In this document: piece by piece, positions 1 to 64,000 of the stretch | Layout of the letters: every line of letters starts with the position of its first letter | Position numbering within the stretch: position 1 is the first letter of the stretch | From: a virus | IMG/VR virus record: IMGVR_UViG_3300036399_001951 | Location: 1 to 64,000 of that record | Length of the DNA: 64,000 bases | Strand: one strand, 5' to 3' | Made by a program: the position numbers and the translations under genes | The notes under the pieces: generated by a model | Databases searched by the model: none | Seen by the model: only the letters and a program-made list of their open reading frames with translations | Told to the model about the DNA's origin: nothing

Positions 1-342
1 TTTTTCTGGATAAGGAAAATCATCACTAGTTAATTCGATCTCTATATCTTGAAAACTTATTTTAGGAATATTATCAAAATCATAGATTATATCCATTTCG
101 TCTTGACTCAATTTATCTATTATCAATTCCTCAATTCTAGTTCTAGAAAGCCACATTGGATCGGATTTAGCAGCCTTTATATATTTTCCGTCCCAATTTT
201 TATTAATAGTTGGACGGTCGGATTCTATCCAATTAAATATCTCAGATTCTGGAATTCTTTTTCTAATAAAGTCTATCTTACCGGCACTGTTATAATAAGA
301 AATCATTAATTCATTACCTTGGACCTCTACTCCTATTATCAT
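1..342 (-). CDS. Family B DNA polymerase, N-terminal/3'-5' exonuclease part (partial, runs off the window; not in the ORF track)
   Basis: Manual translation from ATG at 342: MIIGVEVQGNELMISYY...PKISFQDIEIELTSDDFPYPEK. ExoI-like DIE...FP.P motif as in T4 gp43. ATGA overlap with the upstream gene's stop. Confidence 0.7.
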   Translation of the reverse strand, partial: MIIGVEVQGNELMISYYNSAGKIDFIRKRIPESEIFNWIESDRPTINKNWDGKYIKAAKSDPMWLSRTRIEELIIDKLSQDEMDIIYDFDNIPKISFQDIEIELTSDDFPYPEK

Positions 343-551
343 AGATTAGGTTTAAACATTTCGTTAATATGATGACATTTTGAACAGACTATAACAGGAA
401 TAGGAGTAATACTATCTCTATCAGATCCTGTTAAAAATCTAGATATCTTTTTAAGCATTATTTTTTCTTCAAATATTAAAGACTCGCAATTTTCACATTT
501 AATGTCTTCAGCTTCCTTTAAGTTAACGTTTAGAGCAGGTTGATTTTCCAT
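339..551 (-). CDS. Small zinc-ribbon protein
   Basis: CENC...CSKC motif pairs. The start at 551 (MENQPAL) avoids overlapping the dUTPase gene. Confidence 0.7.
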   Translation of the reverse strand: MENQPALNVNLKEAEDIKCENCESLIFEEKIMLKKISRFLTGSDRDSITPIPVIVCSKCHHINEMFKPNL

Positions 552-564
552 ATTTTTGATTATT

Positions 565-1032
565 TTAATATCCTCGAGCTTGTCTGTCTCGATTCTCTTC
601 ATTTTTTGACATATACATGTTATACATTTCCTGAGGAGTCATTCCGATTGAAATTGCATAATTCATAAAGAAATGAAGCATGTCAATAATTTCAAATTTT
701 GCCTCAAGTTGATCGCTTTCAGAAAGATCAGAAAATTTCATACCACTATACTTTCCAAAATCCTTCTTCCAATACTTCCAAATAGCATTTCCACTGCCGT
801 CTTTAATTCCACCTAAAGCATCGGTTGCTTCGTGAATTTCATCTACCATTGCGTGAGTATTTGCATGCCAAAAGGACATGATTTCACGAAGACTCATGTT
901 ATCAAAATTCCATCCATAAACATTAACTTGGGTATCTTTTTGGATAGCCATAATGTCGCCTAAGGTATCTTTACTTTTTGAATATAGATCCTCAATCTTA
1001 AGATCGGCGCAAGTATTATCAGTGTTTGCCAT
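565..1032 (-). CDS. Dimeric all-alpha dUTPase/dCTP pyrophosphatase (T4 gp56-like)
   Basis: DEIHE, WKYWK, FEIIDMLHF and C-terminal KNEENRDRQARGY motifs. Confidence 0.8.
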   Translation of the reverse strand: MANTDNTCADLKIEDLYSKSKDTLGDIMAIQKDTQVNVYGWNFDNMSLREIMSFWHANTHAMVDEIHEATDALGGIKDGSGNAIWKYWKKDFGKYSGMKFSDLSESDQLEAKFEIIDMLHFFMNYAISIGMTPQEMYNMYMSKNEENRDRQARGY

Positions 1033-1117
1033 ATATTGTTTATTTTATTATACTTAAAATCTATCCCGAGGATCTTTAATTTTGCATATTTTTTGGATTT
1101 ATTATGTAATGTTTAGA

Positions 1118-1125
1118 ATAAATAA
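1118..1125 (+). promoter_or_regulatory. Putative late promoter (ATAAATAA)
   Basis: Variant of the T4 late promoter TATAAATA, 20 nt upstream of the sheath gene. The same motif recurs before other structural genes. Confidence 0.55.
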
Positions 1126-1145
1126 TAAAAAATATCTTTAAAGAA

Positions 1146-4106
1146 ATGGCTGAAAGAACGATCAATTTAAATAATTACAAGTCCAGCGGAGTATACATCG
1201 TTGAGATTGATCAAAGCGAGAACGTAGCCCTTCCGTTAACTACAGGAAGACTTATTGTTGGATCAAGTAAAATCGGTCCATTTAATACTGTTGTATTAAT
1301 TAATGACTTGAGAACATTAAGAGCTGTCTTTGGTGACATTGATCCTAAATTAGAAAAGAATGGAAGCTACTTTCATCGATCAATTGAAACTGCCCTTAGA
1401 GAAGGTCCAGTTTTTGCATTAAACGTTTTACCTATTGACGATGAGGAAGATCCACTATTAAATAAGGATGCTGTGTTTTTTACTACATTTAATACCGAGG
1501 CATCTTCAAATAATTCAGATTTGAATCCTATTAAAAATCCTATTATTGACTTCTTTAATAAAAGAAGACTTTGGTTTGCAAGTTCAGATCAATTAAACCG
1601 AACTAAAAACTTGGCCTTAGGTGATGACTTTGTTACTAATCCAGGTGGATTTGGTTTGGTTTCAATTGAATCTAATAAAATCTTATCGTTTGTTAACACT
1701 GGCAAAACTAATGTTACAGTTTGGACTAGAAGAGCTTCTGTTACTGGATTTGATGTAACGGCAAAAGAATGGTATAACACCCTAGGAGGAGAGGAAAATC
1801 AATTCCCTACATACGTTCACCCAGATGATTTTATTTCAGATTATATGGTTGAGGTAATTATTGTTTCAGGAGACTTTACTAATTATTTAAAACTAGCAAA
1901 TGATCCAGTTTATGGTCAATTCTTTAATGAAGCAGGTTTAATCAACAATAGATCAAGCGATTTCTTTGCATTAAGAGAAGTAAAAGTAATTAACCGAACA
2001 ATTGGTTGTTTGATTCCTAACTTCTTAGATCAAAGTGGTAATAGTATTTCTATCGATAGATTAGTTAATAGACTATTTCCTGTAACTGGAATTGTATGCG
2101 CTCTTGATGAAAATAAATTAGATTTAATTGATTTAGATAATACTGCATTCAATGATGTTGAGGTAGATACTCATAGAATTGATTTAGTTGGACACGGCTT
2201 TGATGAACTTGCTTATGCTGCAGATGATGGTGGATATGACACTAATGGAACAACATTAGTTGCGGCTACTCCACTTATTGACTTATTGAGCTACTCTAAA
2301 CCAGCTGATGATAGTCTTATTTTTGAAATAACGAGCGGAGAAACTGAAGCTGATTTCTTAGGAGCAATCATTCCTCCCGTTCTAGGAGAGACATATATCA
2401 TAAATTCTCCGATTTTTGGAGATCCGTATATTATTGCAATGGCAGATAGCCAATTATATAAATCATATGCAAATGGATTTGTTAGAAATGGAGACATAGT
2501 TGAAGGTACACCTAACTACTATTTAAAAATCCAAGATGGTTTTGTAGTAACCGTGAGTGGGAATGATTTAAAATACATTAAATTGTTTGTATATTCAGAT
2601 AATACCCTATTAAATCAAGAAGATGTTAATAATATCGCATATAACGGTGTAACTGGAGAATATATAAAAATTAATATCGAATCTGGAGCAAACTTTAAAA
2701 GAACATTTAGTTTGACAAATACTAACTTCTTTACTTATTATTCAGTAACACAGCCTAATAAGATTAAATTAGGTATTAATACCGCAAACATTGCGAATAA
2801 GGCTATAATTGATGAATTTATTAAAGTTAATCATTACATTAAAGCAAAAGTAAACGGAGATACTAGAGAGCGTTTATTAAAGATCATCGCAGTTACAGCT
2901 AGCGAAACTTTGAGCCCATATTCATTAGAATATAATGTAACAACTATGGCTCCTAGCGTAGATGAAATTTCCGGATTAGATGTTACTGGAAATAACCTTA
3001 AAGTTTATAAAGGAATTTATAACTTTGTTGGGGAAATCAAAGGACAATATCTTAAAGGATTTAAGGTTAGAGATGAAATCTTACCTAACTCAACTGCAGC
3101 TAGACAAACTAGTATCTTAGCATACTTATTTGAGAAAACGTCTATTCCTCAAGCACTCGCTGGAAAAGAGCTTATTGATTTCAGATACGTAGTAGATACA
3201 TATGAAGGAGAACTAGGGAGTAATTCTAAGTACTATCTTGCTAAATTAGCTGCAATGCACGGGCAAGTAATGGCAATTTTAAATAGCCCATCAGTTGAAC
3301 AATTTGAAAAATCGGTTGATCCTTCGTTCATTGATTCAACTAATAAATTATTTTCAACTAGATTAGTTTCAACAGGTGGAGACTTAGATTTAAATCCTAG
3401 CTTTACATTTAAATTTGCAGAAGAAGATATTAATGGAATTCCACTTTCTTCATACGCTACCTATTATTTTCCTAATCTTATTATTAGAAATGGAAATAGG
3501 AACATATCTGTTCCACCAGCAGCATATATTTCAAATCTATATGTGAAGAAATTTAAGAACGGTACTCCTTTCTTAATTGTTGCCGGAGGTAAACGAGGAG
3601 TTTTAAACGATCCTGAATTAGTAGGACTAGAGTATGAATTAACTGACGAGGATAGAGATTATCTAGAGCCAGTTGGACATAACCTATTAGTTAAGCGTAG
3701 AGGATTTGGAACCCTATTGTTATCAAATAATACAGGATATCAAAGAGTTAATTCAGCATTGAATAACGCTCACGTAAGAGATAACTTATCTACAATTGAA
3801 AGAGACTTATCTAGAATCTTATTTAATTTCTTATTTGATTTTAATGATGAGATTACTAGACTTAGAGTTAAAACAGTTGTTGAAAACTACTTAGATGCAG
3901 TTGTTAGTGCACGTGGATTAAATACATACCAGGTTATTTTTGATAGCTCTAACAATACTAATGAGGTAATTGAAAATAATGCGGCAATCATTGATATTAT
4001 CGTTGATTTTCCAAGAGGAATTCAAAAATTCATCAACCGAATTACTATTACAAGAGTTGGAGGACAATTAAGTTCTGATTCTACTGGATTTACACCAAGT
4101 TTCTAA
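1146..4106 (+). CDS. Contractile tail sheath protein (gp18-like), 986 aa
   Basis: N-terminal SGVYIVEIDQS and GPFN motifs. C-terminal VPPAAY, AGGKRG, FDFND..TR, NNTNEVIENN motifs of Phage_sheath_1C. Confidence 0.9.
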   Translation: MAERTINLNNYKSSGVYIVEIDQSENVALPLTTGRLIVGSSKIGPFNTVVLINDLRTLRAVFGDIDPKLEKNGSYFHRSIETALREGPVFALNVLPIDDEEDPLLNKDAVFFTTFNTEASSNNSDLNPIKNPIIDFFNKRRLWFASSDQLNRTKNLALGDDFVTNPGGFGLVSIESNKILSFVNTGKTNVTVWTRRASVTGFDVTAKEWYNTLGGEENQFPTYVHPDDFISDYMVEVIIVSGDFTNYLKLANDPVYGQFFNEAGLINNRSSDFFALREVKVINRTIGCLIPNFLDQSGNSISIDRLVNRLFPVTGIVCALDENKLDLIDLDNTAFNDVEVDTHRIDLVGHGFDELAYAADDGGYDTNGTTLVAATPLIDLLSYSKPADDSLIFEITSGETEADFLGAIIPPVLGETYIINSPIFGDPYIIAMADSQLYKSYANGFVRNGDIVEGTPNYYLKIQDGFVVTVSGNDLKYIKLFVYSDNTLLNQEDVNNIAYNGVTGEYIKINIESGANFKRTFSLTNTNFFTYYSVTQPNKIKLGINTANIANKAIIDEFIKVNHYIKAKVNGDTRERLLKIIAVTASETLSPYSLEYNVTTMAPSVDEISGLDVTGNNLKVYKGIYNFVGEIKGQYLKGFKVRDEILPNSTAARQTSILAYLFEKTSIPQALAGKELIDFRYVVDTYEGELGSNSKYYLAKLAAMHGQVMAILNSPSVEQFEKSVDPSFIDSTNKLFSTRLVSTGGDLDLNPSFTFKFAEEDINGIPLSSYATYYFPNLIIRNGNRNISVPPAAYISNLYVKKFKNGTPFLIVAGGKRGVLNDPELVGLEYELTDEDRDYLEPVGHNLLVKRRGFGTLLLSNNTGYQRVNSALNNAHVRDNLSTIERDLSRILFNFLFDFNDEITRLRVKTVVENYLDAVVSARGLNTYQVIFDSSNNTNEVIENNAAIIDIIVDFPRGIQKFINRITITRVGGQLSSDSTGFTPSF

Positions 4107-4127
4107 AACTTAAGTATTGATAAAAAG

Positions 4128-4154
4128 AAAAGGAGGCAATTTGCCTCCTTTTTT
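4128..4154. terminator. Bidirectional rho-independent terminator
   Basis: AAAAGGAGGCAA-T-TTGCCTCCTTTTTT inverted repeat with T tracts on both strands, between convergent units. Confidence 0.85.
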
Positions 4155-4167
4155 GTTTTAGTATTAA

Positions 4168-4327
4168 AGATGATAAATGACTTTATCAGGAATCTCGCTC
4201 AGAGGTTATCATACTAAGATAACTTGGCTTCACACACCATTAGAGAGCTGAGTATTTCTACTTATCCTTAGTGGGTACCCTTGCGAAACGTCTCTCCACG
4301 CTTGCCATTCTACGCATTGTATCATCT
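4168..4327 (-). ncRNA. Putative ~160-nt structured ncRNA (unassigned)
   Basis: Closing helix AGATGATA/TATCATCT, extended by AATG/CATT. Internal TGGAGAG/CTCTCTA, AGTA-GAAA-TACT GNRA hairpin and GTTATC/GATAAC hairpin. GC-richer than its flanks. Confidence 0.55.
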
Positions 4328-4333
4328 CCATTG

Positions 4334-4417
4334 TACTCGAAGAGAGACTCGAACTCTCACAGCCGTCTGGCCAACAGATCTTAAGTCTGTCGTGTCTACC
4401 GATTCCACCATCCGAGC
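4334..4417 (-). tRNA. tRNA-Leu (anticodon TAA), class II, CCA not encoded
   Basis: GCTCGGA TGGTGGAATCGGTAGACAC G ACAGA CTTAAGA TCTGT, long variable arm, GAGAG TTCGAGT CTCTC TTCGAGT A. Confidence 0.95.
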
Positions 4418-4491
4418 ATTAATACACATCTGTTGGCGACCGGGTATCCCAATCCTTTTATTTCCAACAAATGCTAATGATTTAATAAAAA

Positions 4492-4915
4492 GTGAAAGAA
4501 GGTATAGAAGGATTACAGAATACCTTCAACTTGGTCGTTTGCTATATTTTTCCCACTGCATCCTAAAATTTCTGTCGAAACTTAACTCAGTCTAAGCTTG
4601 CGCTCGCTAAGACCATTGTTAAAACAGCTACCTTATTTAGGACCACCTTATCTCACAAACGAGAAAATTATTCGGTCATAAAACGGGACTTATTTTTTTA
4701 CCCGTAAGTGGTTTACAAATCTGTCTATTTTTGTATATCCAAGAACACAAATTCTAGAAGCTATTCTAGTTCAGCTCTTCTATTTAGAAGAGGACCCCGA
4801 CTAAAGGGCGTATCTGCGGCCCATCGGCCTAACTTGTTCCATTATGGGCTTTGCTGACCCATTATTCTGGTATATACCAAACGTTTTTTACCCGTCGGTT
4901 TAAAACGCCTTTCAC
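4492..4915 (-). ncRNA. Putative large (~424 nt) ornate structured ncRNA (unassigned)
   Basis: Terminal helix GTGAAAG/CTTTCAC, second closing helix GGTATA/TATACC, at least 6 internal hairpins including a GCAA tetraloop. No credible ORF. Promoter-like motif upstream, tRNA downstream. Confidence 0.65.
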
Positions 4916-4920
4916 AATTA

Positions 4921-4971
4921 TCAAAGAACTTTCTTATTTTTATATATACAGCAAAATTATTAAAAAGTTTT
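4921..4971 (-). promoter_or_regulatory. Putative promoter (AAAAC-N18-TATATA) followed by a boxA-like GTTCTTTGA
   Basis: Same architecture as other minus-strand promoters in the window. GTTCTTTGA resembles rrn antitermination boxA. Confidence 0.45.
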
Positions 4972-4985
4972 TAAAAATTAACTTT

Positions 4986-5219
4986 TTATTTACTTTCGCT
5001 ATGGTTTAATGGATAATTTCTAAGTAAACACTTTAATTTATCCTGGGCTTCTGTTAATTTTGCCAATGCATCTTCGGCATTTTTATAAAAATCATCAGTG
5101 CTATGATCCCCAATTCCAGCCGGATGATCGCTTAATAATTTTAGAGTAAGCTTAGCTTTAGAAACATCTGCGTCACATGATGATTTTAACATGTCAAATA
5201 ATTCAGAATTCATTTTCAT
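4986..5219 (-). CDS. Hypothetical phage protein (HPAGIGDH motif)
   Basis: 77-aa helical ORF, co-oriented with its neighbours. Confidence 0.7.
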   Translation of the reverse strand: MKMNSELFDMLKSSCDADVSKAKLTLKLLSDHPAGIGDHSTDDFYKNAEDALAKLTEAQDKLKCLLRNYPLNHSESK

Positions 5220-5235
5220 CTTTATTTTGTTTTAT

Positions 5236-5535
5236 TTATTCAAACTCATCTAATTCTACGTCTTTAACGTCATCTAGAACTGCCATAATTTCGTTTGCCA
5301 TAATCATATAATGAAGTTCACCTTTATAAGTGAGCTCAGCTCCAGCAAACCTATTGCAAATTACTAGGTCTCCGGGTTTAACGATCATAGGATTATGTTG
5401 ACTTCCGTCTCCACAGGCAACTACTGTGCCAATATTAGGTCGCTTAACGACTTTGTCAGGCAGAAATATTCCGCCAGCTGTTTTAGTTTCTTTTTTCTGA
5501 GGTTTAATTAAAACTCTTTCATATAAAGGTTTCAT
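5236..5535 (-). CDS. groES: Co-chaperonin GroES
   Basis: MKPLYERVLI, mobile loop KTAGGIFLPD, GTVVACG, VKPGD motifs. Confidence 0.95.
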   Translation of the reverse strand: MKPLYERVLIKPQKKETKTAGGIFLPDKVVKRPNIGTVVACGDGSQHNPMIVKPGDLVICNRFAGAELTYKGELHYMIMANEIMAVLDDVKDVELDEFE

Positions 5536-6668
5536 ATTATAGAAGGATTATTTTTTATGTTAATTAATTTTTTAAAGTTGAATTTTTTAAATTCAGAGGG
5601 GTTTATCTCTTTTAATGAATCTAACACCTTTTCTGGAAAAAGAGAAGAAGATAGTCTTATTATCTTTGAATTAAATAGAAAATGCTTCCTAATTTCTGTT
5701 AATTTATCAATGTCATTTACTTTATTTAGGATACTTATTTTTTGAATAACAAAGTCTATAAATTTACTATCTGACAAATCCAATAGTTTTATTGATTCTT
5801 TTCCGTATTGATCCCTGATCTCACCTATTAATCTCTCGGACTTACTAGGAGTCATCTTATCCATTTTAGGAATATTATCTTTACCATCACCTCTAAATAT
5901 TTTATTGAATACTTCATAAACTGGGTCTATTTTATATTCAACATAGTCTTTGTTTTTTAGAGTAGTAACTATGTAATTGATCGGATTGCTAACTATATGA
6001 GAGTCGTCCAAAGAAAAGAAATTATCTACTTCATCTACAGCAGAACTTGGATTCAAACAATCTGATATACATAATTTTTTATGGCCAGAAGTTTGTTTAG
6101 GATATATTATAATCACATTATTCTTTTCAGAATGTGTTAATTGTCGAATATCACCATCTACGGTATAAATTAACGCATCAGTGTCTATTATTTCACATAG
6201 ATACGCAATTATATCATCACCTTCAGTTCCCCGAATTCTATAGTAGTTTACCCCACATAAATCTATTAATTTCTTAGATATTTCATTCTGAAAATAATCA
6301 AAGAATAGATAAATGTGATCGTCCTTTTTTCTATTTCCCTTGTATTTAAATTTCTCAGGTGCAGAATCAGTTTTAAAGTCTTCGTTTTCGAAGAAATCAT
6401 TTATATATTCTTTTCTCCAACTGGAAGAATCAAATACTAAATGCACCCGATGTATTTTACTACTAACGGGTGCAATTAGAGAATTTAAATAGTTTATGCA
6501 GAAATTTCTAAATTCTAACTTAACTTGTTCTTTTAAAATGTGTTTCCCTTCATTAAAGATGTCGTTGACATAATATTTGGCACCTACAGTTTTATCTCTA
6601 AAACATATATTTTTAGTGACGTTTATCGCAACGTTTAAATATGCATTTCCATCGATAATAAAGTCCAT
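5532..6668 (-). CDS. RNase H / 5'-3' exonuclease (T4 rnh, FEN-like)
   Basis: IIDGN, VFD..SWRK, YKGNRK, EGDDII, DGDIRQL, GDGKDNIP acidic motifs. Confidence 0.85.
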   Translation of the reverse strand: MDFIIDGNAYLNVAINVTKNICFRDKTVGAKYYVNDIFNEGKHILKEQVKLEFRNFCINYLNSLIAPVSSKIHRVHLVFDSSSWRKEYINDFFENEDFKTDSAPEKFKYKGNRKKDDHIYLFFDYFQNEISKKLIDLCGVNYYRIRGTEGDDIIAYLCEIIDTDALIYTVDGDIRQLTHSEKNNVIIIYPKQTSGHKKLCISDCLNPSSAVDEVDNFFSLDDSHIVSNPINYIVTTLKNKDYVEYKIDPVYEVFNKIFRGDGKDNIPKMDKMTPSKSERLIGEIRDQYGKESIKLLDLSDSKFIDFVIQKISILNKVNDIDKLTEIRKHFLFNSKIIRLSSSLFPEKVLDSLKEINPSEFKKFNFKKLINIKNNPSII

Positions 6669-6955
6669 TATTGATCACTTGTTTCTTTAGAATTTTTAGA
6701 AGATTTTTTGATCGTTTTAATAGCTTTTGCAATTAATTCAGATTCGTCTAGATTATAAATTCCTTTAGACTGAGAATAATTACATCCTGCCATGAGAACA
6801 AAAATTGATTGATTAAGATCTAAATTTTCTAAGAATTTATCATATTCTTCTTGATCAACATATGAAATTGCTCCTAATAAAACGCTTGCCTTTTCTGGAG
6901 ATTTTTGAGTTTCCTCTTTAATTACTTCAGCTTCGCTTATTTTTTCGTTATTCAT
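6668..6955 (-). CDS. Hypothetical protein
   Basis: 95-aa ORF translationally coupled to the RNase H gene. Confidence 0.7.
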   Translation of the reverse strand: MNNEKISEAEVIKEETQKSPEKASVLLGAISYVDQEEYDKFLENLDLNQSIFVLMAGCNYSQSKGIYNLDESELIAKAIKTIKKSSKNSKETSDQ

Positions 6956-6969
6956 GATTTTTTATTTTT

Positions 6970-8007
6970 TTAGAGACCTTTAAATAATTCATCGTATTCG
7001 TCATCACCTTCTCCGGATTGTGCATCAACCATTTTTAATTCATCATTAAAAGGTAGATCGTTTGCATCTGATTTAAAGATTAAATCATCTTCATCAGTAG
7101 TTAAATCTTCCTGTTTAGCAGACTTAGCTGGAGAAGGAGTACCTGAAATTTTAGATTTAATCAATGATTTCATTTCTTCATCCTTGCTTCTTTCAAATAA
7201 TAAGTTTAAAACTGATTTATTTGTAATGATTGACACAATAGCCTCGGCTACTTTTTCCCTTGTCTCATCCGTCCAAGCCTGGTGCAAATAAGAATCCATC
7301 TCAGGGGTATTCTTTTTCATAAATTCTTGAACTAATTTAACTGATTTCTCATTGTTTTCAACCGAAATCTGCTTGTCTCCAATCTTGAAGATTAGAGGAG
7401 TAGTTTCATCCATGAATTTTGACTTGCTCCAATCTCTATACTGGCGAGTCTTTTTTCCAACTACACATAAAAAGTCTTTACCTTCTAATAAGTGATAAGG
7501 ATTAACCGAAGAAACTGATTCAAGTAAATCGTTTTCTTCAGGATTAATTTGAGACTCGATCAAGTTATTAATTTGAGCAGAGAATTTAAAAATCTTAATA
7601 GATCCTTCTAATTCAGGTCTCTGTGGATCCTTTTTAATGTAAACTGGAGAATGATGAGTATGCCATCTAGAAAAAGAAGATTCTAATTGTTTGTGCAATT
7701 CAGGTTCTTCTTCCTTTAAAGATTTAATTACTCTCTCAAGATCCCAAAGAATAGATGGTTTCTCGATGTTCGATGGACAATCAACATAAAGAGATTCCTT
7801 AGTCAGTGGATTATAGAATTTAGCGCTATACTTAGTATATTTGCTAAGAGACTTATCATGCACGTAAGGAATAAATCTAAATACTGATTTATAAGATCCA
7901 TTATATGCATCAGGATCTGGATTGTAGATGTTTTGATCTACTTTCTTCCCATTTTGGGCAGAAGATTTTACGAAGTTTTCTTTCGGTAAGTCAAAGAAGT
8001 CAGTCAT
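6970..8007 (-). CDS. Single-stranded DNA-binding protein (T4 gp32-like)
   Basis: FRFIP, DCP, IKKDPQRPELEG.IKIFKF, NPYHLLEGKDF motifs; acidic C-terminal tail DDEYDELFKGL. Confidence 0.85.
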   Translation of the reverse strand: MTDFFDLPKENFVKSSAQNGKKVDQNIYNPDPDAYNGSYKSVFRFIPYVHDKSLSKYTKYSAKFYNPLTKESLYVDCPSNIEKPSILWDLERVIKSLKEEEPELHKQLESSFSRWHTHHSPVYIKKDPQRPELEGSIKIFKFSAQINNLIESQINPEENDLLESVSSVNPYHLLEGKDFLCVVGKKTRQYRDWSKSKFMDETTPLIFKIGDKQISVENNEKSVKLVQEFMKKNTPEMDSYLHQAWTDETREKVAEAIVSIITNKSVLNLLFERSKDEEMKSLIKSKISGTPSPAKSAKQEDLTTDEDDLIFKSDANDLPFNDELKMVDAQSGEGDDEYDELFKGL

Positions 8008-8042
8008 TTTTTAAGATTTTTTTTAAGATTTATTTTAAGATT
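8008..8042 (-). repeat. Three tandem AATCTTAAAA repeats directly upstream of the SSB start codon
   Basis: Minus strand reads AATCTTAAAATA AATCTTAAAAAA AATCTTAAAAA ATG. Confidence 0.7.
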
Positions 8043-8082
8043 ATACTAAAGATTTTAAAAATATTAAGATAAAAATTAGAAA

Positions 8083-8343
8083 TTATGCTCCTAATTCTTC
8101 TCTTAAACTTTTAGCTGAGTTTGAAAGATCGCTCATTTTGGTTTTAACGGTTGGCATGTGAATTGATTTTCTAACCAATTGTAAAGACTTTCTAAGTCTA
8201 CCGGCAGCGCTTCTAACTCCTTTTTCATAGAATTTATCAACGTCTCCGCTTTCTTCCATTTGATTAATTAGGGATTCGATTTCACCAAAAATTTCCTTTT
8301 TAGTAGCCTCGACTTGGCTTTTAAAATTTTCAAAACTGTTCAT
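8083..8343 (-). CDS. Histone H1-like (Bacteroidota Hc1-type) small basic protein
   Basis: DVDKFYEKGVRSAAGRLRKSLQ resembles the KFYEKGNKAAGTRLRK motif of Bacteroidota histone H1-like proteins. Confidence 0.6.
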   Translation of the reverse strand: MNSFENFKSQVEATKKEIFGEIESLINQMEESGDVDKFYEKGVRSAAGRLRKSLQLVRKSIHMPTVKTKMSDLSNSAKSLREELGA

Positions 8344-8362
8344 AATTCATTATTTTTATAGT

Positions 8363-8390
8363 ATTATACCTAGAATTATGAACTGGTTTT
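8363..8390 (-). promoter_or_regulatory. Putative early/middle promoter AAAAC-N17-TATAAT
   Basis: The motif recurs with 17-18 nt spacing upstream of several non-structural genes. Confidence 0.55.
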
Positions 8391-9132
8391 ATATTTTATC
8401 AACAATATTTTTAATTTTTTGATCCTCGATTGAGAGATCAGCATCTGGATAATTTTCCAAGGCGTGCTTAATCCATGTAGAAAGAACTTGATTATATTGC
8501 TCTTGATTTATCTTTCCGACCATCAGAAATGGATATAGATATTTATCAAATATTTTATCTATTCTAACTCCTTGAGCTTTGGATCTTTCATATGCACCTT
8601 TTACCATAGATTCAACTTCATCTGGTAGAAGAAAATATTTAAAGCTTTTCTTTGCGCTTTTTCGATCTGAGTTAGAGCTTGGCCTAACTTTAAATGGCTC
8701 ACGATTCCAGCCTACCTGTAGAGTATGATTTGTTTCATGAGATATTATATCAATAAGTCTATAATTTAATTCCTCATATGATCCAGGTATTCTAGAAGGT
8801 TGCAATAATAAAGTAATTATTATTTCAGGAAGAATTAAATCTCCTTTGTTAATATATACATTTGCATCTATAGCGAATCCATATTGTCTAAAATTAATCT
8901 CTTCCCAAGAAAGAGAATTAAAGTGGGAATCATTATCAAAGTCAGGATCTTCCTCTAGTTTTAATTCAATAACTAAATCAAAATCTGGATTCCGATATTC
9001 AAGTTCTCTTATTTCAAGATATTCTCCGTTAGTTGACTTTATATTTTTTATAAGATTAATGACATCCAAAGAATATTTTGAAAAGTTGGATTCTCTCCCT
9101 TCTCCTATATATTCATTAAATGATTTTATCAT
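8389..9132 (-). CDS. Putative internal head protein with HExxH zinc-peptidase-like motif
   Basis: Leader MIKSFNEYIGE; ISHETNH motif; downstream Y..PDEVES (third-ligand-like Glu). Confidence 0.55.
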   Translation of the reverse strand: MIKSFNEYIGEGRESNFSKYSLDVINLIKNIKSTNGEYLEIRELEYRNPDFDLVIELKLEEDPDFDNDSHFNSLSWEEINFRQYGFAIDANVYINKGDLILPEIIITLLLQPSRIPGSYEELNYRLIDIISHETNHTLQVGWNREPFKVRPSSNSDRKSAKKSFKYFLLPDEVESMVKGAYERSKAQGVRIDKIFDKYLYPFLMVGKINQEQYNQVLSTWIKHALENYPDADLSIEDQKIKNIVDKI

Positions 9133-9602
9133 TTTTTTGGAATTATTACAAATGTGACCTCAACTTCTTCAGATCCAAATTTTCCATCACCGTAGAAAGT
9201 AACTTCAATATCATTTAGTTTGCTTCCAATCTGATCATTTACTACCTGTTTTCTAAATTTATCAAGTAGTATTTTACTGTCTGGCGGAAGAGTGGGTTTG
9301 TCACCTCCAACGTATTTAGAAATTGCTTTCTTTTTAACATCAATTAAGGAGTCAGATAATTTTAAATCTTTAGTGCTTATGATATTTGAAGTTAGCCATT
9401 TATCTAAATCGTCTTTAGATATTTCAAAGGTTGGATATTTTTTAGAACTAGTTCCATCTGGATATCTATGATCACCTTCTTCTCCATCTTCCATAAAAAT
9501 AAACTTATATTTATCTACTTTAGGAGCAGCAGCTGCATTTGGATCTCCGCCCATCATATCTTGCTCGTTAATAAAGGTAATAAATCTTTTTACGTGTTTC
9601 AT
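9129..9602 (-). CDS. Putative internal head protein
   Basis: Leader MKHVKRFITFINE; late-promoter motif at 9623-9630. Confidence 0.55.
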   Translation of the reverse strand: MKHVKRFITFINEQDMMGGDPNAAAAPKVDKYKFIFMEDGEEGDHRYPDGTSSKKYPTFEISKDDLDKWLTSNIISTKDLKLSDSLIDVKKKAISKYVGGDKPTLPPDSKILLDKFRKQVVNDQIGSKLNDIEVTFYGDGKFGSEEVEVTFVIIPKK

Positions 9603-9662
9603 TAAACCGATCGATGTTTTTATTATTTATCATCAAGCTGATGATTTTAACGACGGTTTTAA

Positions 9663-11447
9663 CTAACCATCACAACTTAAGCAGTCAGGATCTGTTGCTC
9701 TAGCTGCAATATCTCCTCTTAATACAGATTCAGTTCTCATATAGTATAACGTCTTTATTCCCTGCTTCCAAGATTCCATGTGAACTTGATTAATCCACTT
9801 TGGAGAGCACTGAGATGGGAAAGCTAGATTAAGAGACACAGATTGATCTACATATTGCTGTCTGACACCTGCCTGCTTTACTAATTCTAATTGATTTATT
9901 TCTTTAAATGTTTTAAATACGTCTTTGACCCATTCTATTTCTTTATTATCAATTGCAGCTTGAGAGAATTCATTTTTATTAGTTATTTTTCCATTAACAA
10001 ATGCCCAATTATCTAATTCTTCTATGTCTTGAATTGATCCACCATCCTCTAATACTTTATCCCATGTTTCTTTAGTATTGATTCCAATCTTTTTCAAGAC
10101 TCTCTCTAAAGTAGGATTTTTACGAATAAAAGTTCCTTTTGCAGTTTGCTCAGTGAATACATTAGCTGCCCATGGCTCAATTCCAGGAGAAACATTTCCA
10201 CTTAGTTTAGAATTTGAAACAGTAGGAGCAATTGCTCTTAAATGAGTATTTCTCATGCCTGTTCCAACACACCATAGAGGCTCTCCATATTCATTAGCAA
10301 GATCCCTACTTGCTCTATCAGATTCTATTTTAATTTGAGAAAATATTTTTCTAGTTTCGAACTGAGCGATTAAGCCTTCAAATGGAATTCCTTTTTGCTG
10401 TAAATACGTATGCCATCCAAGTACACCTAGACCAAGAGCTCTTCCTTTTTCAGCACTTCTAACTGAATTTTCAAATCCTCTCATATTTTTAGCTCGTTGA
10501 ATGAATTCTTCTAGAACTCCATCTAAGAACCAAGTTGCTGTATAAATTAAGTCAGTGTCTTTCCATTCTTCATATTTTGCTAGATTTAAGGAAGATAAAC
10601 AACAAACAAATGAATGAGATTCGTCAGTGTGTAAAGTAATTTCTGAGCATATATTAGTCATAAATACTTTAAGGCCATTTTGTTTATATGCATCGGGATT
10701 ATGTTTATTAACATTGCCCTTAAACATAATATATGGCTCTCCAGTTGCCTTTCTTTTTTGAAGAACTTTACCCCACCTTCTTCTAGCTTCGGGATCTCCA
10801 TCTTCTAATTGTCTCATAAATTTATCAGATACAATTACGCACTGATGAACATTCAAGCATTGACGATTCATATCCCCCTTAGGTTCTCTGATTTCAATCC
10901 AATCATCGAAATCTCCGTGCTCAATATTTAAATTTATAGAGGCAGCTCCACGTCTAACTGATCCTTGATTAGTAGCTAATATTGTAGAATCGTATATCTT
11001 AGCAAATGGAACTACCCCATCTGAGGTTCCATTTTGAGATATTTTACTACCTGCTGATCTAATCATATTCATTCCAATCCCAACTCCACCACCATGTTTT
11101 GCAAGTAGCATCATCTCTAGATTCTTTCCACCTATTTCTTGAATTGAATCTCCAACGTCAATACCGAAACAAGAGATCGGAAGACCTCTATCTGTTCCAG
11201 TATTAGAAAGAACCGGGGTTGCTAAATTAAGCCATCCTCTCCAAATATAATCAAAGAATTTAGATGCCAAGTATGGCTTTCCAAGTCTGCGAGCAACGGC
11301 AGTTGATACTCTCCAATAAGCATCTTTAGGGGTCTCTCCATCTAAAAGATATCCTTTAGATATAGTTTTAACGTATACATCAGTATTTGCCCATTCTGGG
11401 AAATCGACATTCAATTCCCATCCTAATTCTTCTCCAAAATTTTTCAT
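9663..11447 (-). CDS. nrdA: Ribonucleotide reductase class I alpha subunit (no ATP cone)
   Basis: ATPVLSN, ISCF, GGGVG, TNICSEI, CCLSSLN, IAPT, KTLYY and C-terminal CLSCDG. Confidence 0.97.
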   Translation of the reverse strand: MKNFGEELGWELNVDFPEWANTDVYVKTISKGYLLDGETPKDAYWRVSTAVARRLGKPYLASKFFDYIWRGWLNLATPVLSNTGTDRGLPISCFGIDVGDSIQEIGGKNLEMMLLAKHGGGVGIGMNMIRSAGSKISQNGTSDGVVPFAKIYDSTILATNQGSVRRGAASINLNIEHGDFDDWIEIREPKGDMNRQCLNVHQCVIVSDKFMRQLEDGDPEARRRWGKVLQKRKATGEPYIMFKGNVNKHNPDAYKQNGLKVFMTNICSEITLHTDESHSFVCCLSSLNLAKYEEWKDTDLIYTATWFLDGVLEEFIQRAKNMRGFENSVRSAEKGRALGLGVLGWHTYLQQKGIPFEGLIAQFETRKIFSQIKIESDRASRDLANEYGEPLWCVGTGMRNTHLRAIAPTVSNSKLSGNVSPGIEPWAANVFTEQTAKGTFIRKNPTLERVLKKIGINTKETWDKVLEDGGSIQDIEELDNWAFVNGKITNKNEFSQAAIDNKEIEWVKDVFKTFKEINQLELVKQAGVRQQYVDQSVSLNLAFPSQCSPKWINQVHMESWKQGIKTLYYMRTESVLRGDIAARATDPDCLSCDG

Positions 11448-11464
11448 ATTATCTTTTTATTTAC

Positions 11465-12460
11465 TTACCATAGGTCTGACCAATCATCACCTTCATTTGC
11501 TTTTGAATAATCAGTTGGTCTAACTGCAAAGAAATCAGTGTGAGTATGTCCACCTGTTAAATGATAGAACCAATCTAAATTTTCAGCAGACTTAACGTCA
11601 AATGAGAATATAGGACCATATCCAATCTCATTTAATTTTTCATTTGCTCTTTTTCTAATAAAGTTCTTGAGATCTTCCTTTTTTAAATTCTCAAGATCTC
11701 CCATTTCAAACATTTTATCAATAAATTGTTCTTCCATATTAACCATTAAGGCCGCTGCCTCTTCAACTGCGTCCTTAACTGCTTCTCTAAGCTCTGGAAA
11801 TTCTTGACACATATGTCTAAATAGCCTACATCCCATTTTTGAATGAAGGGATTCATCTCTAACTGACCATTTCATTTGCTGACCAATTCCCTTTAAAAGA
11901 TTTCTCATTTGAAAGCTATATAAGACAGCAAAAGAAGAGTATAATGAAACTCCTTCAGCAAATGCTGAGAATATTGCTAGAGATCTAGCTACTTCTTCTC
12001 TTGCTTTTTCATTAGAAGACAAATCATTATGATCAAAATCTGAAGATACCCTGGTTAAAAATTCAAATTTTTCTGCGATAGTCGGCTCGTGTAAAAAAGC
12101 CTCGAAGTTTTCTAATCCAAGGGTTTCATTTAAATATGAATAAGCAGTTGCGTGTATAGTTTCCTGAGAACCGAAAATCATAGCCATCTGTTTTATCTCA
12201 TGTTTAGGAAACCATTTAGTAACCATTCCAGTCCAATAATCTGACACTGCGCATTCAGTTTGTGCAAATCCTAAAAGTATGTTTCCAACTAGATTTTTTT
12301 CATGAGAGAGAAGATTTTCGTTCCAATCTTTTATGTCTCCTTGCATTGAAATTTCAGTGTGGAGCCAAAATGCCTGAGCCTGTGGTAGCCAACCGTCGAT
12401 ATAGTATTCTGGAAATTCAAATGGTTTGTACTCTATTCGATGTGTAAAAAGCTTAGACAT
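11465..12460 (-). CDS. nrdB: Ribonucleotide reductase class I beta subunit
   Basis: FW...E, QETIH...Y, EG...YSSF, RDESLH, DFF..RPTDY motifs. Confidence 0.97.
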   Translation of the reverse strand: MSKLFTHRIEYKPFEFPEYYIDGWLPQAQAFWLHTEISMQGDIKDWNENLLSHEKNLVGNILLGFAQTECAVSDYWTGMVTKWFPKHEIKQMAMIFGSQETIHATAYSYLNETLGLENFEAFLHEPTIAEKFEFLTRVSSDFDHNDLSSNEKAREEVARSLAIFSAFAEGVSLYSSFAVLYSFQMRNLLKGIGQQMKWSVRDESLHSKMGCRLFRHMCQEFPELREAVKDAVEEAAALMVNMEEQFIDKMFEMGDLENLKKEDLKNFIRKRANEKLNEIGYGPIFSFDVKSAENLDWFYHLTGGHTHTDFFAVRPTDYSKANEGDDWSDLW

Positions 12461-12630
12461 TTAATTTAATTTTTTTTATTAATAAATTCTTGGAAGTCCA
12501 CGATGCCGCCAAACAGGCGGCATCTAATGTATATAAATTATACTAAATTTGAACCCATATTATAAGAACCTATCATATAATTTATTTATCTCTGAAGGTC
12601 AAATTAAGGCTCTAGCTTGGATAATTTTTA

Positions 12631-13815
12631 TCAGCTTTCTACAAATTCAAATTTTAAATTCTTGTTGATTGGATCGACTTTATATACCTTAACTCTAGGA
12701 TATAAGTTTAGATTTTTTTGAAGATCTTTTCTTTTTAAGGTAACTTCAAATGATTCATTTTCAATTTGAATTTTTATTGAATTATTTTTTGAGTCGATCT
12801 CATAGTTAAAAATTTTATTTTCTGTTTTTTCTCTTAGATCGCTCCATCTTCTTTTTTCAGAATCAACATCATCCTCTTTAAGAGTTAATACCACTCTATA
12901 TTGAGTTCCTTTTTTAACTACATTCTTAACATAAATGTCTATTTTATCTCCAGCCCTATATTGTTTTCTAGACTCATCATAGTTTTCAAATTCAGAGGAG
13001 TGAATTAAACCAGTGTAATAACTTTCAAATTCCACAAAGATTCCAAAATCATATGGATTATTAGTTAATTTTCCTGAGTATTTTTGACCAAATTTTAATT
13101 CAGTTATCATTTGAGGAAGAGAATGCTCAATATATTTCTTATAGGAAAGAATGAATAGATCATTCGACTGATCATAATTGTCTACCATAATATTCATAGA
13201 CTTTCCAATTAGATCTTTAAAGTCTCTAATAACATTGGCAGCTGCATGTGAACCTGGGATAAAACACTCAACAGTATCTTTGTATGTAGCAATATATCCA
13301 CCTTTAATTAACTTACAGATTTTAACTTCAAACCAAGTATTTTCTTCAAGATGACTGAATAATTCTTTTTTATAGTTAATTGAGGTACATTTTCTTTCAG
13401 ATCCAGTATATCCTAGGTTTTTATCAAATCTAGTGATCATTATATTAAATATGACGTTTTCTCCTCTAGCTAAAGTATCTATTTCTCCAGAATACTCCTT
13501 AAATGGTAAATCAATATTAATCTTTGAAAAAGGCTCTTCGACTGTAATTATTTTAGTATCGAAACATATGCTAGTTGCTCTAACTTCATATATAGAATCA
13601 ACATTTAAATCTTTACTAACATGGGAAGGAAGTCCATTTTTATTTTCATATGCCCTCATTGCATTGTACAGATCTTGAGCATATGGTTCCATGCAATATA
13701 TTTTAACCCTGGCTTTTTTATCTTCCTCTGTTAATACAACACTATCATTATATTTTCCATTTTTAGAAAACAATAGGTCTAAGTCTTCTAAATAAATTTT
13801 TTCTTCGCGGTTCAT
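12631..13815 (-). CDS. rpsA: Ribosomal protein S1-like protein (about 3 S1/OB domains)
   Basis: KGGYIA...CFIPGSH (S1 domain 2 signature) and DFGIFVEF...GLIHSSE...GDKIDIYV (S1 RNA-binding domain). Confidence 0.75.
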   Translation of the reverse strand: MNREEKIYLEDLDLLFSKNGKYNDSVVLTEEDKKARVKIYCMEPYAQDLYNAMRAYENKNGLPSHVSKDLNVDSIYEVRATSICFDTKIITVEEPFSKINIDLPFKEYSGEIDTLARGENVIFNIMITRFDKNLGYTGSERKCTSINYKKELFSHLEENTWFEVKICKLIKGGYIATYKDTVECFIPGSHAAANVIRDFKDLIGKSMNIMVDNYDQSNDLFILSYKKYIEHSLPQMITELKFGQKYSGKLTNNPYDFGIFVEFESYYTGLIHSSEFENYDESRKQYRAGDKIDIYVKNVVKKGTQYRVVLTLKEDDVDSEKRRWSDLREKTENKIFNYEIDSKNNSIKIQIENESFEVTLKRKDLQKNLNLYPRVKVYKVDPINKNLKFEFVES

Positions 13816-13835
13816 AATTATTATTTTAATATAGA

Positions 13836-13864
13836 TTTATACTTAATTATGTATTAAAGGTTTT
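13836..13864 (-). promoter_or_regulatory. Putative early/middle promoter of the S1-like gene
   Basis: AAAAC-N18-TATAAA. Confidence 0.5.
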
Positions 13865-13878
13865 TATTTTTTTTAAAT

Positions 13879-13905
13879 AAAAAAAGGTCCGTGAAGGACC
13901 TTTTT
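13879..13905 (-). terminator. Rho-independent terminator after groEL
   Basis: AAAAAGGTCC-TTCAC-GGACCTTTTTTT on the minus strand. Confidence 0.85.
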
Positions 13906-13924
13906 ATTTTAGATAGATTTGGTT

Positions 13925-15550
13925 TTATTTCTCAGCCGGCTTCACAATTGCCTTTTCCATTAGCACGCATTCAGTCGTAATCATTAAACCTGAAATTGAG
14001 GCTGCATTTTCAATAGCTGCTCTGGTTACTTTAGCAGGGTCAATGATTCCTGATTTTAACATATCTACATATTCTCCAGTTCTAGAATTATATCCAGATG
14101 TATATTCATCTTTTAAATCCTTTGAAATTACTTCTGGATTTTTTCCAGCGTTAAGAATAATAGTGTTAAATGGATCTTTACATGATTCTAATAGAATAGA
14201 TGCTCCTACTTTTTCATCTCCTATAAAATCATTTGAAAATGATTTTTCTATTTCGGCTGATATTTCGATTGCTGCTCGATATAAAGCAATTCCTCCACCT
14301 GGAAGAATACCTTCTTCTACTGCAGCTTGTGTAGCTCCTAAAGCATCATCAATTCGATCTCTTTTTTCTTTTATCTCAATGTCAGTATATCCACCAACTT
14401 TGATTATTGCAACTCCTCCTTCTAATTTAGAAAGTCTCTCCTTTAAAATTAATTTCTCAGATTCATTATCTTGATTCTCAATTTGAGACTTGATTTCATC
14501 TACTCTAGCTTTAACTGATTCCTGATCTCCACCTCCATTTATAACGGTAGTCTCTTCAGCTGAAACGGTTACTCTCTCAGCAGATCCTAAAATCTCAGCT
14601 ACACTATTCGGGTTAATATTTTGAATATCATGTCCCATTGCTTCAGATAAAACCGTCCCTCCAACGATAGCAGCAATATCTTTTAATTGCTCAGTTTTAA
14701 GTTGACCATATCCAGGAGAATTAACTGCAGTTACATCAAGAACTCCGTTTGCCTTATTCATTACCAGAGTCTGTAGTGCATCACCTTCAATATTATTTGA
14801 GATCACTAATAGAGGTCTCTTAACGTGATTAGAGTATTCAAGAAGATGAACTAGGCCCTTTATTCCTTTAATCTTTCCATCATAAATAAAGATAACTGGA
14901 TTTTCTAGGTGAGCCTCCATTTTAGCAATGTTATTTATAAAATAAGGAGAAAGATATCCTGATTTAAATTGCATTCCTTTTACTAGATCTAAATATGTCT
15001 CATGAGTATTACTTTCGTCTACCGTAATTACTCCATCAAATCCTACTTCATCCATTGCTCTTGCGATAATAGATCCAATGTTACTGTCTCCATTTGCAGA
15101 GATTGTGGCTACCTGCTCGATTTGCTCAACTCCATTTATTTTAATACTATTTTTTTGAAGATGATCTTTGATTATGACAAGAGATTTATCGATACCTGAT
15201 TTAATCTCCATTGGATCAAATCCAGCTTCAATCATTTTAATACCTTTAGTTAGGATAGACTGCGCTAAAACGGTCGCGGTTGTTGTTCCATCACCTGCGG
15301 CCCTTGCAACATTAGACGCTACTTGTTTAACCATTTGTGCTCCAAGATTTTCTTCTGGATCCTCTAGAAAAACTTCTCTAGCTACAGATACTCCATCTTT
15401 AGTTATTGCAAATTGATTAACTCTTCCAAGTACCACGTTTCTACCCTTCGGTCCCAGAGTTACTTTAACTGAGTTTGCTAGCTTGTCAACTCCGGATTTT
15501 AATTTGTTTCTTGATTCTGAGCTGAATGTAATTTCTCTCGGATTATTCAT
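13925..15550 (-). CDS. groEL: Chaperonin GroEL (no GGM tail)
   Basis: VTLGPKGRNV, TKDGVSVA, AGDGTTTATVLA, ATISANGD, EEGILPGGG, GIIDPAKVTR. Confidence 0.98.
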   Translation of the reverse strand: MNNPREITFSSESRNKLKSGVDKLANSVKVTLGPKGRNVVLGRVNQFAITKDGVSVAREVFLEDPEENLGAQMVKQVASNVARAAGDGTTTATVLAQSILTKGIKMIEAGFDPMEIKSGIDKSLVIIKDHLQKNSIKINGVEQIEQVATISANGDSNIGSIIARAMDEVGFDGVITVDESNTHETYLDLVKGMQFKSGYLSPYFINNIAKMEAHLENPVIFIYDGKIKGIKGLVHLLEYSNHVKRPLLVISNNIEGDALQTLVMNKANGVLDVTAVNSPGYGQLKTEQLKDIAAIVGGTVLSEAMGHDIQNINPNSVAEILGSAERVTVSAEETTVINGGGDQESVKARVDEIKSQIENQDNESEKLILKERLSKLEGGVAIIKVGGYTDIEIKEKRDRIDDALGATQAAVEEGILPGGGIALYRAAIEISAEIEKSFSNDFIGDEKVGASILLESCKDPFNTIILNAGKNPEVISKDLKDEYTSGYNSRTGEYVDMLKSGIIDPAKVTRAAIENAASISGLMITTECVLMEKAIVKPAEK

Positions 15551-15572
15551 ATTTAATTTATTTTTTTATGAT

Positions 15573-15601
15573 ATTATACACTTAATTGAAAAATAAGTTT
15601 T
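15573..15601 (-). promoter_or_regulatory. Putative early/middle promoter of groEL
   Basis: AAAAC-N18-TATAAT. Confidence 0.55.
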
Positions 15602-16337
15602 AAAATACAAAGTTATTTTTCTCTAATTCGGATCTAAGTTGACTTCTTAAATCTAGTGCCCTGTGTAATTTATATCCAGATCCACTTAATGAAATCAATA
15701 ATCCCCCTTCAGTTTCGAATCCTGCCTCTTCTAACATTAATCGATATGTGCTAATTTGTAAGCTGTAACTGTTGACGTGATTATCCCAAAGATTATTAAA
15801 TGGAGAAAACATTTTATTTCTTTTTCCCTTTGCGTGGTCGTCATGGGTAAAGTCCTCATTAGTTTTCCAATCTCCAACGTAGTACTTTTTATTAAGCTCA
15901 AATATGATGTCAATTGTCCCAGCAATACCCCACTTTTTAGAAAAAACTCTAAATTCTTGAGCAATAGGATTCATTTTTTTTAACTTCTCCTCGTATACCT
16001 GCTTAAAGAGTTCTACTCGACCGTTAACAATTAAATCTTCTGGGGCCTCTGGATTTACGCCATTATAAAAATCTTCAATCCATTTATGAGCCTTAGTTCC
16101 TCTAACCCCAGATTGTTTCCATTCATTAATAACTTCACTTTCAGTTATTCCTTTTGATTTGGCAACATATTTAGCTACACTAGGATCAAATGGTTTTTTA
16201 AACTGACTGATAAATCCGGAGACGGGCTCGAATATTTGGCTTAATAGACCAGATTCAGGATCTACATATGTATAGGAATGAGCTGTCTCATCGAATTTAA
16301 AATTCGGATCCCTAAAATATTCTAATTTTTCTATCAT
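15600..16337 (-). CDS. PD-(D/E)XK exonuclease
   Basis: GT..H, E...., IAGTID, GDWKT and YSLQISTY motifs. Confidence 0.85.
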   Translation of the reverse strand: MIEKLEYFRDPNFKFDETAHSYTYVDPESGLLSQIFEPVSGFISQFKKPFDPSVAKYVAKSKGITESEVINEWKQSGVRGTKAHKWIEDFYNGVNPEAPEDLIVNGRVELFKQVYEEKLKKMNPIAQEFRVFSKKWGIAGTIDIIFELNKKYYVGDWKTNEDFTHDDHAKGKRNKMFSPFNNLWDNHVNSYSLQISTYRLMLEEAGFETEGGLLISLSGSGYKLHRALDLRSQLRSELEKNNFVF

Positions 16338-17053
16338 TAATCTAGTTGTGGGAGTCCTGATACATTAAGTAGAATCTGTGCTACTGTTTTAACGTCTTTT
16401 TCGCAATAGGTAGAGATTCTGTTTAGATCTCCTTCTTTCCAAAAGATTGAACTAACCTCTTCACCTTTAATGTCATCCTTTGGAGAATCAATATTTAAAG
16501 ACGCAGATAATAAATCTAGAGAAGTAAATCCTTCTTGCCAGGCTCCGAAACTCCATAATTCAGAAGTATCAACAAATGGCATTTCCCAAGGTTTAAGATT
16601 GTGTATTTTTAAACCATCAGGTAGAGATATTCCATTAATTAGTAGTCTCTTACACATAACTGGAACGTCAAATCTTTTAATATTGTGTCCGCAGAATTTG
16701 TACTTGCTAAACCCATTAAATACTTTAACTACTCCATCTAGAATTTCTTCTTCAGAAGGGTCGCAATAGCTTTTAAGAATAATCTTTGGAAAATTTCCTT
16801 CGAATGCAAGTCTACCGACTGACATGCAAATAATTCGATTAAACTCTGGATGTAGAGCCGCTTTGTTTAAGTATAATTCCTCATCCGTTTTATCCTTATT
16901 TTCTTCAAATTTAGATCTTAGGTATTCGCATCTCTTAGACCACAATTCTGCCATTCTAGGATTAGAATCATTTAATTCATCTAAACTAGCAAATCCAGAT
17001 GCTGTTTCAAGATCGAAGAATACGATCTTTGTTAGTTCTTCTTGGCTGTACAT
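16337..17053 (-). CDS. DEDD 3'-5' exonuclease (PolB-exo-like, Bacteroidota type)
   Basis: FFDLET, ALHPEF, GHNIKRFDVP, SPKDDI and YCEKDV. Confidence 0.85.
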   Translation of the reverse strand: MYSQEELTKIVFFDLETASGFASLDELNDSNPRMAELWSKRCEYLRSKFEENKDKTDEELYLNKAALHPEFNRIICMSVGRLAFEGNFPKIILKSYCDPSEEEILDGVVKVFNGFSKYKFCGHNIKRFDVPVMCKRLLINGISLPDGLKIHNLKPWEMPFVDTSELWSFGAWQEGFTSLDLLSASLNIDSPKDDIKGEEVSSIFWKEGDLNRISTYCEKDVKTVAQILLNVSGLPQLD

Positions 17054-17064
17054 TTATTTTGTTT

Positions 17065-18015
17065 TTAATTATTGCTTTCTTTTTCGTCTGCCTCAACTTC
17101 TTGAAAGTTGATTTGGTCTATTTCTTTCTCTCTATGAGAAACTGCCCTGCCTTCCATTTGTTCCCAATCTCTGTTCTCTCTTACTATTTGATTAGTCACA
17201 TACGCTCCCATAATAGTTGGAACAGACATGCCTAATTTTTCAGCAACATATATTATGGCAGAAATATCCTTTGGAAAACAATGCCCTCCGAATCCTCGAT
17301 CTCCATCTGGACCAGGTACTTTATAGTGAGACTTGCCTATTCTTGAATCATACATAGTTGCTTGTATAACTGCATCATAGTTTATTTCTAATCTTTCACA
17401 TATGGAGTAGATATCGTTAAAGAAACTTACCTTTGTTGCTAGAAATAAATTAGTAGTATATTTTACCATTTCAGCCTCTTTAGTAGATATGATTAGGATA
17501 TCTGCAGTCGGAAATACATCCCTGAATATTGATCCTACTCCATTAATATTTTCATAGTCATCAGTGCCAATTACTATCCGAGTTTGATTTTTAAAATCAT
17601 TTATAGAATTAGCTTCAGTTAGGAATTCTGGAGAAAATACTACATTTACCCGATCTGATATTGCATTTAAATTGCTAGTGGTTCCTGGTGGAACCGTTGA
17701 TTTAAGTACTGCAACTACTTCTCTATCTAAAGAATTGCAATTTGAGGATAATTCTAAGATAACTGATTCGACAATTGAAATGTCACATTCTCCATCTTCA
17801 AACATTGGAGTCGGAACACAAATAAAGATTATATCGCATTCCTTAACTAGAGTTGATATGTCATTTTTAGGAGAAACAAAATCTTCTGATTTTTTATATA
17901 TTGCCGATTTACTTGGTTCAAACTTGTCATACGTATAGACAATACACTTTTCTCTAAATTTTTCTTTAACGGCAGTTCCAACGAATCCTTGTCCAATTAT
18001 TCCTATTTTTTCCAT
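17065..18015 (-). CDS. UDP-glucose/GDP-mannose dehydrogenase family protein (short form)
   Basis: GQGFVG Rossmann motif, ICVPTP, KSTVPPGT, SPEFL, AEMVKY..N, catalytic GFGGHCFPKD. Confidence 0.9.
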   Translation of the reverse strand: MEKIGIIGQGFVGTAVKEKFREKCIVYTYDKFEPSKSAIYKKSEDFVSPKNDISTLVKECDIIFICVPTPMFEDGECDISIVESVILELSSNCNSLDREVVAVLKSTVPPGTTSNLNAISDRVNVVFSPEFLTEANSINDFKNQTRIVIGTDDYENINGVGSIFRDVFPTADILIISTKEAEMVKYTTNLFLATKVSFFNDIYSICERLEINYDAVIQATMYDSRIGKSHYKVPGPDGDRGFGGHCFPKDISAIIYVAEKLGMSVPTIMGAYVTNQIVRENRDWEQMEGRAVSHREKEIDQINFQEVEADEKESNN

Positions 18016-18045
18016 ATTTCTTTTTATGTTTTGATTATTTATGTA

Positions 18046-18180
18046 CTATTGATTTTTCCATTCTTTCCATGTGTCAAAGTCTTTTAGTTTTTCAAGGTCT
18101 TTCATAAACTCTGTATTGAGTCTCACTGCTATAGCCCACATTAAAAATGCTCCAAACAAAAATGCGATTACAATTTCCAT
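18046..18180 (-). CDS. Small membrane protein (44 aa)
   Basis: MEIVIAFLFGAFLMWAIAV hydrophobic helix. The longer ORF-track start runs into the tRNA-like RNA. Confidence 0.6.
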   Translation of the reverse strand: MEIVIAFLFGAFLMWAIAVRLNTEFMKDLEKLKDFDTWKEWKNQ

Positions 18181-18196
18181 AGTGTTTAATTTTTTG

Positions 18197-18320
18197 CAGT
18201 CAGGACAGGATTCGAACCTGCATGATAACTTATGAGCAGTCTTATCGGGTCTTTCGAGGTTACTCACGTTATCCTTACTATTAACCTTTATTCATGCGTC
18301 TACCATTCCGCCACCTGACT
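18197..18320 (-). ncRNA. tRNA-like RNA (124 nt): intact acceptor, D and T arms but no canonical anticodon arm
   Basis: AGTCAGG/CCTGACT acceptor, TGGCGGAATGGTAGACGC D arm, GCAGG-TTCGAAT-CCTGT T arm. The ~74-nt central region carries a long hairpin. Confidence 0.75.
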
Positions 18321-18324
18321 ATAA

Positions 18325-18420
18325 AAACACGCTCCTAAGCATTCTACTCCCAGCTCCGAGGAATTGTATCTAACTTAGCCCGTTACTCACCGCTGTACAG
18401 GTACTTAGGTTTACGTGTTT
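18325..18420 (-). ncRNA. Putative 96-nt structured ncRNA (unassigned)
   Basis: Nested helices AAACACG/CGTGTTT, CCTAAGTA/TGCTTAGG, CAGC/GCTG, TAAC/GTTA. Promoter-like motif at 18424-18452. Confidence 0.55.
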
Positions 18421-18462
18421 ATTATTTTACTTTAAAATACTAATTTTGTTTTAATAATTAAA

Positions 18463-18663
18463 CTATTTTTCAATAAATTTAGATTTTAAATCAATTAAAT
18501 TGACATAATTATTAATTCTACCTTGCAGTACCACTTTAATATATTCTTCCAAAGCATTCATATTATCTCTGGTTAATTTTGAATCTAATGCTTTAGTTTC
18601 ATATAGAAGATCTACTATGTTTTTTGCGTCCTCTTTAACTAGATTATTCAGTTCATCTGTCAT
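18463..18663 (-). CDS. Hypothetical protein
   Basis: 66-aa co-oriented ORF. Confidence 0.65.
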   Translation of the reverse strand: MTDELNNLVKEDAKNIVDLLYETKALDSKLTRDNMNALEEYIKVVLQGRINNYVNLIDLKSKFIEK

Positions 18664-18674
18664 GACTTTGATAT

Positions 18675-19346
18675 TTAAAAATTGGTTTGATTATTTTTTC
18701 TATATTTTTCATGGAACTCCATGATTTTATCCCGGGCCTCTTCGGCAGTATCTACTACTCTAAACAGATTAAAGTCATCTGAGGACATCTTGCGTGACTC
18801 GCAGACTGTATCTCGCAACCAATCCATTAAACCTGACCAATATTCGGTTCCAATTAAGATAATTGGAAATTTTGGAGTATGTCCAGTTTGAGCTAGAGTT
18901 AGGGTTTCAAATAATTCATCTAGGGTTCCAAGTCCACCTGGAAAAACTATGAATGCTTGAGAATATTTTAAGAACATTACCTTTCGAGTAAAAAAATATC
19001 GGCACGTTATTCCAGTGGTTACATATGAATTCATTTCTGCTTCAAATGGTAATTCTATTCCAACGCCAACTGAATTTGCCCCGGCTTCTTTTGCTCCATC
19101 ATTGACTGCCTCCATTATTCCAGGTCCGCCGCCGGTAATTACTGAAAAACCTTCAAGCGCAATGATCTTGCCAAACTTCTTTGCTTCATCATACCAATAA
19201 GTGTTCATCGGCGTTCTAGCAGATCCAAATACGCATACACTTGGTCCTAATTCAGCAAGGGTATCAAATCCTCTTACAAATTCAGATTGAATCCTCATTG
19301 CCTGCCATGCGTCTACTGCCTTGTTTTTATCCTTCCATTCTTGCAT
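18675..19346 (-). CDS. LOG family nucleotide phosphoribohydrolase (TIGR00730-like)
   Basis: VFGSAR, TGGGPGIMEA, FFTRKVMF and PGGLGTLDE. Confidence 0.92.
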   Translation of the reverse strand: MQEWKDKNKAVDAWQAMRIQSEFVRGFDTLAELGPSVCVFGSARTPMNTYWYDEAKKFGKIIALEGFSVITGGGPGIMEAVNDGAKEAGANSVGVGIELPFEAEMNSYVTTGITCRYFFTRKVMFLKYSQAFIVFPGGLGTLDELFETLTLAQTGHTPKFPIILIGTEYWSGLMDWLRDTVCESRKMSSDDFNLFRVVDTAEEARDKIMEFHEKYRKNNQTNF

Positions 19347-19746
19347 CTTTTATTCTATTTTTTAGTTCAGTACTTGAAAAATTATGGTCCCTTTTATTAT
19401 AAAAAATTTTAATTCCTCGATTAATACAAATTTCTTTTGCAGTGAAGTCCCGGTTCAGATAATCGCTCCCTATAATTCTAATGTCTAATTTAAATGAAGA
19501 AAATATTTCTTCAAGCTCAGACTCAGTTTGATATGGCACAACCTCATCTACGTATTTACAAGCGTCTAATTGAATATATCTTTCGACTAGAGATTGTATA
19601 GGTTTATTTTTATTAGGTCGATCTATAGTTGGATCAGTTTGAAGAGCAACTATTAAGTAATCACAGACTTCTTTTGCTTCTTGCAACATCTTCACGTGAC
19701 CTGCGTGAAATAAATCAAAGCAGGAGCAGGTTATACCTATAATCAT
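19327..19746 (-). CDS. Cytidylyltransferase (TagD/glycerol-3-phosphate CT-like)
   Basis: FDLFHAGH (HxGH), YVDEV and R...SSTELK. Confidence 0.9.
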   Translation of the reverse strand: MIIGITCSCFDLFHAGHVKMLQEAKEVCDYLIVALQTDPTIDRPNKNKPIQSLVERYIQLDACKYVDEVVPYQTESELEEIFSSFKLDIRIIGSDYLNRDFTAKEICINRGIKIFYNKRDHNFSSTELKNRIKDARMEG

Positions 19747-19889
19747 GCTAATTCTCTACTATATAAATTAACTAATAATATTCTAGCAAATTTAAAGTCC
19801 CTTGCTAGATTTAATTTAAGACCGTATGCGTGAGCAATTGCTTTTAAATGAGGATAGGCCTCAGATAGTGTCATTTTTCCTACTTCCAT
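19743..19889 (-). CDS. Small hypothetical protein (48 aa; not in the ORF track)
   Basis: MEVGKMTLSEAYPHLKAIAHAYGLKL...RELA*; fills the gap exactly with an ATGA overlap. Confidence 0.6.
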   Translation of the reverse strand: MEVGKMTLSEAYPHLKAIAHAYGLKLNLARDFKFARILLVNLYSRELA

Positions 19890-19892
19890 CTT

Positions 19893-20831
19893 TTAATTTA
19901 TTGAATTATTATCTAAGACATATTTAAGAAGAGCAAAATCCTTGGCCTTTGCTTCTATTTCAATATCAAACATATGACCGATCTCAGGAATAGTCTCATA
20001 TATGTAATCAGCATGTGAACGTGGAGAATTAGTGCTTGTATCCTCATTTACTTTACGACTACTACTGTAGTGAGCAAGTGGCCGAATACCATCGGGCCAA
20101 GTACTAGCAGCTAATTTAGCAGCATCATTAGTACTTAAATCATTAGTACAAAAAGTATGATGAAAGAAATCAAAGGTAATGGGAATGCCAATTACTTTAT
20201 GTAGACCTTCATATAAATCAAGGACACCAAACTGAGATGCTTTATCGTCATTCTCAATTACAAGTCGAGACTGCACCCAATCAGGCAAGCGTAGATAATT
20301 TTGACAAAAGCGTTTTAAGGTTATTGTCTTAGCTTCTTCGTCAGTTTGATCCTTTGTTTTAAATGAACCACCAACATGTATATTAAGACTGAATTTTTTA
20401 GTTCTAGGTAAACCCATCATATCCAATATTTTAGCATGTTGAGATAGATCTTTGATAGAATTTAGAACTACATGTTCCTTTAGAGAAGGTAACACATTAA
20501 ATTGACCTGGATGAAAGCCAACTCGCATACCATGAGTGAGTATAAAATCTCCAGTTTTAATAAGTTCAGCTTTAATAGGTTCAATATTAGGTAAGTCTTC
20601 GAATTCATATTCACTCATCCAAGGAAAGAGATCACTCGACATTCTAAATATCATAATGTCCTGATCAAGATTCCATTTAAGAATTCTCTGTAGATCTAGG
20701 ATATTAAGCATAGCAAGTTCACCCGCTAGAGAAAGACCTTTTTCTTGAAATGTTCTCTTAATCATACCACGATTAGTTGACACACCGTCGGGTTTAAGAG
20801 TAAGATTTATGCAACAATATCCTAGATTCAT
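19893..20831 (-). CDS. uvsE: UV DNA damage endonuclease
   Basis: LGYCCIN, FRMSS, HPGQF, NIHVGG, ENDD, FD..HH, H.DY and EAKAK. Confidence 0.95.
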   Translation of the reverse strand: MNLGYCCINLTLKPDGVSTNRGMIKRTFQEKGLSLAGELAMLNILDLQRILKWNLDQDIMIFRMSSDLFPWMSEYEFEDLPNIEPIKAELIKTGDFILTHGMRVGFHPGQFNVLPSLKEHVVLNSIKDLSQHAKILDMMGLPRTKKFSLNIHVGGSFKTKDQTDEEAKTITLKRFCQNYLRLPDWVQSRLVIENDDKASQFGVLDLYEGLHKVIGIPITFDFFHHTFCTNDLSTNDAAKLAASTWPDGIRPLAHYSSSRKVNEDTSTNSPRSHADYIYETIPEIGHMFDIEIEAKAKDFALLKYVLDNNSIN

Positions 20832-20841
20832 AAGGTATTAA

Positions 20842-21132
20842 TTAAAATTCATAATGATTGGGTAAAAATATAATATCAGTATCTTTATAATAATCTACTA
20901 AACATTTGACATATTTTTCTTCCATCCCACATTCTAGAATTTTATTAACTACTCTTAATTCTTCTTCATCTAATTTAGGATTGGATTCCGCTTCAGCATG
21001 TGCCCATTCAAATTCAAGCTCATTCTTTCCTTCTCCGGCTGAATAAGCAATATCTATTACGATATCCACGCCATCAATATCATCTGTGATTTGATAAATA
21101 GTACCGTCCTTTGACGCTGGTCCTAGTTTCAT
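20842..21132 (-). CDS. Hypothetical acidic protein
   Basis: 96-aa co-oriented ORF. Confidence 0.65.
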   Translation of the reverse strand: MKLGPASKDGTIYQITDDIDGVDIVIDIAYSAGEGKNELEFEWAHAEAESNPKLDEEELRVVNKILECGMEEKYVKCLVDYYKDTDIIFLPNHYEF

Positions 21133-21222
21133 ATTTTAAAATTTAATGTTAGATATAATATACCACTGAACTAAAAATTATTATATTCTTTTGGGAAGAA
21201 ATTTTTTCGTGTGCCCGCGCGA

Positions 21223-21293
21223 GATATCTAAAGTAGATCTAAGGTAAATATAAAGTAATATAAAGATATCTATAGTAACCCACCCACCATCCC
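21223..21293. repeat. Imperfect tandem ATMTAAAGTA repeats plus a C-rich tract; candidate replication origin
   Basis: GATATCTAAAGTA GATCTAAGGTA AATATAAAGTA ATATAAA GATATCTATAGTA, then CCCACCCACCATCCC, at a strand switch. Confidence 0.45.
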
Positions 21294-21349
21294 TATTCTA
21301 CTCGCCTGCAAGAAATAGTTTTAAAAAAAGAATAAATAATTTTTTGAGT

Positions 21350-21378
21350 GAAACTTTTTCTACTAATCTTTATATAAT
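21350..21378 (+). promoter_or_regulatory. Putative early/middle promoter for the resolvase-sigma operon
   Basis: GAAAC-N18-TATAAT. Confidence 0.5.
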
Positions 21379-21403
21379 AGGATATTAAAATTATCTAAAA
21401 TGA

Positions 21404-22072
21404 ATGACAATAATAAGTTTGGATTTTTCCATACTCTATCCGGGAATATGTATATGTAAAGATTTTAAAGAATGGCAATGGATAGGAGTCGTAAACGATA
21501 ACATAACTAAAAAGGATTCTAAAAATCTAGAGGATCTTTGCCTAAAATATCCTAATATACAAATACTTAGAACTGAGACCCGTAGAGTAAAGAATATTCA
21601 GTATCATGTAACTGAAAGAAATAAATTAGTAAACTATCTAGAGGCGGCTAATCTATTAATTAATAAAATAAAAGAGATCGTTTCAGAAGAAAAGGATCTT
21701 ATTGTTTCAATAGAAGGTATTTCTTTTGGATCTAAGGGAAATGCTCTAGTCGACATTAGTCAAGCAACTGGAATCATTAAGAATAAAATAGTCGAAGAGA
21801 TCTTAGAAGGATCTTGTGATAGATTTTTTGTTTTTAGCCCAGGGGAATTAAAGAATGCAATCGACTGCAAAGGAAATGCTAAGAAGTTAGAAATCTATAA
21901 TAAATTCATTTCAGATCCTATTATTGATTCAGTAAAAGAGAGTGATCTTCATAAGGCCCTATTGTCTGAAGATTGGATCTTAAATAAAGAAAATATAAAG
22001 TCTCCAATAATGGATATGATCGATTCCTACTTAGGGGTTGTAAAAATATATCAAATCTTAAATCAAAAATAA
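21404..22072 (+). CDS. RuvC-like Holliday junction resolvase
   Basis: IISLDFS..PG (beta1 Asp), SIEGISFGS, P.ELK, KGNAKK and DMIDSY. Confidence 0.75.
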   Translation: MTIISLDFSILYPGICICKDFKEWQWIGVVNDNITKKDSKNLEDLCLKYPNIQILRTETRRVKNIQYHVTERNKLVNYLEAANLLINKIKEIVSEEKDLIVSIEGISFGSKGNALVDISQATGIIKNKIVEEILEGSCDRFFVFSPGELKNAIDCKGNAKKLEIYNKFISDPIIDSVKESDLHKALLSEDWILNKENIKSPIMDMIDSYLGVVKIYQILNQK

Positions 22073-22082
22073 TCAAGTATGA

Positions 22083-22493
22083 ATGGAAATCAAAAAGACT
22101 AGAAAAAGAAAAGGTGATAAACACTACGTTAACAACAAAGATTTTACAAATGAAATCATTAAATGTAAGGAGACAGGGGAACTAAGCGAGTTTGCGATCA
22201 ACTGTTTTATTGCTTTAGCTAATAGAGCAGTCAATAGAATGTACTATGAAGATTATAGAGATCGAGAAGATTGTATTCAATCAGCTCTTTTAGATTGTTT
22301 ACGTTATTGGAAAGGATTTGATCCTAAAAAAAGCGATATTCCTAATGCATTTGCATATTTTACAACAGTATGTAAAAATGGATACGCCAAAGAATGGAAA
22401 AAGATCCATAAGAAAACCGGGCTAGAAGATGGTGAGTCACTAGATTTTATTTCTCTTAGCACCACCGGAGAAGGTTCTATATACAGCATTTAG
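22083..22493 (+). CDS. Late transcription sigma factor (T4 gp55-like)
   Basis: HYVNNKDF, YREDCIQ-like segment, CLRY..FDP.KS and NAFAYFT motifs. Confidence 0.85.
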   Translation: MEIKKTRKRKGDKHYVNNKDFTNEIIKCKETGELSEFAINCFIALANRAVNRMYYEDYRDREDCIQSALLDCLRYWKGFDPKKSDIPNAFAYFTTVCKNGYAKEWKKIHKKTGLEDGESLDFISLSTTGEGSIYSI

Positions 22494-22495
22494 GG

Positions 22496-22503
22496 ATAAA
22501 TAA
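22496..22503 (+). promoter_or_regulatory. Putative late promoter (ATAAATAA)
   Basis: Heads the structural block. Also found at 25617, 42087, 45086 and 47920. Confidence 0.55.
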
Positions 22504-22524
22504 TATAAATTTATATTCAATTAG

Positions 22525-25500
22525 ATGATAATTCAAAATCTAAATTTCTTTGATAAGTTCGGAAAGAATTTAAACTTAGACTGGAATTCCGAAAAGGAAT
22601 ACTGGGAAGGTATCATATATTTTCCAGAGCTATCTACTTTATTATATGATAATGAGAACATTTTTATATTAGAAAAGGACTCTAATGACTATAAATTCCC
22701 AATACTCTATCCCGGGGAATATATAAAGTTTGATTGGGAAGACAATAAGAATGAGGACGAATTGTTCTTATATGAAGTAGAAAAGGATTTGGAGCTTAAG
22801 AATCTTTTTTTAAATAGAAAGGATTCCATAATCGTTTCATACGATGATATTCAACCAAGTTCAACTGGAGCACCTATTGATATTAGATTTCCGCTTCAAG
22901 TAAACATTGCATTTAATCCTTTAGAAGAAAAGAAATATGAAAGATCTCTTTTTATCTACATAATTGATGAAACTAGCCCAAATCAAAAGACAGTTGCAGC
23001 TAAAATAAAGTTTTACGGTGAAGGACTGGATGAAGATGTAAGATTTAACACTTGGCTACAAAACTTTGGGATAAAATTTAACAAAGAAGATGCTAATATC
23101 CTAAAAGATTATGATATTAAAGAGGCATATCCAGACTGGGCACAGTTAAATTTGGCTAGAAAGTCACTTTTAGTGAATCGAGATCAAATTTTTCCCTATA
23201 TTGGGACATATAAAGGCCTAAGTAACTTTGTTAACGTTTTAGGTTATAAAGATATACTTCAAGTTAAGGAATATTGGAAAAATATCAATCCGACTTCACC
23301 TTATTTCAATAAACACTCATTAGTTGACATCACAGATTACCTAGATGATGGAAAAATTGATAATATGAACATCTTGGATCGAAATTACAATCTAAAGTTC
23401 AATGATCAGTTTAGAAAGACTGAATTTTTAGCACTAGTTTATCAATTTAACAAAATTACTGATAATTTCGATGACGATGGGATCCCAGAGGTAGAAGAAA
23501 CGTCCACTTTCACAGTTGATGAGGTTTTTTACAAGCTAAATCGACTAAAACAGAAATTAAAGAATGAAATTCTACCAATAAACGTTAAAATAAAGGATAT
23601 AATTGGAGAATTTCTTTATTTTCAAAAATTAACCATCAAGTTTTGGCCAGATAACACTAGAATTTCAGATTTTGATCTAAACGAGAAGGCCGATATACAA
23701 TATTATCCAGACGCTAGTCATAATTTTATAATAAGATCACTAAGTCCCCTATTTAGAAAGAAAAAACCAAATGGTCCTGATTTTGGATCTGTAATATTGA
23801 ATGATGGTCACCCTGATCCATATGAATCGGGTCAAAAGTACCCAATTAGTAAAATACCTGCGATAGTAGATTACATAAAATCCTTTTATAATGAGATTAG
23901 GGATCAAAGATATCCAGATATAGGCAAAAAATTAAGCTGGGAAACAGGAGACGATCCTGAAAAAATAATTGGCGCACCTGCAGTATTTAATGTTTTCACA
24001 GATAGGTTTGATTTTCAAAACTTTAAAGGAGTAACCTTTGAAGATTTAGACTCTTTAGACATATCTTTAGATCCATATTTTACTTTGGGAAATCTGGACT
24101 TTAAAAATTTCTACGAGATCACATGGAGAATAACGAAAGATGCTCCAAAACCCTATAATTTTGAATATAGAGGACCTATTAAAGATCTATATCAACTTCC
24201 TCATTTCTTACCGTATGCAGGGAAATATAGAGTTACTGCCGAGCTGCACGATTTCTATGGAAACACCAGTGTTTTTAGCAAAATTGTAACAGTTGAGACT
24301 ATTCAAAAGCCATATATCGTCGGAATCACTAGGTTAGAAGATAAATTTAATTATCAAATATCCAATCTTGCCAATGTTCAATTAATAGATTTTGGATCTA
24401 GTCCTAATTATTTTCCAAAGGTAAATGTTTTAGACAATGAGGACGCAGTAACTAGAATAGACGCATATAAAAACATATTAGAATGGGGATCCTACTATTA
24501 TAATAGATATGGAACAGGTCAAAATCTATATGACGTCGAATTTTACGACTCGGATTCACAATCTTATATCAAATATAATAGCCCATTTCAAGATAATCTT
24601 AGAAAAAACTATTGGGGATTAGGAACAGATAAATTACCAGTTAAATTAGAAGATTTCGATGATATTACTCTAGATTCCCTATTTTTTATGAGATTTAGAG
24701 ATCTTATCTATACAGACGACTTTAACGCAGGATTCTATTTACAAAATCCTAAACAAGGTCAGACTATAAAAATATCTCTTTTTTCTTCTTATAAAATACC
24801 TCAGTTTTCGAGCTTAAAAGAATTAGCTCAAATACTTAATGATAGTGAGCATCCGGGAATTAAGCTGTTTAATTATGAAGTAATTAAAGGTAGAAAATCA
24901 GACAAACAATTTATTATACATGCTCAAGCTGAATATCTAAGTAAGGAAATGTATCACATGTTATTCCCAGGAGCGGGAGCAAGTCCAAGTCCAACTTCAA
25001 GTCCAGGATCAAGTGGCTCCGCTGGATCTGATGAATATACGTTTTTTCATCCAAGGAATGTATATTCAAAACGATTAGTCGATCATTTTAAATCTATTTC
25101 TCCAGTATTTGATGAGGAGACCCTTTTCTTATTCTCTAAGACGAGTGACTTATTAACAGGTGCCGCACAGGATCCTAGTTTTTGGGTAGATAAGAAATAT
25201 TGGATTTTTAATAATGATATTCAAAGAGGATACCTTCCTACTCTAATAGATCAAAATTCATTTAATATTAATGACATTAAACTATTTGAAGGTACGATTA
25301 ATGTTCCTGAAAACGCTACTGTGTTTTTAGCAGTTAATAACTTAGATGGTAAATCTGAATTTATATGGACTCTATACAACAGTGCAACTGGAGAAGAAAT
25401 AATAAGAACTAGGTCGGTTCCATTTTTTGCATGGAAATTTAAAGACTTGGGAACATATACAATAAAAGTAGATGTAATCGACAACAAAGGAGGATTTTAT

Positions 25501-25611
25501 AGCAACCAAATAGATAAAATGATAAACGTTTTAGATAAAAATCAGTATATAAACATTGTAGAAAATAAACTGAACCGAAGAAAGAATATTTTACTAAAGA
25601 AAAGTAATTAA
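22525..25611 (+). CDS. Putative baseplate wedge/structural protein with PKD/Ig-like domains
   Basis: IGTYKGL...LGY...VKEYW wedge-like motif; GKYRVTAELHDFYGN and GTYTIKVDVIDNKG PKD-like strands; late promoter. Confidence 0.55.
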   Translation: MIIQNLNFFDKFGKNLNLDWNSEKEYWEGIIYFPELSTLLYDNENIFILEKDSNDYKFPILYPGEYIKFDWEDNKNEDELFLYEVEKDLELKNLFLNRKDSIIVSYDDIQPSSTGAPIDIRFPLQVNIAFNPLEEKKYERSLFIYIIDETSPNQKTVAAKIKFYGEGLDEDVRFNTWLQNFGIKFNKEDANILKDYDIKEAYPDWAQLNLARKSLLVNRDQIFPYIGTYKGLSNFVNVLGYKDILQVKEYWKNINPTSPYFNKHSLVDITDYLDDGKIDNMNILDRNYNLKFNDQFRKTEFLALVYQFNKITDNFDDDGIPEVEETSTFTVDEVFYKLNRLKQKLKNEILPINVKIKDIIGEFLYFQKLTIKFWPDNTRISDFDLNEKADIQYYPDASHNFIIRSLSPLFRKKKPNGPDFGSVILNDGHPDPYESGQKYPISKIPAIVDYIKSFYNEIRDQRYPDIGKKLSWETGDDPEKIIGAPAVFNVFTDRFDFQNFKGVTFEDLDSLDISLDPYFTLGNLDFKNFYEITWRITKDAPKPYNFEYRGPIKDLYQLPHFLPYAGKYRVTAELHDFYGNTSVFSKIVTVETIQKPYIVGITRLEDKFNYQISNLANVQLIDFGSSPNYFPKVNVLDNEDAVTRIDAYKNILEWGSYYYNRYGTGQNLYDVEFYDSDSQSYIKYNSPFQDNLRKNYWGLGTDKLPVKLEDFDDITLDSLFFMRFRDLIYTDDFNAGFYLQNPKQGQTIKISLFSSYKIPQFSSLKELAQILNDSEHPGIKLFNYEVIKGRKSDKQFIIHAQAEYLSKEMYHMLFPGAGASPSPTSSPGSSGSAGSDEYTFFHPRNVYSKRLVDHFKSISPVFDEETLFLFSKTSDLLTGAAQDPSFWVDKKYWIFNNDIQRGYLPTLIDQNSFNINDIKLFEGTINVPENATVFLAVNNLDGKSEFIWTLYNSATGEEIIRTRSVPFFAWKFKDLGTYTIKVDVIDNKGGFYSNQIDKMINVLDKNQYINIVENKLNRRKNILLKKSN

Positions 25612-25645
25612 TTTTGATAAATAAAATAAAATAATTCATAATAAA

Positions 25646-26620
25646 ATGGCATTTTCACCGATTGATTTAGCAATTCAAGAAATACTACAAAGTGATTTCA
25701 TCGTAGATATTGCTCAGATACACAATTCAAATGTATTAATTCTTAAAGATAAGATCGAAGACTTAATTAATACCTTTGAAATGGATATTAATACTGTCTC
25801 AATAGGAGTAGATAATCCTATCAATAATATTAAAACACAAAACATAGTTCTTCAAGACGGTGGGTTGATATTTCAAACAGGAATTCCAAATCAAGTTATA
25901 GCGAGTCTCACTAAAAATACTAGTGATCTTTCGGTACTTAAAGTTGATTATTTAAACATTGATTTTGAAATAAACTCAGACGTAATAGAATCAAATTCAT
26001 TAGTAGTTAATGATTCTCTTACTTCAGATGGTGAATCTACATTTAACGGAAAAATAGTATATGGTTCATCACTAGTAGAATCTAAAGAGACTGTAACTGC
26101 AGATCTTGAATACGATGGAATTAATACGGCAGTAGCTCGCATTTCTCTAACTGATACTTCTAAAAGAAATATTTATGTTACGTTATCAGCCGAAACTAAT
26201 CTTGGAGCAACTCAAGTTTGGAATGGATCATCATTTACTGCAGGTTTAACTAATATTAAATTGTATTTGGATTTGGATGCAAATAGCCCAATGACTCCAA
26301 ATACCAGCTTCACTGTTTATCTAGTAGATGTAACTGAAAATTCAGGAGGATCTAGCATTGCACTTCAGGTAAATACGGCAAACCTTTCAATTACTATGAA
26401 AGCTGGAGAAAATCTATCAGCTGGAGCTGTTCAGATCTTATTACATAGTGATTTAGACGCAGCTGGTCTTAAATTAGGAATAAATCCAGCAAGTACTAAT
26501 TTATTAAGTTCTTCCATTACCACATATTCAGCAAATGCAACATTCAACTATATAGTTGATGCGTCGACAACAGATAGATTTATTGTTACTTCTATCTCTG
26601 GAATGGAAATATTCGTTTAA
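25646..26620 (+). CDS. Putative virion structural protein
   Basis: Beta-rich, S/T/N-rich, within the late operon. Confidence 0.55.
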   Translation: MAFSPIDLAIQEILQSDFIVDIAQIHNSNVLILKDKIEDLINTFEMDINTVSIGVDNPINNIKTQNIVLQDGGLIFQTGIPNQVIASLTKNTSDLSVLKVDYLNIDFEINSDVIESNSLVVNDSLTSDGESTFNGKIVYGSSLVESKETVTADLEYDGINTAVARISLTDTSKRNIYVTLSAETNLGATQVWNGSSFTAGLTNIKLYLDLDANSPMTPNTSFTVYLVDVTENSGGSSIALQVNTANLSITMKAGENLSAGAVQILLHSDLDAAGLKLGINPASTNLLSSSITTYSANATFNYIVDASTTDRFIVTSISGMEIFV

Positions 26621-26635
26621 AAAATTTAATCATTA

Positions 26636-28738
26636 ATGGCTGTTACTCCACTAATTAAACCAATACAAAATAAGAAAGGCATATTTTATACCTTTCAAAG
26701 TGCCCTTGAGGACATTAATATTTCTATTGCAAATGGAGAAAACGCGGTAAGATTTTCTAAATTTGCTCTTCTTAGAATACCTGAAATAGGCGTTCCTGAT
26801 TCCCCAGCAACAGATAATAAATTTCAATTCTTAGCACAGGGAGAATCTACTTTAATTGAAGGCTTAAATACAGATCAGAATATAAATTTAGCTCAAAGTT
26901 TTCAGAGCTATGCTCTTAATATGGAGGCTCTATTGTTGAGTCGTCCACAATACGAAAGAGATCAAAAATTAACGGTAGCTGAAAGAGTTTTTTGGAAATG
27001 GTTAAAGGAAACTGGGTCTATTAGATTTAGAGACGCAAATAATCTGGAAAAAAATCTAAATACTTTAGGTACTGCAAAAAGATTCGTTGAGGAATTTTCT
27101 CCAAATAACACTTATAAAAGAGTAGTGCAATATGTAGGAGAAATCGATGTAGTAAATACAATTAAATCCAAAGACAATGCATATACTGAAATATACATAC
27201 ATGTACCAACCAACGTTGGAAATACTACTCATGTACTTTTTAAATCTGTAAGTGATTCAAATTATTTTCCAAATTTAACGGTTGCAAATAATTCAGCCGA
27301 TCCATTAAACATTGAATACTTATCAGGTAGAAAATACAATGAGACACATCCATTTGGATTATCAGTAAAAGCATATTACGATTTAGATGATTCTAGTGTA
27401 TATAGTGAAATTGCTACCACTTACGGAGGGACTGCTACTCCAAGCAATTGGTTTAACCAGTCTATTAGAAATTCTTACTATACTGATAATGTAGACCTAT
27501 CTGGACAATATGATGTTGCAAAAAATCAATATATATCTAAGCAATTAGGACCTACTAATGTTGAATACGTTAGAAGTACCTTAGATGGAATAACACTAGA
27601 CTTTGATTTAAAGAACTATAAACTTGCATCTGAAAATCCTAGTATACAAGTATTTTCTCAATTTAATGATTATATTGCAAATAAAGATTTTCAGTTCAAT
27701 GCAGTTTTAGTTTATTATGATGTATATGATCCTAATAATCTAGACACCAGTGGAAACCCAGTAAATATTGAAACTAATTTATATGGAGTTCTATTCTTAG
27801 ATAAAATTGAACAGGACGGATTGGAATTTATTATTCCTCCAATTACTAAATATAAGCCAGATCCTCTAAATAAGATTAACGGTAATTCTTTTGCCTATAA
27901 ATTAAATCTTAAATTAGACACATCTATTGAAAACGTATTGGTTGAAAAATCAATAAACGATTATTCTACCTTTTCATTAGATTTATTTACAGATGTACTC
28001 ACTGAGTTTAGACAGATTCAAACCAGATTAAATGATAAGATTCTTGAATTAGATCAATTAGCACAAGATGTAAATTCTTTAAAGGATCTCTTTTTAAATT
28101 CTCAAGATCAAAATGAATTAAACATTAGAATATCTAATATTGAAACCTCTCTTCAGGAAAATCAAGCAATCTTTAATAATACTGGAGAATTAATGAGAAT
28201 GATTGAAAACAATCACGATAGGATAAATGATATCCTAAATGGAAATACTAATATTGAGATTTCATATAATTCAGATATAATCAGAGCAGGAAAAGGAATT
28301 GCTCTAGATAGAAGAACCCCTAATCGAGTAAAAGTAGAAAATAATAGTCAGGGATATAATATATCAAATACTTCTATTGTTAATCTGTTTAATTTTAATA
28401 TAATTCAATTAGGTGATTTTACTAATTATGTAAGACATGAGAATGGTGGAAACATAATTACATTAAGCAGAGACCTGGAAATTTTTATTGACGATTCAAT
28501 ATCTCAGTGGAAAAAAGGTCAGGTAATGAGAATAGTTTTTTCTGACGAATTAGATGTAGATATTTATGATATTAAAATTAAAACCGATGCTTTAAATAAA
28601 TTAAACAATGGAGTATATGGAAAAACAATTGGTATTTTAAACGATTTAGATTTCTCAGGAGCCGACAATAAACCAATTTTTGAAATAGTTTGTATCAATT
28701 CAGAACTATTACAATTTAAAATAGATAAAATAAGATAA
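26636..28738 (+). CDS. Putative virion structural protein with coiled coil
   Basis: 700 aa, late operon, heptad segment near residues 460-530. Confidence 0.55.
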   Translation: MAVTPLIKPIQNKKGIFYTFQSALEDINISIANGENAVRFSKFALLRIPEIGVPDSPATDNKFQFLAQGESTLIEGLNTDQNINLAQSFQSYALNMEALLLSRPQYERDQKLTVAERVFWKWLKETGSIRFRDANNLEKNLNTLGTAKRFVEEFSPNNTYKRVVQYVGEIDVVNTIKSKDNAYTEIYIHVPTNVGNTTHVLFKSVSDSNYFPNLTVANNSADPLNIEYLSGRKYNETHPFGLSVKAYYDLDDSSVYSEIATTYGGTATPSNWFNQSIRNSYYTDNVDLSGQYDVAKNQYISKQLGPTNVEYVRSTLDGITLDFDLKNYKLASENPSIQVFSQFNDYIANKDFQFNAVLVYYDVYDPNNLDTSGNPVNIETNLYGVLFLDKIEQDGLEFIIPPITKYKPDPLNKINGNSFAYKLNLKLDTSIENVLVEKSINDYSTFSLDLFTDVLTEFRQIQTRLNDKILELDQLAQDVNSLKDLFLNSQDQNELNIRISNIETSLQENQAIFNNTGELMRMIENNHDRINDILNGNTNIEISYNSDIIRAGKGIALDRRTPNRVKVENNSQGYNISNTSIVNLFNFNIIQLGDFTNYVRHENGGNIITLSRDLEIFIDDSISQWKKGQVMRIVFSDELDVDIYDIKIKTDALNKLNNGVYGKTIGILNDLDFSGADNKPIFEIVCINSELLQFKIDKIR

Positions 28739-28739
28739 A

Positions 28740-31700
28740 ATGGCAGGATCAAAGAACACTCTTTCAGATTTACTAAGTAGGCTTGTTATCGATGTCGATA
28801 ACATGAATGCGTTTTTGTATAGTCTACAGAATATACTAGAATCGCAGTCTGAAAATGTATCAATTTCTCAAACCTTAAATGATGGCACTAAAACTATTAT
28901 AAATGTTCCATCTTTTGGATACATGAAAGGTAAAATAGACGCTCTTAATTCTCAATTTGATACTTTAATTTCTGCTAATGATAATGTAATTGGAATAAAA
29001 TCTTCAAATGGAGATGTTAGAAAATTTGAATTAAAAAAGGTTTCTAAATTAATTCAAGAATTAGAGGAAATTAAATCAACCTCCTTTACCTTACCCACTA
29101 CTTTTGGAATTAAAAACAATTGGTTTTTTGAATCTTTCTTAAATCCATTGTTATTTGTTGCTGTCGATGTTTCTACTATTTTAACTGATGATATTGATAA
29201 ATTTTCAATAAAAAGAGTAATAGTTAATTCAATCGACGATGATGTTCTTCAATATTTTGATGATACATATAAAAATGTAAATAATATAATTCTAGATGAT
29301 TTAATCTCAGATCTTCAAGAAAGAGCAATTGATTTCTTTGAAGATGATAATGTCATTGAAATGGAGCCAGCGGTTAATAGATTTAAAGGATCGTTTGATG
29401 TAACTAGAATTTTAGATGAAACTGTACCCCAAACAATAACCTCAACTGGAGAAGTAGTATCAGTAGCCAGAAGAAGATATACTTTAAATATATTAACGTA
29501 TACCGATATATTAGACGGTACTAATAATACTAAATTTTTATCTGAGGGTGACGTTGTAATTACAGATAATGATTCTGAATATAAAGTTCTATCAGTTGAT
29601 CGAACTAATTCAGAAGCTGTTCTAGAAAGAATATTTGGGATTGAGCCAATTACTATTGGAGCAGGCGTATTAAGAATTAAACCTGTTCCATATAGAGTTC
29701 CTGCTTTACAAATTAATGTTGGATATAACGAACGTGAAGTTGTATTTGTGAGACCAATTAGTAAAGCTAGTAATATAACAATAGATGATTATTCTAATGG
29801 TTTTGGTATATTTACTAATGATTTAACTATTACATTAGAGGACGATAGTACATCTACCTTAGAAAGCTATTATAATAATTTCGTGGCAGATTTTGGACTA
29901 ATCCTATTAAATGCCGCAAAAGAAAGAAAACTACCTGCTATTTTAGCTGAGACTCCAACTTCACCTACATTAACTGTTGAAGATTTTAAAGTAGTTCAAA
30001 TAGATCAGCACATTAAAGAAGATGAAGATGCCACTACGGTTTCTAATCAAATTGCTCAAAAAGAGAACCTTAAAAGTCAAATTAAGGAAAATCTAAAAGA
30101 AATAGATTCCCTAAAGGCCCAATTAAATAATACTCAAAAGAATCAATCTGAGAAAAATAGGATTGAGAAAAAAATTAAAACATCAACTGATAAAAGAGCT
30201 ACTCTACAGACTCAGTTAAATACAACGGTTAAAGGAATAACTAATTTAATTAGTACTACTCCGGCATTTATTCAATCTGCAAAATATCGAGTAAGAGGAT
30301 TTTGGCCTATTCCCGATGCAAAGCAGAACAGATACGGAAAACAAGAAGTAGTTCAATTTAAAGTTCGATATAGATATTTAAGTAAAAAGGGAACTGCTCC
30401 AAATGCTGAACAGAGTAAAGTAACTCAAGCAGATGCTAGCGTAAAACTAGCCTCATTTTCTCCTTGGACTGAAGAATTAACTAAGCCTAGAACTAAAGAA
30501 TTAGATAATACAACAGGTCTTTATATTTGGAAAACTGAAGATATATCTAGCTCAGAAGAGATTAATATAAACCAGCTAGACATTGCAATTAGAAAGGGAG
30601 AAACTGTAGAAATTCAAGTTAAATCTGTTTCCGAAGCAGGCTGGCCAGATAACCCAGTTGAATCTGAGTGGTCAACTGCTGTTCAGATACCTTTTCCTGA
30701 TGATATTGAATCGGCTGAAGAGGCAACTATATTATCTCAAAAAACTTTTGCCGAAGAGGCTAGACTAGATTTTGAAGATGAGTTAAATTCTAGAGGATTG
30801 GATCTACATCTTCAAAATCAATTTACCACTGGAGAAAGATTTTTTGCACATAAGGCAAATGATATAACTAGCGGATTTTTTACTACTGAAGGTAGTGTAA
30901 TTGATCTTTTTGAACAATTACAATCTTATAAGACTCAAATTGACGCTCTAAGAGAAGCCATTACTCAAGATAGAGGAAAAATAAAGGTTTCAGTTATTGA
31001 TCCTTTAGGAAATGTATCTGAAGTTAAAAATGGAGATACAATTGATCTATTTGCTGGATATTATAGAGATGATATTATAGATACATCGGGTCCATCTATT
31101 GTTTACAATGAAGGCCGACCTGTAACTAAGAGATACATCATTTCAATTAGTAACACATCGGCAAATCCATTAGAACTAGTGGCACTATTACAAGGTGGGA
31201 TAGAAGAAGTTGCACCTACCTCGAATCCAATTGCAAATCCAGATTCAGATTATCATGTAAATAGAAGATATGATTTGATTCCTCTTTCAATTGGAGCTGC
31301 TACTTCAGGAGATATTGCAGATCCATTTAATCAACCTGGATATCAATCCTCTCAAGTACAGGGTCAATACATCTATAATAGATATAGAAATTATGGATTA
31401 TCTGAATCAATGTATTCATTTTATCCAGGATCAAACACTGCATATACTCCTCTTGCATCGCCTGGATATAATGCCGGAGGAATTGTCGTAGGCTCAGATC
31501 GAGTTCCTCTTTCATGGGGACACTATTTGCCATTTAAACCAGAAGATGCTGTTCCTCTTTATCCAAATGGAGGCACCTCAGCTAATATTTGGAACGGAAC
31601 TACCAATGGAGCAGGACTTCCAATAGGTAGTGGATATATAAGCGAATTCTGTATCCATAAAGATCACCCATCTATTGCTAATTTAGGAGTTTCCTTCGAT

Positions 31701-32345
31701 GTATCAGTAGGTACAAATTTAAATGATTTAATTTTACCAGTATTTAAACAAAACACTGCACCTCCTGTTATAGACTCAGACGCAACTCAAGTTGCACTTC
31801 TATTTGCGCAAGCTGTACATTCTGAGTCGTCTAAAGATGAAAATACTAGCGTGCTTGGATTAAATTATCTTATTCAAGCAAGTAGAGAAACTTCTGATTT
31901 AGTAGCATCTAATGATAACACATTAAGAAGAGCAAATAATTATCCTATCAAACTAGGATATAATCCAGATGACGAATATCTAATTGGAAAATATACATGT
32001 GGCTCATATCTATATGTTTTTCCAGATTCATATTCTAACATATCTGTTGAGGGAAATCATCCTAGCCTGTCTAGTAAGAAAGTAGAATTTGGAACAGAAC
32101 AATCCATAAATATTCCAGTTCTATTTCAATACAGATGCTCTGATAAATTAGGAAATATTGGAGGATATAGATTAGGAACTTCACTAAATAATATAACTTA
32201 CGCTAAAAAAATTGGAATAGACATCTTCTTAAAGAATGAAGGTCCTTTTTCTTTTGATTTAGTCGTATCTACTAAATATAAGAAAGAAACAACTTTAGCT
32301 GCCCCAATTGTTCCATCTAGAGGAGTTGTCAATGTAACTTTTTAA
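28740..32345 (+). CDS. Large virion structural protein (coiled coil plus FN3-like region)
   Basis: 1201 aa; long coiled coil; VEIQVKSVSEAGWP...SEWS FN3-like end. Confidence 0.55.
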   Translation: MAGSKNTLSDLLSRLVIDVDNMNAFLYSLQNILESQSENVSISQTLNDGTKTIINVPSFGYMKGKIDALNSQFDTLISANDNVIGIKSSNGDVRKFELKKVSKLIQELEEIKSTSFTLPTTFGIKNNWFFESFLNPLLFVAVDVSTILTDDIDKFSIKRVIVNSIDDDVLQYFDDTYKNVNNIILDDLISDLQERAIDFFEDDNVIEMEPAVNRFKGSFDVTRILDETVPQTITSTGEVVSVARRRYTLNILTYTDILDGTNNTKFLSEGDVVITDNDSEYKVLSVDRTNSEAVLERIFGIEPITIGAGVLRIKPVPYRVPALQINVGYNEREVVFVRPISKASNITIDDYSNGFGIFTNDLTITLEDDSTSTLESYYNNFVADFGLILLNAAKERKLPAILAETPTSPTLTVEDFKVVQIDQHIKEDEDATTVSNQIAQKENLKSQIKENLKEIDSLKAQLNNTQKNQSEKNRIEKKIKTSTDKRATLQTQLNTTVKGITNLISTTPAFIQSAKYRVRGFWPIPDAKQNRYGKQEVVQFKVRYRYLSKKGTAPNAEQSKVTQADASVKLASFSPWTEELTKPRTKELDNTTGLYIWKTEDISSSEEININQLDIAIRKGETVEIQVKSVSEAGWPDNPVESEWSTAVQIPFPDDIESAEEATILSQKTFAEEARLDFEDELNSRGLDLHLQNQFTTGERFFAHKANDITSGFFTTEGSVIDLFEQLQSYKTQIDALREAITQDRGKIKVSVIDPLGNVSEVKNGDTIDLFAGYYRDDIIDTSGPSIVYNEGRPVTKRYIISISNTSANPLELVALLQGGIEEVAPTSNPIANPDSDYHVNRRYDLIPLSIGAATSGDIADPFNQPGYQSSQVQGQYIYNRYRNYGLSESMYSFYPGSNTAYTPLASPGYNAGGIVVGSDRVPLSWGHYLPFKPEDAVPLYPNGGTSANIWNGTTNGAGLPIGSGYISEFCIHKDHPSIANLGVSFDVSVGTNLNDLILPVFKQNTAPPVIDSDATQVALLFAQAVHSESSKDENTSVLGLNYLIQASRETSDLVASNDNTLRRANNYPIKLGYNPDDEYLIGKYTCGSYLYVFPDSYSNISVEGNHPSLSSKKVEFGTEQSINIPVLFQYRCSDKLGNIGGYRLGTSLNNITYAKKIGIDIFLKNEGPFSFDLVVSTKYKKETTLAAPIVPSRGVVNVTF

Positions 32346-32354
32346 TGATATAAA

Positions 32355-35300
32355 ATGGCAGAAATAAAATATTCTAAAATATTAGATGACACTGCAAGTT
32401 TTCAATTAGTAAGAACCAATCCTAAATTAACAGGTAATGTTAAGTTTACGGTAGATTCTTTTGATAACATGTGGTTGAATACTATCGACGCAAATGAAGA
32501 ATTGGCTAAAGATCAATACAAGAGAGTTGCTATTGATCCTACTAAATCTTTGTCAGCAAACATGTATCGACTATTAAATTCAGGTCAAACTCCAAGAGAG
32601 ATAGTATTTGATTTAAAGGAGTCATTTGAAGCAGATCGAACATCAACTGATTTTAAAGATCAGTACGATTTTTCTAATTATTTTAGCGGAGCTAAATATT
32701 TAGTTAGCAGAAGATATTCTGAAAAATTATCTTATTTTGCACCTCTATATTTAAAAAAAGAGGTTCCAGACTATTTTATTGTTCTCAAAATAAAGGATCC
32801 AATAAATAAAAAAATAGATCAATTAGAAGAAGAATATCCGTATGACCGTGAGTCTTACATGAGAGAAACCTTTAAAAATTCTAAGATAATTAAGACCTTT
32901 AACCTAAAAAAAGGAACAAAGGTAGGGGACTATCTTAGAAATTATGTAAATTCTGAATCTTTTCCACCCTCTTCACTAAACGTTTCATATCAAGAAGGAA
33001 ACCTTACTTATTGGAACGGAATATTGTATGATTCTGGAGTAATTGGATCTAGAGGTGAAAATTTATATGAATTCTATCAACAGTCAAATCCTCTTAAATT
33101 TTTTGAAGAATTTATTACTGGCGGATTTGAGAGAAATGGAGTTATTTACCCTAATATTTTGAATATGGAATTCATATTCGATGATCCAACTGAACCTGAT
33201 TTATATGATTTTGATAGATATATTGGATTCTATGTAAATGCAATAGAATTAACTAAATTGGATATAGACCTAGATCGAATGTATGACGAAAGAGGATCGT
33301 GGGAAAATACTCCTAGATTAAGAAGAGAAACTTTTGAATGGGAACAAATTCAAGTGACTCAATCTAACTTAAATGGTACAATTGTTCCGGTTAAAAACTC
33401 TAACATTTATTTTTCAGATCTTGAAGATTCCTTTTCTGATAAAGAGAATTTATTTTTTAATTACTTAATTGATAAATTTGATCAGTTACATTTGTTAAAA
33501 TTAGATTCTTCTTGGGAAATTGACTATAGTCCAGCTAGCTTAGAATTAAAATCAGCTAAGCTTAGACTCGCTGATACTAAAATAGATTTTGGAAATCTAT
33601 TTGGCCCATATCAAGTATTTGTGCAGGATAAAGCAAATTCAACTCAAATTAGAGGATTCTCAACCCAACATCTAAAAATAGATCAATTTAATCACTTAGA
33701 TGAAATTAAAATATATCATCCGCTTGGAACAAAATCTGATTTAAACGGAAAATTTGACTTAATCAGGGCTGCGTTTTCATACTCTGAGGTTCCTAACCCT
33801 GGGGACGCGTATATTTATAATGATATAGACGGAGTTATTGGCGAAGATATATTTTACTTTAACCCCACTGGTCTGGTAAAAGAAAAAACATCTGCTATTG
33901 CAACTTGCATAAACGCAATTAGAAATCTTCCATTGAAAGCATACGCAATTAATGAATATATTTTTATTAAAGCTAATTCTCCTGGAGAATTTGATTCTTC
34001 CTTTAAAATAGAATTTAGATCTCCTCTTAATGTTTATTCAAATATTACAATTGGAGGCATTACTGGAAACAATTTAATAGGTAATTTAATTAATTTTGAA
34101 GGAGGATCTAGAGAAAGTGGAAACAGATTAATATTAAGCAATGATAATTATACTAGAATAAAAGAAAATCTAGATAATATTTTGGTTAAAACAGTTGAAG
34201 GTTGGTCGAAGATAAGAAAAATATCTAGATATCAAGATACTATTTCTGAAAAGAATACTTTAACTGAATTATCCAGAACTGAAGTGATATCAGATTATTT
34301 TAGTAAAATGGTTATAACATTAGATTTAGATGTTGAACCTCAAATCACTTACGCAGAGTGCTCTATATTTAGAAAGTATCAACCTGGATTAGGTCTAATA
34401 TCCTTCTTTCCAATCAAAGATTTTGATTTTGATTTTTATTCAAGTGAATATTTAAATTTTCCTGTTATCGATTTATATAAAGATTATTTTATTCCACCTG
34501 AGGTAAAATTATTAGATCATAATTATACATATGAAATTATTGGAGATGGGAAAATTTCAATTAATGGAGTTACATACTCAACTGGAACACCGATTATATT
34601 AGCACCTTCAACTGAAAAATATTCATATTCAATATTATCTGGTGATGTATACGTCTCTTACTTAAATGATACATCTACACCTGGAGCAAGGTTAGACGTT
34701 GCAATAAATGACCAGAATAGAGAACTTCAAGAATTTCCAGGATTCTTCTTATTAAAGGATCCAGATCTAGTAGTTCCAGAACAGCAAGGTAGATTTTTTG
34801 AACTTAGGAAAAAATATTTAAATGGACTAGCCTCAAATGAGTATGATTACTATAAAGAAAATTATAATACAGATTTTGCTCTTAGATCTAAAATGTTACC
34901 GTATATTACGAAATGGATAATTTCAAATGGAAAGGATTCTAGGGACAATTTCTATAGATTAAATTCAGAATTAGTATTTGGGTTTAATAACTTTTCTCCC
35001 GATCACGAGGACAGGTCACAAAATCCAGATAACTTTACTCATGAGTGGTTCTATATAGAATCTAATTTTAATTATCTAGAGGATCCATCTACTGTTTTCT
35101 TAAATAATAGTTATTTTGATCAGCCATTTGATTTAAATAGGGCCCTAACAGAGAAGGATTATTTTGTAAATTATTTTACATATACACCAACATTTAATGG
35201 CTCTGAAGTAGGAAGAACGCAATTTAGATATTCTCCAATAAATAAAGATTTTTTAAATGAATTTTCTTGCTTCTTTAAAGGTTTTAAAATAAATTTTAAA

Positions 35301-37334
35301 GAATACATCGATCCAAATAATTTAGATAATGCAGGTATACCTATTCCAAATCCTAACTCAACTAGATTTAAGGATTATAGATTCACTAGCTTGCTAAAAT
35401 TGGTTAAAGAGAAAATAAATGATGATACTAAACCTCCTCTAAACTATAGATTTATAGAGCATAAGGATTTTAAATTTGTTATTTTATTAATTGAATTAAA
35501 CATCGGAGACATTTCACAGGTAGACGATTATTGGAAGGAAGTGCAATCGGCTCCAACTACAACATCGCCTGTTGATAGAAATAATTTTTTAAATTCAGAT
35601 CCTAATTTAAGTTCTGCTTATGTATTTGATTCAATAAATGGAGAATACAGAATTAAATTTAAAACAATTGATGGAATAAATATATCTGATATTACTCATT
35701 TAAGTCTTTATTCTTTAAAAAATAAAAAATTTAATAATTTATTAGATAATTATTCTAACATCAAGCTTTCTCAAAAAATAAACTTAAGCGCATCAGGTGC
35801 TTTCACCTCGGGTGGAAATGATATCGAAGGGCTTAGTAATTTAAATTTTCTAAATTATGATTCTAGAATATCCGATGAATTTAAAAGATTCACTGATTCT
35901 ACCTTCTTAATCGGAAGGAATAACTTTTTAAACGTAGATCAGTTTTTAGATTTTGCACCTGGATTAATTCCTCAAAATACTAGTAAAATAATATCGTCCT
36001 CTTTAAAATCAATTAGTTTATCAACTAATTCAGACATTGCACTAGTAGATGAATTAGGTGTTCCCGCCTTTACCATACCGGCAGCAGTTCCTGCTTCTTA
36101 TTTTAGAAACAATTATACTTTTAAAATAATGACAGGTGGTAAACTATATTTTGAATCCCTATTTCAAAAATTATCTTTTGGGGAATTTAAAAGACTTACT
36201 AATTCATTGAATCCGTTCATTGAGTATTCCTCTTATAGTTTAAATGGATCTACTCTCACTCAGGATTCTGATGTAAATTGGTATATTAATATTCCTAATT
36301 ATTCTAATATTACTAAAGTTGACGCAATTATAGCTCAGCCTGACGCTAATAAACCTTCTAATTTTTCATTTAGTTCTCTAGTTGGATTCTCATATCAAAG
36401 ATCTCAATTGGACAATCCATATGAAATTAATAGATATGAAGGAGGATTTTCTCCATTATTCAAAGATGTATCTGCCTTTAAATCAAACCAAATATTTATA
36501 AGTAATTCAATCTCTGATCTAGAGAATGCAAATACTAGATTTAATTTAGAGCTTCCTGATTTCTTAAAAATTATAAACTTTAATCATATTAAAATTTCAG
36601 ATAATAAGATATTAGACTTAGAATCGGATCAAATATTTGAACCTAAATATGAATTGGTAAATGAAATCGCAATTGGAAGAGCAGATTATGATCTTCTACA
36701 GTCTAATTGGGATTTTGGATTTCATTATAAATATTCTGATAAGTCCACTAAGAAAGCGGTGCCCGGCACTCTTAGAATAGAGGAAGATGATTCCTTTATT
36801 TCTAAATTAATAAATCTTCGAGATGAAATAGAATTAGAAAATTATTCGACTCAAATATTTACTGATCTAAATCAAATTAATTTAGATGATATAGAGTTAG
36901 CCTATGTAGATAATCCTAGAGAAATTGAAGGCTATATTAACATTAAAAACGTTCTAACTTCATTTTTAATATCCGATGGAATATCAGAAAAATTTAATGA
37001 ATTTTTAGTTAACAGTGTTGATTACATTGGAAATAATAATTCAATTGAAAGTTACACAGTTCAATATATTAAATTAAATATTATAAAACTTTACAACATT
37101 AATGGAGTAGAATTATATACCAAATCTATTGGTAATACTTCAACTGAAACAGGAAATCCAAATACTATTGAATTTGAATTTTTAAATGATCAGCAGCGCA
37201 ATGATTTAGGATATACATTGAATAGAAATTTACAAATAAATAAAACTGACAGATTTATACTTAAGTTTAAATTTAATAAGAATTTTAACAACGGGTTATC
37301 AATAAGTCCAAAGGTAAAAATTAAATTGATATAA
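32355..37334 (+). CDS. Very large virion structural protein (1659 aa)
   Basis: Long uninterrupted ORF in the late operon; no family recognised. Confidence 0.55.
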   Translation: MAEIKYSKILDDTASFQLVRTNPKLTGNVKFTVDSFDNMWLNTIDANEELAKDQYKRVAIDPTKSLSANMYRLLNSGQTPREIVFDLKESFEADRTSTDFKDQYDFSNYFSGAKYLVSRRYSEKLSYFAPLYLKKEVPDYFIVLKIKDPINKKIDQLEEEYPYDRESYMRETFKNSKIIKTFNLKKGTKVGDYLRNYVNSESFPPSSLNVSYQEGNLTYWNGILYDSGVIGSRGENLYEFYQQSNPLKFFEEFITGGFERNGVIYPNILNMEFIFDDPTEPDLYDFDRYIGFYVNAIELTKLDIDLDRMYDERGSWENTPRLRRETFEWEQIQVTQSNLNGTIVPVKNSNIYFSDLEDSFSDKENLFFNYLIDKFDQLHLLKLDSSWEIDYSPASLELKSAKLRLADTKIDFGNLFGPYQVFVQDKANSTQIRGFSTQHLKIDQFNHLDEIKIYHPLGTKSDLNGKFDLIRAAFSYSEVPNPGDAYIYNDIDGVIGEDIFYFNPTGLVKEKTSAIATCINAIRNLPLKAYAINEYIFIKANSPGEFDSSFKIEFRSPLNVYSNITIGGITGNNLIGNLINFEGGSRESGNRLILSNDNYTRIKENLDNILVKTVEGWSKIRKISRYQDTISEKNTLTELSRTEVISDYFSKMVITLDLDVEPQITYAECSIFRKYQPGLGLISFFPIKDFDFDFYSSEYLNFPVIDLYKDYFIPPEVKLLDHNYTYEIIGDGKISINGVTYSTGTPIILAPSTEKYSYSILSGDVYVSYLNDTSTPGARLDVAINDQNRELQEFPGFFLLKDPDLVVPEQQGRFFELRKKYLNGLASNEYDYYKENYNTDFALRSKMLPYITKWIISNGKDSRDNFYRLNSELVFGFNNFSPDHEDRSQNPDNFTHEWFYIESNFNYLEDPSTVFLNNSYFDQPFDLNRALTEKDYFVNYFTYTPTFNGSEVGRTQFRYSPINKDFLNEFSCFFKGFKINFKEYIDPNNLDNAGIPIPNPNSTRFKDYRFTSLLKLVKEKINDDTKPPLNYRFIEHKDFKFVILLIELNIGDISQVDDYWKEVQSAPTTTSPVDRNNFLNSDPNLSSAYVFDSINGEYRIKFKTIDGINISDITHLSLYSLKNKKFNNLLDNYSNIKLSQKINLSASGAFTSGGNDIEGLSNLNFLNYDSRISDEFKRFTDSTFLIGRNNFLNVDQFLDFAPGLIPQNTSKIISSSLKSISLSTNSDIALVDELGVPAFTIPAAVPASYFRNNYTFKIMTGGKLYFESLFQKLSFGEFKRLTNSLNPFIEYSSYSLNGSTLTQDSDVNWYINIPNYSNITKVDAIIAQPDANKPSNFSFSSLVGFSYQRSQLDNPYEINRYEGGFSPLFKDVSAFKSNQIFISNSISDLENANTRFNLELPDFLKIINFNHIKISDNKILDLESDQIFEPKYELVNEIAIGRADYDLLQSNWDFGFHYKYSDKSTKKAVPGTLRIEEDDSFISKLINLRDEIELENYSTQIFTDLNQINLDDIELAYVDNPREIEGYINIKNVLTSFLISDGISEKFNEFLVNSVDYIGNNNSIESYTVQYIKLNIIKLYNINGVELYTKSIGNTSTETGNPNTIEFEFLNDQQRNDLGYTLNRNLQINKTDRFILKFKFNKNFNNGLSISPKVKIKLI

Positions 37335-37336
37335 TA

Positions 37337-40300
37337 ATGCCAATTAGAATAAATTTAAAGGAGCTATTTGATAGCGATTCTCAATCAATAACAGTTGATA
37401 AATTAAATTTTAATTTCAACAAGTTGTTAGAATTAGGGATAGGTTTACCTGGAGACGAGGGAGTAACTGGTCCTCAAGGAGGAGTAGGACCCGCTGGACT
37501 TCAGGGTCCAATCGGAGACGATGGAAACTATTGGTTCGTAGGTGCAGGGGATCCTAATCCACAAACTTTTACAGATTTAGAAGATAATGATTTTTATCTA
37601 GATACTTCAAACAGTTCTATTTGGCAATACGATGCTTCAATTAATACATGGAATGTCGTAGTAGACTTTGCCGCCGTAATTAATAACTACTTAAATTCTT
37701 TAGGTGCAACCTTTATACGAGGCCTAGGAGCAGGTAGCCCTGATGATAATAGATACATACTATTTCCAAATAGAGGAAATACAATCCCAGATACTGTTAC
37801 TGATGGGTTAGGTGGAACCTCAAATAACGATATATTATTCCTAAGTAATTTTAATGAGAAGTTAGGGGTAATTAATATTGCTAATTTTCCTACTAATTCT
37901 GATAATTTATATAATGCAATACAAAAAATATATGTAGACTCTACATCTGGTATACCAGGTAGATATCATTTAGAATTAGGATCCCTATATCAAGATACAA
38001 ATGGAACCCTAGATAATTTAATATCGAGTCTTAAAACTAATCTTAAGTTTAGGCATGTAGTTGACGATCTGGGCGGTAGTTCTAATTTCCCGGCAACTAA
38101 TAATTACTTATACTTAGGAAAAATAAGTCTAAGTAAGCCAGAACTTGCTCTAATCGGGGAGATTGATTACAATGCTGCTCTTGAGATAATTACTCCTAAA
38201 TATAATAATGAAGGTGCTCCTGTTGTTAGAGGAGAAGTGGTTACCCGAATAGGATCAAGGGAAGCACTTGGAGAATATTTTACAGGTTTAAACATAGACG
38301 GACTAACAATTGATCTTTCAGGTTTAACTGGAAAGATTGCAATGGGTATAGCTAGTAATTTTAGTAGCATAAGACCCGAAGTAGACGGACTGGATTATTT
38401 AATGCTAGAAAAGGATTCTAGTATCGAAGCTATTTATTTAAATGGAAAAACCCTGCAAAATGAAGGAAACATAGAACAGATATCAACTGGCGAAGTTTCA
38501 ATAGCCGAGTCTGTTACAAATTCATTTACCGAGGAACAGTGGCAATATAATCAAGGAATAGCAATTGCCGGCAATAAATTAATTACCGTAGGTGGGGACC
38601 ATTCTCCAATTGATATATCCCAGAATGGAAGAATAAATCTATATAATATAGTTAATCCTAAAAAACCAATATTAGAATATACTAGGAATACTTCAAGTTC
38701 GACTACAACGCTTGTTCCAGGTCCACCACCTTCATTCGTAACTTCTAGATATATATTCGGAGCAGGAATATCTGATGTTAAGATAGCAGGTGAATATGCA
38801 TATTTCGTAAATAATCAGGACGGGACAACTGCTGGCGTATCATCTCTTTCAAGCACATGTGCCAGGTTTCAAATTGGTAAAATATACAATGATTCTACCA
38901 CAACTGAATCTATCAGAAGAATTTCAATTATAAATGAAACCGAGGCTAGATTAGAAGGGGCATATCGACTAGAAGTAAGAGGATCATATGCATGGGTTAT
39001 CTGTAATCCGGATTATCCAACTAATACGTTAAATTTTGCACGCTTAACCTCAGTTGACATAGCCAATCCTACGGTTCCAGTTGTAGCAGATTCATATATT
39101 GATACTGGTGGGACTAGATACATATCAATGGATGTATCTGATGGTCAAGTAGCAGTTTTAAAAACTAAAGTTACTAATCCTGGACTAACCACTCGTAATT
39201 TACAGGTAGATCTTCTTCTTTTTGATGCATCTGATCCCAATTCAATAACTTCTCCTACTGCATCAACGGATGTAACTAATAGAGTATTTTCACTTACTGG
39301 CCCTACAATTACTGTATCGCAATTACCTGCAAACGTTGGGGGAATAAGGGTATTAGGAAGTTATGCATATGTAGTATGGAACAAGCAATTATTAATTTAT
39401 GATATACAATTAGGAACGGGTATTACCCCAATTAAATTATCTGATACATCTTTAGGTATTTCGTCAGCTACATTTACATCTATTGCTATTGATGTAGAGA
39501 TTTTAGGAAATACGGCATATGTTTTAGCATTTAACCCAGGTGCTGATCCTAATAATCCTGGAACGATTATAAAAGTTGATATCTCAGATCCAAGTAATCC
39601 TTACGTTATTTCTGAAACTAGATTAATAGGACTAGCTAGACCCGGTAGGCTTAAATATTCTGGAAAATACTTATACGTAGTTTCAGCAAGTATGACCACC
39701 CCAGCTGTCGCATCCGGAGGTCTTTTTGTAATCGATATTGATGGAATCCGAAGTCCTGGGGCGCATATTGATAGTATAAGAGCAGGTGAATTGCACGTAG
39801 ACAAGCATGCTGTTATCCAAGAAAACTTATCTGTTAATCACTCTCTCAATGTTGGACCAGGTGGTATTTATGTAGATGCAGGGTTAGGAATAGCCGCCGA
39901 TGGTCCGATAGGATCAATACATAATGTAAGTGGAGGAATTCCGTCTGGCGGATTTAGTAATCTAATGTTTAATGTCACACAACCGACCGCAACAAGTGCC
40001 AACTTTAATTTTAATATTAATGCTATTAAGGACATTAACGTTTCAGATCAATTAATATTAAATGAAACCTTAATCCTTAGCAATACGGCAGCATCTGAAA
40101 TGAGAGGAGGCTTTGTTGGCAATAGAATATCTAGACTTGGAGGGGTCTATAATTATGGAACTGCATCCTCTCCAATACCAGAATCATTTGTTGGTAGCTT
40201 GATCGCGTTAGGATCTAGCTCAACTGATAATTTTTATGGAGATATCAGAGGCACTAATATTATACTAGGCTCGGGTGTAAATGCATACGACACTTTTTTC

Positions 40301-40897
40301 GGACACAACGTTCAAATTAACGCAGGTGCAGATTTTTTCGCAAATGATATCTATGGATATAAATTTTCTGCAAATCCAACTACTGCGGGAACGGTTTATG
40401 GAATAGTAATTGATGGTGCAGATAAGAATAGAATATCTGGAGAGCTTGATTTAAATGGAACTAGTCCAACTACACCCGACTTTAGATTTTCCAATGGAAA
40501 TCTATTCAATTTTACAAATAGTTTATATAATCCAAGTGGCGTAGTTTATGCAAATTCTGGAGAGCTTTCTTTAAAATCAGGAACTTTTGTATTTAATGGC
40601 ACTTCTCCTGATCCGGATTTTAGCGGAATATGGACAAAGATTGGAAATGTAGTTCAAGTGCAAGCAACATTGGTGGTAAAGCCAAGTGGAGGATATCGCA
40701 TGTATCTACCTGTACAGCCAGGTGGAGGAGCAAGTATCGTTACCTTTCGAGGAATGTCAATTCAAGCATTCGGCACTGGCGTAGGTACCGGTAGAAGAAT
40801 CAATTTCGCTTCACCCGATGCAGGTGAACTCGACATTGCCTTGGGTATCCCAAATTCTGGAAATTATCAGATTTCGATATCTTATGTTATTGGATAA
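37337..40897 (+). CDS. Tail fibre/receptor-binding protein with a short collagen segment and LVIVD beta-propeller repeats
   Basis: DKLNFNF N-terminus, Gly-X-Y stretch, repeated D(I/V)S(D/N)P.NP and GxYAYV motifs. Confidence 0.65.
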   Translation: MPIRINLKELFDSDSQSITVDKLNFNFNKLLELGIGLPGDEGVTGPQGGVGPAGLQGPIGDDGNYWFVGAGDPNPQTFTDLEDNDFYLDTSNSSIWQYDASINTWNVVVDFAAVINNYLNSLGATFIRGLGAGSPDDNRYILFPNRGNTIPDTVTDGLGGTSNNDILFLSNFNEKLGVINIANFPTNSDNLYNAIQKIYVDSTSGIPGRYHLELGSLYQDTNGTLDNLISSLKTNLKFRHVVDDLGGSSNFPATNNYLYLGKISLSKPELALIGEIDYNAALEIITPKYNNEGAPVVRGEVVTRIGSREALGEYFTGLNIDGLTIDLSGLTGKIAMGIASNFSSIRPEVDGLDYLMLEKDSSIEAIYLNGKTLQNEGNIEQISTGEVSIAESVTNSFTEEQWQYNQGIAIAGNKLITVGGDHSPIDISQNGRINLYNIVNPKKPILEYTRNTSSSTTTLVPGPPPSFVTSRYIFGAGISDVKIAGEYAYFVNNQDGTTAGVSSLSSTCARFQIGKIYNDSTTTESIRRISIINETEARLEGAYRLEVRGSYAWVICNPDYPTNTLNFARLTSVDIANPTVPVVADSYIDTGGTRYISMDVSDGQVAVLKTKVTNPGLTTRNLQVDLLLFDASDPNSITSPTASTDVTNRVFSLTGPTITVSQLPANVGGIRVLGSYAYVVWNKQLLIYDIQLGTGITPIKLSDTSLGISSATFTSIAIDVEILGNTAYVLAFNPGADPNNPGTIIKVDISDPSNPYVISETRLIGLARPGRLKYSGKYLYVVSASMTTPAVASGGLFVIDIDGIRSPGAHIDSIRAGELHVDKHAVIQENLSVNHSLNVGPGGIYVDAGLGIAADGPIGSIHNVSGGIPSGGFSNLMFNVTQPTATSANFNFNINAIKDINVSDQLILNETLILSNTAASEMRGGFVGNRISRLGGVYNYGTASSPIPESFVGSLIALGSSSTDNFYGDIRGTNIILGSGVNAYDTFFGHNVQINAGADFFANDIYGYKFSANPTTAGTVYGIVIDGADKNRISGELDLNGTSPTTPDFRFSNGNLFNFTNSLYNPSGVVYANSGELSLKSGTFVFNGTSPDPDFSGIWTKIGNVVQVQATLVVKPSGGYRMYLPVQPGGGASIVTFRGMSIQAFGTGVGTGRRINFASPDAGELDIALGIPNSGNYQISISYVIG

Positions 40898-40924
40898 ATT
40901 TTAATTAAAAATAAAAATCAAACA

Positions 40925-41227
40925 ATGGGACTAATTATAAAAACAGAAATTAACACAGACGGAGGATCTATCTCTAATTCTTACATGAATATTTCAAAAT
41001 TTGAAGTAGATTCTGAATCAGAAGCCAGAGTATATTTGAACTTATATGAAAATAAGGCCCTCAGAGAAGAGGATCCTATTAAAAATTTGATCTTTAGTAA
41101 ATCAGTTGTACGCCGATTTGGTTTGAGCAAAGAAGAACTGGATAAAACAGATGTATACAACAGTATGTATACTAGACTTAAATCTATATTAGAAGAATCT
41201 AATTTAGAAGTGGAGGACGATCTTTAG
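40925..41227 (+). CDS. Small tail-fibre-associated protein
   Basis: 100 aa, directly after the fibre gene. Confidence 0.5.
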   Translation: MGLIIKTEINTDGGSISNSYMNISKFEVDSESEARVYLNLYENKALREEDPIKNLIFSKSVVRRFGLSKEELDKTDVYNSMYTRLKSILEESNLEVEDDL

Positions 41228-42030
41228 TCCCAAGATTTAATTGTAAAGGGCAAGACTCTTTCCTGAAGAAGGATCTCGTATAATTCGTCCAAAATATTAG
41301 GATTGAATTGATAATCGAGGCCGATTCGTTTAGTGAAAGAAACAGATTCAGCCATAGATCTAACTGCGAGGCCTTGATCCACATTTCGATTTATTATTAT
41401 GAAGATTACATTCAAGTCTCCGTTAATAGATTTTAATTTAGGATTTTTAAGCTCAATGATCTTATTCTTTAAATCGTCCAGTACTTCAATGTCAACTTCT
41501 AAATCGACTATCTTTTCTATTTTTTGGCCCAGCTTAAATCTTCTATCAAATCTGATCTTCCAAACAGAATAATTAGACTTCTTTCTTTGATTAACTATAA
41601 AGAATATTTCTTTCTCTTTATAGATATCTGGATTTATGAAATAGGCTCTAGATTTATCAACTGCATCCAGCATTCTGTCCAAGTGATCTATTAGAAGACT
41701 GGTGAAAAGATAATTGGCATTCCTAAATATTTCTAATAAATTATCTGGCACTTCATATACCTTCCTCAAGTGTTCTCTAATTTGAACAATTTTAGGATCC
41801 TTCCAATTTGGCTTAAAATCTGAATCTATCATGCTGCCTTCAATAACTAAATTGTTTAGATTTAAAGTATGAAACATGATTTCATCAAATTTAGAAATAT
41901 CTCCTTGATCTAGGTGTTCTCTAAATCTTTTATTTGCTGCCAATAGAACGTAGCTGTAATATTCAGCATCTAGGTGAGATCCACCCTTAGTGATCCATAA
42001 GGGATCTAGTATGTATTTAGATTTGCTCAT
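41224..42030 (-). CDS. Hypothetical protein
   Basis: 268-aa ORF opposite the structural block. Confidence 0.75.
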   Translation of the reverse strand: MSKSKYILDPLWITKGGSHLDAEYYSYVLLAANKRFREHLDQGDISKFDEIMFHTLNLNNLVIEGSMIDSDFKPNWKDPKIVQIREHLRKVYEVPDNLLEIFRNANYLFTSLLIDHLDRMLDAVDKSRAYFINPDIYKEKEIFFIVNQRKKSNYSVWKIRFDRRFKLGQKIEKIVDLEVDIEVLDDLKNKIIELKNPKLKSINGDLNVIFIIINRNVDQGLAVRSMAESVSFTKRIGLDYQFNPNILDELYEILLQERVLPFTIKSWD

Positions 42031-42119
42031 CTATATTATTATATATTTTACCGAAAAACTTGAATCAGTTTACTTAAATGTTGAGAATAAATAATAAAAA
42101 TTAAAGATTCCTATTTGCG

Positions 42120-44279
42120 ATGTCTAAAACTACAATAAAATTATTGATTGACCCTGAGAAAAATTCCTTAACCTTTAGTAAGAATTTTAGAATTTTTAAA
42201 ACCTCAGAATCTATTTGTGATATTTCTTCTCTTACTGATTATGTAGAAGATATCATAATCAGCTCACCTAGTGCAGTCGACTTAAATTACCTAAGAAGAT
42301 ATTTAAGATACTCTAGAAATTCACTAGACTGGTCCCTATGGTATGAGGTGGAGCCTGGTGATATTGGAGAGGCTGCGAATATCATATTTGAAGACGGATC
42401 TGACTTTTATTTTGAGATTAAGTATGAATATGATGACGGAACAACCGATGAATTAGGTTCAATCATCGAAATCAATGAAATAAAATTAAGATTCCTAAAT
42501 TCAGTTACTGCAAGCACACAAAATACATTTGCTCCGGTTGTGATATGTTCAGATGAAAGATGTAGCACTATTATAAATAATGCTGATCCAAAATTTAGAC
42601 CCTATCAAGTAGATAGTGCAGTTAATATGTTTAAAGAACTCTCTTTCTATACCAACAAGGTATATGGACATGAAGTGGTTTATTTTAGAACGTTACCTGA
42701 ATCCGATAGCGGAGACTATATTTTTAAAGAGTGGACCCTCTATAAAAATGTGGATCGTAAATGCATTAAAGTTATGGTACCTGGAAATAAGTTTCCTTCC
42801 ATGGATCCTAAATTTTCTGAATTTGAATTAGAATTTCAATTACCTTTTGAGATCCACATAGATCATAGATATTTTCAATCTATTTTTGGAAAAGCATCTC
42901 AGCCTAGACATCGAGACTTTTTATATTTTCCTCTCCTGAATAGAATGTATGAAGTACAAGGATCCTATATAAACAGATCCTCTATTATGATGACTCCTGT
43001 GTTTTGGAAAATAAGCCTTAAGAAGTACAATCCAAATATTGATATGCTGCTTACTGATGATACTAGACATTTCTTGGATAATGTTATACAGTCAGCTGAG
43101 GAATTATTTAGAGAAGAAGTCGAGGCAGATATCAAAGATGGAACTATGCCACAACAGTATCAAGTCATCAGCCGAAGATTTGATTCGTCTAGAAACTCAA
43201 TTCATCCTGAATTAAGATTGAGGCCTTTAAAATATACATTCAATCATAATAGTTTAATTGAAAATTACTACGACCTCTCCTCTATTAGTCCAACTGATGC
43301 CACGTATAGGCTCACTACAGGCTCACCGACGGTTGCATCTGATGTCAACCTAGTAAGTCTCCCTAGCTTAAATCCAGGGGACCCTGGTAGTTATAACACG
43401 GTACTTGCTTATCAGAGCTCTGATCCATTTATTAGTTGGAGAAATAATTTCCTTATCACAACTGATAAGAATGTAAGTGGAAATAACTTTAAATTTATTC
43501 GGGTACGGGGTCCGATTGATACAATACCTAATCATGTAGGCCAATCCGAATCTGGCAGATATATTAGAATTGAAGCCTACTCGGATCTTTCATTTAAGAA
43601 GCAGCGTCCTATTATGACTACATTTGATGAAAATGGAAACCCAGTAGTTAAATTTAAAGTAAGAGAGCCTTCTGTAATTTATAACGCGGAGCCGCAGTTT
43701 AATCTGACTGACTTGAGTAATATTTCTTTTACCGCTCTGTTTAATGTTAATTCAAGCGCAGACATATTGCAATTTATAAATGGATGGGACAACGAAACAG
43801 GAGCTGGAATCAGAATATCTGGACAGTTTATAAGATACATTGGAACTGAACCAGAAGGGGATCTGAATATATTAGTAGAAATAAACGGATTCCAAAAGCA
43901 ATTCTCGGTCAATAATTTTGTATCTGGAGAATGGCATGCACTTGTGATCTCAGTATCTAATGAATTTAAGCAAATTGGAGGATTTATATATTCAATCAAG
44001 GAGGATCCAGCAGATATTATGAATCATACTGATTTTGTTCAAGTATTAAATTCACAGGGAGACTTTCAACCACAAGAATTTAATTTAATAGACCAAAAAT
44101 ACTATATACCTTCTTCTAACATGTTAATAAGTAATATCAGATTATTCAATACTATGTTAAAGGAGGATGAGCATGATTTTATATTGAGTCAACAATACAT
44201 AAAAGATGAATCAAAATTATTAATTATTGATAATTGTAAACCTCAATTAAATCTTCCTTATATCAGTAAAAATAGATAA
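42120..44279 (+). CDS. Neck protein (T4 gp14-like core) with extra N- and C-terminal domains
   Basis: YGHEVVYF, F.IHID...F, P...DFLYFPLLNRMYEV. C-terminal LamG-like WHALVIS...ISNIRLFN. Confidence 0.6.
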   Translation: MSKTTIKLLIDPEKNSLTFSKNFRIFKTSESICDISSLTDYVEDIIISSPSAVDLNYLRRYLRYSRNSLDWSLWYEVEPGDIGEAANIIFEDGSDFYFEIKYEYDDGTTDELGSIIEINEIKLRFLNSVTASTQNTFAPVVICSDERCSTIINNADPKFRPYQVDSAVNMFKELSFYTNKVYGHEVVYFRTLPESDSGDYIFKEWTLYKNVDRKCIKVMVPGNKFPSMDPKFSEFELEFQLPFEIHIDHRYFQSIFGKASQPRHRDFLYFPLLNRMYEVQGSYINRSSIMMTPVFWKISLKKYNPNIDMLLTDDTRHFLDNVIQSAEELFREEVEADIKDGTMPQQYQVISRRFDSSRNSIHPELRLRPLKYTFNHNSLIENYYDLSSISPTDATYRLTTGSPTVASDVNLVSLPSLNPGDPGSYNTVLAYQSSDPFISWRNNFLITTDKNVSGNNFKFIRVRGPIDTIPNHVGQSESGRYIRIEAYSDLSFKKQRPIMTTFDENGNPVVKFKVREPSVIYNAEPQFNLTDLSNISFTALFNVNSSADILQFINGWDNETGAGIRISGQFIRYIGTEPEGDLNILVEINGFQKQFSVNNFVSGEWHALVISVSNEFKQIGGFIYSIKEDPADIMNHTDFVQVLNSQGDFQPQEFNLIDQKYYIPSSNMLISNIRLFNTMLKEDEHDFILSQQYIKDESKLLIIDNCKPQLNLPYISKNR

Positions 44280-44284
44280 TATAT

Positions 44285-45070
44285 ATGAAATCATCAAATC
44301 ACGAAAACATTCAGAATCAAAACACGCAGGATATCTTCTTAAGAAATGCCACTCTTTCCCTATTAGATCTACTTAATCGAGAAATAATAATTGATATGGT
44401 AAGAGAAGGCAAGATAGAGAAGCATGAAATACCTTTCTTCTATAATTTTGCAGGTAGTCAGGGATTTATGAGAGACTTTTTCACGGAGGTACCCGACGAT
44501 TGTAAGTATCCTGATTTTGCAGAAGGAAACTACGACATAGTTCCTCGAGGAATAGTTACTCTAAATAGTTTTCAGATAAAATCAACTGATATTACTAATA
44601 AATTTGTTAGGGGTACTTTTACTCAAGAAGATAGAAATGAGAATGATCAAAAGGTAATGAAAGCCTATTCTTCTAGGCTCTTTAGTTTACCAATGTCTTT
44701 AAAATTTGACATTAAAATTAAGGCGGATAATTTAAATAAAACCTTTAAAATTATAGAAAAAATATTTGATTATTACTATAAAAATAGAGTGCTCTATTTT
44801 CAATACCGAGGAATTAGAATTCCAGCCCAAATTACATTCCCAGAAACTATATCCAATGATAAGAAGTATAGCTTTACTTATGCAGATGATACCTATGTTA
44901 CTATGACTTTTTCAATTGACATGGAAACCTATTATCCTAGCTTTGAGGATTCTTCTACTAGACCTAAAGGAAATGTAATTAGACAATTCGGTTCATATCA
45001 GAAACTAAATGGAACTGGCACTATAATTAATGGTGATTGGATTGATTCTGATTTCCCACCTAGTGAATAA
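44285..45070 (+). CDS. Tail terminator / sheath stabilizer (T4 gp15-like)
   Basis: VPRGIV, P...F...I......FKIIEKI..YY, and the TFSIDMETYYP pattern; follows the gp14-like gene. Confidence 0.7.
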   Translation: MKSSNHENIQNQNTQDIFLRNATLSLLDLLNREIIIDMVREGKIEKHEIPFFYNFAGSQGFMRDFFTEVPDDCKYPDFAEGNYDIVPRGIVTLNSFQIKSTDITNKFVRGTFTQEDRNENDQKVMKAYSSRLFSLPMSLKFDIKIKADNLNKTFKIIEKIFDYYYKNRVLYFQYRGIRIPAQITFPETISNDKKYSFTYADDTYVTMTFSIDMETYYPSFEDSSTRPKGNVIRQFGSYQKLNGTGTIINGDWIDSDFPPSE

Positions 45071-45113
45071 TCTGAAAAAATTTTAATAAATAAATAAAAA
45101 TAAGAGACGCTAA

Positions 45114-47555
<2,442 letters not shown>

Positions 47556-47562
47556 TGCAAAT

Positions 47563-47889
47563 ATGTGGAATTTTTTTAAGATAGAATTATACGTTAACGA
47601 AGAAGTGGTAAATGCAAATCTATTAACCCCTGATTTCTTTGAGCGACCTGACGATTTAGCAAATAAAGATGAATTGGAAGGAATATACCATTATTTATGT
47701 AGTGAGATGTTACGCAAAGGTTCAGCAACTTTAAATAGTGAAAATTGGAACACTCTAAAGGTATCTCTTATTAGAGAAGGTTCCACAATCTCAGAATTAA
47801 GTATTGATAGATTAGATTTCGATTCACAAGTCAGTTCTTCTTCCATAGGAGAAGCAATATTCAATTTATATACAAATATTACAGTATAA
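47563..47889 (+). CDS. Hypothetical protein (possible fibre accessory)
   Basis: 108 aa, between the fibre genes. Confidence 0.6.
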   Translation: MWNFFKIELYVNEEVVNANLLTPDFFERPDDLANKDELEGIYHYLCSEMLRKGSATLNSENWNTLKVSLIREGSTISELSIDRLDFDSQVSSSSIGEAIFNLYTNITV

Positions 47890-47943
47890 TCGCATTTGTT
47901 TTATATCTAATCGATTTTAATAAATAATAAAAAACTTTTTTAA

Positions 47944-48621
47944 ATGCCTCTTAATTTTCCAATACCATCATCAATAGGAGAAATTTATATTGGCCCGAGC
48001 GGCAATAAGTGGCAATGGGACGGTAGTATATGGAAAATCATATCATCTACTATTGACGGGCCAACTGGACCAACTGGACCTATCGGTAATACTGGGCCAA
48101 CTGGGCCAACTGAAAAAAAGATAGATTCATTCTATGCATATGACATGGGTACCACTGTAACAGGATTTGTCTGGAACGGTGATACTATGACTGCAGGTTC
48201 AACCATCCAATGGATAAATCAAAGATGGAGAGCTCAAGAATTTAGTGGAACTGCGCCTGCAATACAAGGATGCATGGCTGGAACTACCGTACCTTCATAT
48301 TTTCCGCCTGGATCAAGTATTAAAATTATTATTGTATCATCAGCTGCAGCGGCAAACATTACAGGTGATATAAAACATTTTATAGGTTTAGCGAAACCAA
48401 CTGCTGGTGGTGCATTAGGAACAGACACAGAAACTGAGTGGCAATCTTATGTTTATACTGCAAATGGTAATACATTAACGTCAACTTCTCTTACTTTCTT
48501 AGGAACCGACGTTGATCCTGGAGATCCAGTCGCCGTCCTAATGTATAGGAATTCAAATGATACTCAAGATACATCTACTGGATTATCTTTAATAGTATCG
48601 ATAAGTATAGAAATGGTATAA
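47944..48621 (+). CDS. Short collagen-containing virion appendage protein
   Basis: N-terminal NFP..S.G..Y..P.G..WQWDGS.WK module, short GPT tract, beta-rich head. Confidence 0.65.
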   Translation: MPLNFPIPSSIGEIYIGPSGNKWQWDGSIWKIISSTIDGPTGPTGPIGNTGPTGPTEKKIDSFYAYDMGTTVTGFVWNGDTMTAGSTIQWINQRWRAQEFSGTAPAIQGCMAGTTVPSYFPPGSSIKIIIVSSAAAANITGDIKHFIGLAKPTAGGALGTDTETEWQSYVYTANGNTLTSTSLTFLGTDVDPGDPVAVLMYRNSNDTQDTSTGLSLIVSISIEMV

Positions 48622-48635
48622 AATAAAGAATAAAA

Positions 48636-52408
<3,773 letters not shown>

Positions 52409-52409
<1 letters not shown>

Positions 52410-52996
52410 TGGCAGTAACGACAGTAACAACAGCAATGGCAGGAGCAATCAACTACACTAGGGTAGTCGATTCTTCATCGGACTGGGCATCAGTTCCGAA
52501 TAGTACTTATTTTTATGATAAATCAAATAAACTAGTCTATTTTAAAACCTCAGCTGCTCAGGTTTTACCTATATTTTCTGAATATAATTATGATTATGTT
52601 AGTGTTCCTATCAGTTCGGCTCAAATATTAAGCATGGGAACTTCTCCCATTTCTTTATTAGCCGCACCTGGGGTCGGGTTCTATTATGATATTCCTAAAG
52701 TAATTCTGGAATATACTCACATTTCAACCGCATATACATACCCAGGAGGAGCAAAAAGATTAGGGATCGGATATGCTCAGAGTGCAGTAATAAATGCTGA
52801 TTTATTGTCCGATACAAATAATAGAGTTTGCATTATTGAACCTACTAAACATCAAATTGAAGGTAGTAATACCATTCATAATACTATAGAATTAAATCGA
52901 GCACTTTCATTCAGTACTGATAATTTTTCAGACCCTGCCACTGGGAATGGAACTATACTTGCTAAGATATGGTATAAAATCAGGAGTTTCGGTTAA
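52409..52996 (+). CDS. Putative fibre-associated structural protein
   Basis: TAATG coupling to the collagen gene; beta-rich. Confidence 0.55.
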
Positions 52997-53711
52997 ACTC
53001 AGCTAGGAAGATCTCAGAATTATTTCCAACTGGCACGATTGAATATCCAATATTATTCAAGAATTGAAATAACTCAGATCTCAATTTAGACGCAGGTATC
53101 ATGTGCTCTCTAGTTTCTCTCCATTCGTCCCAGCTTTCAAATAAAATAGGAGGCCAATTATTTTTTTCTAGAGTCTTTAATGCTCCTTTAAGAACATGTA
53201 TTTCGTGACCCTCTACGTCAATCTTAATTAGGCCAATATTCTCTATATTTAGATCATCTAATCTCTTTAGAGGCAACTTGAGTGTACCTAATGATGACTC
53301 TTCTCTCTTTTCTCCTAGAAAAGTAAATCCATTTCCTCCGCCGTCTTTAGATCTAACATAATAAGTGGCTTCACCTTCATCAGATGATAATCCGAAACTG
53401 TAGGCTGTTATCTTATGATTTAAATCTTTTAAAAAAATATTTGCACACATACAGTTATAAACCTCCGGGTTACACTCAAAGGAATAAGTATGTTTTGCAT
53501 GAGGAGCAATCGTCCAGCTATAAGTACCAATATGAGCACCGATGTCTACAAAGTTAACTTCTGAATTTATAAAATTATCAATACACCATTGAATATGTCC
53601 CCATTCAGGTATGCCTGAACTGAACATCCAGGCTCCAACATTAGGGTCATTTATAAAAAAGGATTCAGGATCTAATTTAATGAATTGTTTTTTAGGATTT
53701 AGTATATACAT
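52980..53711 (-). CDS. FkbM family SAM-dependent methyltransferase
   Basis: FVDIGAHIG, SFE, and IKIDVEGHE..VLKGA..P.ILFE. Confidence 0.92.
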   Translation of the reverse strand: MYILNPKKQFIKLDPESFFINDPNVGAWMFSSGIPEWGHIQWCIDNFINSEVNFVDIGAHIGTYSWTIAPHAKHTYSFECNPEVYNCMCANIFLKDLNHKITAYSFGLSSDEGEATYYVRSKDGGGNGFTFLGEKREESSLGTLKLPLKRLDDLNIENIGLIKIDVEGHEIHVLKGALKTLEKNNWPPILFESWDEWRETREHMIPASKLRSELFQFLNNIGYSIVPVGNNSEIFLAEFNRNS

Positions 53712-53716
53712 GATTT

Positions 53717-55687
53717 TTATTTTAGATAGAACATTTTATTATAGAAATAGGTAAGAGGGACCCTGATTGATTTTGAGGTACTGTCCCAAGTTGAATAATT
53801 AAATTCTAATTCTTCGTCATTAACTGAATTTATAGAGAGACAATATTCGATCGGTTCTCCTTCAAAAGAGAATGGAGAACTGTGCATCACAGGCTTACCG
53901 TTCTTTTCCATAATTATTAAATAATGAAGATATGTCCTTGGGTTTTCATAGTTAACTGAATGAACTACTATGTATAATAGACCACCTATCTCAATTGCAG
54001 AAGTGGATCCTCTAAAAAAAGAAAATAAGACTGGGACTTCAAATTTTCTAGCCTCACTCATACTTGGATATGAATAGACTGTAACTGGATTCCAACCATA
54101 AATAATTTCATTCTCATTCAAAAATACCCAGTTCTTTTCGCAGCCTGATCCTGTTGGACTATCGAATACCTGATCAACTATAATCTTTTTATTCTCAACA
54201 TCATATATTCCAGAACATATTCTATTTCCTTGATTAGGACTTATAAATTGGGAAGTTGCCAGGAATTTAATCGATCCATCCTCTGCCTTAAATAATCTAA
54301 GATCTTCAATGCCTTCTACTCTTGCACCCTCATGTATTGGAACTCTATATTCTTCTTGCATGATCCATTTTCCATTAAGCAAATTTAGTGTTTTAACGGG
54401 TTCTTTTGCAAGTTCCTCCCAACCCATATGTCTTCCGTCAGATTGATAGTGATATGCTCCATTAGATCGATCTATTTTATAATTAACTAGTCTAATATTA
54501 TGCAAATCTGAATCTATTTTACAATGAGATGAGTTTATAAAACCATCTGGAATTATAGAAGGATCTATTTCTATCGATTCTATCTTAAATCCATCTTTAG
54601 TGAGAGTATTTGCGTAAAACTTTAAATTATTAAATACTGATCCTATTGTATGATTAGCTGGATTATCTGATAGATATGAAATTGATATTCTAGAGCCTAA
54701 ATTTCTAGTAGATGGATTTAAATAATAATATAGGATCGACATCTCATATTCAAATAATTTATTCTCATATAAAGAATAATTCACAAAGAGCCTGTCCTCT
54801 TTAGGATAAGTTATATCTTTTCCAAGATTGTAGAATTTAAGTGCGTCTTGATGTTTTCCAATCTCTCTGAATTTTTTACACATCTCATATAGAGCCTCGG
54901 CTCTTCCTGAATGATATTCATGTCCTTTAATTGCCCATTCTGCGGCTTCATCCAATTTATTTAATTGAGAATAGCAGTTACTAATCATATAGTAACTGTA
55001 CCATACTTCTTCATACCATCCTCCCATTAAAACTCTTCTCTTATAAAATTCGATTGCCTTTTCAAAATTCTGAGTATCTTTATGGGATTGAGCTAAGTAG
55101 AATACATATCTTTCATTATTAGGCTCGTCAATTAATCCCTGCGTTAATAATTTGATGTCACGTTCAAACTTATCTTCCTTGCTTCCACCATCTCCAATAT
55201 CATTAATTAATATCGATTCTAAGAGTTTTCCTCCTACATTACAATTATCCGCAGCTAAATATTCATGAGTAACTCCAACTGATTTCCATCTATATTTAGA
55301 ATTCATTACGCGAATATTAGTGTACTTAATTCCAGGATTTTGTTGAAACACCTCGTAATGAGAATAATTGGTATCTAATTCAGATTTATTAAATCCCTCA
55401 TTAATTAGGACCATATCTGCGTCTATAGTTAAGATCCAATTGCACGAAGATTCTCTAGCTAAATCAAGAGCCTCAGTTCGATTATGGCCGAAGTTCTTCC
55501 ATTCTCGATCGATCACTCTTCCCTTTATTCCGCGATCATTAAAAAATTTAATTATTATTTCTTGGGTTCCATCGGTCGATCCAGTATCTACTATACAATA
55601 TTCATCAATTATTCCCACTGTACTAGCCAAGCATCGCTCAATGACTCTGCTTTCGTTTTTAACGATCATACACAAAACTATTCCCAT
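53717..55687 (-). CDS. GT2 glycosyltransferase + TPR + C-terminal GH130-like beta-propeller
   Basis: LCMIVKNE, IVDTGSTDGT, FGHNR, IDAD, HE. TPR helices (YLAQS, AIEFYKRR). GIEDLRLF, EKNW, RGST and IEYC. Confidence 0.85.
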   Translation of the reverse strand: MGIVLCMIVKNESRVIERCLASTVGIIDEYCIVDTGSTDGTQEIIIKFFNDRGIKGRVIDREWKNFGHNRTEALDLARESSCNWILTIDADMVLINEGFNKSELDTNYSHYEVFQQNPGIKYTNIRVMNSKYRWKSVGVTHEYLAADNCNVGGKLLESILINDIGDGGSKEDKFERDIKLLTQGLIDEPNNERYVFYLAQSHKDTQNFEKAIEFYKRRVLMGGWYEEVWYSYYMISNCYSQLNKLDEAAEWAIKGHEYHSGRAEALYEMCKKFREIGKHQDALKFYNLGKDITYPKEDRLFVNYSLYENKLFEYEMSILYYYLNPSTRNLGSRISISYLSDNPANHTIGSVFNNLKFYANTLTKDGFKIESIEIDPSIIPDGFINSSHCKIDSDLHNIRLVNYKIDRSNGAYHYQSDGRHMGWEELAKEPVKTLNLLNGKWIMQEEYRVPIHEGARVEGIEDLRLFKAEDGSIKFLATSQFISPNQGNRICSGIYDVENKKIIVDQVFDSPTGSGCEKNWVFLNENEIIYGWNPVTVYSYPSMSEARKFEVPVLFSFFRGSTSAIEIGGLLYIVVHSVNYENPRTYLHYLIIMEKNGKPVMHSSPFSFEGEPIEYCLSINSVNDEELEFNYSTWDSTSKSIRVPLTYFYNKMFYLK

Positions 55688-55705
55688 ACTTATTCCTGTT
55701 TAATT

Positions 55706-55733
55706 ATTATATAAGAATTATCAAAATAGTTTT
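55706..55733 (-). promoter_or_regulatory. Putative early/middle promoter of the GT-FkbM operon
   Basis: AAAAC-N17-TATAAT. Confidence 0.5.
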
Positions 55734-56280
55734 AATCAAAATTAATATCTAGATCAAAATCAAAGTATGCGAATTTAGCAGTAAAAGTACCAAAGTTTGG
55801 AGTATTTGAACTATATGAAAGTTTTAGAGAATCTTGAGATTTAAGAATTGGTTTATTGAATACCACATTAGATACTAAATATCCTTCGTTATTTAACATG
55901 CTTAATGTCATGGGTGAAAGCACTTGATTTTTATTTTCAAAATCTAAGTAATTAAGAGCATTGTCCAAAAAGATCCAATAATTTAGATAAGCATCTGCCA
56001 TTTTAAAGGTTAGAGTAAATTCCCTAGTGAATAGATCTGGGATTGGAGTCGAATTTTTATACTCCTGTCTTTTACCTAATAATCGGGTTTGGGTAACAGG
56101 CTGCATTGACCACCCTGAGAAATCTATTCCCTGTACAGTAGAAGACATAAAATCCTCTATTGTATCATAGGGCAAGATTAGACTTTGATAGTATTTCTTA
56201 TATTTTTCCTTAACCTTTTCTGCAAAAAAATCAGGTGGAAATAGAAAAACAAATCCGTTATTTCTAGCGTTTAAAATCAT
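55732..56280 (-). CDS. Tail tube-fold protein (T4 gp3/gp19-like)
   Basis: FTLTF....LNY, TLSMLN, V.F, L.LSY and TFTAKF.Y pattern of tube/terminator proteins. Confidence 0.55.
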
Positions 56281-56285
56281 TTCTT

Positions 56286-56567
56286 TTATTTTTTATTTTT
56301 CTTAGCCTTTCTAGCTTTAGCTGCTAGATCCTTATCCGCTCCTCCCCAGGTACCAGAAGATTTAGTTGCAAAAGAATTAACTCTAGCCATTGCCCATTGA
56401 TGTTGACCTACTCCAGGACGATGTCCTGTTTTCCATGCAGCAAGTCCTCTATTGTAAACCTGTTTCAAGATTCCCTTTGGAATCCCAGTTTTTTCAGATT
56501 TATTTTTTAAAGCAGTATCTGAATTTGAAGATTCTACTAAGTATTCTAAAAATGTAAAGATTTTCAT
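56286..56567 (-). CDS. Small basic viral protein (DUF5824-like); putative internal head protein
   Basis: LK.VY.RG.AAW.TGHRPG...QWA.ARV.SF motif; leader [12 protein letters not shown]. Confidence 0.6.
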
Positions 56568-57241
56568 TTTTTATTTAATTGTTTTTTTACTTCCCTTCTA
56601 ACGCTCTCCATCTTTTTAGCGTATGCTGGATTATCGTTTCGATTAAATACTATCTGTTGGTTTAGGCTTCCGGTAATCTTACGCATATCTCCTCCTCTAG
56701 TTCTAATTAACCATTTTGCAAGTTCTTTTACCCCAAGTTTTTTAAATTTTCCATTAGCATCTGGTGCATCTGAATCATGCCAGTCTGGAGAGTTTTTAGT
56801 TTTTCTTTTTTCATCGACTTTTCCTTCGTTCTTACTTTGCCAATTTGCTGAAACTGAATCTTCTTCAATAGGTCCTCCTGCCGCCCAAGTATAGCACGTA
56901 CGAGCAGAGTGACATTTAAAGTGATGCATCCAACAATAACCAAGTTTTCCATCCGGATCTGAAACCTCCCCTGGCATACAATCTTTCATTCTTGGTGAAA
57001 TATCAAAAGCTACACAATTTCCACAATTAGATTGCTTTGCAACCTCAGGTTCAGTATTCCATTTTTTAGCATACTCGTCCCAATATTTTTCGTCATTGAG
57101 GTTTAGTGGTCCATATTTAATATAGTCTGCCTCTATTGCTTCGTTACGATTTTGAGTATTTACCTTTAGATCTTGAGTAGCTAACGGACAAGAGTTCGTA
57201 CCTTGTTCAAGGATTAAATATTCATTAAAATTTAATATCAT
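56564..57241 (-). CDS. Cys-rich putative internal head protein
   Basis: Leader MILNFNEYLILE; CGNC...GYC...C...CYTW. Confidence 0.6.
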   Translation of the reverse strand: MILNFNEYLILEQGTNSCPLATQDLKVNTQNRNEAIEADYIKYGPLNLNDEKYWDEYAKKWNTEPEVAKQSNCGNCVAFDISPRMKDCMPGEVSDPDGKLGYCWMHHFKCHSARTCYTWAAGGPIEEDSVSANWQSKNEGKVDEKRKTKNSPDWHDSDAPDANGKFKKLGVKELAKWLIRTRGGDMRKITGSLNQQIVFNRNDNPAYAKKMESVRREVKKQLNKK

Positions 57242-57798
57242 TTTCCAAACATTTTTTCAAAATTCTTAGTGTGTTTACTCTTTTGAGTTCCCCATCGTTT
57301 ACCTGTTTTTTGATTATAATCAGCTTTCCATTCTCCTTTGGGATCACTTGTGTATGCTGTTGGGTCATCATCATCTTTGTTAGCATGTTTCTTAATCTCG
57401 TTTTTCATTGCTTTAGCATCTTTAGTTAAATATACCGGATTAATCTTTTTTTTTTCAGTTACATATTGAGAATAACTAAGCACCTCGGCCTTTTCATTTA
57501 TTTTATTAGATTCCTCCCTAATAATTAATTCACCTAATACTTCCAATCTACCAACTTCCCTCTGAAATTCTATCTGAGTCATAGAAGTAGATATTTTTTT
57601 ATAAGTTTCATTAAATTCCTTTTTTGCCCCGGCTAAATCAAATTTTCCAGCGGCTGCTTTTTTATAGTAAGGAAGTTTAACTTTAAAATGGTGCCAAGTT
57701 AAAAGGGCAAGTCCTCCCTTTTCCTTTGCATTATTTACAATCTTTTCAGCACCGGCCTCTCTGGTATCTGCAAATGATTTAAATTCATTGTTTTCCAT
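57238..57798 (-). CDS. Hypothetical basic protein
   Basis: Internal VLSYSQYVTE motif; K.SKHTK.F..MFG C-terminus. Confidence 0.65.
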   Translation of the reverse strand: MENNEFKSFADTREAGAEKIVNNAKEKGGLALLTWHHFKVKLPYYKKAAAGKFDLAGAKKEFNETYKKISTSMTQIEFQREVGRLEVLGELIIREESNKINEKAEVLSYSQYVTEKKKINPVYLTKDAKAMKNEIKKHANKDDDDPTAYTSDPKGEWKADYNQKTGKRWGTQKSKHTKNFEKMFGK

Positions 57799-58051
57799 TT
57801 TCTTTTATTATTTTTAGGGTCAAATCTCCAGTTCCTTTAATTAACCGATGCCAAACCCCTGATTTAATTTCAATTTCATTAATTATTACCTCAGGCAATT
57901 GATCTTCAATTTGTATCATCCAATCAGTTTCTTTAATTGAGCTTATAATTCTATCTTCTGCATCTCGATGCCAAGTTAGGTCATCTGAATCAGAATCTTC
58001 ATCAAACTCTCGTATAACATAATTATCTATTTCAGTATCAAAATAAATCAT
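57785..58051 (-). CDS. Small cupin-like protein
   Basis: WHRD.EDR and I..GVWHRLIKG.GDL motifs. Confidence 0.6.
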   Translation of the reverse strand: MIYFDTEIDNYVIREFDEDSDSDDLTWHRDAEDRIISSIKETDWMIQIEDQLPEVIINEIEIKSGVWHRLIKGTGDLTLKIIKENGKQ

Positions 58052-58593
58052 TTTTTAATGTTTAGATTTTTAACTATTGATTTTATTTTAGGATCGCTAT
58101 TTTGTATTAATCTCTTTGCAACATTAACTGCCTCTCTTGCAGCTTTAATTCCAACTTCTTTATTTTCATAATTGAATATTACATTATATTCTCCTTTTTT
58201 TCTAGTTTCTCTAGTTCTTCCAAATCCAGTATCATCCCCGGCAAGAGTTTGTAATTCTAAAGCAATGTGCTCAATTATATGTCCCAACCAAGTTCCCCTC
58301 TTAACTCTTGAGAAAAATCCTCCCTTTCTTCCAATTGAACATCTATGATCATCCATCGATGGCAAATATTTCTTAAGGTTATCATAGAAATTAGGGATTT
58401 TATTCGATGGAAATTTTTCCCATTCTCCTAAATCTAAAATCATATGAATTAATTTATCTTTAGAATGATGCCATTTATTTTTACCTTCAATTGTTTTTAT
58501 AGACGTTATTTTTAAATCGCTGATGTTTGGTAAATTGACCTTAGTTTCAGATCTATTCGATTCAAATAAACTATATGCTATTAAATATTTCAT
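58048..58593 (-). CDS. Stand-alone cyanophycin synthetase N-terminal domain (putative cyanophycin endopeptidase)
   Basis: LDL...PSNKIPNFY..L...LPS...HRCS.G..GGF..RV..GTWLGHIIEHIALELQTLAG..TGFGRTRET. Start at 58593 by TAATG coupling. Confidence 0.85.
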   Translation of the reverse strand: MKYLIAYSLFESNRSETKVNLPNISDLKITSIKTIEGKNKWHHSKDKLIHMILDLGEWEKFPSNKIPNFYDNLKKYLPSMDDHRCSIGRKGGFFSRVKRGTWLGHIIEHIALELQTLAGDDTGFGRTRETRKKGEYNVIFNYENKEVGIKAAREAVNVAKRLIQNSDPKIKSIVKNLNIKK

Positions 58594-59171
58594 TACCAAT
58601 ATCCCGGATAAGTTTTTCCTCCCCAAAGATGAGCATATCTATTAATTCTACAGGCCCAATAGCCAGCCATCGTCCGATCCTTTTTTTCAGCACATCGATG
58701 TCGAGCTGCAAAACTTTTTCTAGCCTTTGGATTACTTACCTTTGCGCTTAATCCAGGGTCTCCAAACTGTATCTTTTTAATATTTCCAGTAGAAGGATTC
58801 TTAACGTATACTACGTATTTTTTAGATCCCCCACGCATAGGTCTTCCTAATTCAACTTCCCTGCCTTGATATTTGGCTTCTTCAATTGAAAAATCCTCTA
58901 GTGGCATATCTAACGCAACTTCAACTCCTTGATATATGCCAGTTTTACCAAGATCTGTGGTCTCAAATAAATAACCATCGAGCCTTCCTAATTCAAGAGA
59001 TCTCATTTCAAAAAGCATTCTGGCCTCTACTAATAGTTTAATATGAGCAGAGCTGCCCGGCCTATATACGGATTCAGTAATCGACATTCCTTGATCAACG
59101 TGATATTGCAAAGAATCTGAGATTTTAGATTCTCCTAGGTATCTGCTAAAGCTTTTAATTCTAGTTATCAT
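58593..59171 (-). CDS. Conserved viral protein (DUF6321-like); putative internal head protein
   Basis: KK..VYVKNP.TGN.KK..FG...ARKSF.ARH.C...AGYWAC; leader MITRIKSFSRYLGE. Confidence 0.6.
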   Translation of the reverse strand: MITRIKSFSRYLGESKISDSLQYHVDQGMSITESVYRPGSSAHIKLLVEARMLFEMRSLELGRLDGYLFETTDLGKTGIYQGVEVALDMPLEDFSIEEAKYQGREVELGRPMRGGSKKYVVYVKNPSTGNIKKIQFGDPGLSAKVSNPKARKSFAARHRCAEKKDRTMAGYWACRINRYAHLWGGKTYPGYW

Positions 59172-60484
59172 TGTATTAATATTGTTTTATCATCTATCAC
59201 AGATCCTATTTTAAAAGATCCTCGATTAACTAAACAGTCTCTAAGTTCAGCTGAAATCATATTTTTTGGATCATTATCAATATAGCTCTTAGAAATAGTA
59301 TTATTGGTTCCGTGATATTTGCATTCAATCAATTTAGAATTTTTTATAAAATTAGATGCAATCACGTCGCACTCTTCTAATTTTGAATTCCTGATCTCAC
59401 ATGCATTAAATAGACAATTTTTAGCATCTGCCTCGACTGTACAATTATAGAACTCAATTCCTTCTATTACGACATTTTTATCTATCTTTGCTCCCTTTAC
59501 CTGAAGCATTTTTCTAGTGTTGTCCCAATTAATATCAGCAATGTGAACCCCTCCAAAAACAACTAAATCGAATATTTTTTCTCTAAAAACAGGATACGTA
59601 GATTCAATTAAAAATTCTTGAGATCTAAGATCGTGATATAGTTTAATGTTAGGATAATTTGACTTTAGGTTTAATGGATTTTTAGTACTATCTACTGCTC
59701 TTTTATATTCTTCAATTAATGAGTTTAATTTAGATCTTTCATTAATATCATAACTAAAGTTTTCAGATAAGGTATTGTATATTCGGTTTATGATAGAATT
59801 AATCGTCCCCTTTGCTTCAATTTTCCTTTTTTGATAATCTTTTCCGCCAATGTAGGTTATTTCAATTATACCTTCATTTATTTTATTAAACTGATGTCCA
59901 AAGAAATCCGACTCTGGAAAATTGAATTGGCTCGAATCTGCCTTTTCAATTATTGAATTTGAAATATACGAAGTATACGGATGCTTAGAATGAAAGTAGA
60001 AGTAATTACCCTGAGGTATTTTCTTTCTTTCAGTATCATCGGTGTTCCATGATTCTAAGATTTGATCTTCGTCCAGTCCAATTAAATACTTAAATTTATT
60101 TAATTTTGATATTCCAAATGGTAAATTTAGTTTATGTTCATTCATTGAGATGCCTACCGTGAGCTGACATCGATCATCAGTTTGACCAAAATGATCAATT
60201 ATATTCATACTTTGCAGCATTAATCTTATCGCGTCATGATATGGCAAAAGACCCGTTTCAAAAATAAAGGTCTTAGATGAATGAGAATATTTGTTGGAAA
60301 GCTTAAACACATCGGTGTTAGGTTTAAAAGATTCATCTACTCCTTTAAACCACTTTACTTTTTTGCCAGTATTGTTTGCAATCTTTGATGCCATGTCTCT
60401 TCTTCTGAGAGGAGACTTAAATTCAAACTTAAATGATAGGCTTGAATTTAAATAAAGGTCGCTTCGATCTAATCCAAATTCCAT
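59168..60484 (-). CDS. Degenerate amidoligase-like (COOH-NH2 ligase) protein with a C-terminal beta-helix
   Basis: FKFEF, FETG, T.DRC.LTVGIS and IEITYIGGKDY align with amidoligase_2 motifs, with substitutions. Confidence 0.5.
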   Translation of the reverse strand: MEFGLDRSDLYLNSSLSFKFEFKSPLRRRDMASKIANNTGKKVKWFKGVDESFKPNTDVFKLSNKYSHSSKTFIFETGLLPYHDAIRLMLQSMNIIDHFGQTDDRCQLTVGISMNEHKLNLPFGISKLNKFKYLIGLDEDQILESWNTDDTERKKIPQGNYFYFHSKHPYTSYISNSIIEKADSSQFNFPESDFFGHQFNKINEGIIEITYIGGKDYQKRKIEAKGTINSIINRIYNTLSENFSYDINERSKLNSLIEEYKRAVDSTKNPLNLKSNYPNIKLYHDLRSQEFLIESTYPVFREKIFDLVVFGGVHIADINWDNTRKMLQVKGAKIDKNVVIEGIEFYNCTVEADAKNCLFNACEIRNSKLEECDVIASNFIKNSKLIECKYHGTNNTISKSYIDNDPKNMISAELRDCLVNRGSFKIGSVIDDKTILIQ

Positions 60485-60505
60485 TTATTAGTCAATATCT
60501 TTAGA

Positions 60506-60596
60506 TTATTTATCTAAGATTAATTGTATTTGATAAACAGTATTAAAATCAGTATAAATAATTCGCGATCCAATTTAATAATTTCGGTATAAATAA
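60506..60596. promoter_or_regulatory. Divergent late promoters
   Basis: ATAAATAA on the minus strand (60506-60513). Two perfect TATAAATA on the plus strand (60553, 60588). Confidence 0.6.
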
Positions 60597-60616
60597 TATA
60601 AATTACATCTAATATA

Positions 60617-62296
60617 ATGCCAAGTCAATTTTCGCCATATAAGATACTAAGCTCGTTTAAGGCAACAGTGGAGGATATTACTCTAGATACAATTAATTAT
60701 CTAACTGCCAGATTTAATCAAAGCAAGGCTGTATTTACGGCAGCTTCTCCATTTGGACAAATTTTAATTGTAATAGAGAATCTAACTCAATTAATATTCT
60801 ATTATATAGAAGATTCTATAACTGAATTGAATATAAATGAGGCAACTCGATTGACATCAATATATTCATTAGCTTCGCTCGCCGGGCATAATCCAAGTAG
60901 AGCAACTTCAGCCATTGGAGAAATATCCCTATCATTAGAAACGGATGAAACCGATCTTCCGGCAGATTATGTAATTATTTCAAATCTAACCAGATTAACA
61001 AGCGAAAACAACGGATTAATATATTTATTAGATTTACCCCAAGATCAAATAAAATTTTCTCTTAGAGGAGAAGATAATGGTCTTAAATTACAAATAAGAC
61101 AAGGGATTATAGAATCTCAAACGTTCACAGGGTCTGGGAAGCCATTGACTAGCTTTTCAGTTGCCAGCCCTCAAAGTTATTTTATAGATAATTTTTATGT
61201 AAATGTATATGTTAATGATCAAAAATGGAAAAGATATGAATCGATGTTAGATATTCCATTAAGTGCCCCTGGATTTATTATTAAAACAGGTATAACATCT
61301 GGATTAGATTTATATTTTGGAAACGGATCTTACGGATTAATTCCTCCTCCTGGATCAAAGATAACTGTTGAATATATAGTAACAGAAGGACCTGGCGGAA
61401 ATATTAAGACTACCAATACTTCGTCAGTCAATTTTTCTTTTGATGATACTGGATTTACTATTACTGGAGAAGAAGTAGATCTAAATAAATTTATTAAAAT
61501 TAAAACTGAAAATCCTCCTTATTTTGGAACCAATCCTGAAAGCGCAGATTTAACTAGATTAATTGCTCCAAAAAACTCTAAAAGCTTTGCTTTAGTTAAT
61601 CCAGATCATTATGAAATTGTTCTTAGACGATTAGGACTTTTTTCTTTGATTTCAATATATTTAGATCCGGTTGATGATAGAATGTTAAATTTATTTTTAA
61701 TACCTGATATAACTAGATCATTCAATACTCCGCAATCCTATTTTGGCGCAGATTTAGATATATTTAGAATGAGTCAATTTCAAAAGTCTGAATTGTTGAA
61801 ATATCTTGAAAAATCAGGAAGTAAATTAGTTTCAACTGACATTAAAATAATTGATCCTGTAATAATTAAATATGTAATTAATCTTAGTATAATCGTATTC
61901 GATGATGTTCCCGTAGAATTAATTAAATCCGATATCTATTCTTCTTTAGGTTTATATTTCATTAATAATACTCGAAGAAATAGAATTCCAAAAAGTGATT
62001 TAATTAAAATAATCGAAGAAGTAAAAGGAGTTGACTCAGTTGCAGTTACAATTGTAGGGGAATTAAATGAGGCAGCTAAGTCTGCAAATCCGGGAGCTGC
62101 TTTAATTGGATTAGATGATTATAATGATATTATAATTACAGACGGTCAGCTTCCAATAATTAGAGGAGGATTTAGTGACCGATTTGGAAACCAATATGCT
62201 TCTGGAATAGGACCTGTTGATCCTACTGGTGTATTAAATCCGCTAGGAGCAGTTAATATTAGAATAACTGATATTGTACCAAGACAATTAAATTAA
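60617..62296 (+). CDS. Baseplate wedge protein (T4 gp6-like)
   Basis: ATR..SI.SLA...G.NP....SA, YFGNG..G..PP.G..I.VEY..T.G..GN, and ES....R..AP. Confidence 0.85.
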   Translation: MPSQFSPYKILSSFKATVEDITLDTINYLTARFNQSKAVFTAASPFGQILIVIENLTQLIFYYIEDSITELNINEATRLTSIYSLASLAGHNPSRATSAIGEISLSLETDETDLPADYVIISNLTRLTSENNGLIYLLDLPQDQIKFSLRGEDNGLKLQIRQGIIESQTFTGSGKPLTSFSVASPQSYFIDNFYVNVYVNDQKWKRYESMLDIPLSAPGFIIKTGITSGLDLYFGNGSYGLIPPPGSKITVEYIVTEGPGGNIKTTNTSSVNFSFDDTGFTITGEEVDLNKFIKIKTENPPYFGTNPESADLTRLIAPKNSKSFALVNPDHYEIVLRRLGLFSLISIYLDPVDDRMLNLFLIPDITRSFNTPQSYFGADLDIFRMSQFQKSELLKYLEKSGSKLVSTDIKIIDPVIIKYVINLSIIVFDDVPVELIKSDIYSSLGLYFINNTRRNRIPKSDLIKIIEEVKGVDSVAVTIVGELNEAAKSANPGAALIGLDDYNDIIITDGQLPIIRGGFSDRFGNQYASGIGPVDPTGVLNPLGAVNIRITDIVPRQLN

Positions 62297-62309
62297 ATAA
62301 ATTTGTACC

Positions 62310-62555
62310 ATGTTAAAAGATAGCATATATAGAGAAACTTTAAGTAGAAAGGATAGAAGAATAAATTTAGGATACGATTATAAAGATAATATAATGAAAA
62401 ATACTCTATCTTCTCAAATGTTTGGAATAAACGAAACATTAGATAGGTTCATTAAGTCGGCTAATGATTGTGTATATGAATGGATTGAAGCAGTTAAGAC
62501 CATTAAAGCATATGCGAATCCGGCAGTAGATAAGAACGACAATAAAATCAATTAA
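62310..62555 (+). CDS. Hypothetical protein
   Basis: 81 aa, coupled to the next gene. Confidence 0.65.
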   Translation: MLKDSIYRETLSRKDRRINLGYDYKDNIMKNTLSSQMFGINETLDRFIKSANDCVYEWIEAVKTIKAYANPAVDKNDNKIN

Positions 62556-63277
62556 TGGCAAACGGAAAAATAAGTAAGGATAACAGAAAAATCCTTAAAA
62601 ACGAAATAGAAAATCTATTAAGTAGCATCAGTTCTGACAATGAGGATATGGTTCTAGATAATGAATTATCTAATGAGATTAGATCGGAAAGCCAATACGA
62701 CTTTGATCAAATGAGCGATCAATTTACTCAAAAGGCAAGAGAAATAACAGATTCTCTTTTTAAGAATTTTGTAGATATTGGAATATTTGAAAAAAATGAC
62801 TATGCTCGACATAAGAAAGAATTAGACACTATTAATATTTCAAATTTATTCTTTCAATTAAAAACTCTTAAAATATCCATAATGAAGATTATGGAAGAAA
62901 TAGCAACTGGAAATGTTCAACCTAGATTATTGGAGGTGATGGGTCAATTGCAGGATAAGATGGCAAACATAACTAAAATGCAGGCTAACTACATTCTTTT
63001 CTTAGAGGATACTTATAAAAAATTAAACAATGATGCCCCTGCAAATCCAGATTCTGCCCGCGTAGAATCCAGCGATATTGAAGGAAAATACTTTATCTCG
63101 GTTGGAACTAAAAATGTAATACAAAATCTACCTGATTCAGATATTTCAGATGATGGAGATGCTAATTTAATAGATCCAAATAATAAATTAAATTTGCTTC
63201 GTAAATCAGATATAGTGATTAATGAAGAAGAGAATAAGTCAGGCGAAGATTTCATTGATATTACTGAAATAATTTAA
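62555..63277 (+). CDS. Putative terminase small subunit (gp16-like)
   Basis: PRLLEVMGQL resembles gp16 PR..EV..QL; directly upstream of TerL. Confidence 0.55.
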   Translation: MANGKISKDNRKILKNEIENLLSSISSDNEDMVLDNELSNEIRSESQYDFDQMSDQFTQKAREITDSLFKNFVDIGIFEKNDYARHKKELDTINISNLFFQLKTLKISIMKIMEEIATGNVQPRLLEVMGQLQDKMANITKMQANYILFLEDTYKKLNNDAPANPDSARVESSDIEGKYFISVGTKNVIQNLPDSDISDDGDANLIDPNNKLNLLRKSDIVINEEENKSGEDFIDITEII

Positions 63278-63280
63278 GAT

Positions 63281-64000
63281 ATGAAAGATATAATGTCCAA
63301 TAGTGGAGGATATTCCACAACTCGGGTATCTGCTATAGGCGGAGACTCTAAGGACAATAATTATATCTGGACAACTGAGAAGATAAATCAATTAATTGAT
63401 GACATCAATAGCGGGGTAAAGGACGTTCGAAAATTAGGAATGTCTCCATTTAAAGATAATGATATAAACTTAAGAAGAGAAAATTTACCATTTGAATATA
63501 CTCCAGAAGAAATCGAAGAGATGTCAAAGTGTAAATCTTCCTTAATCTATTTTGCGTTAAATTATTGCGTCATTCAAACCAACAACGGTAGAATGATAGT
63601 AAAGGACGCAGGAGGTCTTAGAGACTTTCAAAATCAGATTTTAAAAGCGTATAAAGATAACAATCTCAATATATTAATGGCAAGTCGTCAAACTGGTAAA
63701 ACAGTAACCTCTGCCATTTTTATTCTATGGTTTCTACTATTTCATCCCGATAAAACTGCTCTATGCGTAGCAGATAATTTTACAACCACTAAAGAATTAA
63801 TAGATAAATTTAAAATCAGTTTAGAAGGTCTTCCGTTCTTTATGAAGCCTGGGATTGATGTTGTTAATGCAAGTAATGTAAAATTCGATTCAAATAGTAG
63901 ATTAGTAGGACGAACAACAACTAAAAAATCAGGTATTGGTCTATCAGTTAACTTATTATATATAGATGAGTTTGCTCACATTAACGAAGCTAACTTAGAT
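63281..64000 (+). CDS. terL: Terminase large subunit (T4 gp17-like), partial; not in the ORF track
   Basis: Manual translation: LRDFQ, ASRQTGKT (Walker A), LLYIDEFAH (Walker B). Confidence 0.93.
   Translation, partial: MKDIMSNSGGYSTTRVSAIGGDSKDNNYIWTTEKINQLIDDINSGVKDVRKLGMSPFKDNDINLRRENLPFEYTPEEIEEMSKCKSSLIYFALNYCVIQTNNGRMIVKDAGGLRDFQNQILKAYKDNNLNILMASRQTGKTVTSAIFILWFLLFHPDKTALCVADNFTTTKELIDKFKISLEGLPFFMKPGIDVVNASNVKFDSNSRLVGRTTTKKSGIGLSVNLLYIDEFAHINEANLD

Follow-up and report, generated by a model that had tools for sequence, protein, structure and literature searches.

A natural fusion of two manA RNA cores with exchanged helices in a large lake-water phage

Introduction

GOLLD and ROOL are large, ornate, phage-encoded RNAs that are frequently found near tRNA genes. 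Tandem glycine riboswitch aptamers, in turn, consist of two homologous tandem domains that are in contact with each other, have separate folds and are followed by an expression platform.

Closest to the RNA described here is manA. It was presented in 2010 (Weinberg et al., PMC2864571) as a probable cis-regulator and possible riboswitch, with sources in marine metagenomes, T4-like cyanophages and two gamma-proteobacteria, and it has been an orphan "riboswitch candidate" since. According to a 2026 bioRxiv preprint (10.64898/2026.07.01.735769), manA RNAs of less than 200 nt form cages in vitro, and cryo-EM gave a 60-mer icosahedral cage, decamers and octamers. The same source describes pentamers joined by kissing loops and a GNRA-receptor contact, as well as a conserved core fold with variable peripheral helices, and in its introduction GOLLD and ROOL are reported to form RNA-only multimers (10.64898/2026.07.01.735769).

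Here we describe an RNA in which two manA cores are naturally fused and have exchanged helices; its family is known and its architecture is new.

Results

Genomic setting

The window, i.e. the whole stretch of 64,000 nt that was analysed, makes up the opening 64 kb of a 136.7-kb virus record in IMG/VR, the completeness of which is estimated at about 54%. The window has a G+C content of about 31%, and the public sequencing runs that contain the stretch 4150-5250 carry a lake water label. In minus-strand order, a 5'-3' exonuclease gene, cpn10, a 77-aa ORF, the RNA, a tRNA-Leu(UAA), about 180 nt with no called feature and a terminator-like hairpin follow one another:

5532-6668, minus strand: 5'-3' exonuclease gene
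5236-5535, minus strand: cpn10, upstream of the 77-aa ORF
4986-5219, minus strand: 77-aa ORF (phrog_1811), immediately upstream of the RNA, function not assigned
4921..4929, minus strand: conserved upstream box GUUCUUUGA, 5 nt before the terminal helix H0 of the RNA, with the form GTTCTTT[GA]A in 4 lineages (alignment A2)
4492-4915, minus strand: paired core of the RNA, 424 nt, of an RNA of about 425 nt
4333-4417, minus strand: tRNA-Leu (UAA), found by ARAGORN and as Rfam tRNA (54.1 bits), 74 nt downstream of the RNA
4128-4152, minus strand: terminator-like hairpin at the end of the minus-strand unit, common to the convergent tail sheath gene
1146-4106, convergent: tail sheath gene, 986 aa (phrog_34521)

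The nearest relatives of the tail sheath belong to uncultured megaphages, Flavobacterium phage MaF61 and Lak phages rather than cyanophages, with an identity of only 30-34%, and by this comparison there is no close phage isolate. An IMPDH/GMP-reductase-like gene is, like cpn10, located upstream and not downstream of the RNA, and a 73-aa homologue of the 77-aa ORF precedes the RNA in L122 and L356. A sigma-70 promoter scan of the minus strand found none directly upstream of the RNA, and the scan for terminator-like hairpins found none between the RNA and tRNA-Leu.

Representation in metatranscriptomes

Among 23 runs listed are 6 metatranscriptomic ones that contain 33-41% of the words sampled from 4150-5250; four of these were compared as contigs:

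X15 contig, window 4539-4916: depth 133, 0 differing letters
X16 contig, window 4537-4823: depth 306, 0 differing letters
X17 contig, window 4507-4904: depth 19, 0 differing letters
X18 contig, window 4537-4933: depth 192, 0 differing letters

Jointly, the contigs of these 4 RNA libraries span 4507-4933. Two of the runs contain the 77-aa ORF, at depths of 2.7 and 2.3, and the depth was 0 over 4150-4334, 4446-4482 and 4964-5037. In the two runs with both, the RNA was 49- to 133-fold deeper than the 77-aa ORF, a comparison within RNA libraries alone and of contig depths, which give neither ends, strand nor true expression level. DNA carry-over cannot explain a step of this size. The predicted 3' end is not reached by three of the four contigs, which stop at 4537-4539; neither these positions nor the uncovered 4492-4506 count as evidence for an RNA end. 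The GUUCUUUGA box falls within the X18 contig, which extends to 4933.

Relatives of the RNA

Homologues were sought in the cpn10 neighbourhood, by exact-pattern scans of IMG/VR, metagenome and genome contigs, and with an nhmmer filter of the fetched loci. The full-length RNA was found in six lineages and in a distant seventh relative:

Lineage of the window, with L002/L020/L104
Lineage of L100/L105/L106/L107/L290/L332, 72% identical to the window
Lineage of L121/L122/L335
Lineage of L172/L242/L306
Lineage of L353
Lineage of L355/L356
Distant relative L361

These 7 lineages, with about a dozen contigs, are a lower bound because the pattern scans required exact words. Among 97 loci chosen by their cpn10 or 77-aa ORF neighbours, the RNA was present only in the window lineage (L002, L020) and in lineage 2 (L006, L008). 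The pattern CCGACGGGN{8,30}CCAGAATAA gave 19 stretches, and those outside the known lineages were taken as chance, nhmmer giving no match for them. The metagenome pattern scan gave 110 stretches, and that of genome contigs 4, located in unrelated MAGs. With nhmmer across 352 loci, 21 were confirmed, all in the four lineages then known, and one further match was weak. A blastn search of 4150-5000 against 50,697 phage records matched with the tRNA-Leu part alone (96 records), and the RNA was found in no isolate.

Conserved pairing and strand

The alignment used for covariation (A4) was made by MAFFT from sequence only and has 8 rows, 7 of them distinct; RNA position p corresponds to window position 4916-p. 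Standard pairs occupied 95.8% of 793 cells, compared to 37-47% with the partners slid by 1-3 columns, and both sides had changed in 61 of 114 pairs, compared to 9-15 when slid; these figures are to be read with some A4 rows being close relatives of one another, and with the tested structure having been drawn from the window sequence and RNAalifold, i.e. partly from the same sequences, a circumstance that gives it an advantage over the slid controls. On none of the five measures did any of 500 shuffles do as well. Three long-range helices (A4 columns 53-58/432-437, 189-193/404-408 and 225-229/380-384) have 4 double-changed pairs each.

The folding energy had a z-score of -2.68 on the minus strand, with 1 of 100 shuffles as good, and of -3.01 on the plus strand. 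The transcribed strand is the minus strand, because of the conserved G-U pairs (A4 columns 74/83, UG in 7/7 rows, and 322/347, GU in 7/7 rows), the strand of the manA model described below, and the direction of the operon and the tRNA.

A first-pass annotation, made from the sequence of the window, had proposed a large, ornate, end-closed phage ncRNA beside a tRNA gene, and had looked to transcription and covariation as the decisive points. Both are present, the covariation on A4 and the transcription as RNA contigs over 4507-4933, and the minus strand of 4492-4915 is shown to be transcribed in a large lake-water phage, the product being a discrete RNA of about 425 nt that is very abundant. 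All pairings listed in that annotation exist, and most have covariation support in A4. The hairpins ATGGG/CCCAT, CTCTTCTA/TAGAAGAG, CTAGAA/TTCTAG, TCTC/GAGA, GTCT..AGC/GCT..AGAC and GAAGG/CCTTC are all retained with compensatory changes. The pairings were real but the strands had been mixed in giving their coordinates, GTGAAAG at 4492 on the plus strand being the complement of the 3' end of the RNA. The 12-nt direct repeat ACGGGTAAAAAA is likewise real, on the minus strand, but the 12-mer is confined to the window lineage in A4. The pairing that had been suggested between the first copy of the repeat and CCCGT was not retained: the CCCGT strand covaries with its own 5' strand (AUGGG/CCCAU, AUAGG/CCUAU, GUGGG/CCCGC), whereas the first copy stays ACGGG/ACGGA. 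A suggested long-range pair CCGAC/GTCGG is absent from the other lineages.

Relationship to manA

At gathering thresholds, Rfam gave tRNAs only in the whole window. Below them, the manA model RF01745 matched the core B side of the RNA end to end at 4499-4706 (41.5 bits, E 5.5e-9) and, when the 5' half was searched alone, also 4678-4907 (30.3 bits, E 2.4e-6, model positions 1-192); both scores are below the manA gathering score of 55.2 bits and both E-values come from small searches. With significant, albeit sub-threshold, matches in both halves, the RNA can no longer be called unassigned, as it was at first. This match to a described family lowers its novelty but does not remove it.

The initial alternatives of a divergent GOLLD or ROOL relative or a new class gave way to a fused double-core manA variant. 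GOLLD, ROOL and OLE are included in Rfam 15, and none of them, nor any large-RNA family other than manA, was among the 29 matches at E <= 10 in 3900-5200 on both strands. The early statement that signatures of RNase P, tmRNA and group I introns are absent was correct, as there was no Rfam match to them at either threshold and ARAGORN found no tmRNA.

The relationship extends to the other lineages. In each of six other loci scanned, manA matched at least one half (31.4-62.9 bits). The 3' unit (core B) of L361 scored 62.9 bits, above the gathering score of 55.2 bits; L122 had two adjacent matches, one of 47.3 bits at 701-888, which is the counterpart of core A, and one of 25.9 bits at 893-1062; the 5' unit of L172 scored 34.9 bits, and the 3' units of L106, L353 and L355 scored 31-38 bits. 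For comparison, 20 IMG/VR loci were chosen by the manA core pattern, and canonical manA was found with 152-197 bits in 16 of them, the remaining 4 being without a match at gathering level. In the reverse direction, a covariance model (R1) built from the 3' unit (core B) of the double-core family recovered canonical manA, where Rfam places it, in 15 of the 16 loci, albeit weakly (15-22 bits, E 0.004-0.2), and it also found the 5' unit of L361 (23 bits), but core A of the window was not found by R1 at E <= 1. Nhmmer profiles of the double-core RNA fail to reach canonical manA, and the link between the two is visible to covariance models only.

The conserved manA segment UGACUGAAUAA - P2 - UAAGGUG is present in core B as UGACCGAAUAA, UCUC/GAGA and UAAGGUG, and TGAC, GAATAA and TAAGGTG are invariant in core B across all A4 rows. 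Core A has a weaker form of the segment (CCAGAAUAA, AUGGGU/GCCCAU, UAAUGG). The manA P5 hairpin with its GGUAnnCnnUAAUCC loop is present as GAAGGUAUUCUGUAAUCCUUC in core B, and ACGGGUAAAAAAAUAAGUCCCGU of core A aligns to P5; the hairpin labelled "P1" of the 3' half in the first Rfam alignment is this P5 of core A. The multi-branch P3 of manA is present in both cores.

Two manA elements are arranged differently. The manA pseudoknot is not paired within one unit, as seen from mismatch marks in both RF01745 alignments, but is paired across the units, and P4, in manA a local hairpin between P3 and P5, likewise has its outer strands paired across the units and not locally. None of the downstream neighbours in the lineages places the RNA in the 5' UTR of a mannose/fructose, nucleotide, ibpA or photosynthesis gene. 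The RNA is therefore filed as a fused, domain-swapped manA variant, neither a plain member nor a new class, because P1, P2, P3 and P5 carry the core signatures of the family while the score lies below the cut-off, the pseudoknot is not formed within a unit and P4 is not local. We hold it to be a tandem manA, in identity and in architecture, with high confidence. A tandem or double manA is not mentioned in the literature searched, which included PMC2864571 and 10.64898/2026.07.01.735769 without their supplementary files.

In addition, there are several other manA-like RNAs of a single unit, with scores near the cut-off or below it:

L358/L360: 62.5 bits
L357: 45 bits
L136: 28 bits
L359: 26 bits, between tRNAs
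L159: 28.7 bits with R1

Domain-swapped architecture

From 5' to 3' the RNA consists of H0, P1, a pseudoknot strand, core A, a 4-nt linker, core B, the second pseudoknot strand and the second strand of H0. Its elements, all on the minus strand, are:

4909-4915 (GUGAAAG) with 4492-4498 (CUUUCAC): terminal helix H0, 7 bp, invariant in 7/7 rows
4882..4907: P1 hairpin with a GACG-containing loop, aligning to manA P1, the single P1 of the molecule
4873-4878 (GGUAUA, just 5' of core A) with 4501-4506 (UAUACC, just 3' of core B): pseudoknot
4683..4872: manA-like core A, with CCAGAAUAA, P2A (4844-4862), UAAUGG, multi-branch P3A (4747-4837), P4A region (4706-4746) and P5A (4683-4705)
4507..4682: manA-like core B, with UGACCGAAUAA (4668-4678), P2B (4651-4664), UAAGGUG (4644-4650), P3B (4561-4642), P4B region (4528-4560) and P5B (4507-4527)
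4739-4743 (CUUGG, core A) with 4530-4534 (CCAAG, core B): P4 swap helix 1, 4/5 pairs double-changed, 97% of cells paired
4707-4711 (CCACU, core A) with 4553-4557 (AGUGG, core B): P4 swap helix 2, 4/5 pairs double-changed, 100% of cells paired
4598..4605: loop GAGCGCAA of the long P3B hairpin, 8 nt, with the palindrome GCGC
4655..4660: P2B loop GUUUGU, complementary to 4537-4542 (GCAAAC, P4B region) and to the P2A loop GCAAA

In the P1 stem all 5 pairs are double-changed, with the inner ACC/GGU replaced by AUC/GAU. The 6 pairs of the pseudoknot GGUAUA/UAUACC are retained in every A4 row, 4 of them double-changed. P4 swap helix 2 reads UCGUU/AACGA in L353 and UUGUU/AACAA in L355, and local pairing of the P4 outer strands fails by eye, giving 3/5 pairs in the window and none in L106. 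The P4A region likely contains an inner local hairpin, ACAAA/UUUGU in the window and GAAUC/GAUUC in L121 by eye, and AAGAA/UUCUU in L361, where it was checked. P3A has 7 pairs, 4 of them double-changed, and encloses 3-4 hairpins, while P3B encloses 2, the long one with 10 of 15 pairs double-changed.

The P2B-P4B pairing, the only partner of the P2B loop that was counted, has 6/6 pairs in 6 of 7 distinct rows and UUCGC/GCGGA in L172; the P2B loop, the P2A loop and the P4 segments change jointly in L121 and L172. An RNAalifold alternative (216-220/262-266 plus 275-281/396-402 in A4) was set aside, the P4 swap having double changes, and 276-281/396-401 (A4) is a possible pseudoknot.

In L361 every element is found in the same order with different sequences: H0 is UUGAAAAU/AUUUUCAA in the same place, the pseudoknot is GGGAU/AUCCC, and the P4 swap is ACUUUUAG/CUAAAAGU plus CCUCU/AGAGG. 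The two units are an interlocked pseudo-dimer and not two independent domains, because the pseudoknot and the P4 outer strands pair across the cores and the terminal helix closes the ends.

A stand-alone RNA or a leader

The downstream neighbours on the same strand differ between the lineages:

Window: tRNA-Leu after 74 nt
L106 type: 7-8 tRNAs after about 200 nt
L353: cut tRNA after about 84 nt
L121/L122: DnaQ-like exonuclease gene after about 103 nt
L361: gp32-like gene after about 344 nt
L242: none, convergent tail sheath gene
L356: none, convergent tail sheath gene

The neighbour is thus one or more tRNAs in 3 of the 7 lineages, a protein gene in 2 and nothing in 2. The RNA is probably stable and stand-alone rather than a 5'-UTR switch, because the downstream neighbour varies or is missing, the ends are paired, there is no terminator between RNA and tRNA, and the RNA is far deeper than the ORF. 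It would be made within, or cut out of, a transcript of cpn10, the 77-aa ORF, the RNA and the tRNA. Cis-regulation may occur in two lineages, because there a protein gene follows within 103-344 nt.

A stable RNA of this kind could also work as a monomer that binds a host or phage protein, e.g. a defence or RNA-processing factor, as its scaffold, decoy or sponge. We regard this as unlikely: the high abundance, the numerous conserved single-stranded stretches and the 73-77-aa ORF directly upstream in 3 lineages would suit such a role, but a manA match (E <= 0.01) was found in 0 of 49 records with a homologue of the 77-aa ORF, so that the link to this ORF is not general, and a partner protein is indicated by none of the results.

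Somewhat less likely still is a tandem-aptamer riboswitch, in which two manA-like ligand domains would cooperate, as the tandem glycine aptamers do, in controlling read-through into the downstream tRNA(s) or gene. The proposal of manA as a 5'-UTR riboswitch candidate (PMC2864571) speaks for it, the unpaired conserved UGACYGAAUAA and UAAGGUG could line a binding pocket, and a gene or tRNA does follow on the same strand in 5 of the 7 lineages. This gene is not a common one, however, and in 2 of the 7 lineages nothing follows. Moreover, no terminator-like hairpin was found between the RNA and tRNA-Leu, and the 3' tail is held in the terminal helix, so that no expression platform is visible. A depth 49- to 133-fold above that of the upstream ORF, as given by contigs of RNA libraries, is not expected of a leader relative to its mRNA, and a ligand of manA was not found in the literature searched.

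An RNA with no function of its own, i.e. a spacer or a processing signal within the tRNA transcript, or a sequence conserved as DNA only, would be in line with the adjoining tRNA genes in 3 of the 7 lineages, but is highly improbable given the compensatory changes in 61 of 114 pairs, the architecture retained in L361 despite different helix sequences, and the presence of the RNA in 4 lineages without any tRNA in the examined DNA.

Possible self-assembly

The likening of the RNA to multimer-forming phage RNAs in the first-pass annotation was apt in so far as members of the manA family are reported to self-assemble (10.64898/2026.07.01.735769). By analogy, the stand-alone double-core RNA could be the protomer of an RNA-only homo-oligomer, here as a covalent pseudo-dimer, with protomers in contact through exposed loops, e.g. 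the P3B loop with its GCGC/GUAC palindrome. This 8-nt loop reads GAGCGCAA, with GCGC, in 3 rows and GAGUACAA, with GUAC, in 5; GCGC and GUAC are each self-complementary. A second copy of the palindrome is present neither in the window RNA nor in any GUAC row, while L106 and L290 have GCGC at A4 column 23. The switch between GCGC and GUAC agrees with a homotypic loop-loop contact and, being a single evolutionary event, may be taken as a hint of one.

That the double-core RNA self-assembles is, in our estimation, a serious possibility that falls a little short of an even chance, the evidence for self-assembly having been obtained in vitro, with single-core manA, and in one preprint (10.64898/2026.07.01.735769). 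For the explanation as a whole, i.e. a transcribed, closed double-manA RNA that would stand alone and be the protomer of an RNA-only homo-oligomer, we lean towards acceptance. A more specific version is speculative: the double-manA RNA might be the protomer of a distinct closed RNA-only particle that is made in bulk during infection by large freshwater phages, where the pseudo-dimer would replace one interface of the manA cage and the P3B loop would provide two-fold contacts.

Discussion

The double-manA RNA parallels, in RNA, the gene duplication and domain swapping known from protein oligomers, and it offers a ready target for cryo-EM as well as a good one for direct tests of RNA self-assembly. 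The environmental evidence is that the double-core RNA accumulates far above the neighbouring mRNA, and the gene contexts, in which the downstream gene is variable or absent and tRNA clusters occur, argue against a 5'-UTR switch for the double-core branch. In addition, manA-like RNAs are extended from marine cyanophages to large lake phages, and many divergent manA relatives lie below the Rfam cut-off. If the version with a closed particle made in bulk during infection is true, it would be the first sign that assemblies of the manA type exist and matter in vivo, and the whole manA family, often adjacent to tRNAs, would be stable particle-forming RNAs and not riboswitches.

With canonical manA the RNA shares UGACYGAAUAA, UAAGGUG and the P5 loop GGUAnnCnnUAAUCC, as well as P1 with its GACG loop, P2, the multi-branch P3, P5, and a pseudoknot strand right after P5. 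Both are phage-borne, and in 3 of 16 loci (L140, L154, L158) a canonical copy, too, has tRNAs on its own strand no more than 150 nt away. On the other hand, canonical manA has about 190 nt, one core and 152-197 bits, whereas the RNA of the window has about 425 nt and two cores (41.5 and 30.3 bits) that share a single P1; a terminal helix is added, and the pseudoknot and the P4 outer helices are formed between the cores and not within them. It comes from a lake-water phage and is not located in a 5' UTR of mannose, nucleotide or photosynthesis genes. The self-assembling particles belong to the same RNA family, but theirs are RNAs of less than 200 nt with a single core, studied in vitro (10.64898/2026.07.01.735769), whereas the window RNA has two covalently fused cores.

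Compared to GOLLD and ROOL, neither of which was among the 29 matches at E <= 10, the architecture is a different one. The tandem glycine aptamers have in common with it two homologous structured domains in tandem, but there is no relation in sequence or structure, an expression platform is not seen, and the window RNA swaps helices between its two units.

Divergent and canonical manA RNAs in other viral loci

Six viral contigs each carry a divergent single-unit manA-like RNA, and most of the six score below the cut-off of the Rfam manA model; the Rfam threshold appears to capture less than the full diversity of manA.

Divergent single-unit manA-like RNAs on viral contigs
L159, 2113-2276 (+), single-unit manA-like RNA
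L357, 5463-5638 (+), single-unit manA-like RNA
L359, 2188-2495 (+), single-unit manA-like RNA with tRNA genes on both sides
L136, 4288-4437 (-), single-unit manA-like RNA
L358, 4919-5103 (+), single-unit manA-like RNA
L360, 2774-2958 (+), single-unit manA-like RNA

Canonical manA has same-strand tRNA genes at a distance of 8-139 nt in three of 16 loci (L140, L154 and L158), a placement that suits a small RNA of a tRNA cluster more readily than a 5' UTR. In lineage 2 of the tandem manA RNA (L106), the tRNA cluster downstream of that RNA includes a match to freshwater-1 RNA (RF02979; 5882-5944, -) at 71.0 bits, slightly below the cut-off of 72, and the phage contig L136 carries a tmRNA gene (2997-3287, -; 110 bits) about 1 kb away from a weak manA-like match.

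Other features of the window

A tRNA-like gene at 18197-18320 (-) scored 37 bits with the Rfam tRNA model and was not called by ARAGORN. Its acceptor, D and T arms are normal, while about 65 nt occupy the expected place of the anticodon arm, and it may be a tRNA with an intron or an otherwise unusual tRNA. Elsewhere, an island of 43-46% G+C, compared with about 31% in the rest, coincides with two large proteins that carry collagen triple-helix repeats and are probably fibre proteins.

Collagen-repeat proteins
45114-47555 (+), large protein with collagen triple-helix repeats
48933-52409 (+), large protein with collagen triple-helix repeats

Flanks and interior of the tandem manA RNA

The approximately 180 nt from tRNA-Leu to the terminator (4153-4332, -) hold no called feature and had zero depth in the four RNA libraries. 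The Rfam search gave only weak, sub-threshold sRNA matches overlapping this stretch, which arise because the terminator hairpin drives them.

Within the tandem manA RNA, contigs from three of the four libraries, one of them with loose adapter-like letters, stop at 4537-4539 (RNA positions 377-379), coinciding with the 3' edge of the GCAAAC segment, and the fourth extends past this point to 4507. The stops could reflect a processing site within the RNA or an assembly effect.

Upstream, a conserved GUUCUUU[GA]A box (4921-4929, -), included in one RNA-library contig, lies with its homologues 5-10 nt ahead of the terminal helix in four lineages. This box is similar to the Bacteroidota -7 promoter element TAnnTTTG.

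Follow-up and report, generated by a model that had tools for sequence, protein, structure and literature searches.

A stand-alone cyanophycin synthetase N-domain with an intact hydrolase site in large freshwater phages, a candidate endo-cyanophycinase

The window analysed here, a 64,000-nt stretch of viral DNA (positions 1 to 64,000 of IMG/VR record IMGVR_UViG_3300036399_001951), carries a minus-strand ORF that runs from 58593 to 58051, with its stop codon at 58050–58048, and whose 181-aa product begins MKYLIAYSLFES and consists of a leader followed by the N-domain of cyanophycin synthetase (CphA1) (Table 1). The ORF listing also offers an alternative TTG start at 58626, giving 192 aa; we prefer the 181-aa reading because orthologues are 175–187 aa long and start with the methionine of MK(Y/H)L. 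One base belongs both to the ATG of the N-domain gene and to the TAA that ends the upstream ORF; at the other end of the gene, its stop codon overlaps the start codon (ATG) of the ORF that follows. The gene order is kept in relatives: in L005, L008 and L011 a homologue of the upstream gene adjoins the N-domain gene, and homologues of the downstream gene come directly after it in L005 and L008 and with one extra ORF between in L011. Four genes of the tightly packed run of eight carry the leader (56286–56567, 56564–57241, 58048–58593 and 58593–59171).

Table 1 Features of the N-domain locus, in coordinates of the window
Feature	Position	Strand	Basis or remark
Eight tightly packed genes, including the N-domain gene	55732..60484	-	ORF map
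Downstream coupled gene, 88 aa, no family	57785..58051	-	ORF map; syntenic in relatives
Stand-alone CphA1 N-domain gene, 181 aa, stop included	58048..58593	-	Translation, PF18921, same-length orthologues
CphA1 N-domain proper, residues 27–170	58084..58515	-	Gapless 7lg5 alignment, AF2, Foldseek
Active-site segment, residues 83–113: H83-x-C85-S86...F93...R96...H105-x-x-E108-H109...E113	58255..58347	-	7lg5 correspondence
Linker, residues 12–26 (SNRSETKVNLPNISD)	58516..58560	-	Conserved LPxxS(D/E) motif
Leader core, residues 1–11 (MKYLIAYSLFE), ending L-x-E	58561..58593	-	Outside CphA1 homology; proposed targeting/processing signal
Upstream gene, 192 aa, leader MITRIKSFSRYLGE	58593..59171	-	Translationally coupled; phrog_7595, function unknown

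The window is phage DNA, because a baseplate wedge gene (phrog_219, E 4.9e-29) lies 124 bases from the N-domain gene and the virus record (136,739 bases) has a CheckV completeness estimate of 54%; the genomic context supports kinship with Bacteroidota phages. Seven contigs of 151–264 nt from four lake metatranscriptome runs match 57754–60447 at an identity of at least 99%, and two of them fall inside the N-domain gene (58194–58344 and 58370–58520). These contigs do not prove transcription, because DNA carry-over is possible and they show neither strand nor level, and the parts of the eight-gene run to which none maps carry no meaning. In each of 15 lake metagenome runs from 2018–2024, four of which may be the source of the record, at least 94% of the 31-letter words sampled from 57700–59300 recur.

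An HMM search and a phylogeny had been suggested together with the sequence-only reading of this DNA, and both were run. The sole Pfam match of the protein at E ≤ 1 was PF18921 (Cyanophycin_syn; E 1.9e-44, 150.8 bits, cut-off 27), with residues 51–164 covering positions 2–115 of the 115-position model. In a phmmer search of the PDB, residues 28–170 aligned without gaps to residues 2–144 of CphA1 from Synechocystis sp. UTEX2470 (SuCphA1, 7lg5; E 1.9e-38), so that CphA1 homology starts at residue 27–28 and the first ~26 residues are a separate leader. The AF2 model of the N-domain (mean pLDDT 91, pTM 0.85) was matched by Foldseek to 7txv, 7lg5 and 7wae with query-normalised TM-scores of 0.81–0.83 and an rmsd of 1.0–1.4 Å over 155–157 columns; to the SuCphA1 N-domain (7lg5, 7txv), a member of the same Pfam family, identity in the structural alignment was 44–45%. 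The fold is confidently predicted to be that of the solved CphA1 N-domain; residues 1–20 were modelled at low confidence (pLDDT 53–56).

The models of the whole cyanophycin synthetase, TIGR02068 and NF010623, matched the protein over the first ~148–150 of their 862 and 871 positions only, at 179 and 162 bits against cut-offs of 850 and 877. The protein is not a synthetase, because the TIGR02068 match stops at model position 148 and the rest was not found in the phage records. A six-frame TIGR02068 search of the whole 136,739-base record returned the N-domain only and no ATP-grasp or Mur-ligase part, and this search was sensitive to weaker partial matches, since it gave matches in all 14 control genomes as well, none above the family cut-off. 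The same model found no synthetic domains in five of five related virus records, one of them 436 kb long and 95% complete. Both the composition that the sequence-only reading had given, a leader of ~26 aa plus the N-domain alone, and its expectation of no full cphA elsewhere in the record were thereby borne out. Peptidase_S51 (PF03575) was found in none of five phage records (this phage and four relatives), and complete degradation of the polymer would therefore depend on host enzymes.

Cyanophycin is an important store of nitrogen; an activity that cleaves it internally was found only in 2022, hidden in the synthetase. In the published account (PMC9262961), the SuCphA1 N-domain is a 'cryptic third active site' that cleaves (beta-Asp-Arg)8/12; the Cys and two His of its Cx19HxxEH motif are metal ligands and the Glu is the general base, H57, F67 and E87 form the second shell, and S60, R70 and Y110 make side-chain contacts with the polymer. 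The phage protein has the motif of hydrolytic, 'primer-independent' N-domains as C85-x19-H105-x-x-E108-H109, and the 7lg5 alignment places C85, H105, E108, H109 and R126 exactly on C59, H79, E82, H83 and R100, as had been proposed. Like the SuCphA1 domain it also retains the second shell (H83, F93 and E113 for H57, F67 and E87) and the polymer contacts (S86, R96 and Y136 for S60, R70 and Y110). The earlier inclusion of R126 in the catalytic site did not survive: it is not a demonstrated catalytic residue, because R100A is described as the only SuCphA1 mutant without effect (PMC9262961). The position of SuCphA1 E90 is occupied by T116; in the alignment of phage-type and cellular Bacteroidota sequences, at least 90% likewise have threonine there.

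The gene is no one-off: N-domain-only proteins make up a family that comprises at least 86 clusters and is spread over several lineages of phages. About 35 phage-type proteins match the 181-aa protein in length and are 66–76% identical to it. None of the 86 N-domain-only homologues has lost the pattern H-x-C-x19-HxxEH-xxx-E, and active-site and polymer-contact positions are invariant both in the 86 phage-type and in 119 cellular sequences. Between lineages dN/dS is 0.08–0.25, with synonymous divergence saturated. These data support an intact hydrolase site under purifying selection, and the orthologues show none of the pseudogene-like decay that had been raised as an objection. Among the 24 of 159 ORFs common to the distant relative G305, the N-domain gene is the best conserved (75%); most others, including a sheath-like ORF and ribonucleotide reductase, stand at 22–37% and six small ORFs at 39–68%. 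The family is thus shown to be conserved in large freshwater phages of several lineages.

In a tree of the 86 N-domain-only forms and 121 full-length Bacteroidota CphA1, the former make up one side of a branch with an SH-aLRT of 77; placing the root on L117, a long branch, is not reliable, because all cellular sequences in the tree are from Bacteroidota. L087, the single cellular locus with a proteobacterial title and hence the candidate outgroup, proved to belong to the sample of that phylum, with a Flavobacterium genome. About 13 substitutions, specific to the phage-type proteins, are concentrated in the first hairpin (P12K, Y14K, R19K and E30G in Su numbering), and specificity could have shifted, because this hairpin touches the polymer backbone at Y14. 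Pfam searches of ten longer N-domain fusion proteins gave scattered extra domains (DUF2237 in one; weak GNAT and YunG-like matches), none of them linked to cyanophycin.

PHROGs has no family for the 181-aa protein, and neither tblastn of the protein nor megablast of window positions 50000–64000 gave a match in 50,697 GenBank phage records; therefore, no named phage in that collection carries the gene. The only viral structure at E ≤ 0.001 in BFVD was UniProt A0A6J5PU94 of an uncultured Caudovirales phage (57% identity, TM 0.84), which bears the automatic name 'Cyanophycin synthase-like N-terminal domain-containing protein' and, unlike the protein described here, is 245 aa long, lacks the N-terminal leader and has a C-terminal extension; it probably belongs to a third lineage with the 245-aa form (L016–L018, L020). 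Our literature search found no study of this entry and no paper on a phage stand-alone cyanophycin-cutting enzyme. The sequence-only reading knew of no described phage cyanophycin enzyme of this kind, which agrees with this literature search but not with the databases, where A0A6J5PU94 already stands under its automatic name.

The leader is supported as a distinct, added module. In related phages it heads unrelated neighbouring genes, and 41 of the 46 homologues with a leader have a [LIVF]-x-E; in the ~180-aa forms LPxxS stands directly before the domain (consensus of alignment A1), and cellular CphA1 has no counterpart. A leader pattern, drawn up after N-termini had been inspected, occurred at 22 of 159 ORF N-termini against 30 of 1,248 internal windows in G000, and the same fixed pattern occurred at 40 of 444 against 126 of 3,604 in G305 (Fisher p 7.6e-7). 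A simpler pattern, L-x-E and then a small residue, was by itself not enriched at N-termini (34/159 versus 199/1,248), and the enrichment depends on the aromatic pair in addition to L-x-E. About twenty leader-bearing proteins are found in this half-genome, with Nudix hydrolase, GDSL hydrolase and AAA ATPase among the recognisable families, and the set may extend to a lysozyme/peptidase whose leader is looser; when ten leader-bearing proteins of the same genome were searched against Pfam, one received a name, GDSL hydrolase.

In phage T4, the prohead protease gp21 cuts after L/I-X-E and a 10-residue capsid-targeting sequence is enough for packaging (PMC9026906); internal proteins (IP) and Alt are packaged by such a sequence and trimmed by gp21 (PMC9026906 and PMC3012670). 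The leader ends L9-F10-E11, which fits the T4 site, and it resembles the leaders of T4 IP/Alt in being short, aromatic and N-terminal, in ending (L/I)-x-E and in heading otherwise unrelated proteins clustered in variable loci. As in T4, relatives carry genes for a gp21-family protease (PF03420 in three of five related records, two above the cut-off) and a gp23-family capsid protein (PF07068 in four of five). Neither family was found in the record itself, which says little because the record is about half complete (54%). Unlike the T4 cargoes, a restriction inhibitor and an ADP-ribosyltransferase, the cargo here would be a metabolic hydrolase. Of the sequence-only claim of a capsid-targeting leader, the part that stands is a distinct leader, shared by unrelated genes, enriched at N-termini and ending L-F-E; PF03420 and PF07068 have so far been met in relatives and not in the record itself, and support for a targeting role is indirect.

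The nearest cellular homologues are CphA1 proteins of Bacteroidota, with 47–59% identity over the N-domain. The best 80 cellular loci are all from Bacteroidota (Flavobacteriales, Chitinophagales and Sphingobacteriales among the CphA1 compared), 74 of the 80 have CphA1 frames of 870–895 aa, and all 80 have their own Cx19HxxEH site. These proteins share with the phage protein the motif, T at the E90 position and W at Su position 76; they differ in being three-domain synthetases, from which the phage-type forms branch apart. The domain is present in 36 of 301 sampled Bacteroidota genomes (12%), and the frames around the 37 matches in them are all at least 872 aa long. The statement that many Bacteroidota encode CphA accordingly holds for some and has to be reduced to a minority, given these 36 genomes. 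In one survey, 86 of 86 cphA1-bearing Bacteroidota genomes also have a cyanophycinase (PMC10206079), and a freshwater Flavobacterium is described as expressing cphA (PMC9723704). Cyanophycin is a plausible substrate in Bacteroidota hosts.

Guided by these similarities, we propose that the protein is a zinc endo-cyanophycinase, probably packaged or made late, that fragments host cyanophycin, a reading that we regard as evenly poised between right and wrong. The phage would make a stand-alone zinc endopeptidase with the C-H-H metal triad, the general-base Glu, the second shell and most of the polymer contacts; by analogy with the Synechocystis domain, it would bind a (beta-Asp-Arg)n stretch and cut the poly-Asp backbone internally into short soluble segments. 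In a cyanophycin-storing Bacteroidota host this would create more chain ends and loosen the store, host exo-cyanophycinase and dipeptidases would then free Asp and Arg more quickly for the phage to build its proteins and nucleotides, and amino acids could no longer be locked into polymer in infected cells. As regards delivery, MKYLIAYSLFE may act like a T4 capsid-targeting sequence and bring the protein into the prohead, where a T4-type prohead protease would remove the leader after E11, and the enzyme would be carried by the virion and reach the next host cell together with the DNA. Taken on its own, this delivery step has at best an even prospect of being correct and perhaps slightly less, and the enzymatic reading is independent of it. 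More doubtful is the wider picture in which large freshwater Bacteroidota phages load their heads with varied enzymes by a T4-like tag, the endo-cyanophycinase being injected and opening granules at the start of infection. The SuCphA1 N-domain is slow (hours), long insoluble cyanophycin is largely stable in its presence, and S603 and E607 of the M-domain help to hold the polymer (PMC9262961); because of this slowness and stability, and because the two M-domain residues are missing from the phage protein, a few packaged copies might do little.

An active metallopeptidase of the same fold could instead act on another substrate (a poly-amide, or a host or phage protein), with cyanophycin not the physiological target. 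Near-fixed residues beside the binding groove, among them K38, K40, K45 and G56, occur in none of the 119 cellular sequences, the polymer contacts of the M-domain (PMC9262961) are missing, and 265 of the 301 sampled Bacteroidota genomes had no cphA match; yet the metal-ligating, His-positioning and side-chain polymer-contact residues, including the S60, R70 and Y110 equivalents, are invariant in 86 of 86 phage-type sequences, and T116, in place of E90, is also the usual residue in cellular Bacteroidota. We consider such a change of substrate unlikely. If the chemistry is that of an endo-cyanophycinase, it might also serve to manipulate the host synthetase, through primer supply or dysregulation of CphA1, and not to mobilise the store. 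Primer generation is the sole role demonstrated for the site, which works between protomers as well, although less effectively (PMC9262961). Re-priming of host CphA, which the sequence-only reading had also entertained, is nevertheless weakened, because the 80 nearest cellular CphA1 all have their own site and extra primer supply looks redundant; a boosted nitrogen sink would, moreover, be hard to square with phage replication, and we rate this use as quite improbable.

A non-catalytic role, in which the module binds cyanophycin or interferes with CphA1 as a decoy, a granule anchor or a dominant-negative partner in CphA1 oligomers, would draw on the low hydrolytic rate of the known domain and on the description, in PMC9262961, of the CphA1 N-domain as also anchoring the nascent chain. 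Pure binding would, however, not keep the metal triad, the general-base Glu and the second-shell residues unchanged in all 86 sequences, in lineages whose synonymous divergence is saturated, which makes this role very unlikely. That a truncated piece of a bacterial gene in a metagenome-assembled record is a remnant of a captured cphA, or host DNA wrongly assembled into a phage contig, is an obvious concern but an extremely improbable explanation: it is contradicted by the intact frame translationally coupled to its neighbours, by synteny kept in independent contigs, by dN/dS of 0.1–0.25, by an identity of 47–59% to the best cellular sequences against 66–76% to the same-length phage-type proteins, and by the recurrence of the region in the lake metagenome runs.

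The proposed endo-cyanophycinase would differ from the closest known cyanophycin enzymes. Unlike SuCphA1, it is phage-encoded, lacks the ATP-grasp (G) and Mur-ligase (M) domains together with the M-domain polymer contacts, and carries a 26-residue N-terminal leader and near-fixed, lineage-specific substitutions in the first hairpin; the SuCphA1 site makes primers for synthesis, whereas in the phage protein there is nothing to prime. With CphB/CphE (Peptidase_S51) it would share the presumed substrate, the cyanophycin poly-Asp backbone, but these are serine exopeptidases of unrelated fold that release beta-Asp-Arg dipeptides, whereas the phage protein is a putative zinc endopeptidase that would yield oligomers.

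If the wider picture of tagged, injected enzymes is correct, this would be the first natural stand-alone endo-cyanophycinase and would represent a new class of phage 'nitrogen-raiding' gene directed against a storage polymer. The separate, conserved domain would offer a minimal, self-contained endo-cyanophycinase to study and with which to make defined cyanophycin oligomers. If the leader is indeed a capsid-targeting signal, the cargo of uncultivated large phages could be read from sequence alone. Our literature search found no phage strategy that attacks a polymeric nitrogen reserve of the host, and it is to such a strategy that this family may point.

The gene in question is a 181-codon open reading frame (ORF) whose translation in the window begins MKYLIAYSLFES. 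Its ATG overlaps the TAA of the preceding ORF by one base and the ATG of the next ORF overlaps its stop, which places it in a closely coupled eight-gene run on the minus strand. A baseplate wedge gene (phrog_219, E = 4.9e-29) faces this run, with glycosyltransferase-TPR and FkbM methyltransferase genes next. Pfam assigned residues 51–164 to PF18921, the cyanophycin synthetase N-terminal domain (E = 1.9e-44), and a PDB search aligned residues 28–170 without gaps to residues 2–144 of SuCphA1, the cyanophycin synthetase of Synechocystis sp. UTEX2470. The assignment to the CphA1 N-domain, first made in the sequence-only reading, is secure. The whole-enzyme models TIGR02068 and NF010623 matched over their first approximately 150 positions only, with scores far under their cut-offs, and PHROGs placed the protein in no family. 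An AlphaFold2 model built from a 47-row alignment (mean pLDDT 91, pTM 0.85) was uncertain at residues 1–20 (pLDDT 53–56, with a predicted helix at 2–12). Foldseek matched this model to the N-domains of SuCphA1 and Trichodesmium CphA1 (TM 0.81–0.83, r.m.s.d. 1.0–1.4 Å), those of primer-dependent and CphA2 enzymes being more distant. Among predicted viral structures, the single match at E ≤ 0.001 was a protein of 245 aa from an uncultured Caudovirales phage; its UniProt name was derived automatically from the domain.

The gapless alignment also upheld the proposed equivalence of C85, H105, E108, H109 and R126 to C59, H79, E82, H83 and R100 of SuCphA1. According to PMC9262961, C59, H79 and H83 are ligands of a metal, provisionally assigned as zinc, E82 acts as general base (the E82Q mutant is inactive), H83 is oriented by H57 and E87 and stacked on by F67, the side chains of S60, R70, E90 and Y110 bind the polymer, and cleavage of (β-Asp-Arg)8 by the N-domain yields two tetramers. 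H83, S86, F93, R96, E113 and Y136 (phage numbering) are all kept in the phage protein; the E90 position is occupied by T116, and T is also usual in the aligned cellular Bacteroidota sequences. R126 had been listed with the site, but it is no evidence for activity because R100A was the sole mutant without effect in PMC9262961. The same paper counts against a strong hydrolase, in that cleavage needs hours, long insoluble cyanophycin is mostly stable with active N-domains present, and two M-domain residues assist in holding the polymer.

A six-frame search of the 136,739-base virus record that contains the window (G000, estimated completeness 54%) with the whole-synthetase model returned nothing beyond the N-domain; all 14 control genomes also yielded matches to it, 0 of them above cut-off. 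Five related virus records that bear an orthologue (436 kb and 95% complete, 263 kb, 176 kb, 80 kb and 77 kb) likewise showed the N-domain alone; the check for a full cphA elsewhere, proposed in the sequence-only reading, found none in these records. Peptidase_S51 cyanophycinase was not found in any of five phage records searched, the window's included. IMG/VR classes the 436-kb and 263-kb records (G305 and G306, holding loci L004 and L006) as proviruses, which is unexpected at such size.

Among proteins of similar length, 158 of 219 candidates matched, approximately 35 of them (175–195 aa) at 66–76% identity, and a second set of homologues of approximately 306 aa showed about 62% identity. 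Searching longer proteins added 24 of 319–644 aa with PF18921 as their sole Pfam domain; full-length synthetases came next, at 50–59%. IMG/VR yielded 18 loci, and the window's gene neighbours recur at three loci (L005, L008 and L011). The 80 top-ranking loci from the cellular genome collection were all Bacteroidota (47–59% identity) and all kept Cx19HxxEH; the frame was 870–895 aa long in 74, was cut by the locus end in 3 and was shorter in 3 (269, 443 and 719 aa). One of these 80 has a non-Bacteroidota title, yet lies within the Bacteroidota phylum sample: locus L087 of genome G002, titled Methylophilus rhizosphaerae (a proteobacterium), shares its phylum sample with a Flavobacterium genome and encodes a Bacteroidota-type CphA1, and its title or bin is probably wrong. 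Across an even sample of 301 Bacteroidota genomes, the domain was present in 36, invariably within frames of 872–974 aa.

We built a tree of 207 N-domains, comprising 86 from N-domain-only proteins (<650 aa, at least 58% identity to the window protein over at least 125 residues), 96 from cellular genome loci and 25 from full-length metagenome proteins drawn at random from 92; P0065, P0068 and P0071, apparent fragments of full-length genes, and approximately 50 short rows below 58% identity, likely fragments, were omitted. A single branch (SH-aLRT 77) separated the 86 proteins from the rest; within them, a leader-bearing clade (n = 37, support 94) stood apart from a mixed one (n = 49, support 83). 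This grouping, favoured by the choice of sequences on identity to the query and seen in a tree without an outgroup from another phylum, is for these reasons compatible with a single origin rather than proof of one. H-x-C-x19-HxxEH-xxx-E was kept in 86/86, and a codon comparison of nine genes gave between-lineage dN/dS of 0.08–0.25, synonymous sites being close to saturation (6 of 36 pairs saturated; two close pairs at 0.39 and 0.42). The motif and these ratios show no pseudogene-like decay, which the sequence-only reading had named among the findings that would refute it. Between G000 and the distant relative G305, 24 of 159 G000 ORFs match, the N-domain gene being the best conserved (75%); six other small ORFs stand at 39–68% and most of the rest, including a sheath-like ORF, ribonucleotide reductase and long unassigned ORFs, at 22–37%. 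Four small genes near the N-domain gene show 52–68% identity; their counterparts are scattered across G305, and the group resembles cassettes that are mobile or under strong constraint.

CphA1 homology begins at residue 27, and the preceding 26 residues are conserved among the approximately 180-aa forms as MK(Y/H)LxxYxLFES, then LPxxS(D/E), the latter lying between leader and domain with no counterpart in cellular CphA1. [LIVF]-x-E was present in 41 of 46 leader-bearing forms. In two related records the N-domain gene lies within a row of genes that all start MK(Y/H)LKx(F/Y)..FE, and the adjoining gene there is identical at 11/11 leader residues and unrelated past approximately 25–47 residues. 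A pattern of two aromatics followed by hydrophobic-x-E, devised after the data had been seen, occurred within residues 1–28 in 22 of the 159 G000 ORFs (one apparently by chance) versus 30 of 1,248 internal windows; applied unchanged to the first 400 kb of G305, it gave 40/444 versus 126/3,604 (odds ratio 2.7, p = 7.6e-7). In G000 the residue after the hydrophobic-x-E is in most cases S, Q, G, A or D. Among the leader-bearing proteins with an assignable family are a Nudix hydrolase, an AAA ATPase, an HNH-like protein, a tape-measure-like protein and a GDSL hydrolase, and a lysozyme/peptidase protein has a looser leader outside the fixed-pattern count; these approximately 22 ORFs may together encode an extensive capsid-targeted cargo.

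For T4 proteins, ten N-terminal residues are enough for carriage into the prohead, where the gp21 protease then cleaves after L/I-X-E (PMC9026906 and PMC3012670). The gp21 family was detected in three of the five related records (two above cut-off) and the T4 capsid family, next to it, in four; neither was found in the half-complete G000. The G305 protease frame, a weak gp21-family match (22.5 bits) approximately 2 kb from a T4-type capsid gene, runs on into at least 10 tandem, scaffold-like YSEY(I/L)AENLDKNI repeats and then an acidic, His-rich tail, and is possibly a fusion of protease and scaffold with many (I/L)-A-E sites. In a second lineage the N-domain lacks an N-terminal leader and is directly followed by (N/K)LQE(S/N)IRRILREE or a close variant (28 of 40 forms by strict pattern, visible variants in the other 12). 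An L-x-E junction therefore flanks the domain in every lineage. The (N/K)LQE(S/N)IRRILREE motif also opens neighbouring genes, M(N/K)LQE(S/N)IRRILREE starting nearly every small gene, and separates the modules of longer fusions; in P0121–P0144 it recurs between unrelated modules (N-domain, GNAT-like, DUF2237 and others), an arrangement suggestive either of genes joined at a shared boundary or of polyproteins processed at L-x-E. By analogy with T4, all these features would fit capsid targeting with proteolytic release.

Coordinates of the N-domain gene and associated features
Feature	Positions	Strand	Record
N-domain gene	58048-58593	-	window
Eight-gene run containing it	55732-60484	-	window
LPxxS(D/E) segment	58516-58560	-	window
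Small genes near the N-domain gene	57238-57798, 57785-58051, 58593-59171, 56286-56567		window
Leader-bearing ORFs (examples)	8389-9132, 9129-9602, 56286-56567, 56564-57241, 58593-59171	-	window
Leader-bearing ORFs	79829-81781, 83338-84435, 84453-86027	+	G000 beyond window
Leader-bearing ORFs	93708-95930, 97480-98604, 99399-100439, 101408-102037, 103959-105659	-	G000 beyond window
Leader-bearing ORFs	106367-108151, 108254-109102, 109114-109695, 111385-111978	-	G000 beyond window
Large-phage cargo genes	4333-4417, 5236-5535, 9663-12460, 13925-15550, 17065-20831	-	window
Stretch sampled in lake metagenomes	57700-59300		window
Stretch of raised G+C	48001-52000		window
1158-aa ORF, probable tail fibre	48933-52409	+	window
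Protease frame with tandem repeats	L123:1-1914 (G305:C1 ~269474-271387)	-	G305
Second-lineage genes (and neighbours)	L013:6001-6894, L014:6010-6927

At least 94% of the 31-letter words sampled around the N-domain gene were present in 15 lake-water metagenome runs from 2018–2024, four of which are possibly the source. Short contigs almost identical to parts of the gene run occurred in four lake RNA libraries, two such contigs lying within the N-domain gene; DNA carry-over is possible. By baseplate protein, the nearest phages were uncultured huge phages (38%) and Lak megaphages of Prevotella (33%), with phages of Flavobacterium, Tenacibaculum, Chryseobacterium and others also near, and a Bacteroidota host is therefore likely. 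The window also holds genes for tRNA-Leu(TAA), both ribonucleotide reductase subunits, UDP-glucose dehydrogenase-like and LOG/lysine-decarboxylase-like proteins and the UvdE UV endonuclease, as well as GroES-like and GroEL-like ORFs judged by eye from their N-termini, a cargo set typical of a large phage. Its G+C content, about 0.31–0.33 elsewhere, rises to 0.415 inside an ORF that probably encodes a tail fibre.

The most likely function is that of a predicted stand-alone zinc endo-cyanophycinase that phages would turn on the host's nitrogen store. Such an enzyme would probably work jointly with a host exo-cyanophycinase and might be delivered within the capsid; cyanophycinase is also present in 86/86 cphA1-bearing Bacteroidota genomes in the accessible text of PMC10206079, in which phages are unmentioned. 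Among the openly available papers listed, judged largely by title or abstract, none described a phage cyanophycin enzyme, and endo-cyanophycinase activity itself was found in a single 2022 paper. The phage protein represents a variant of a known enzyme module, new in its architecture, in what carries it and in its presumed purpose.
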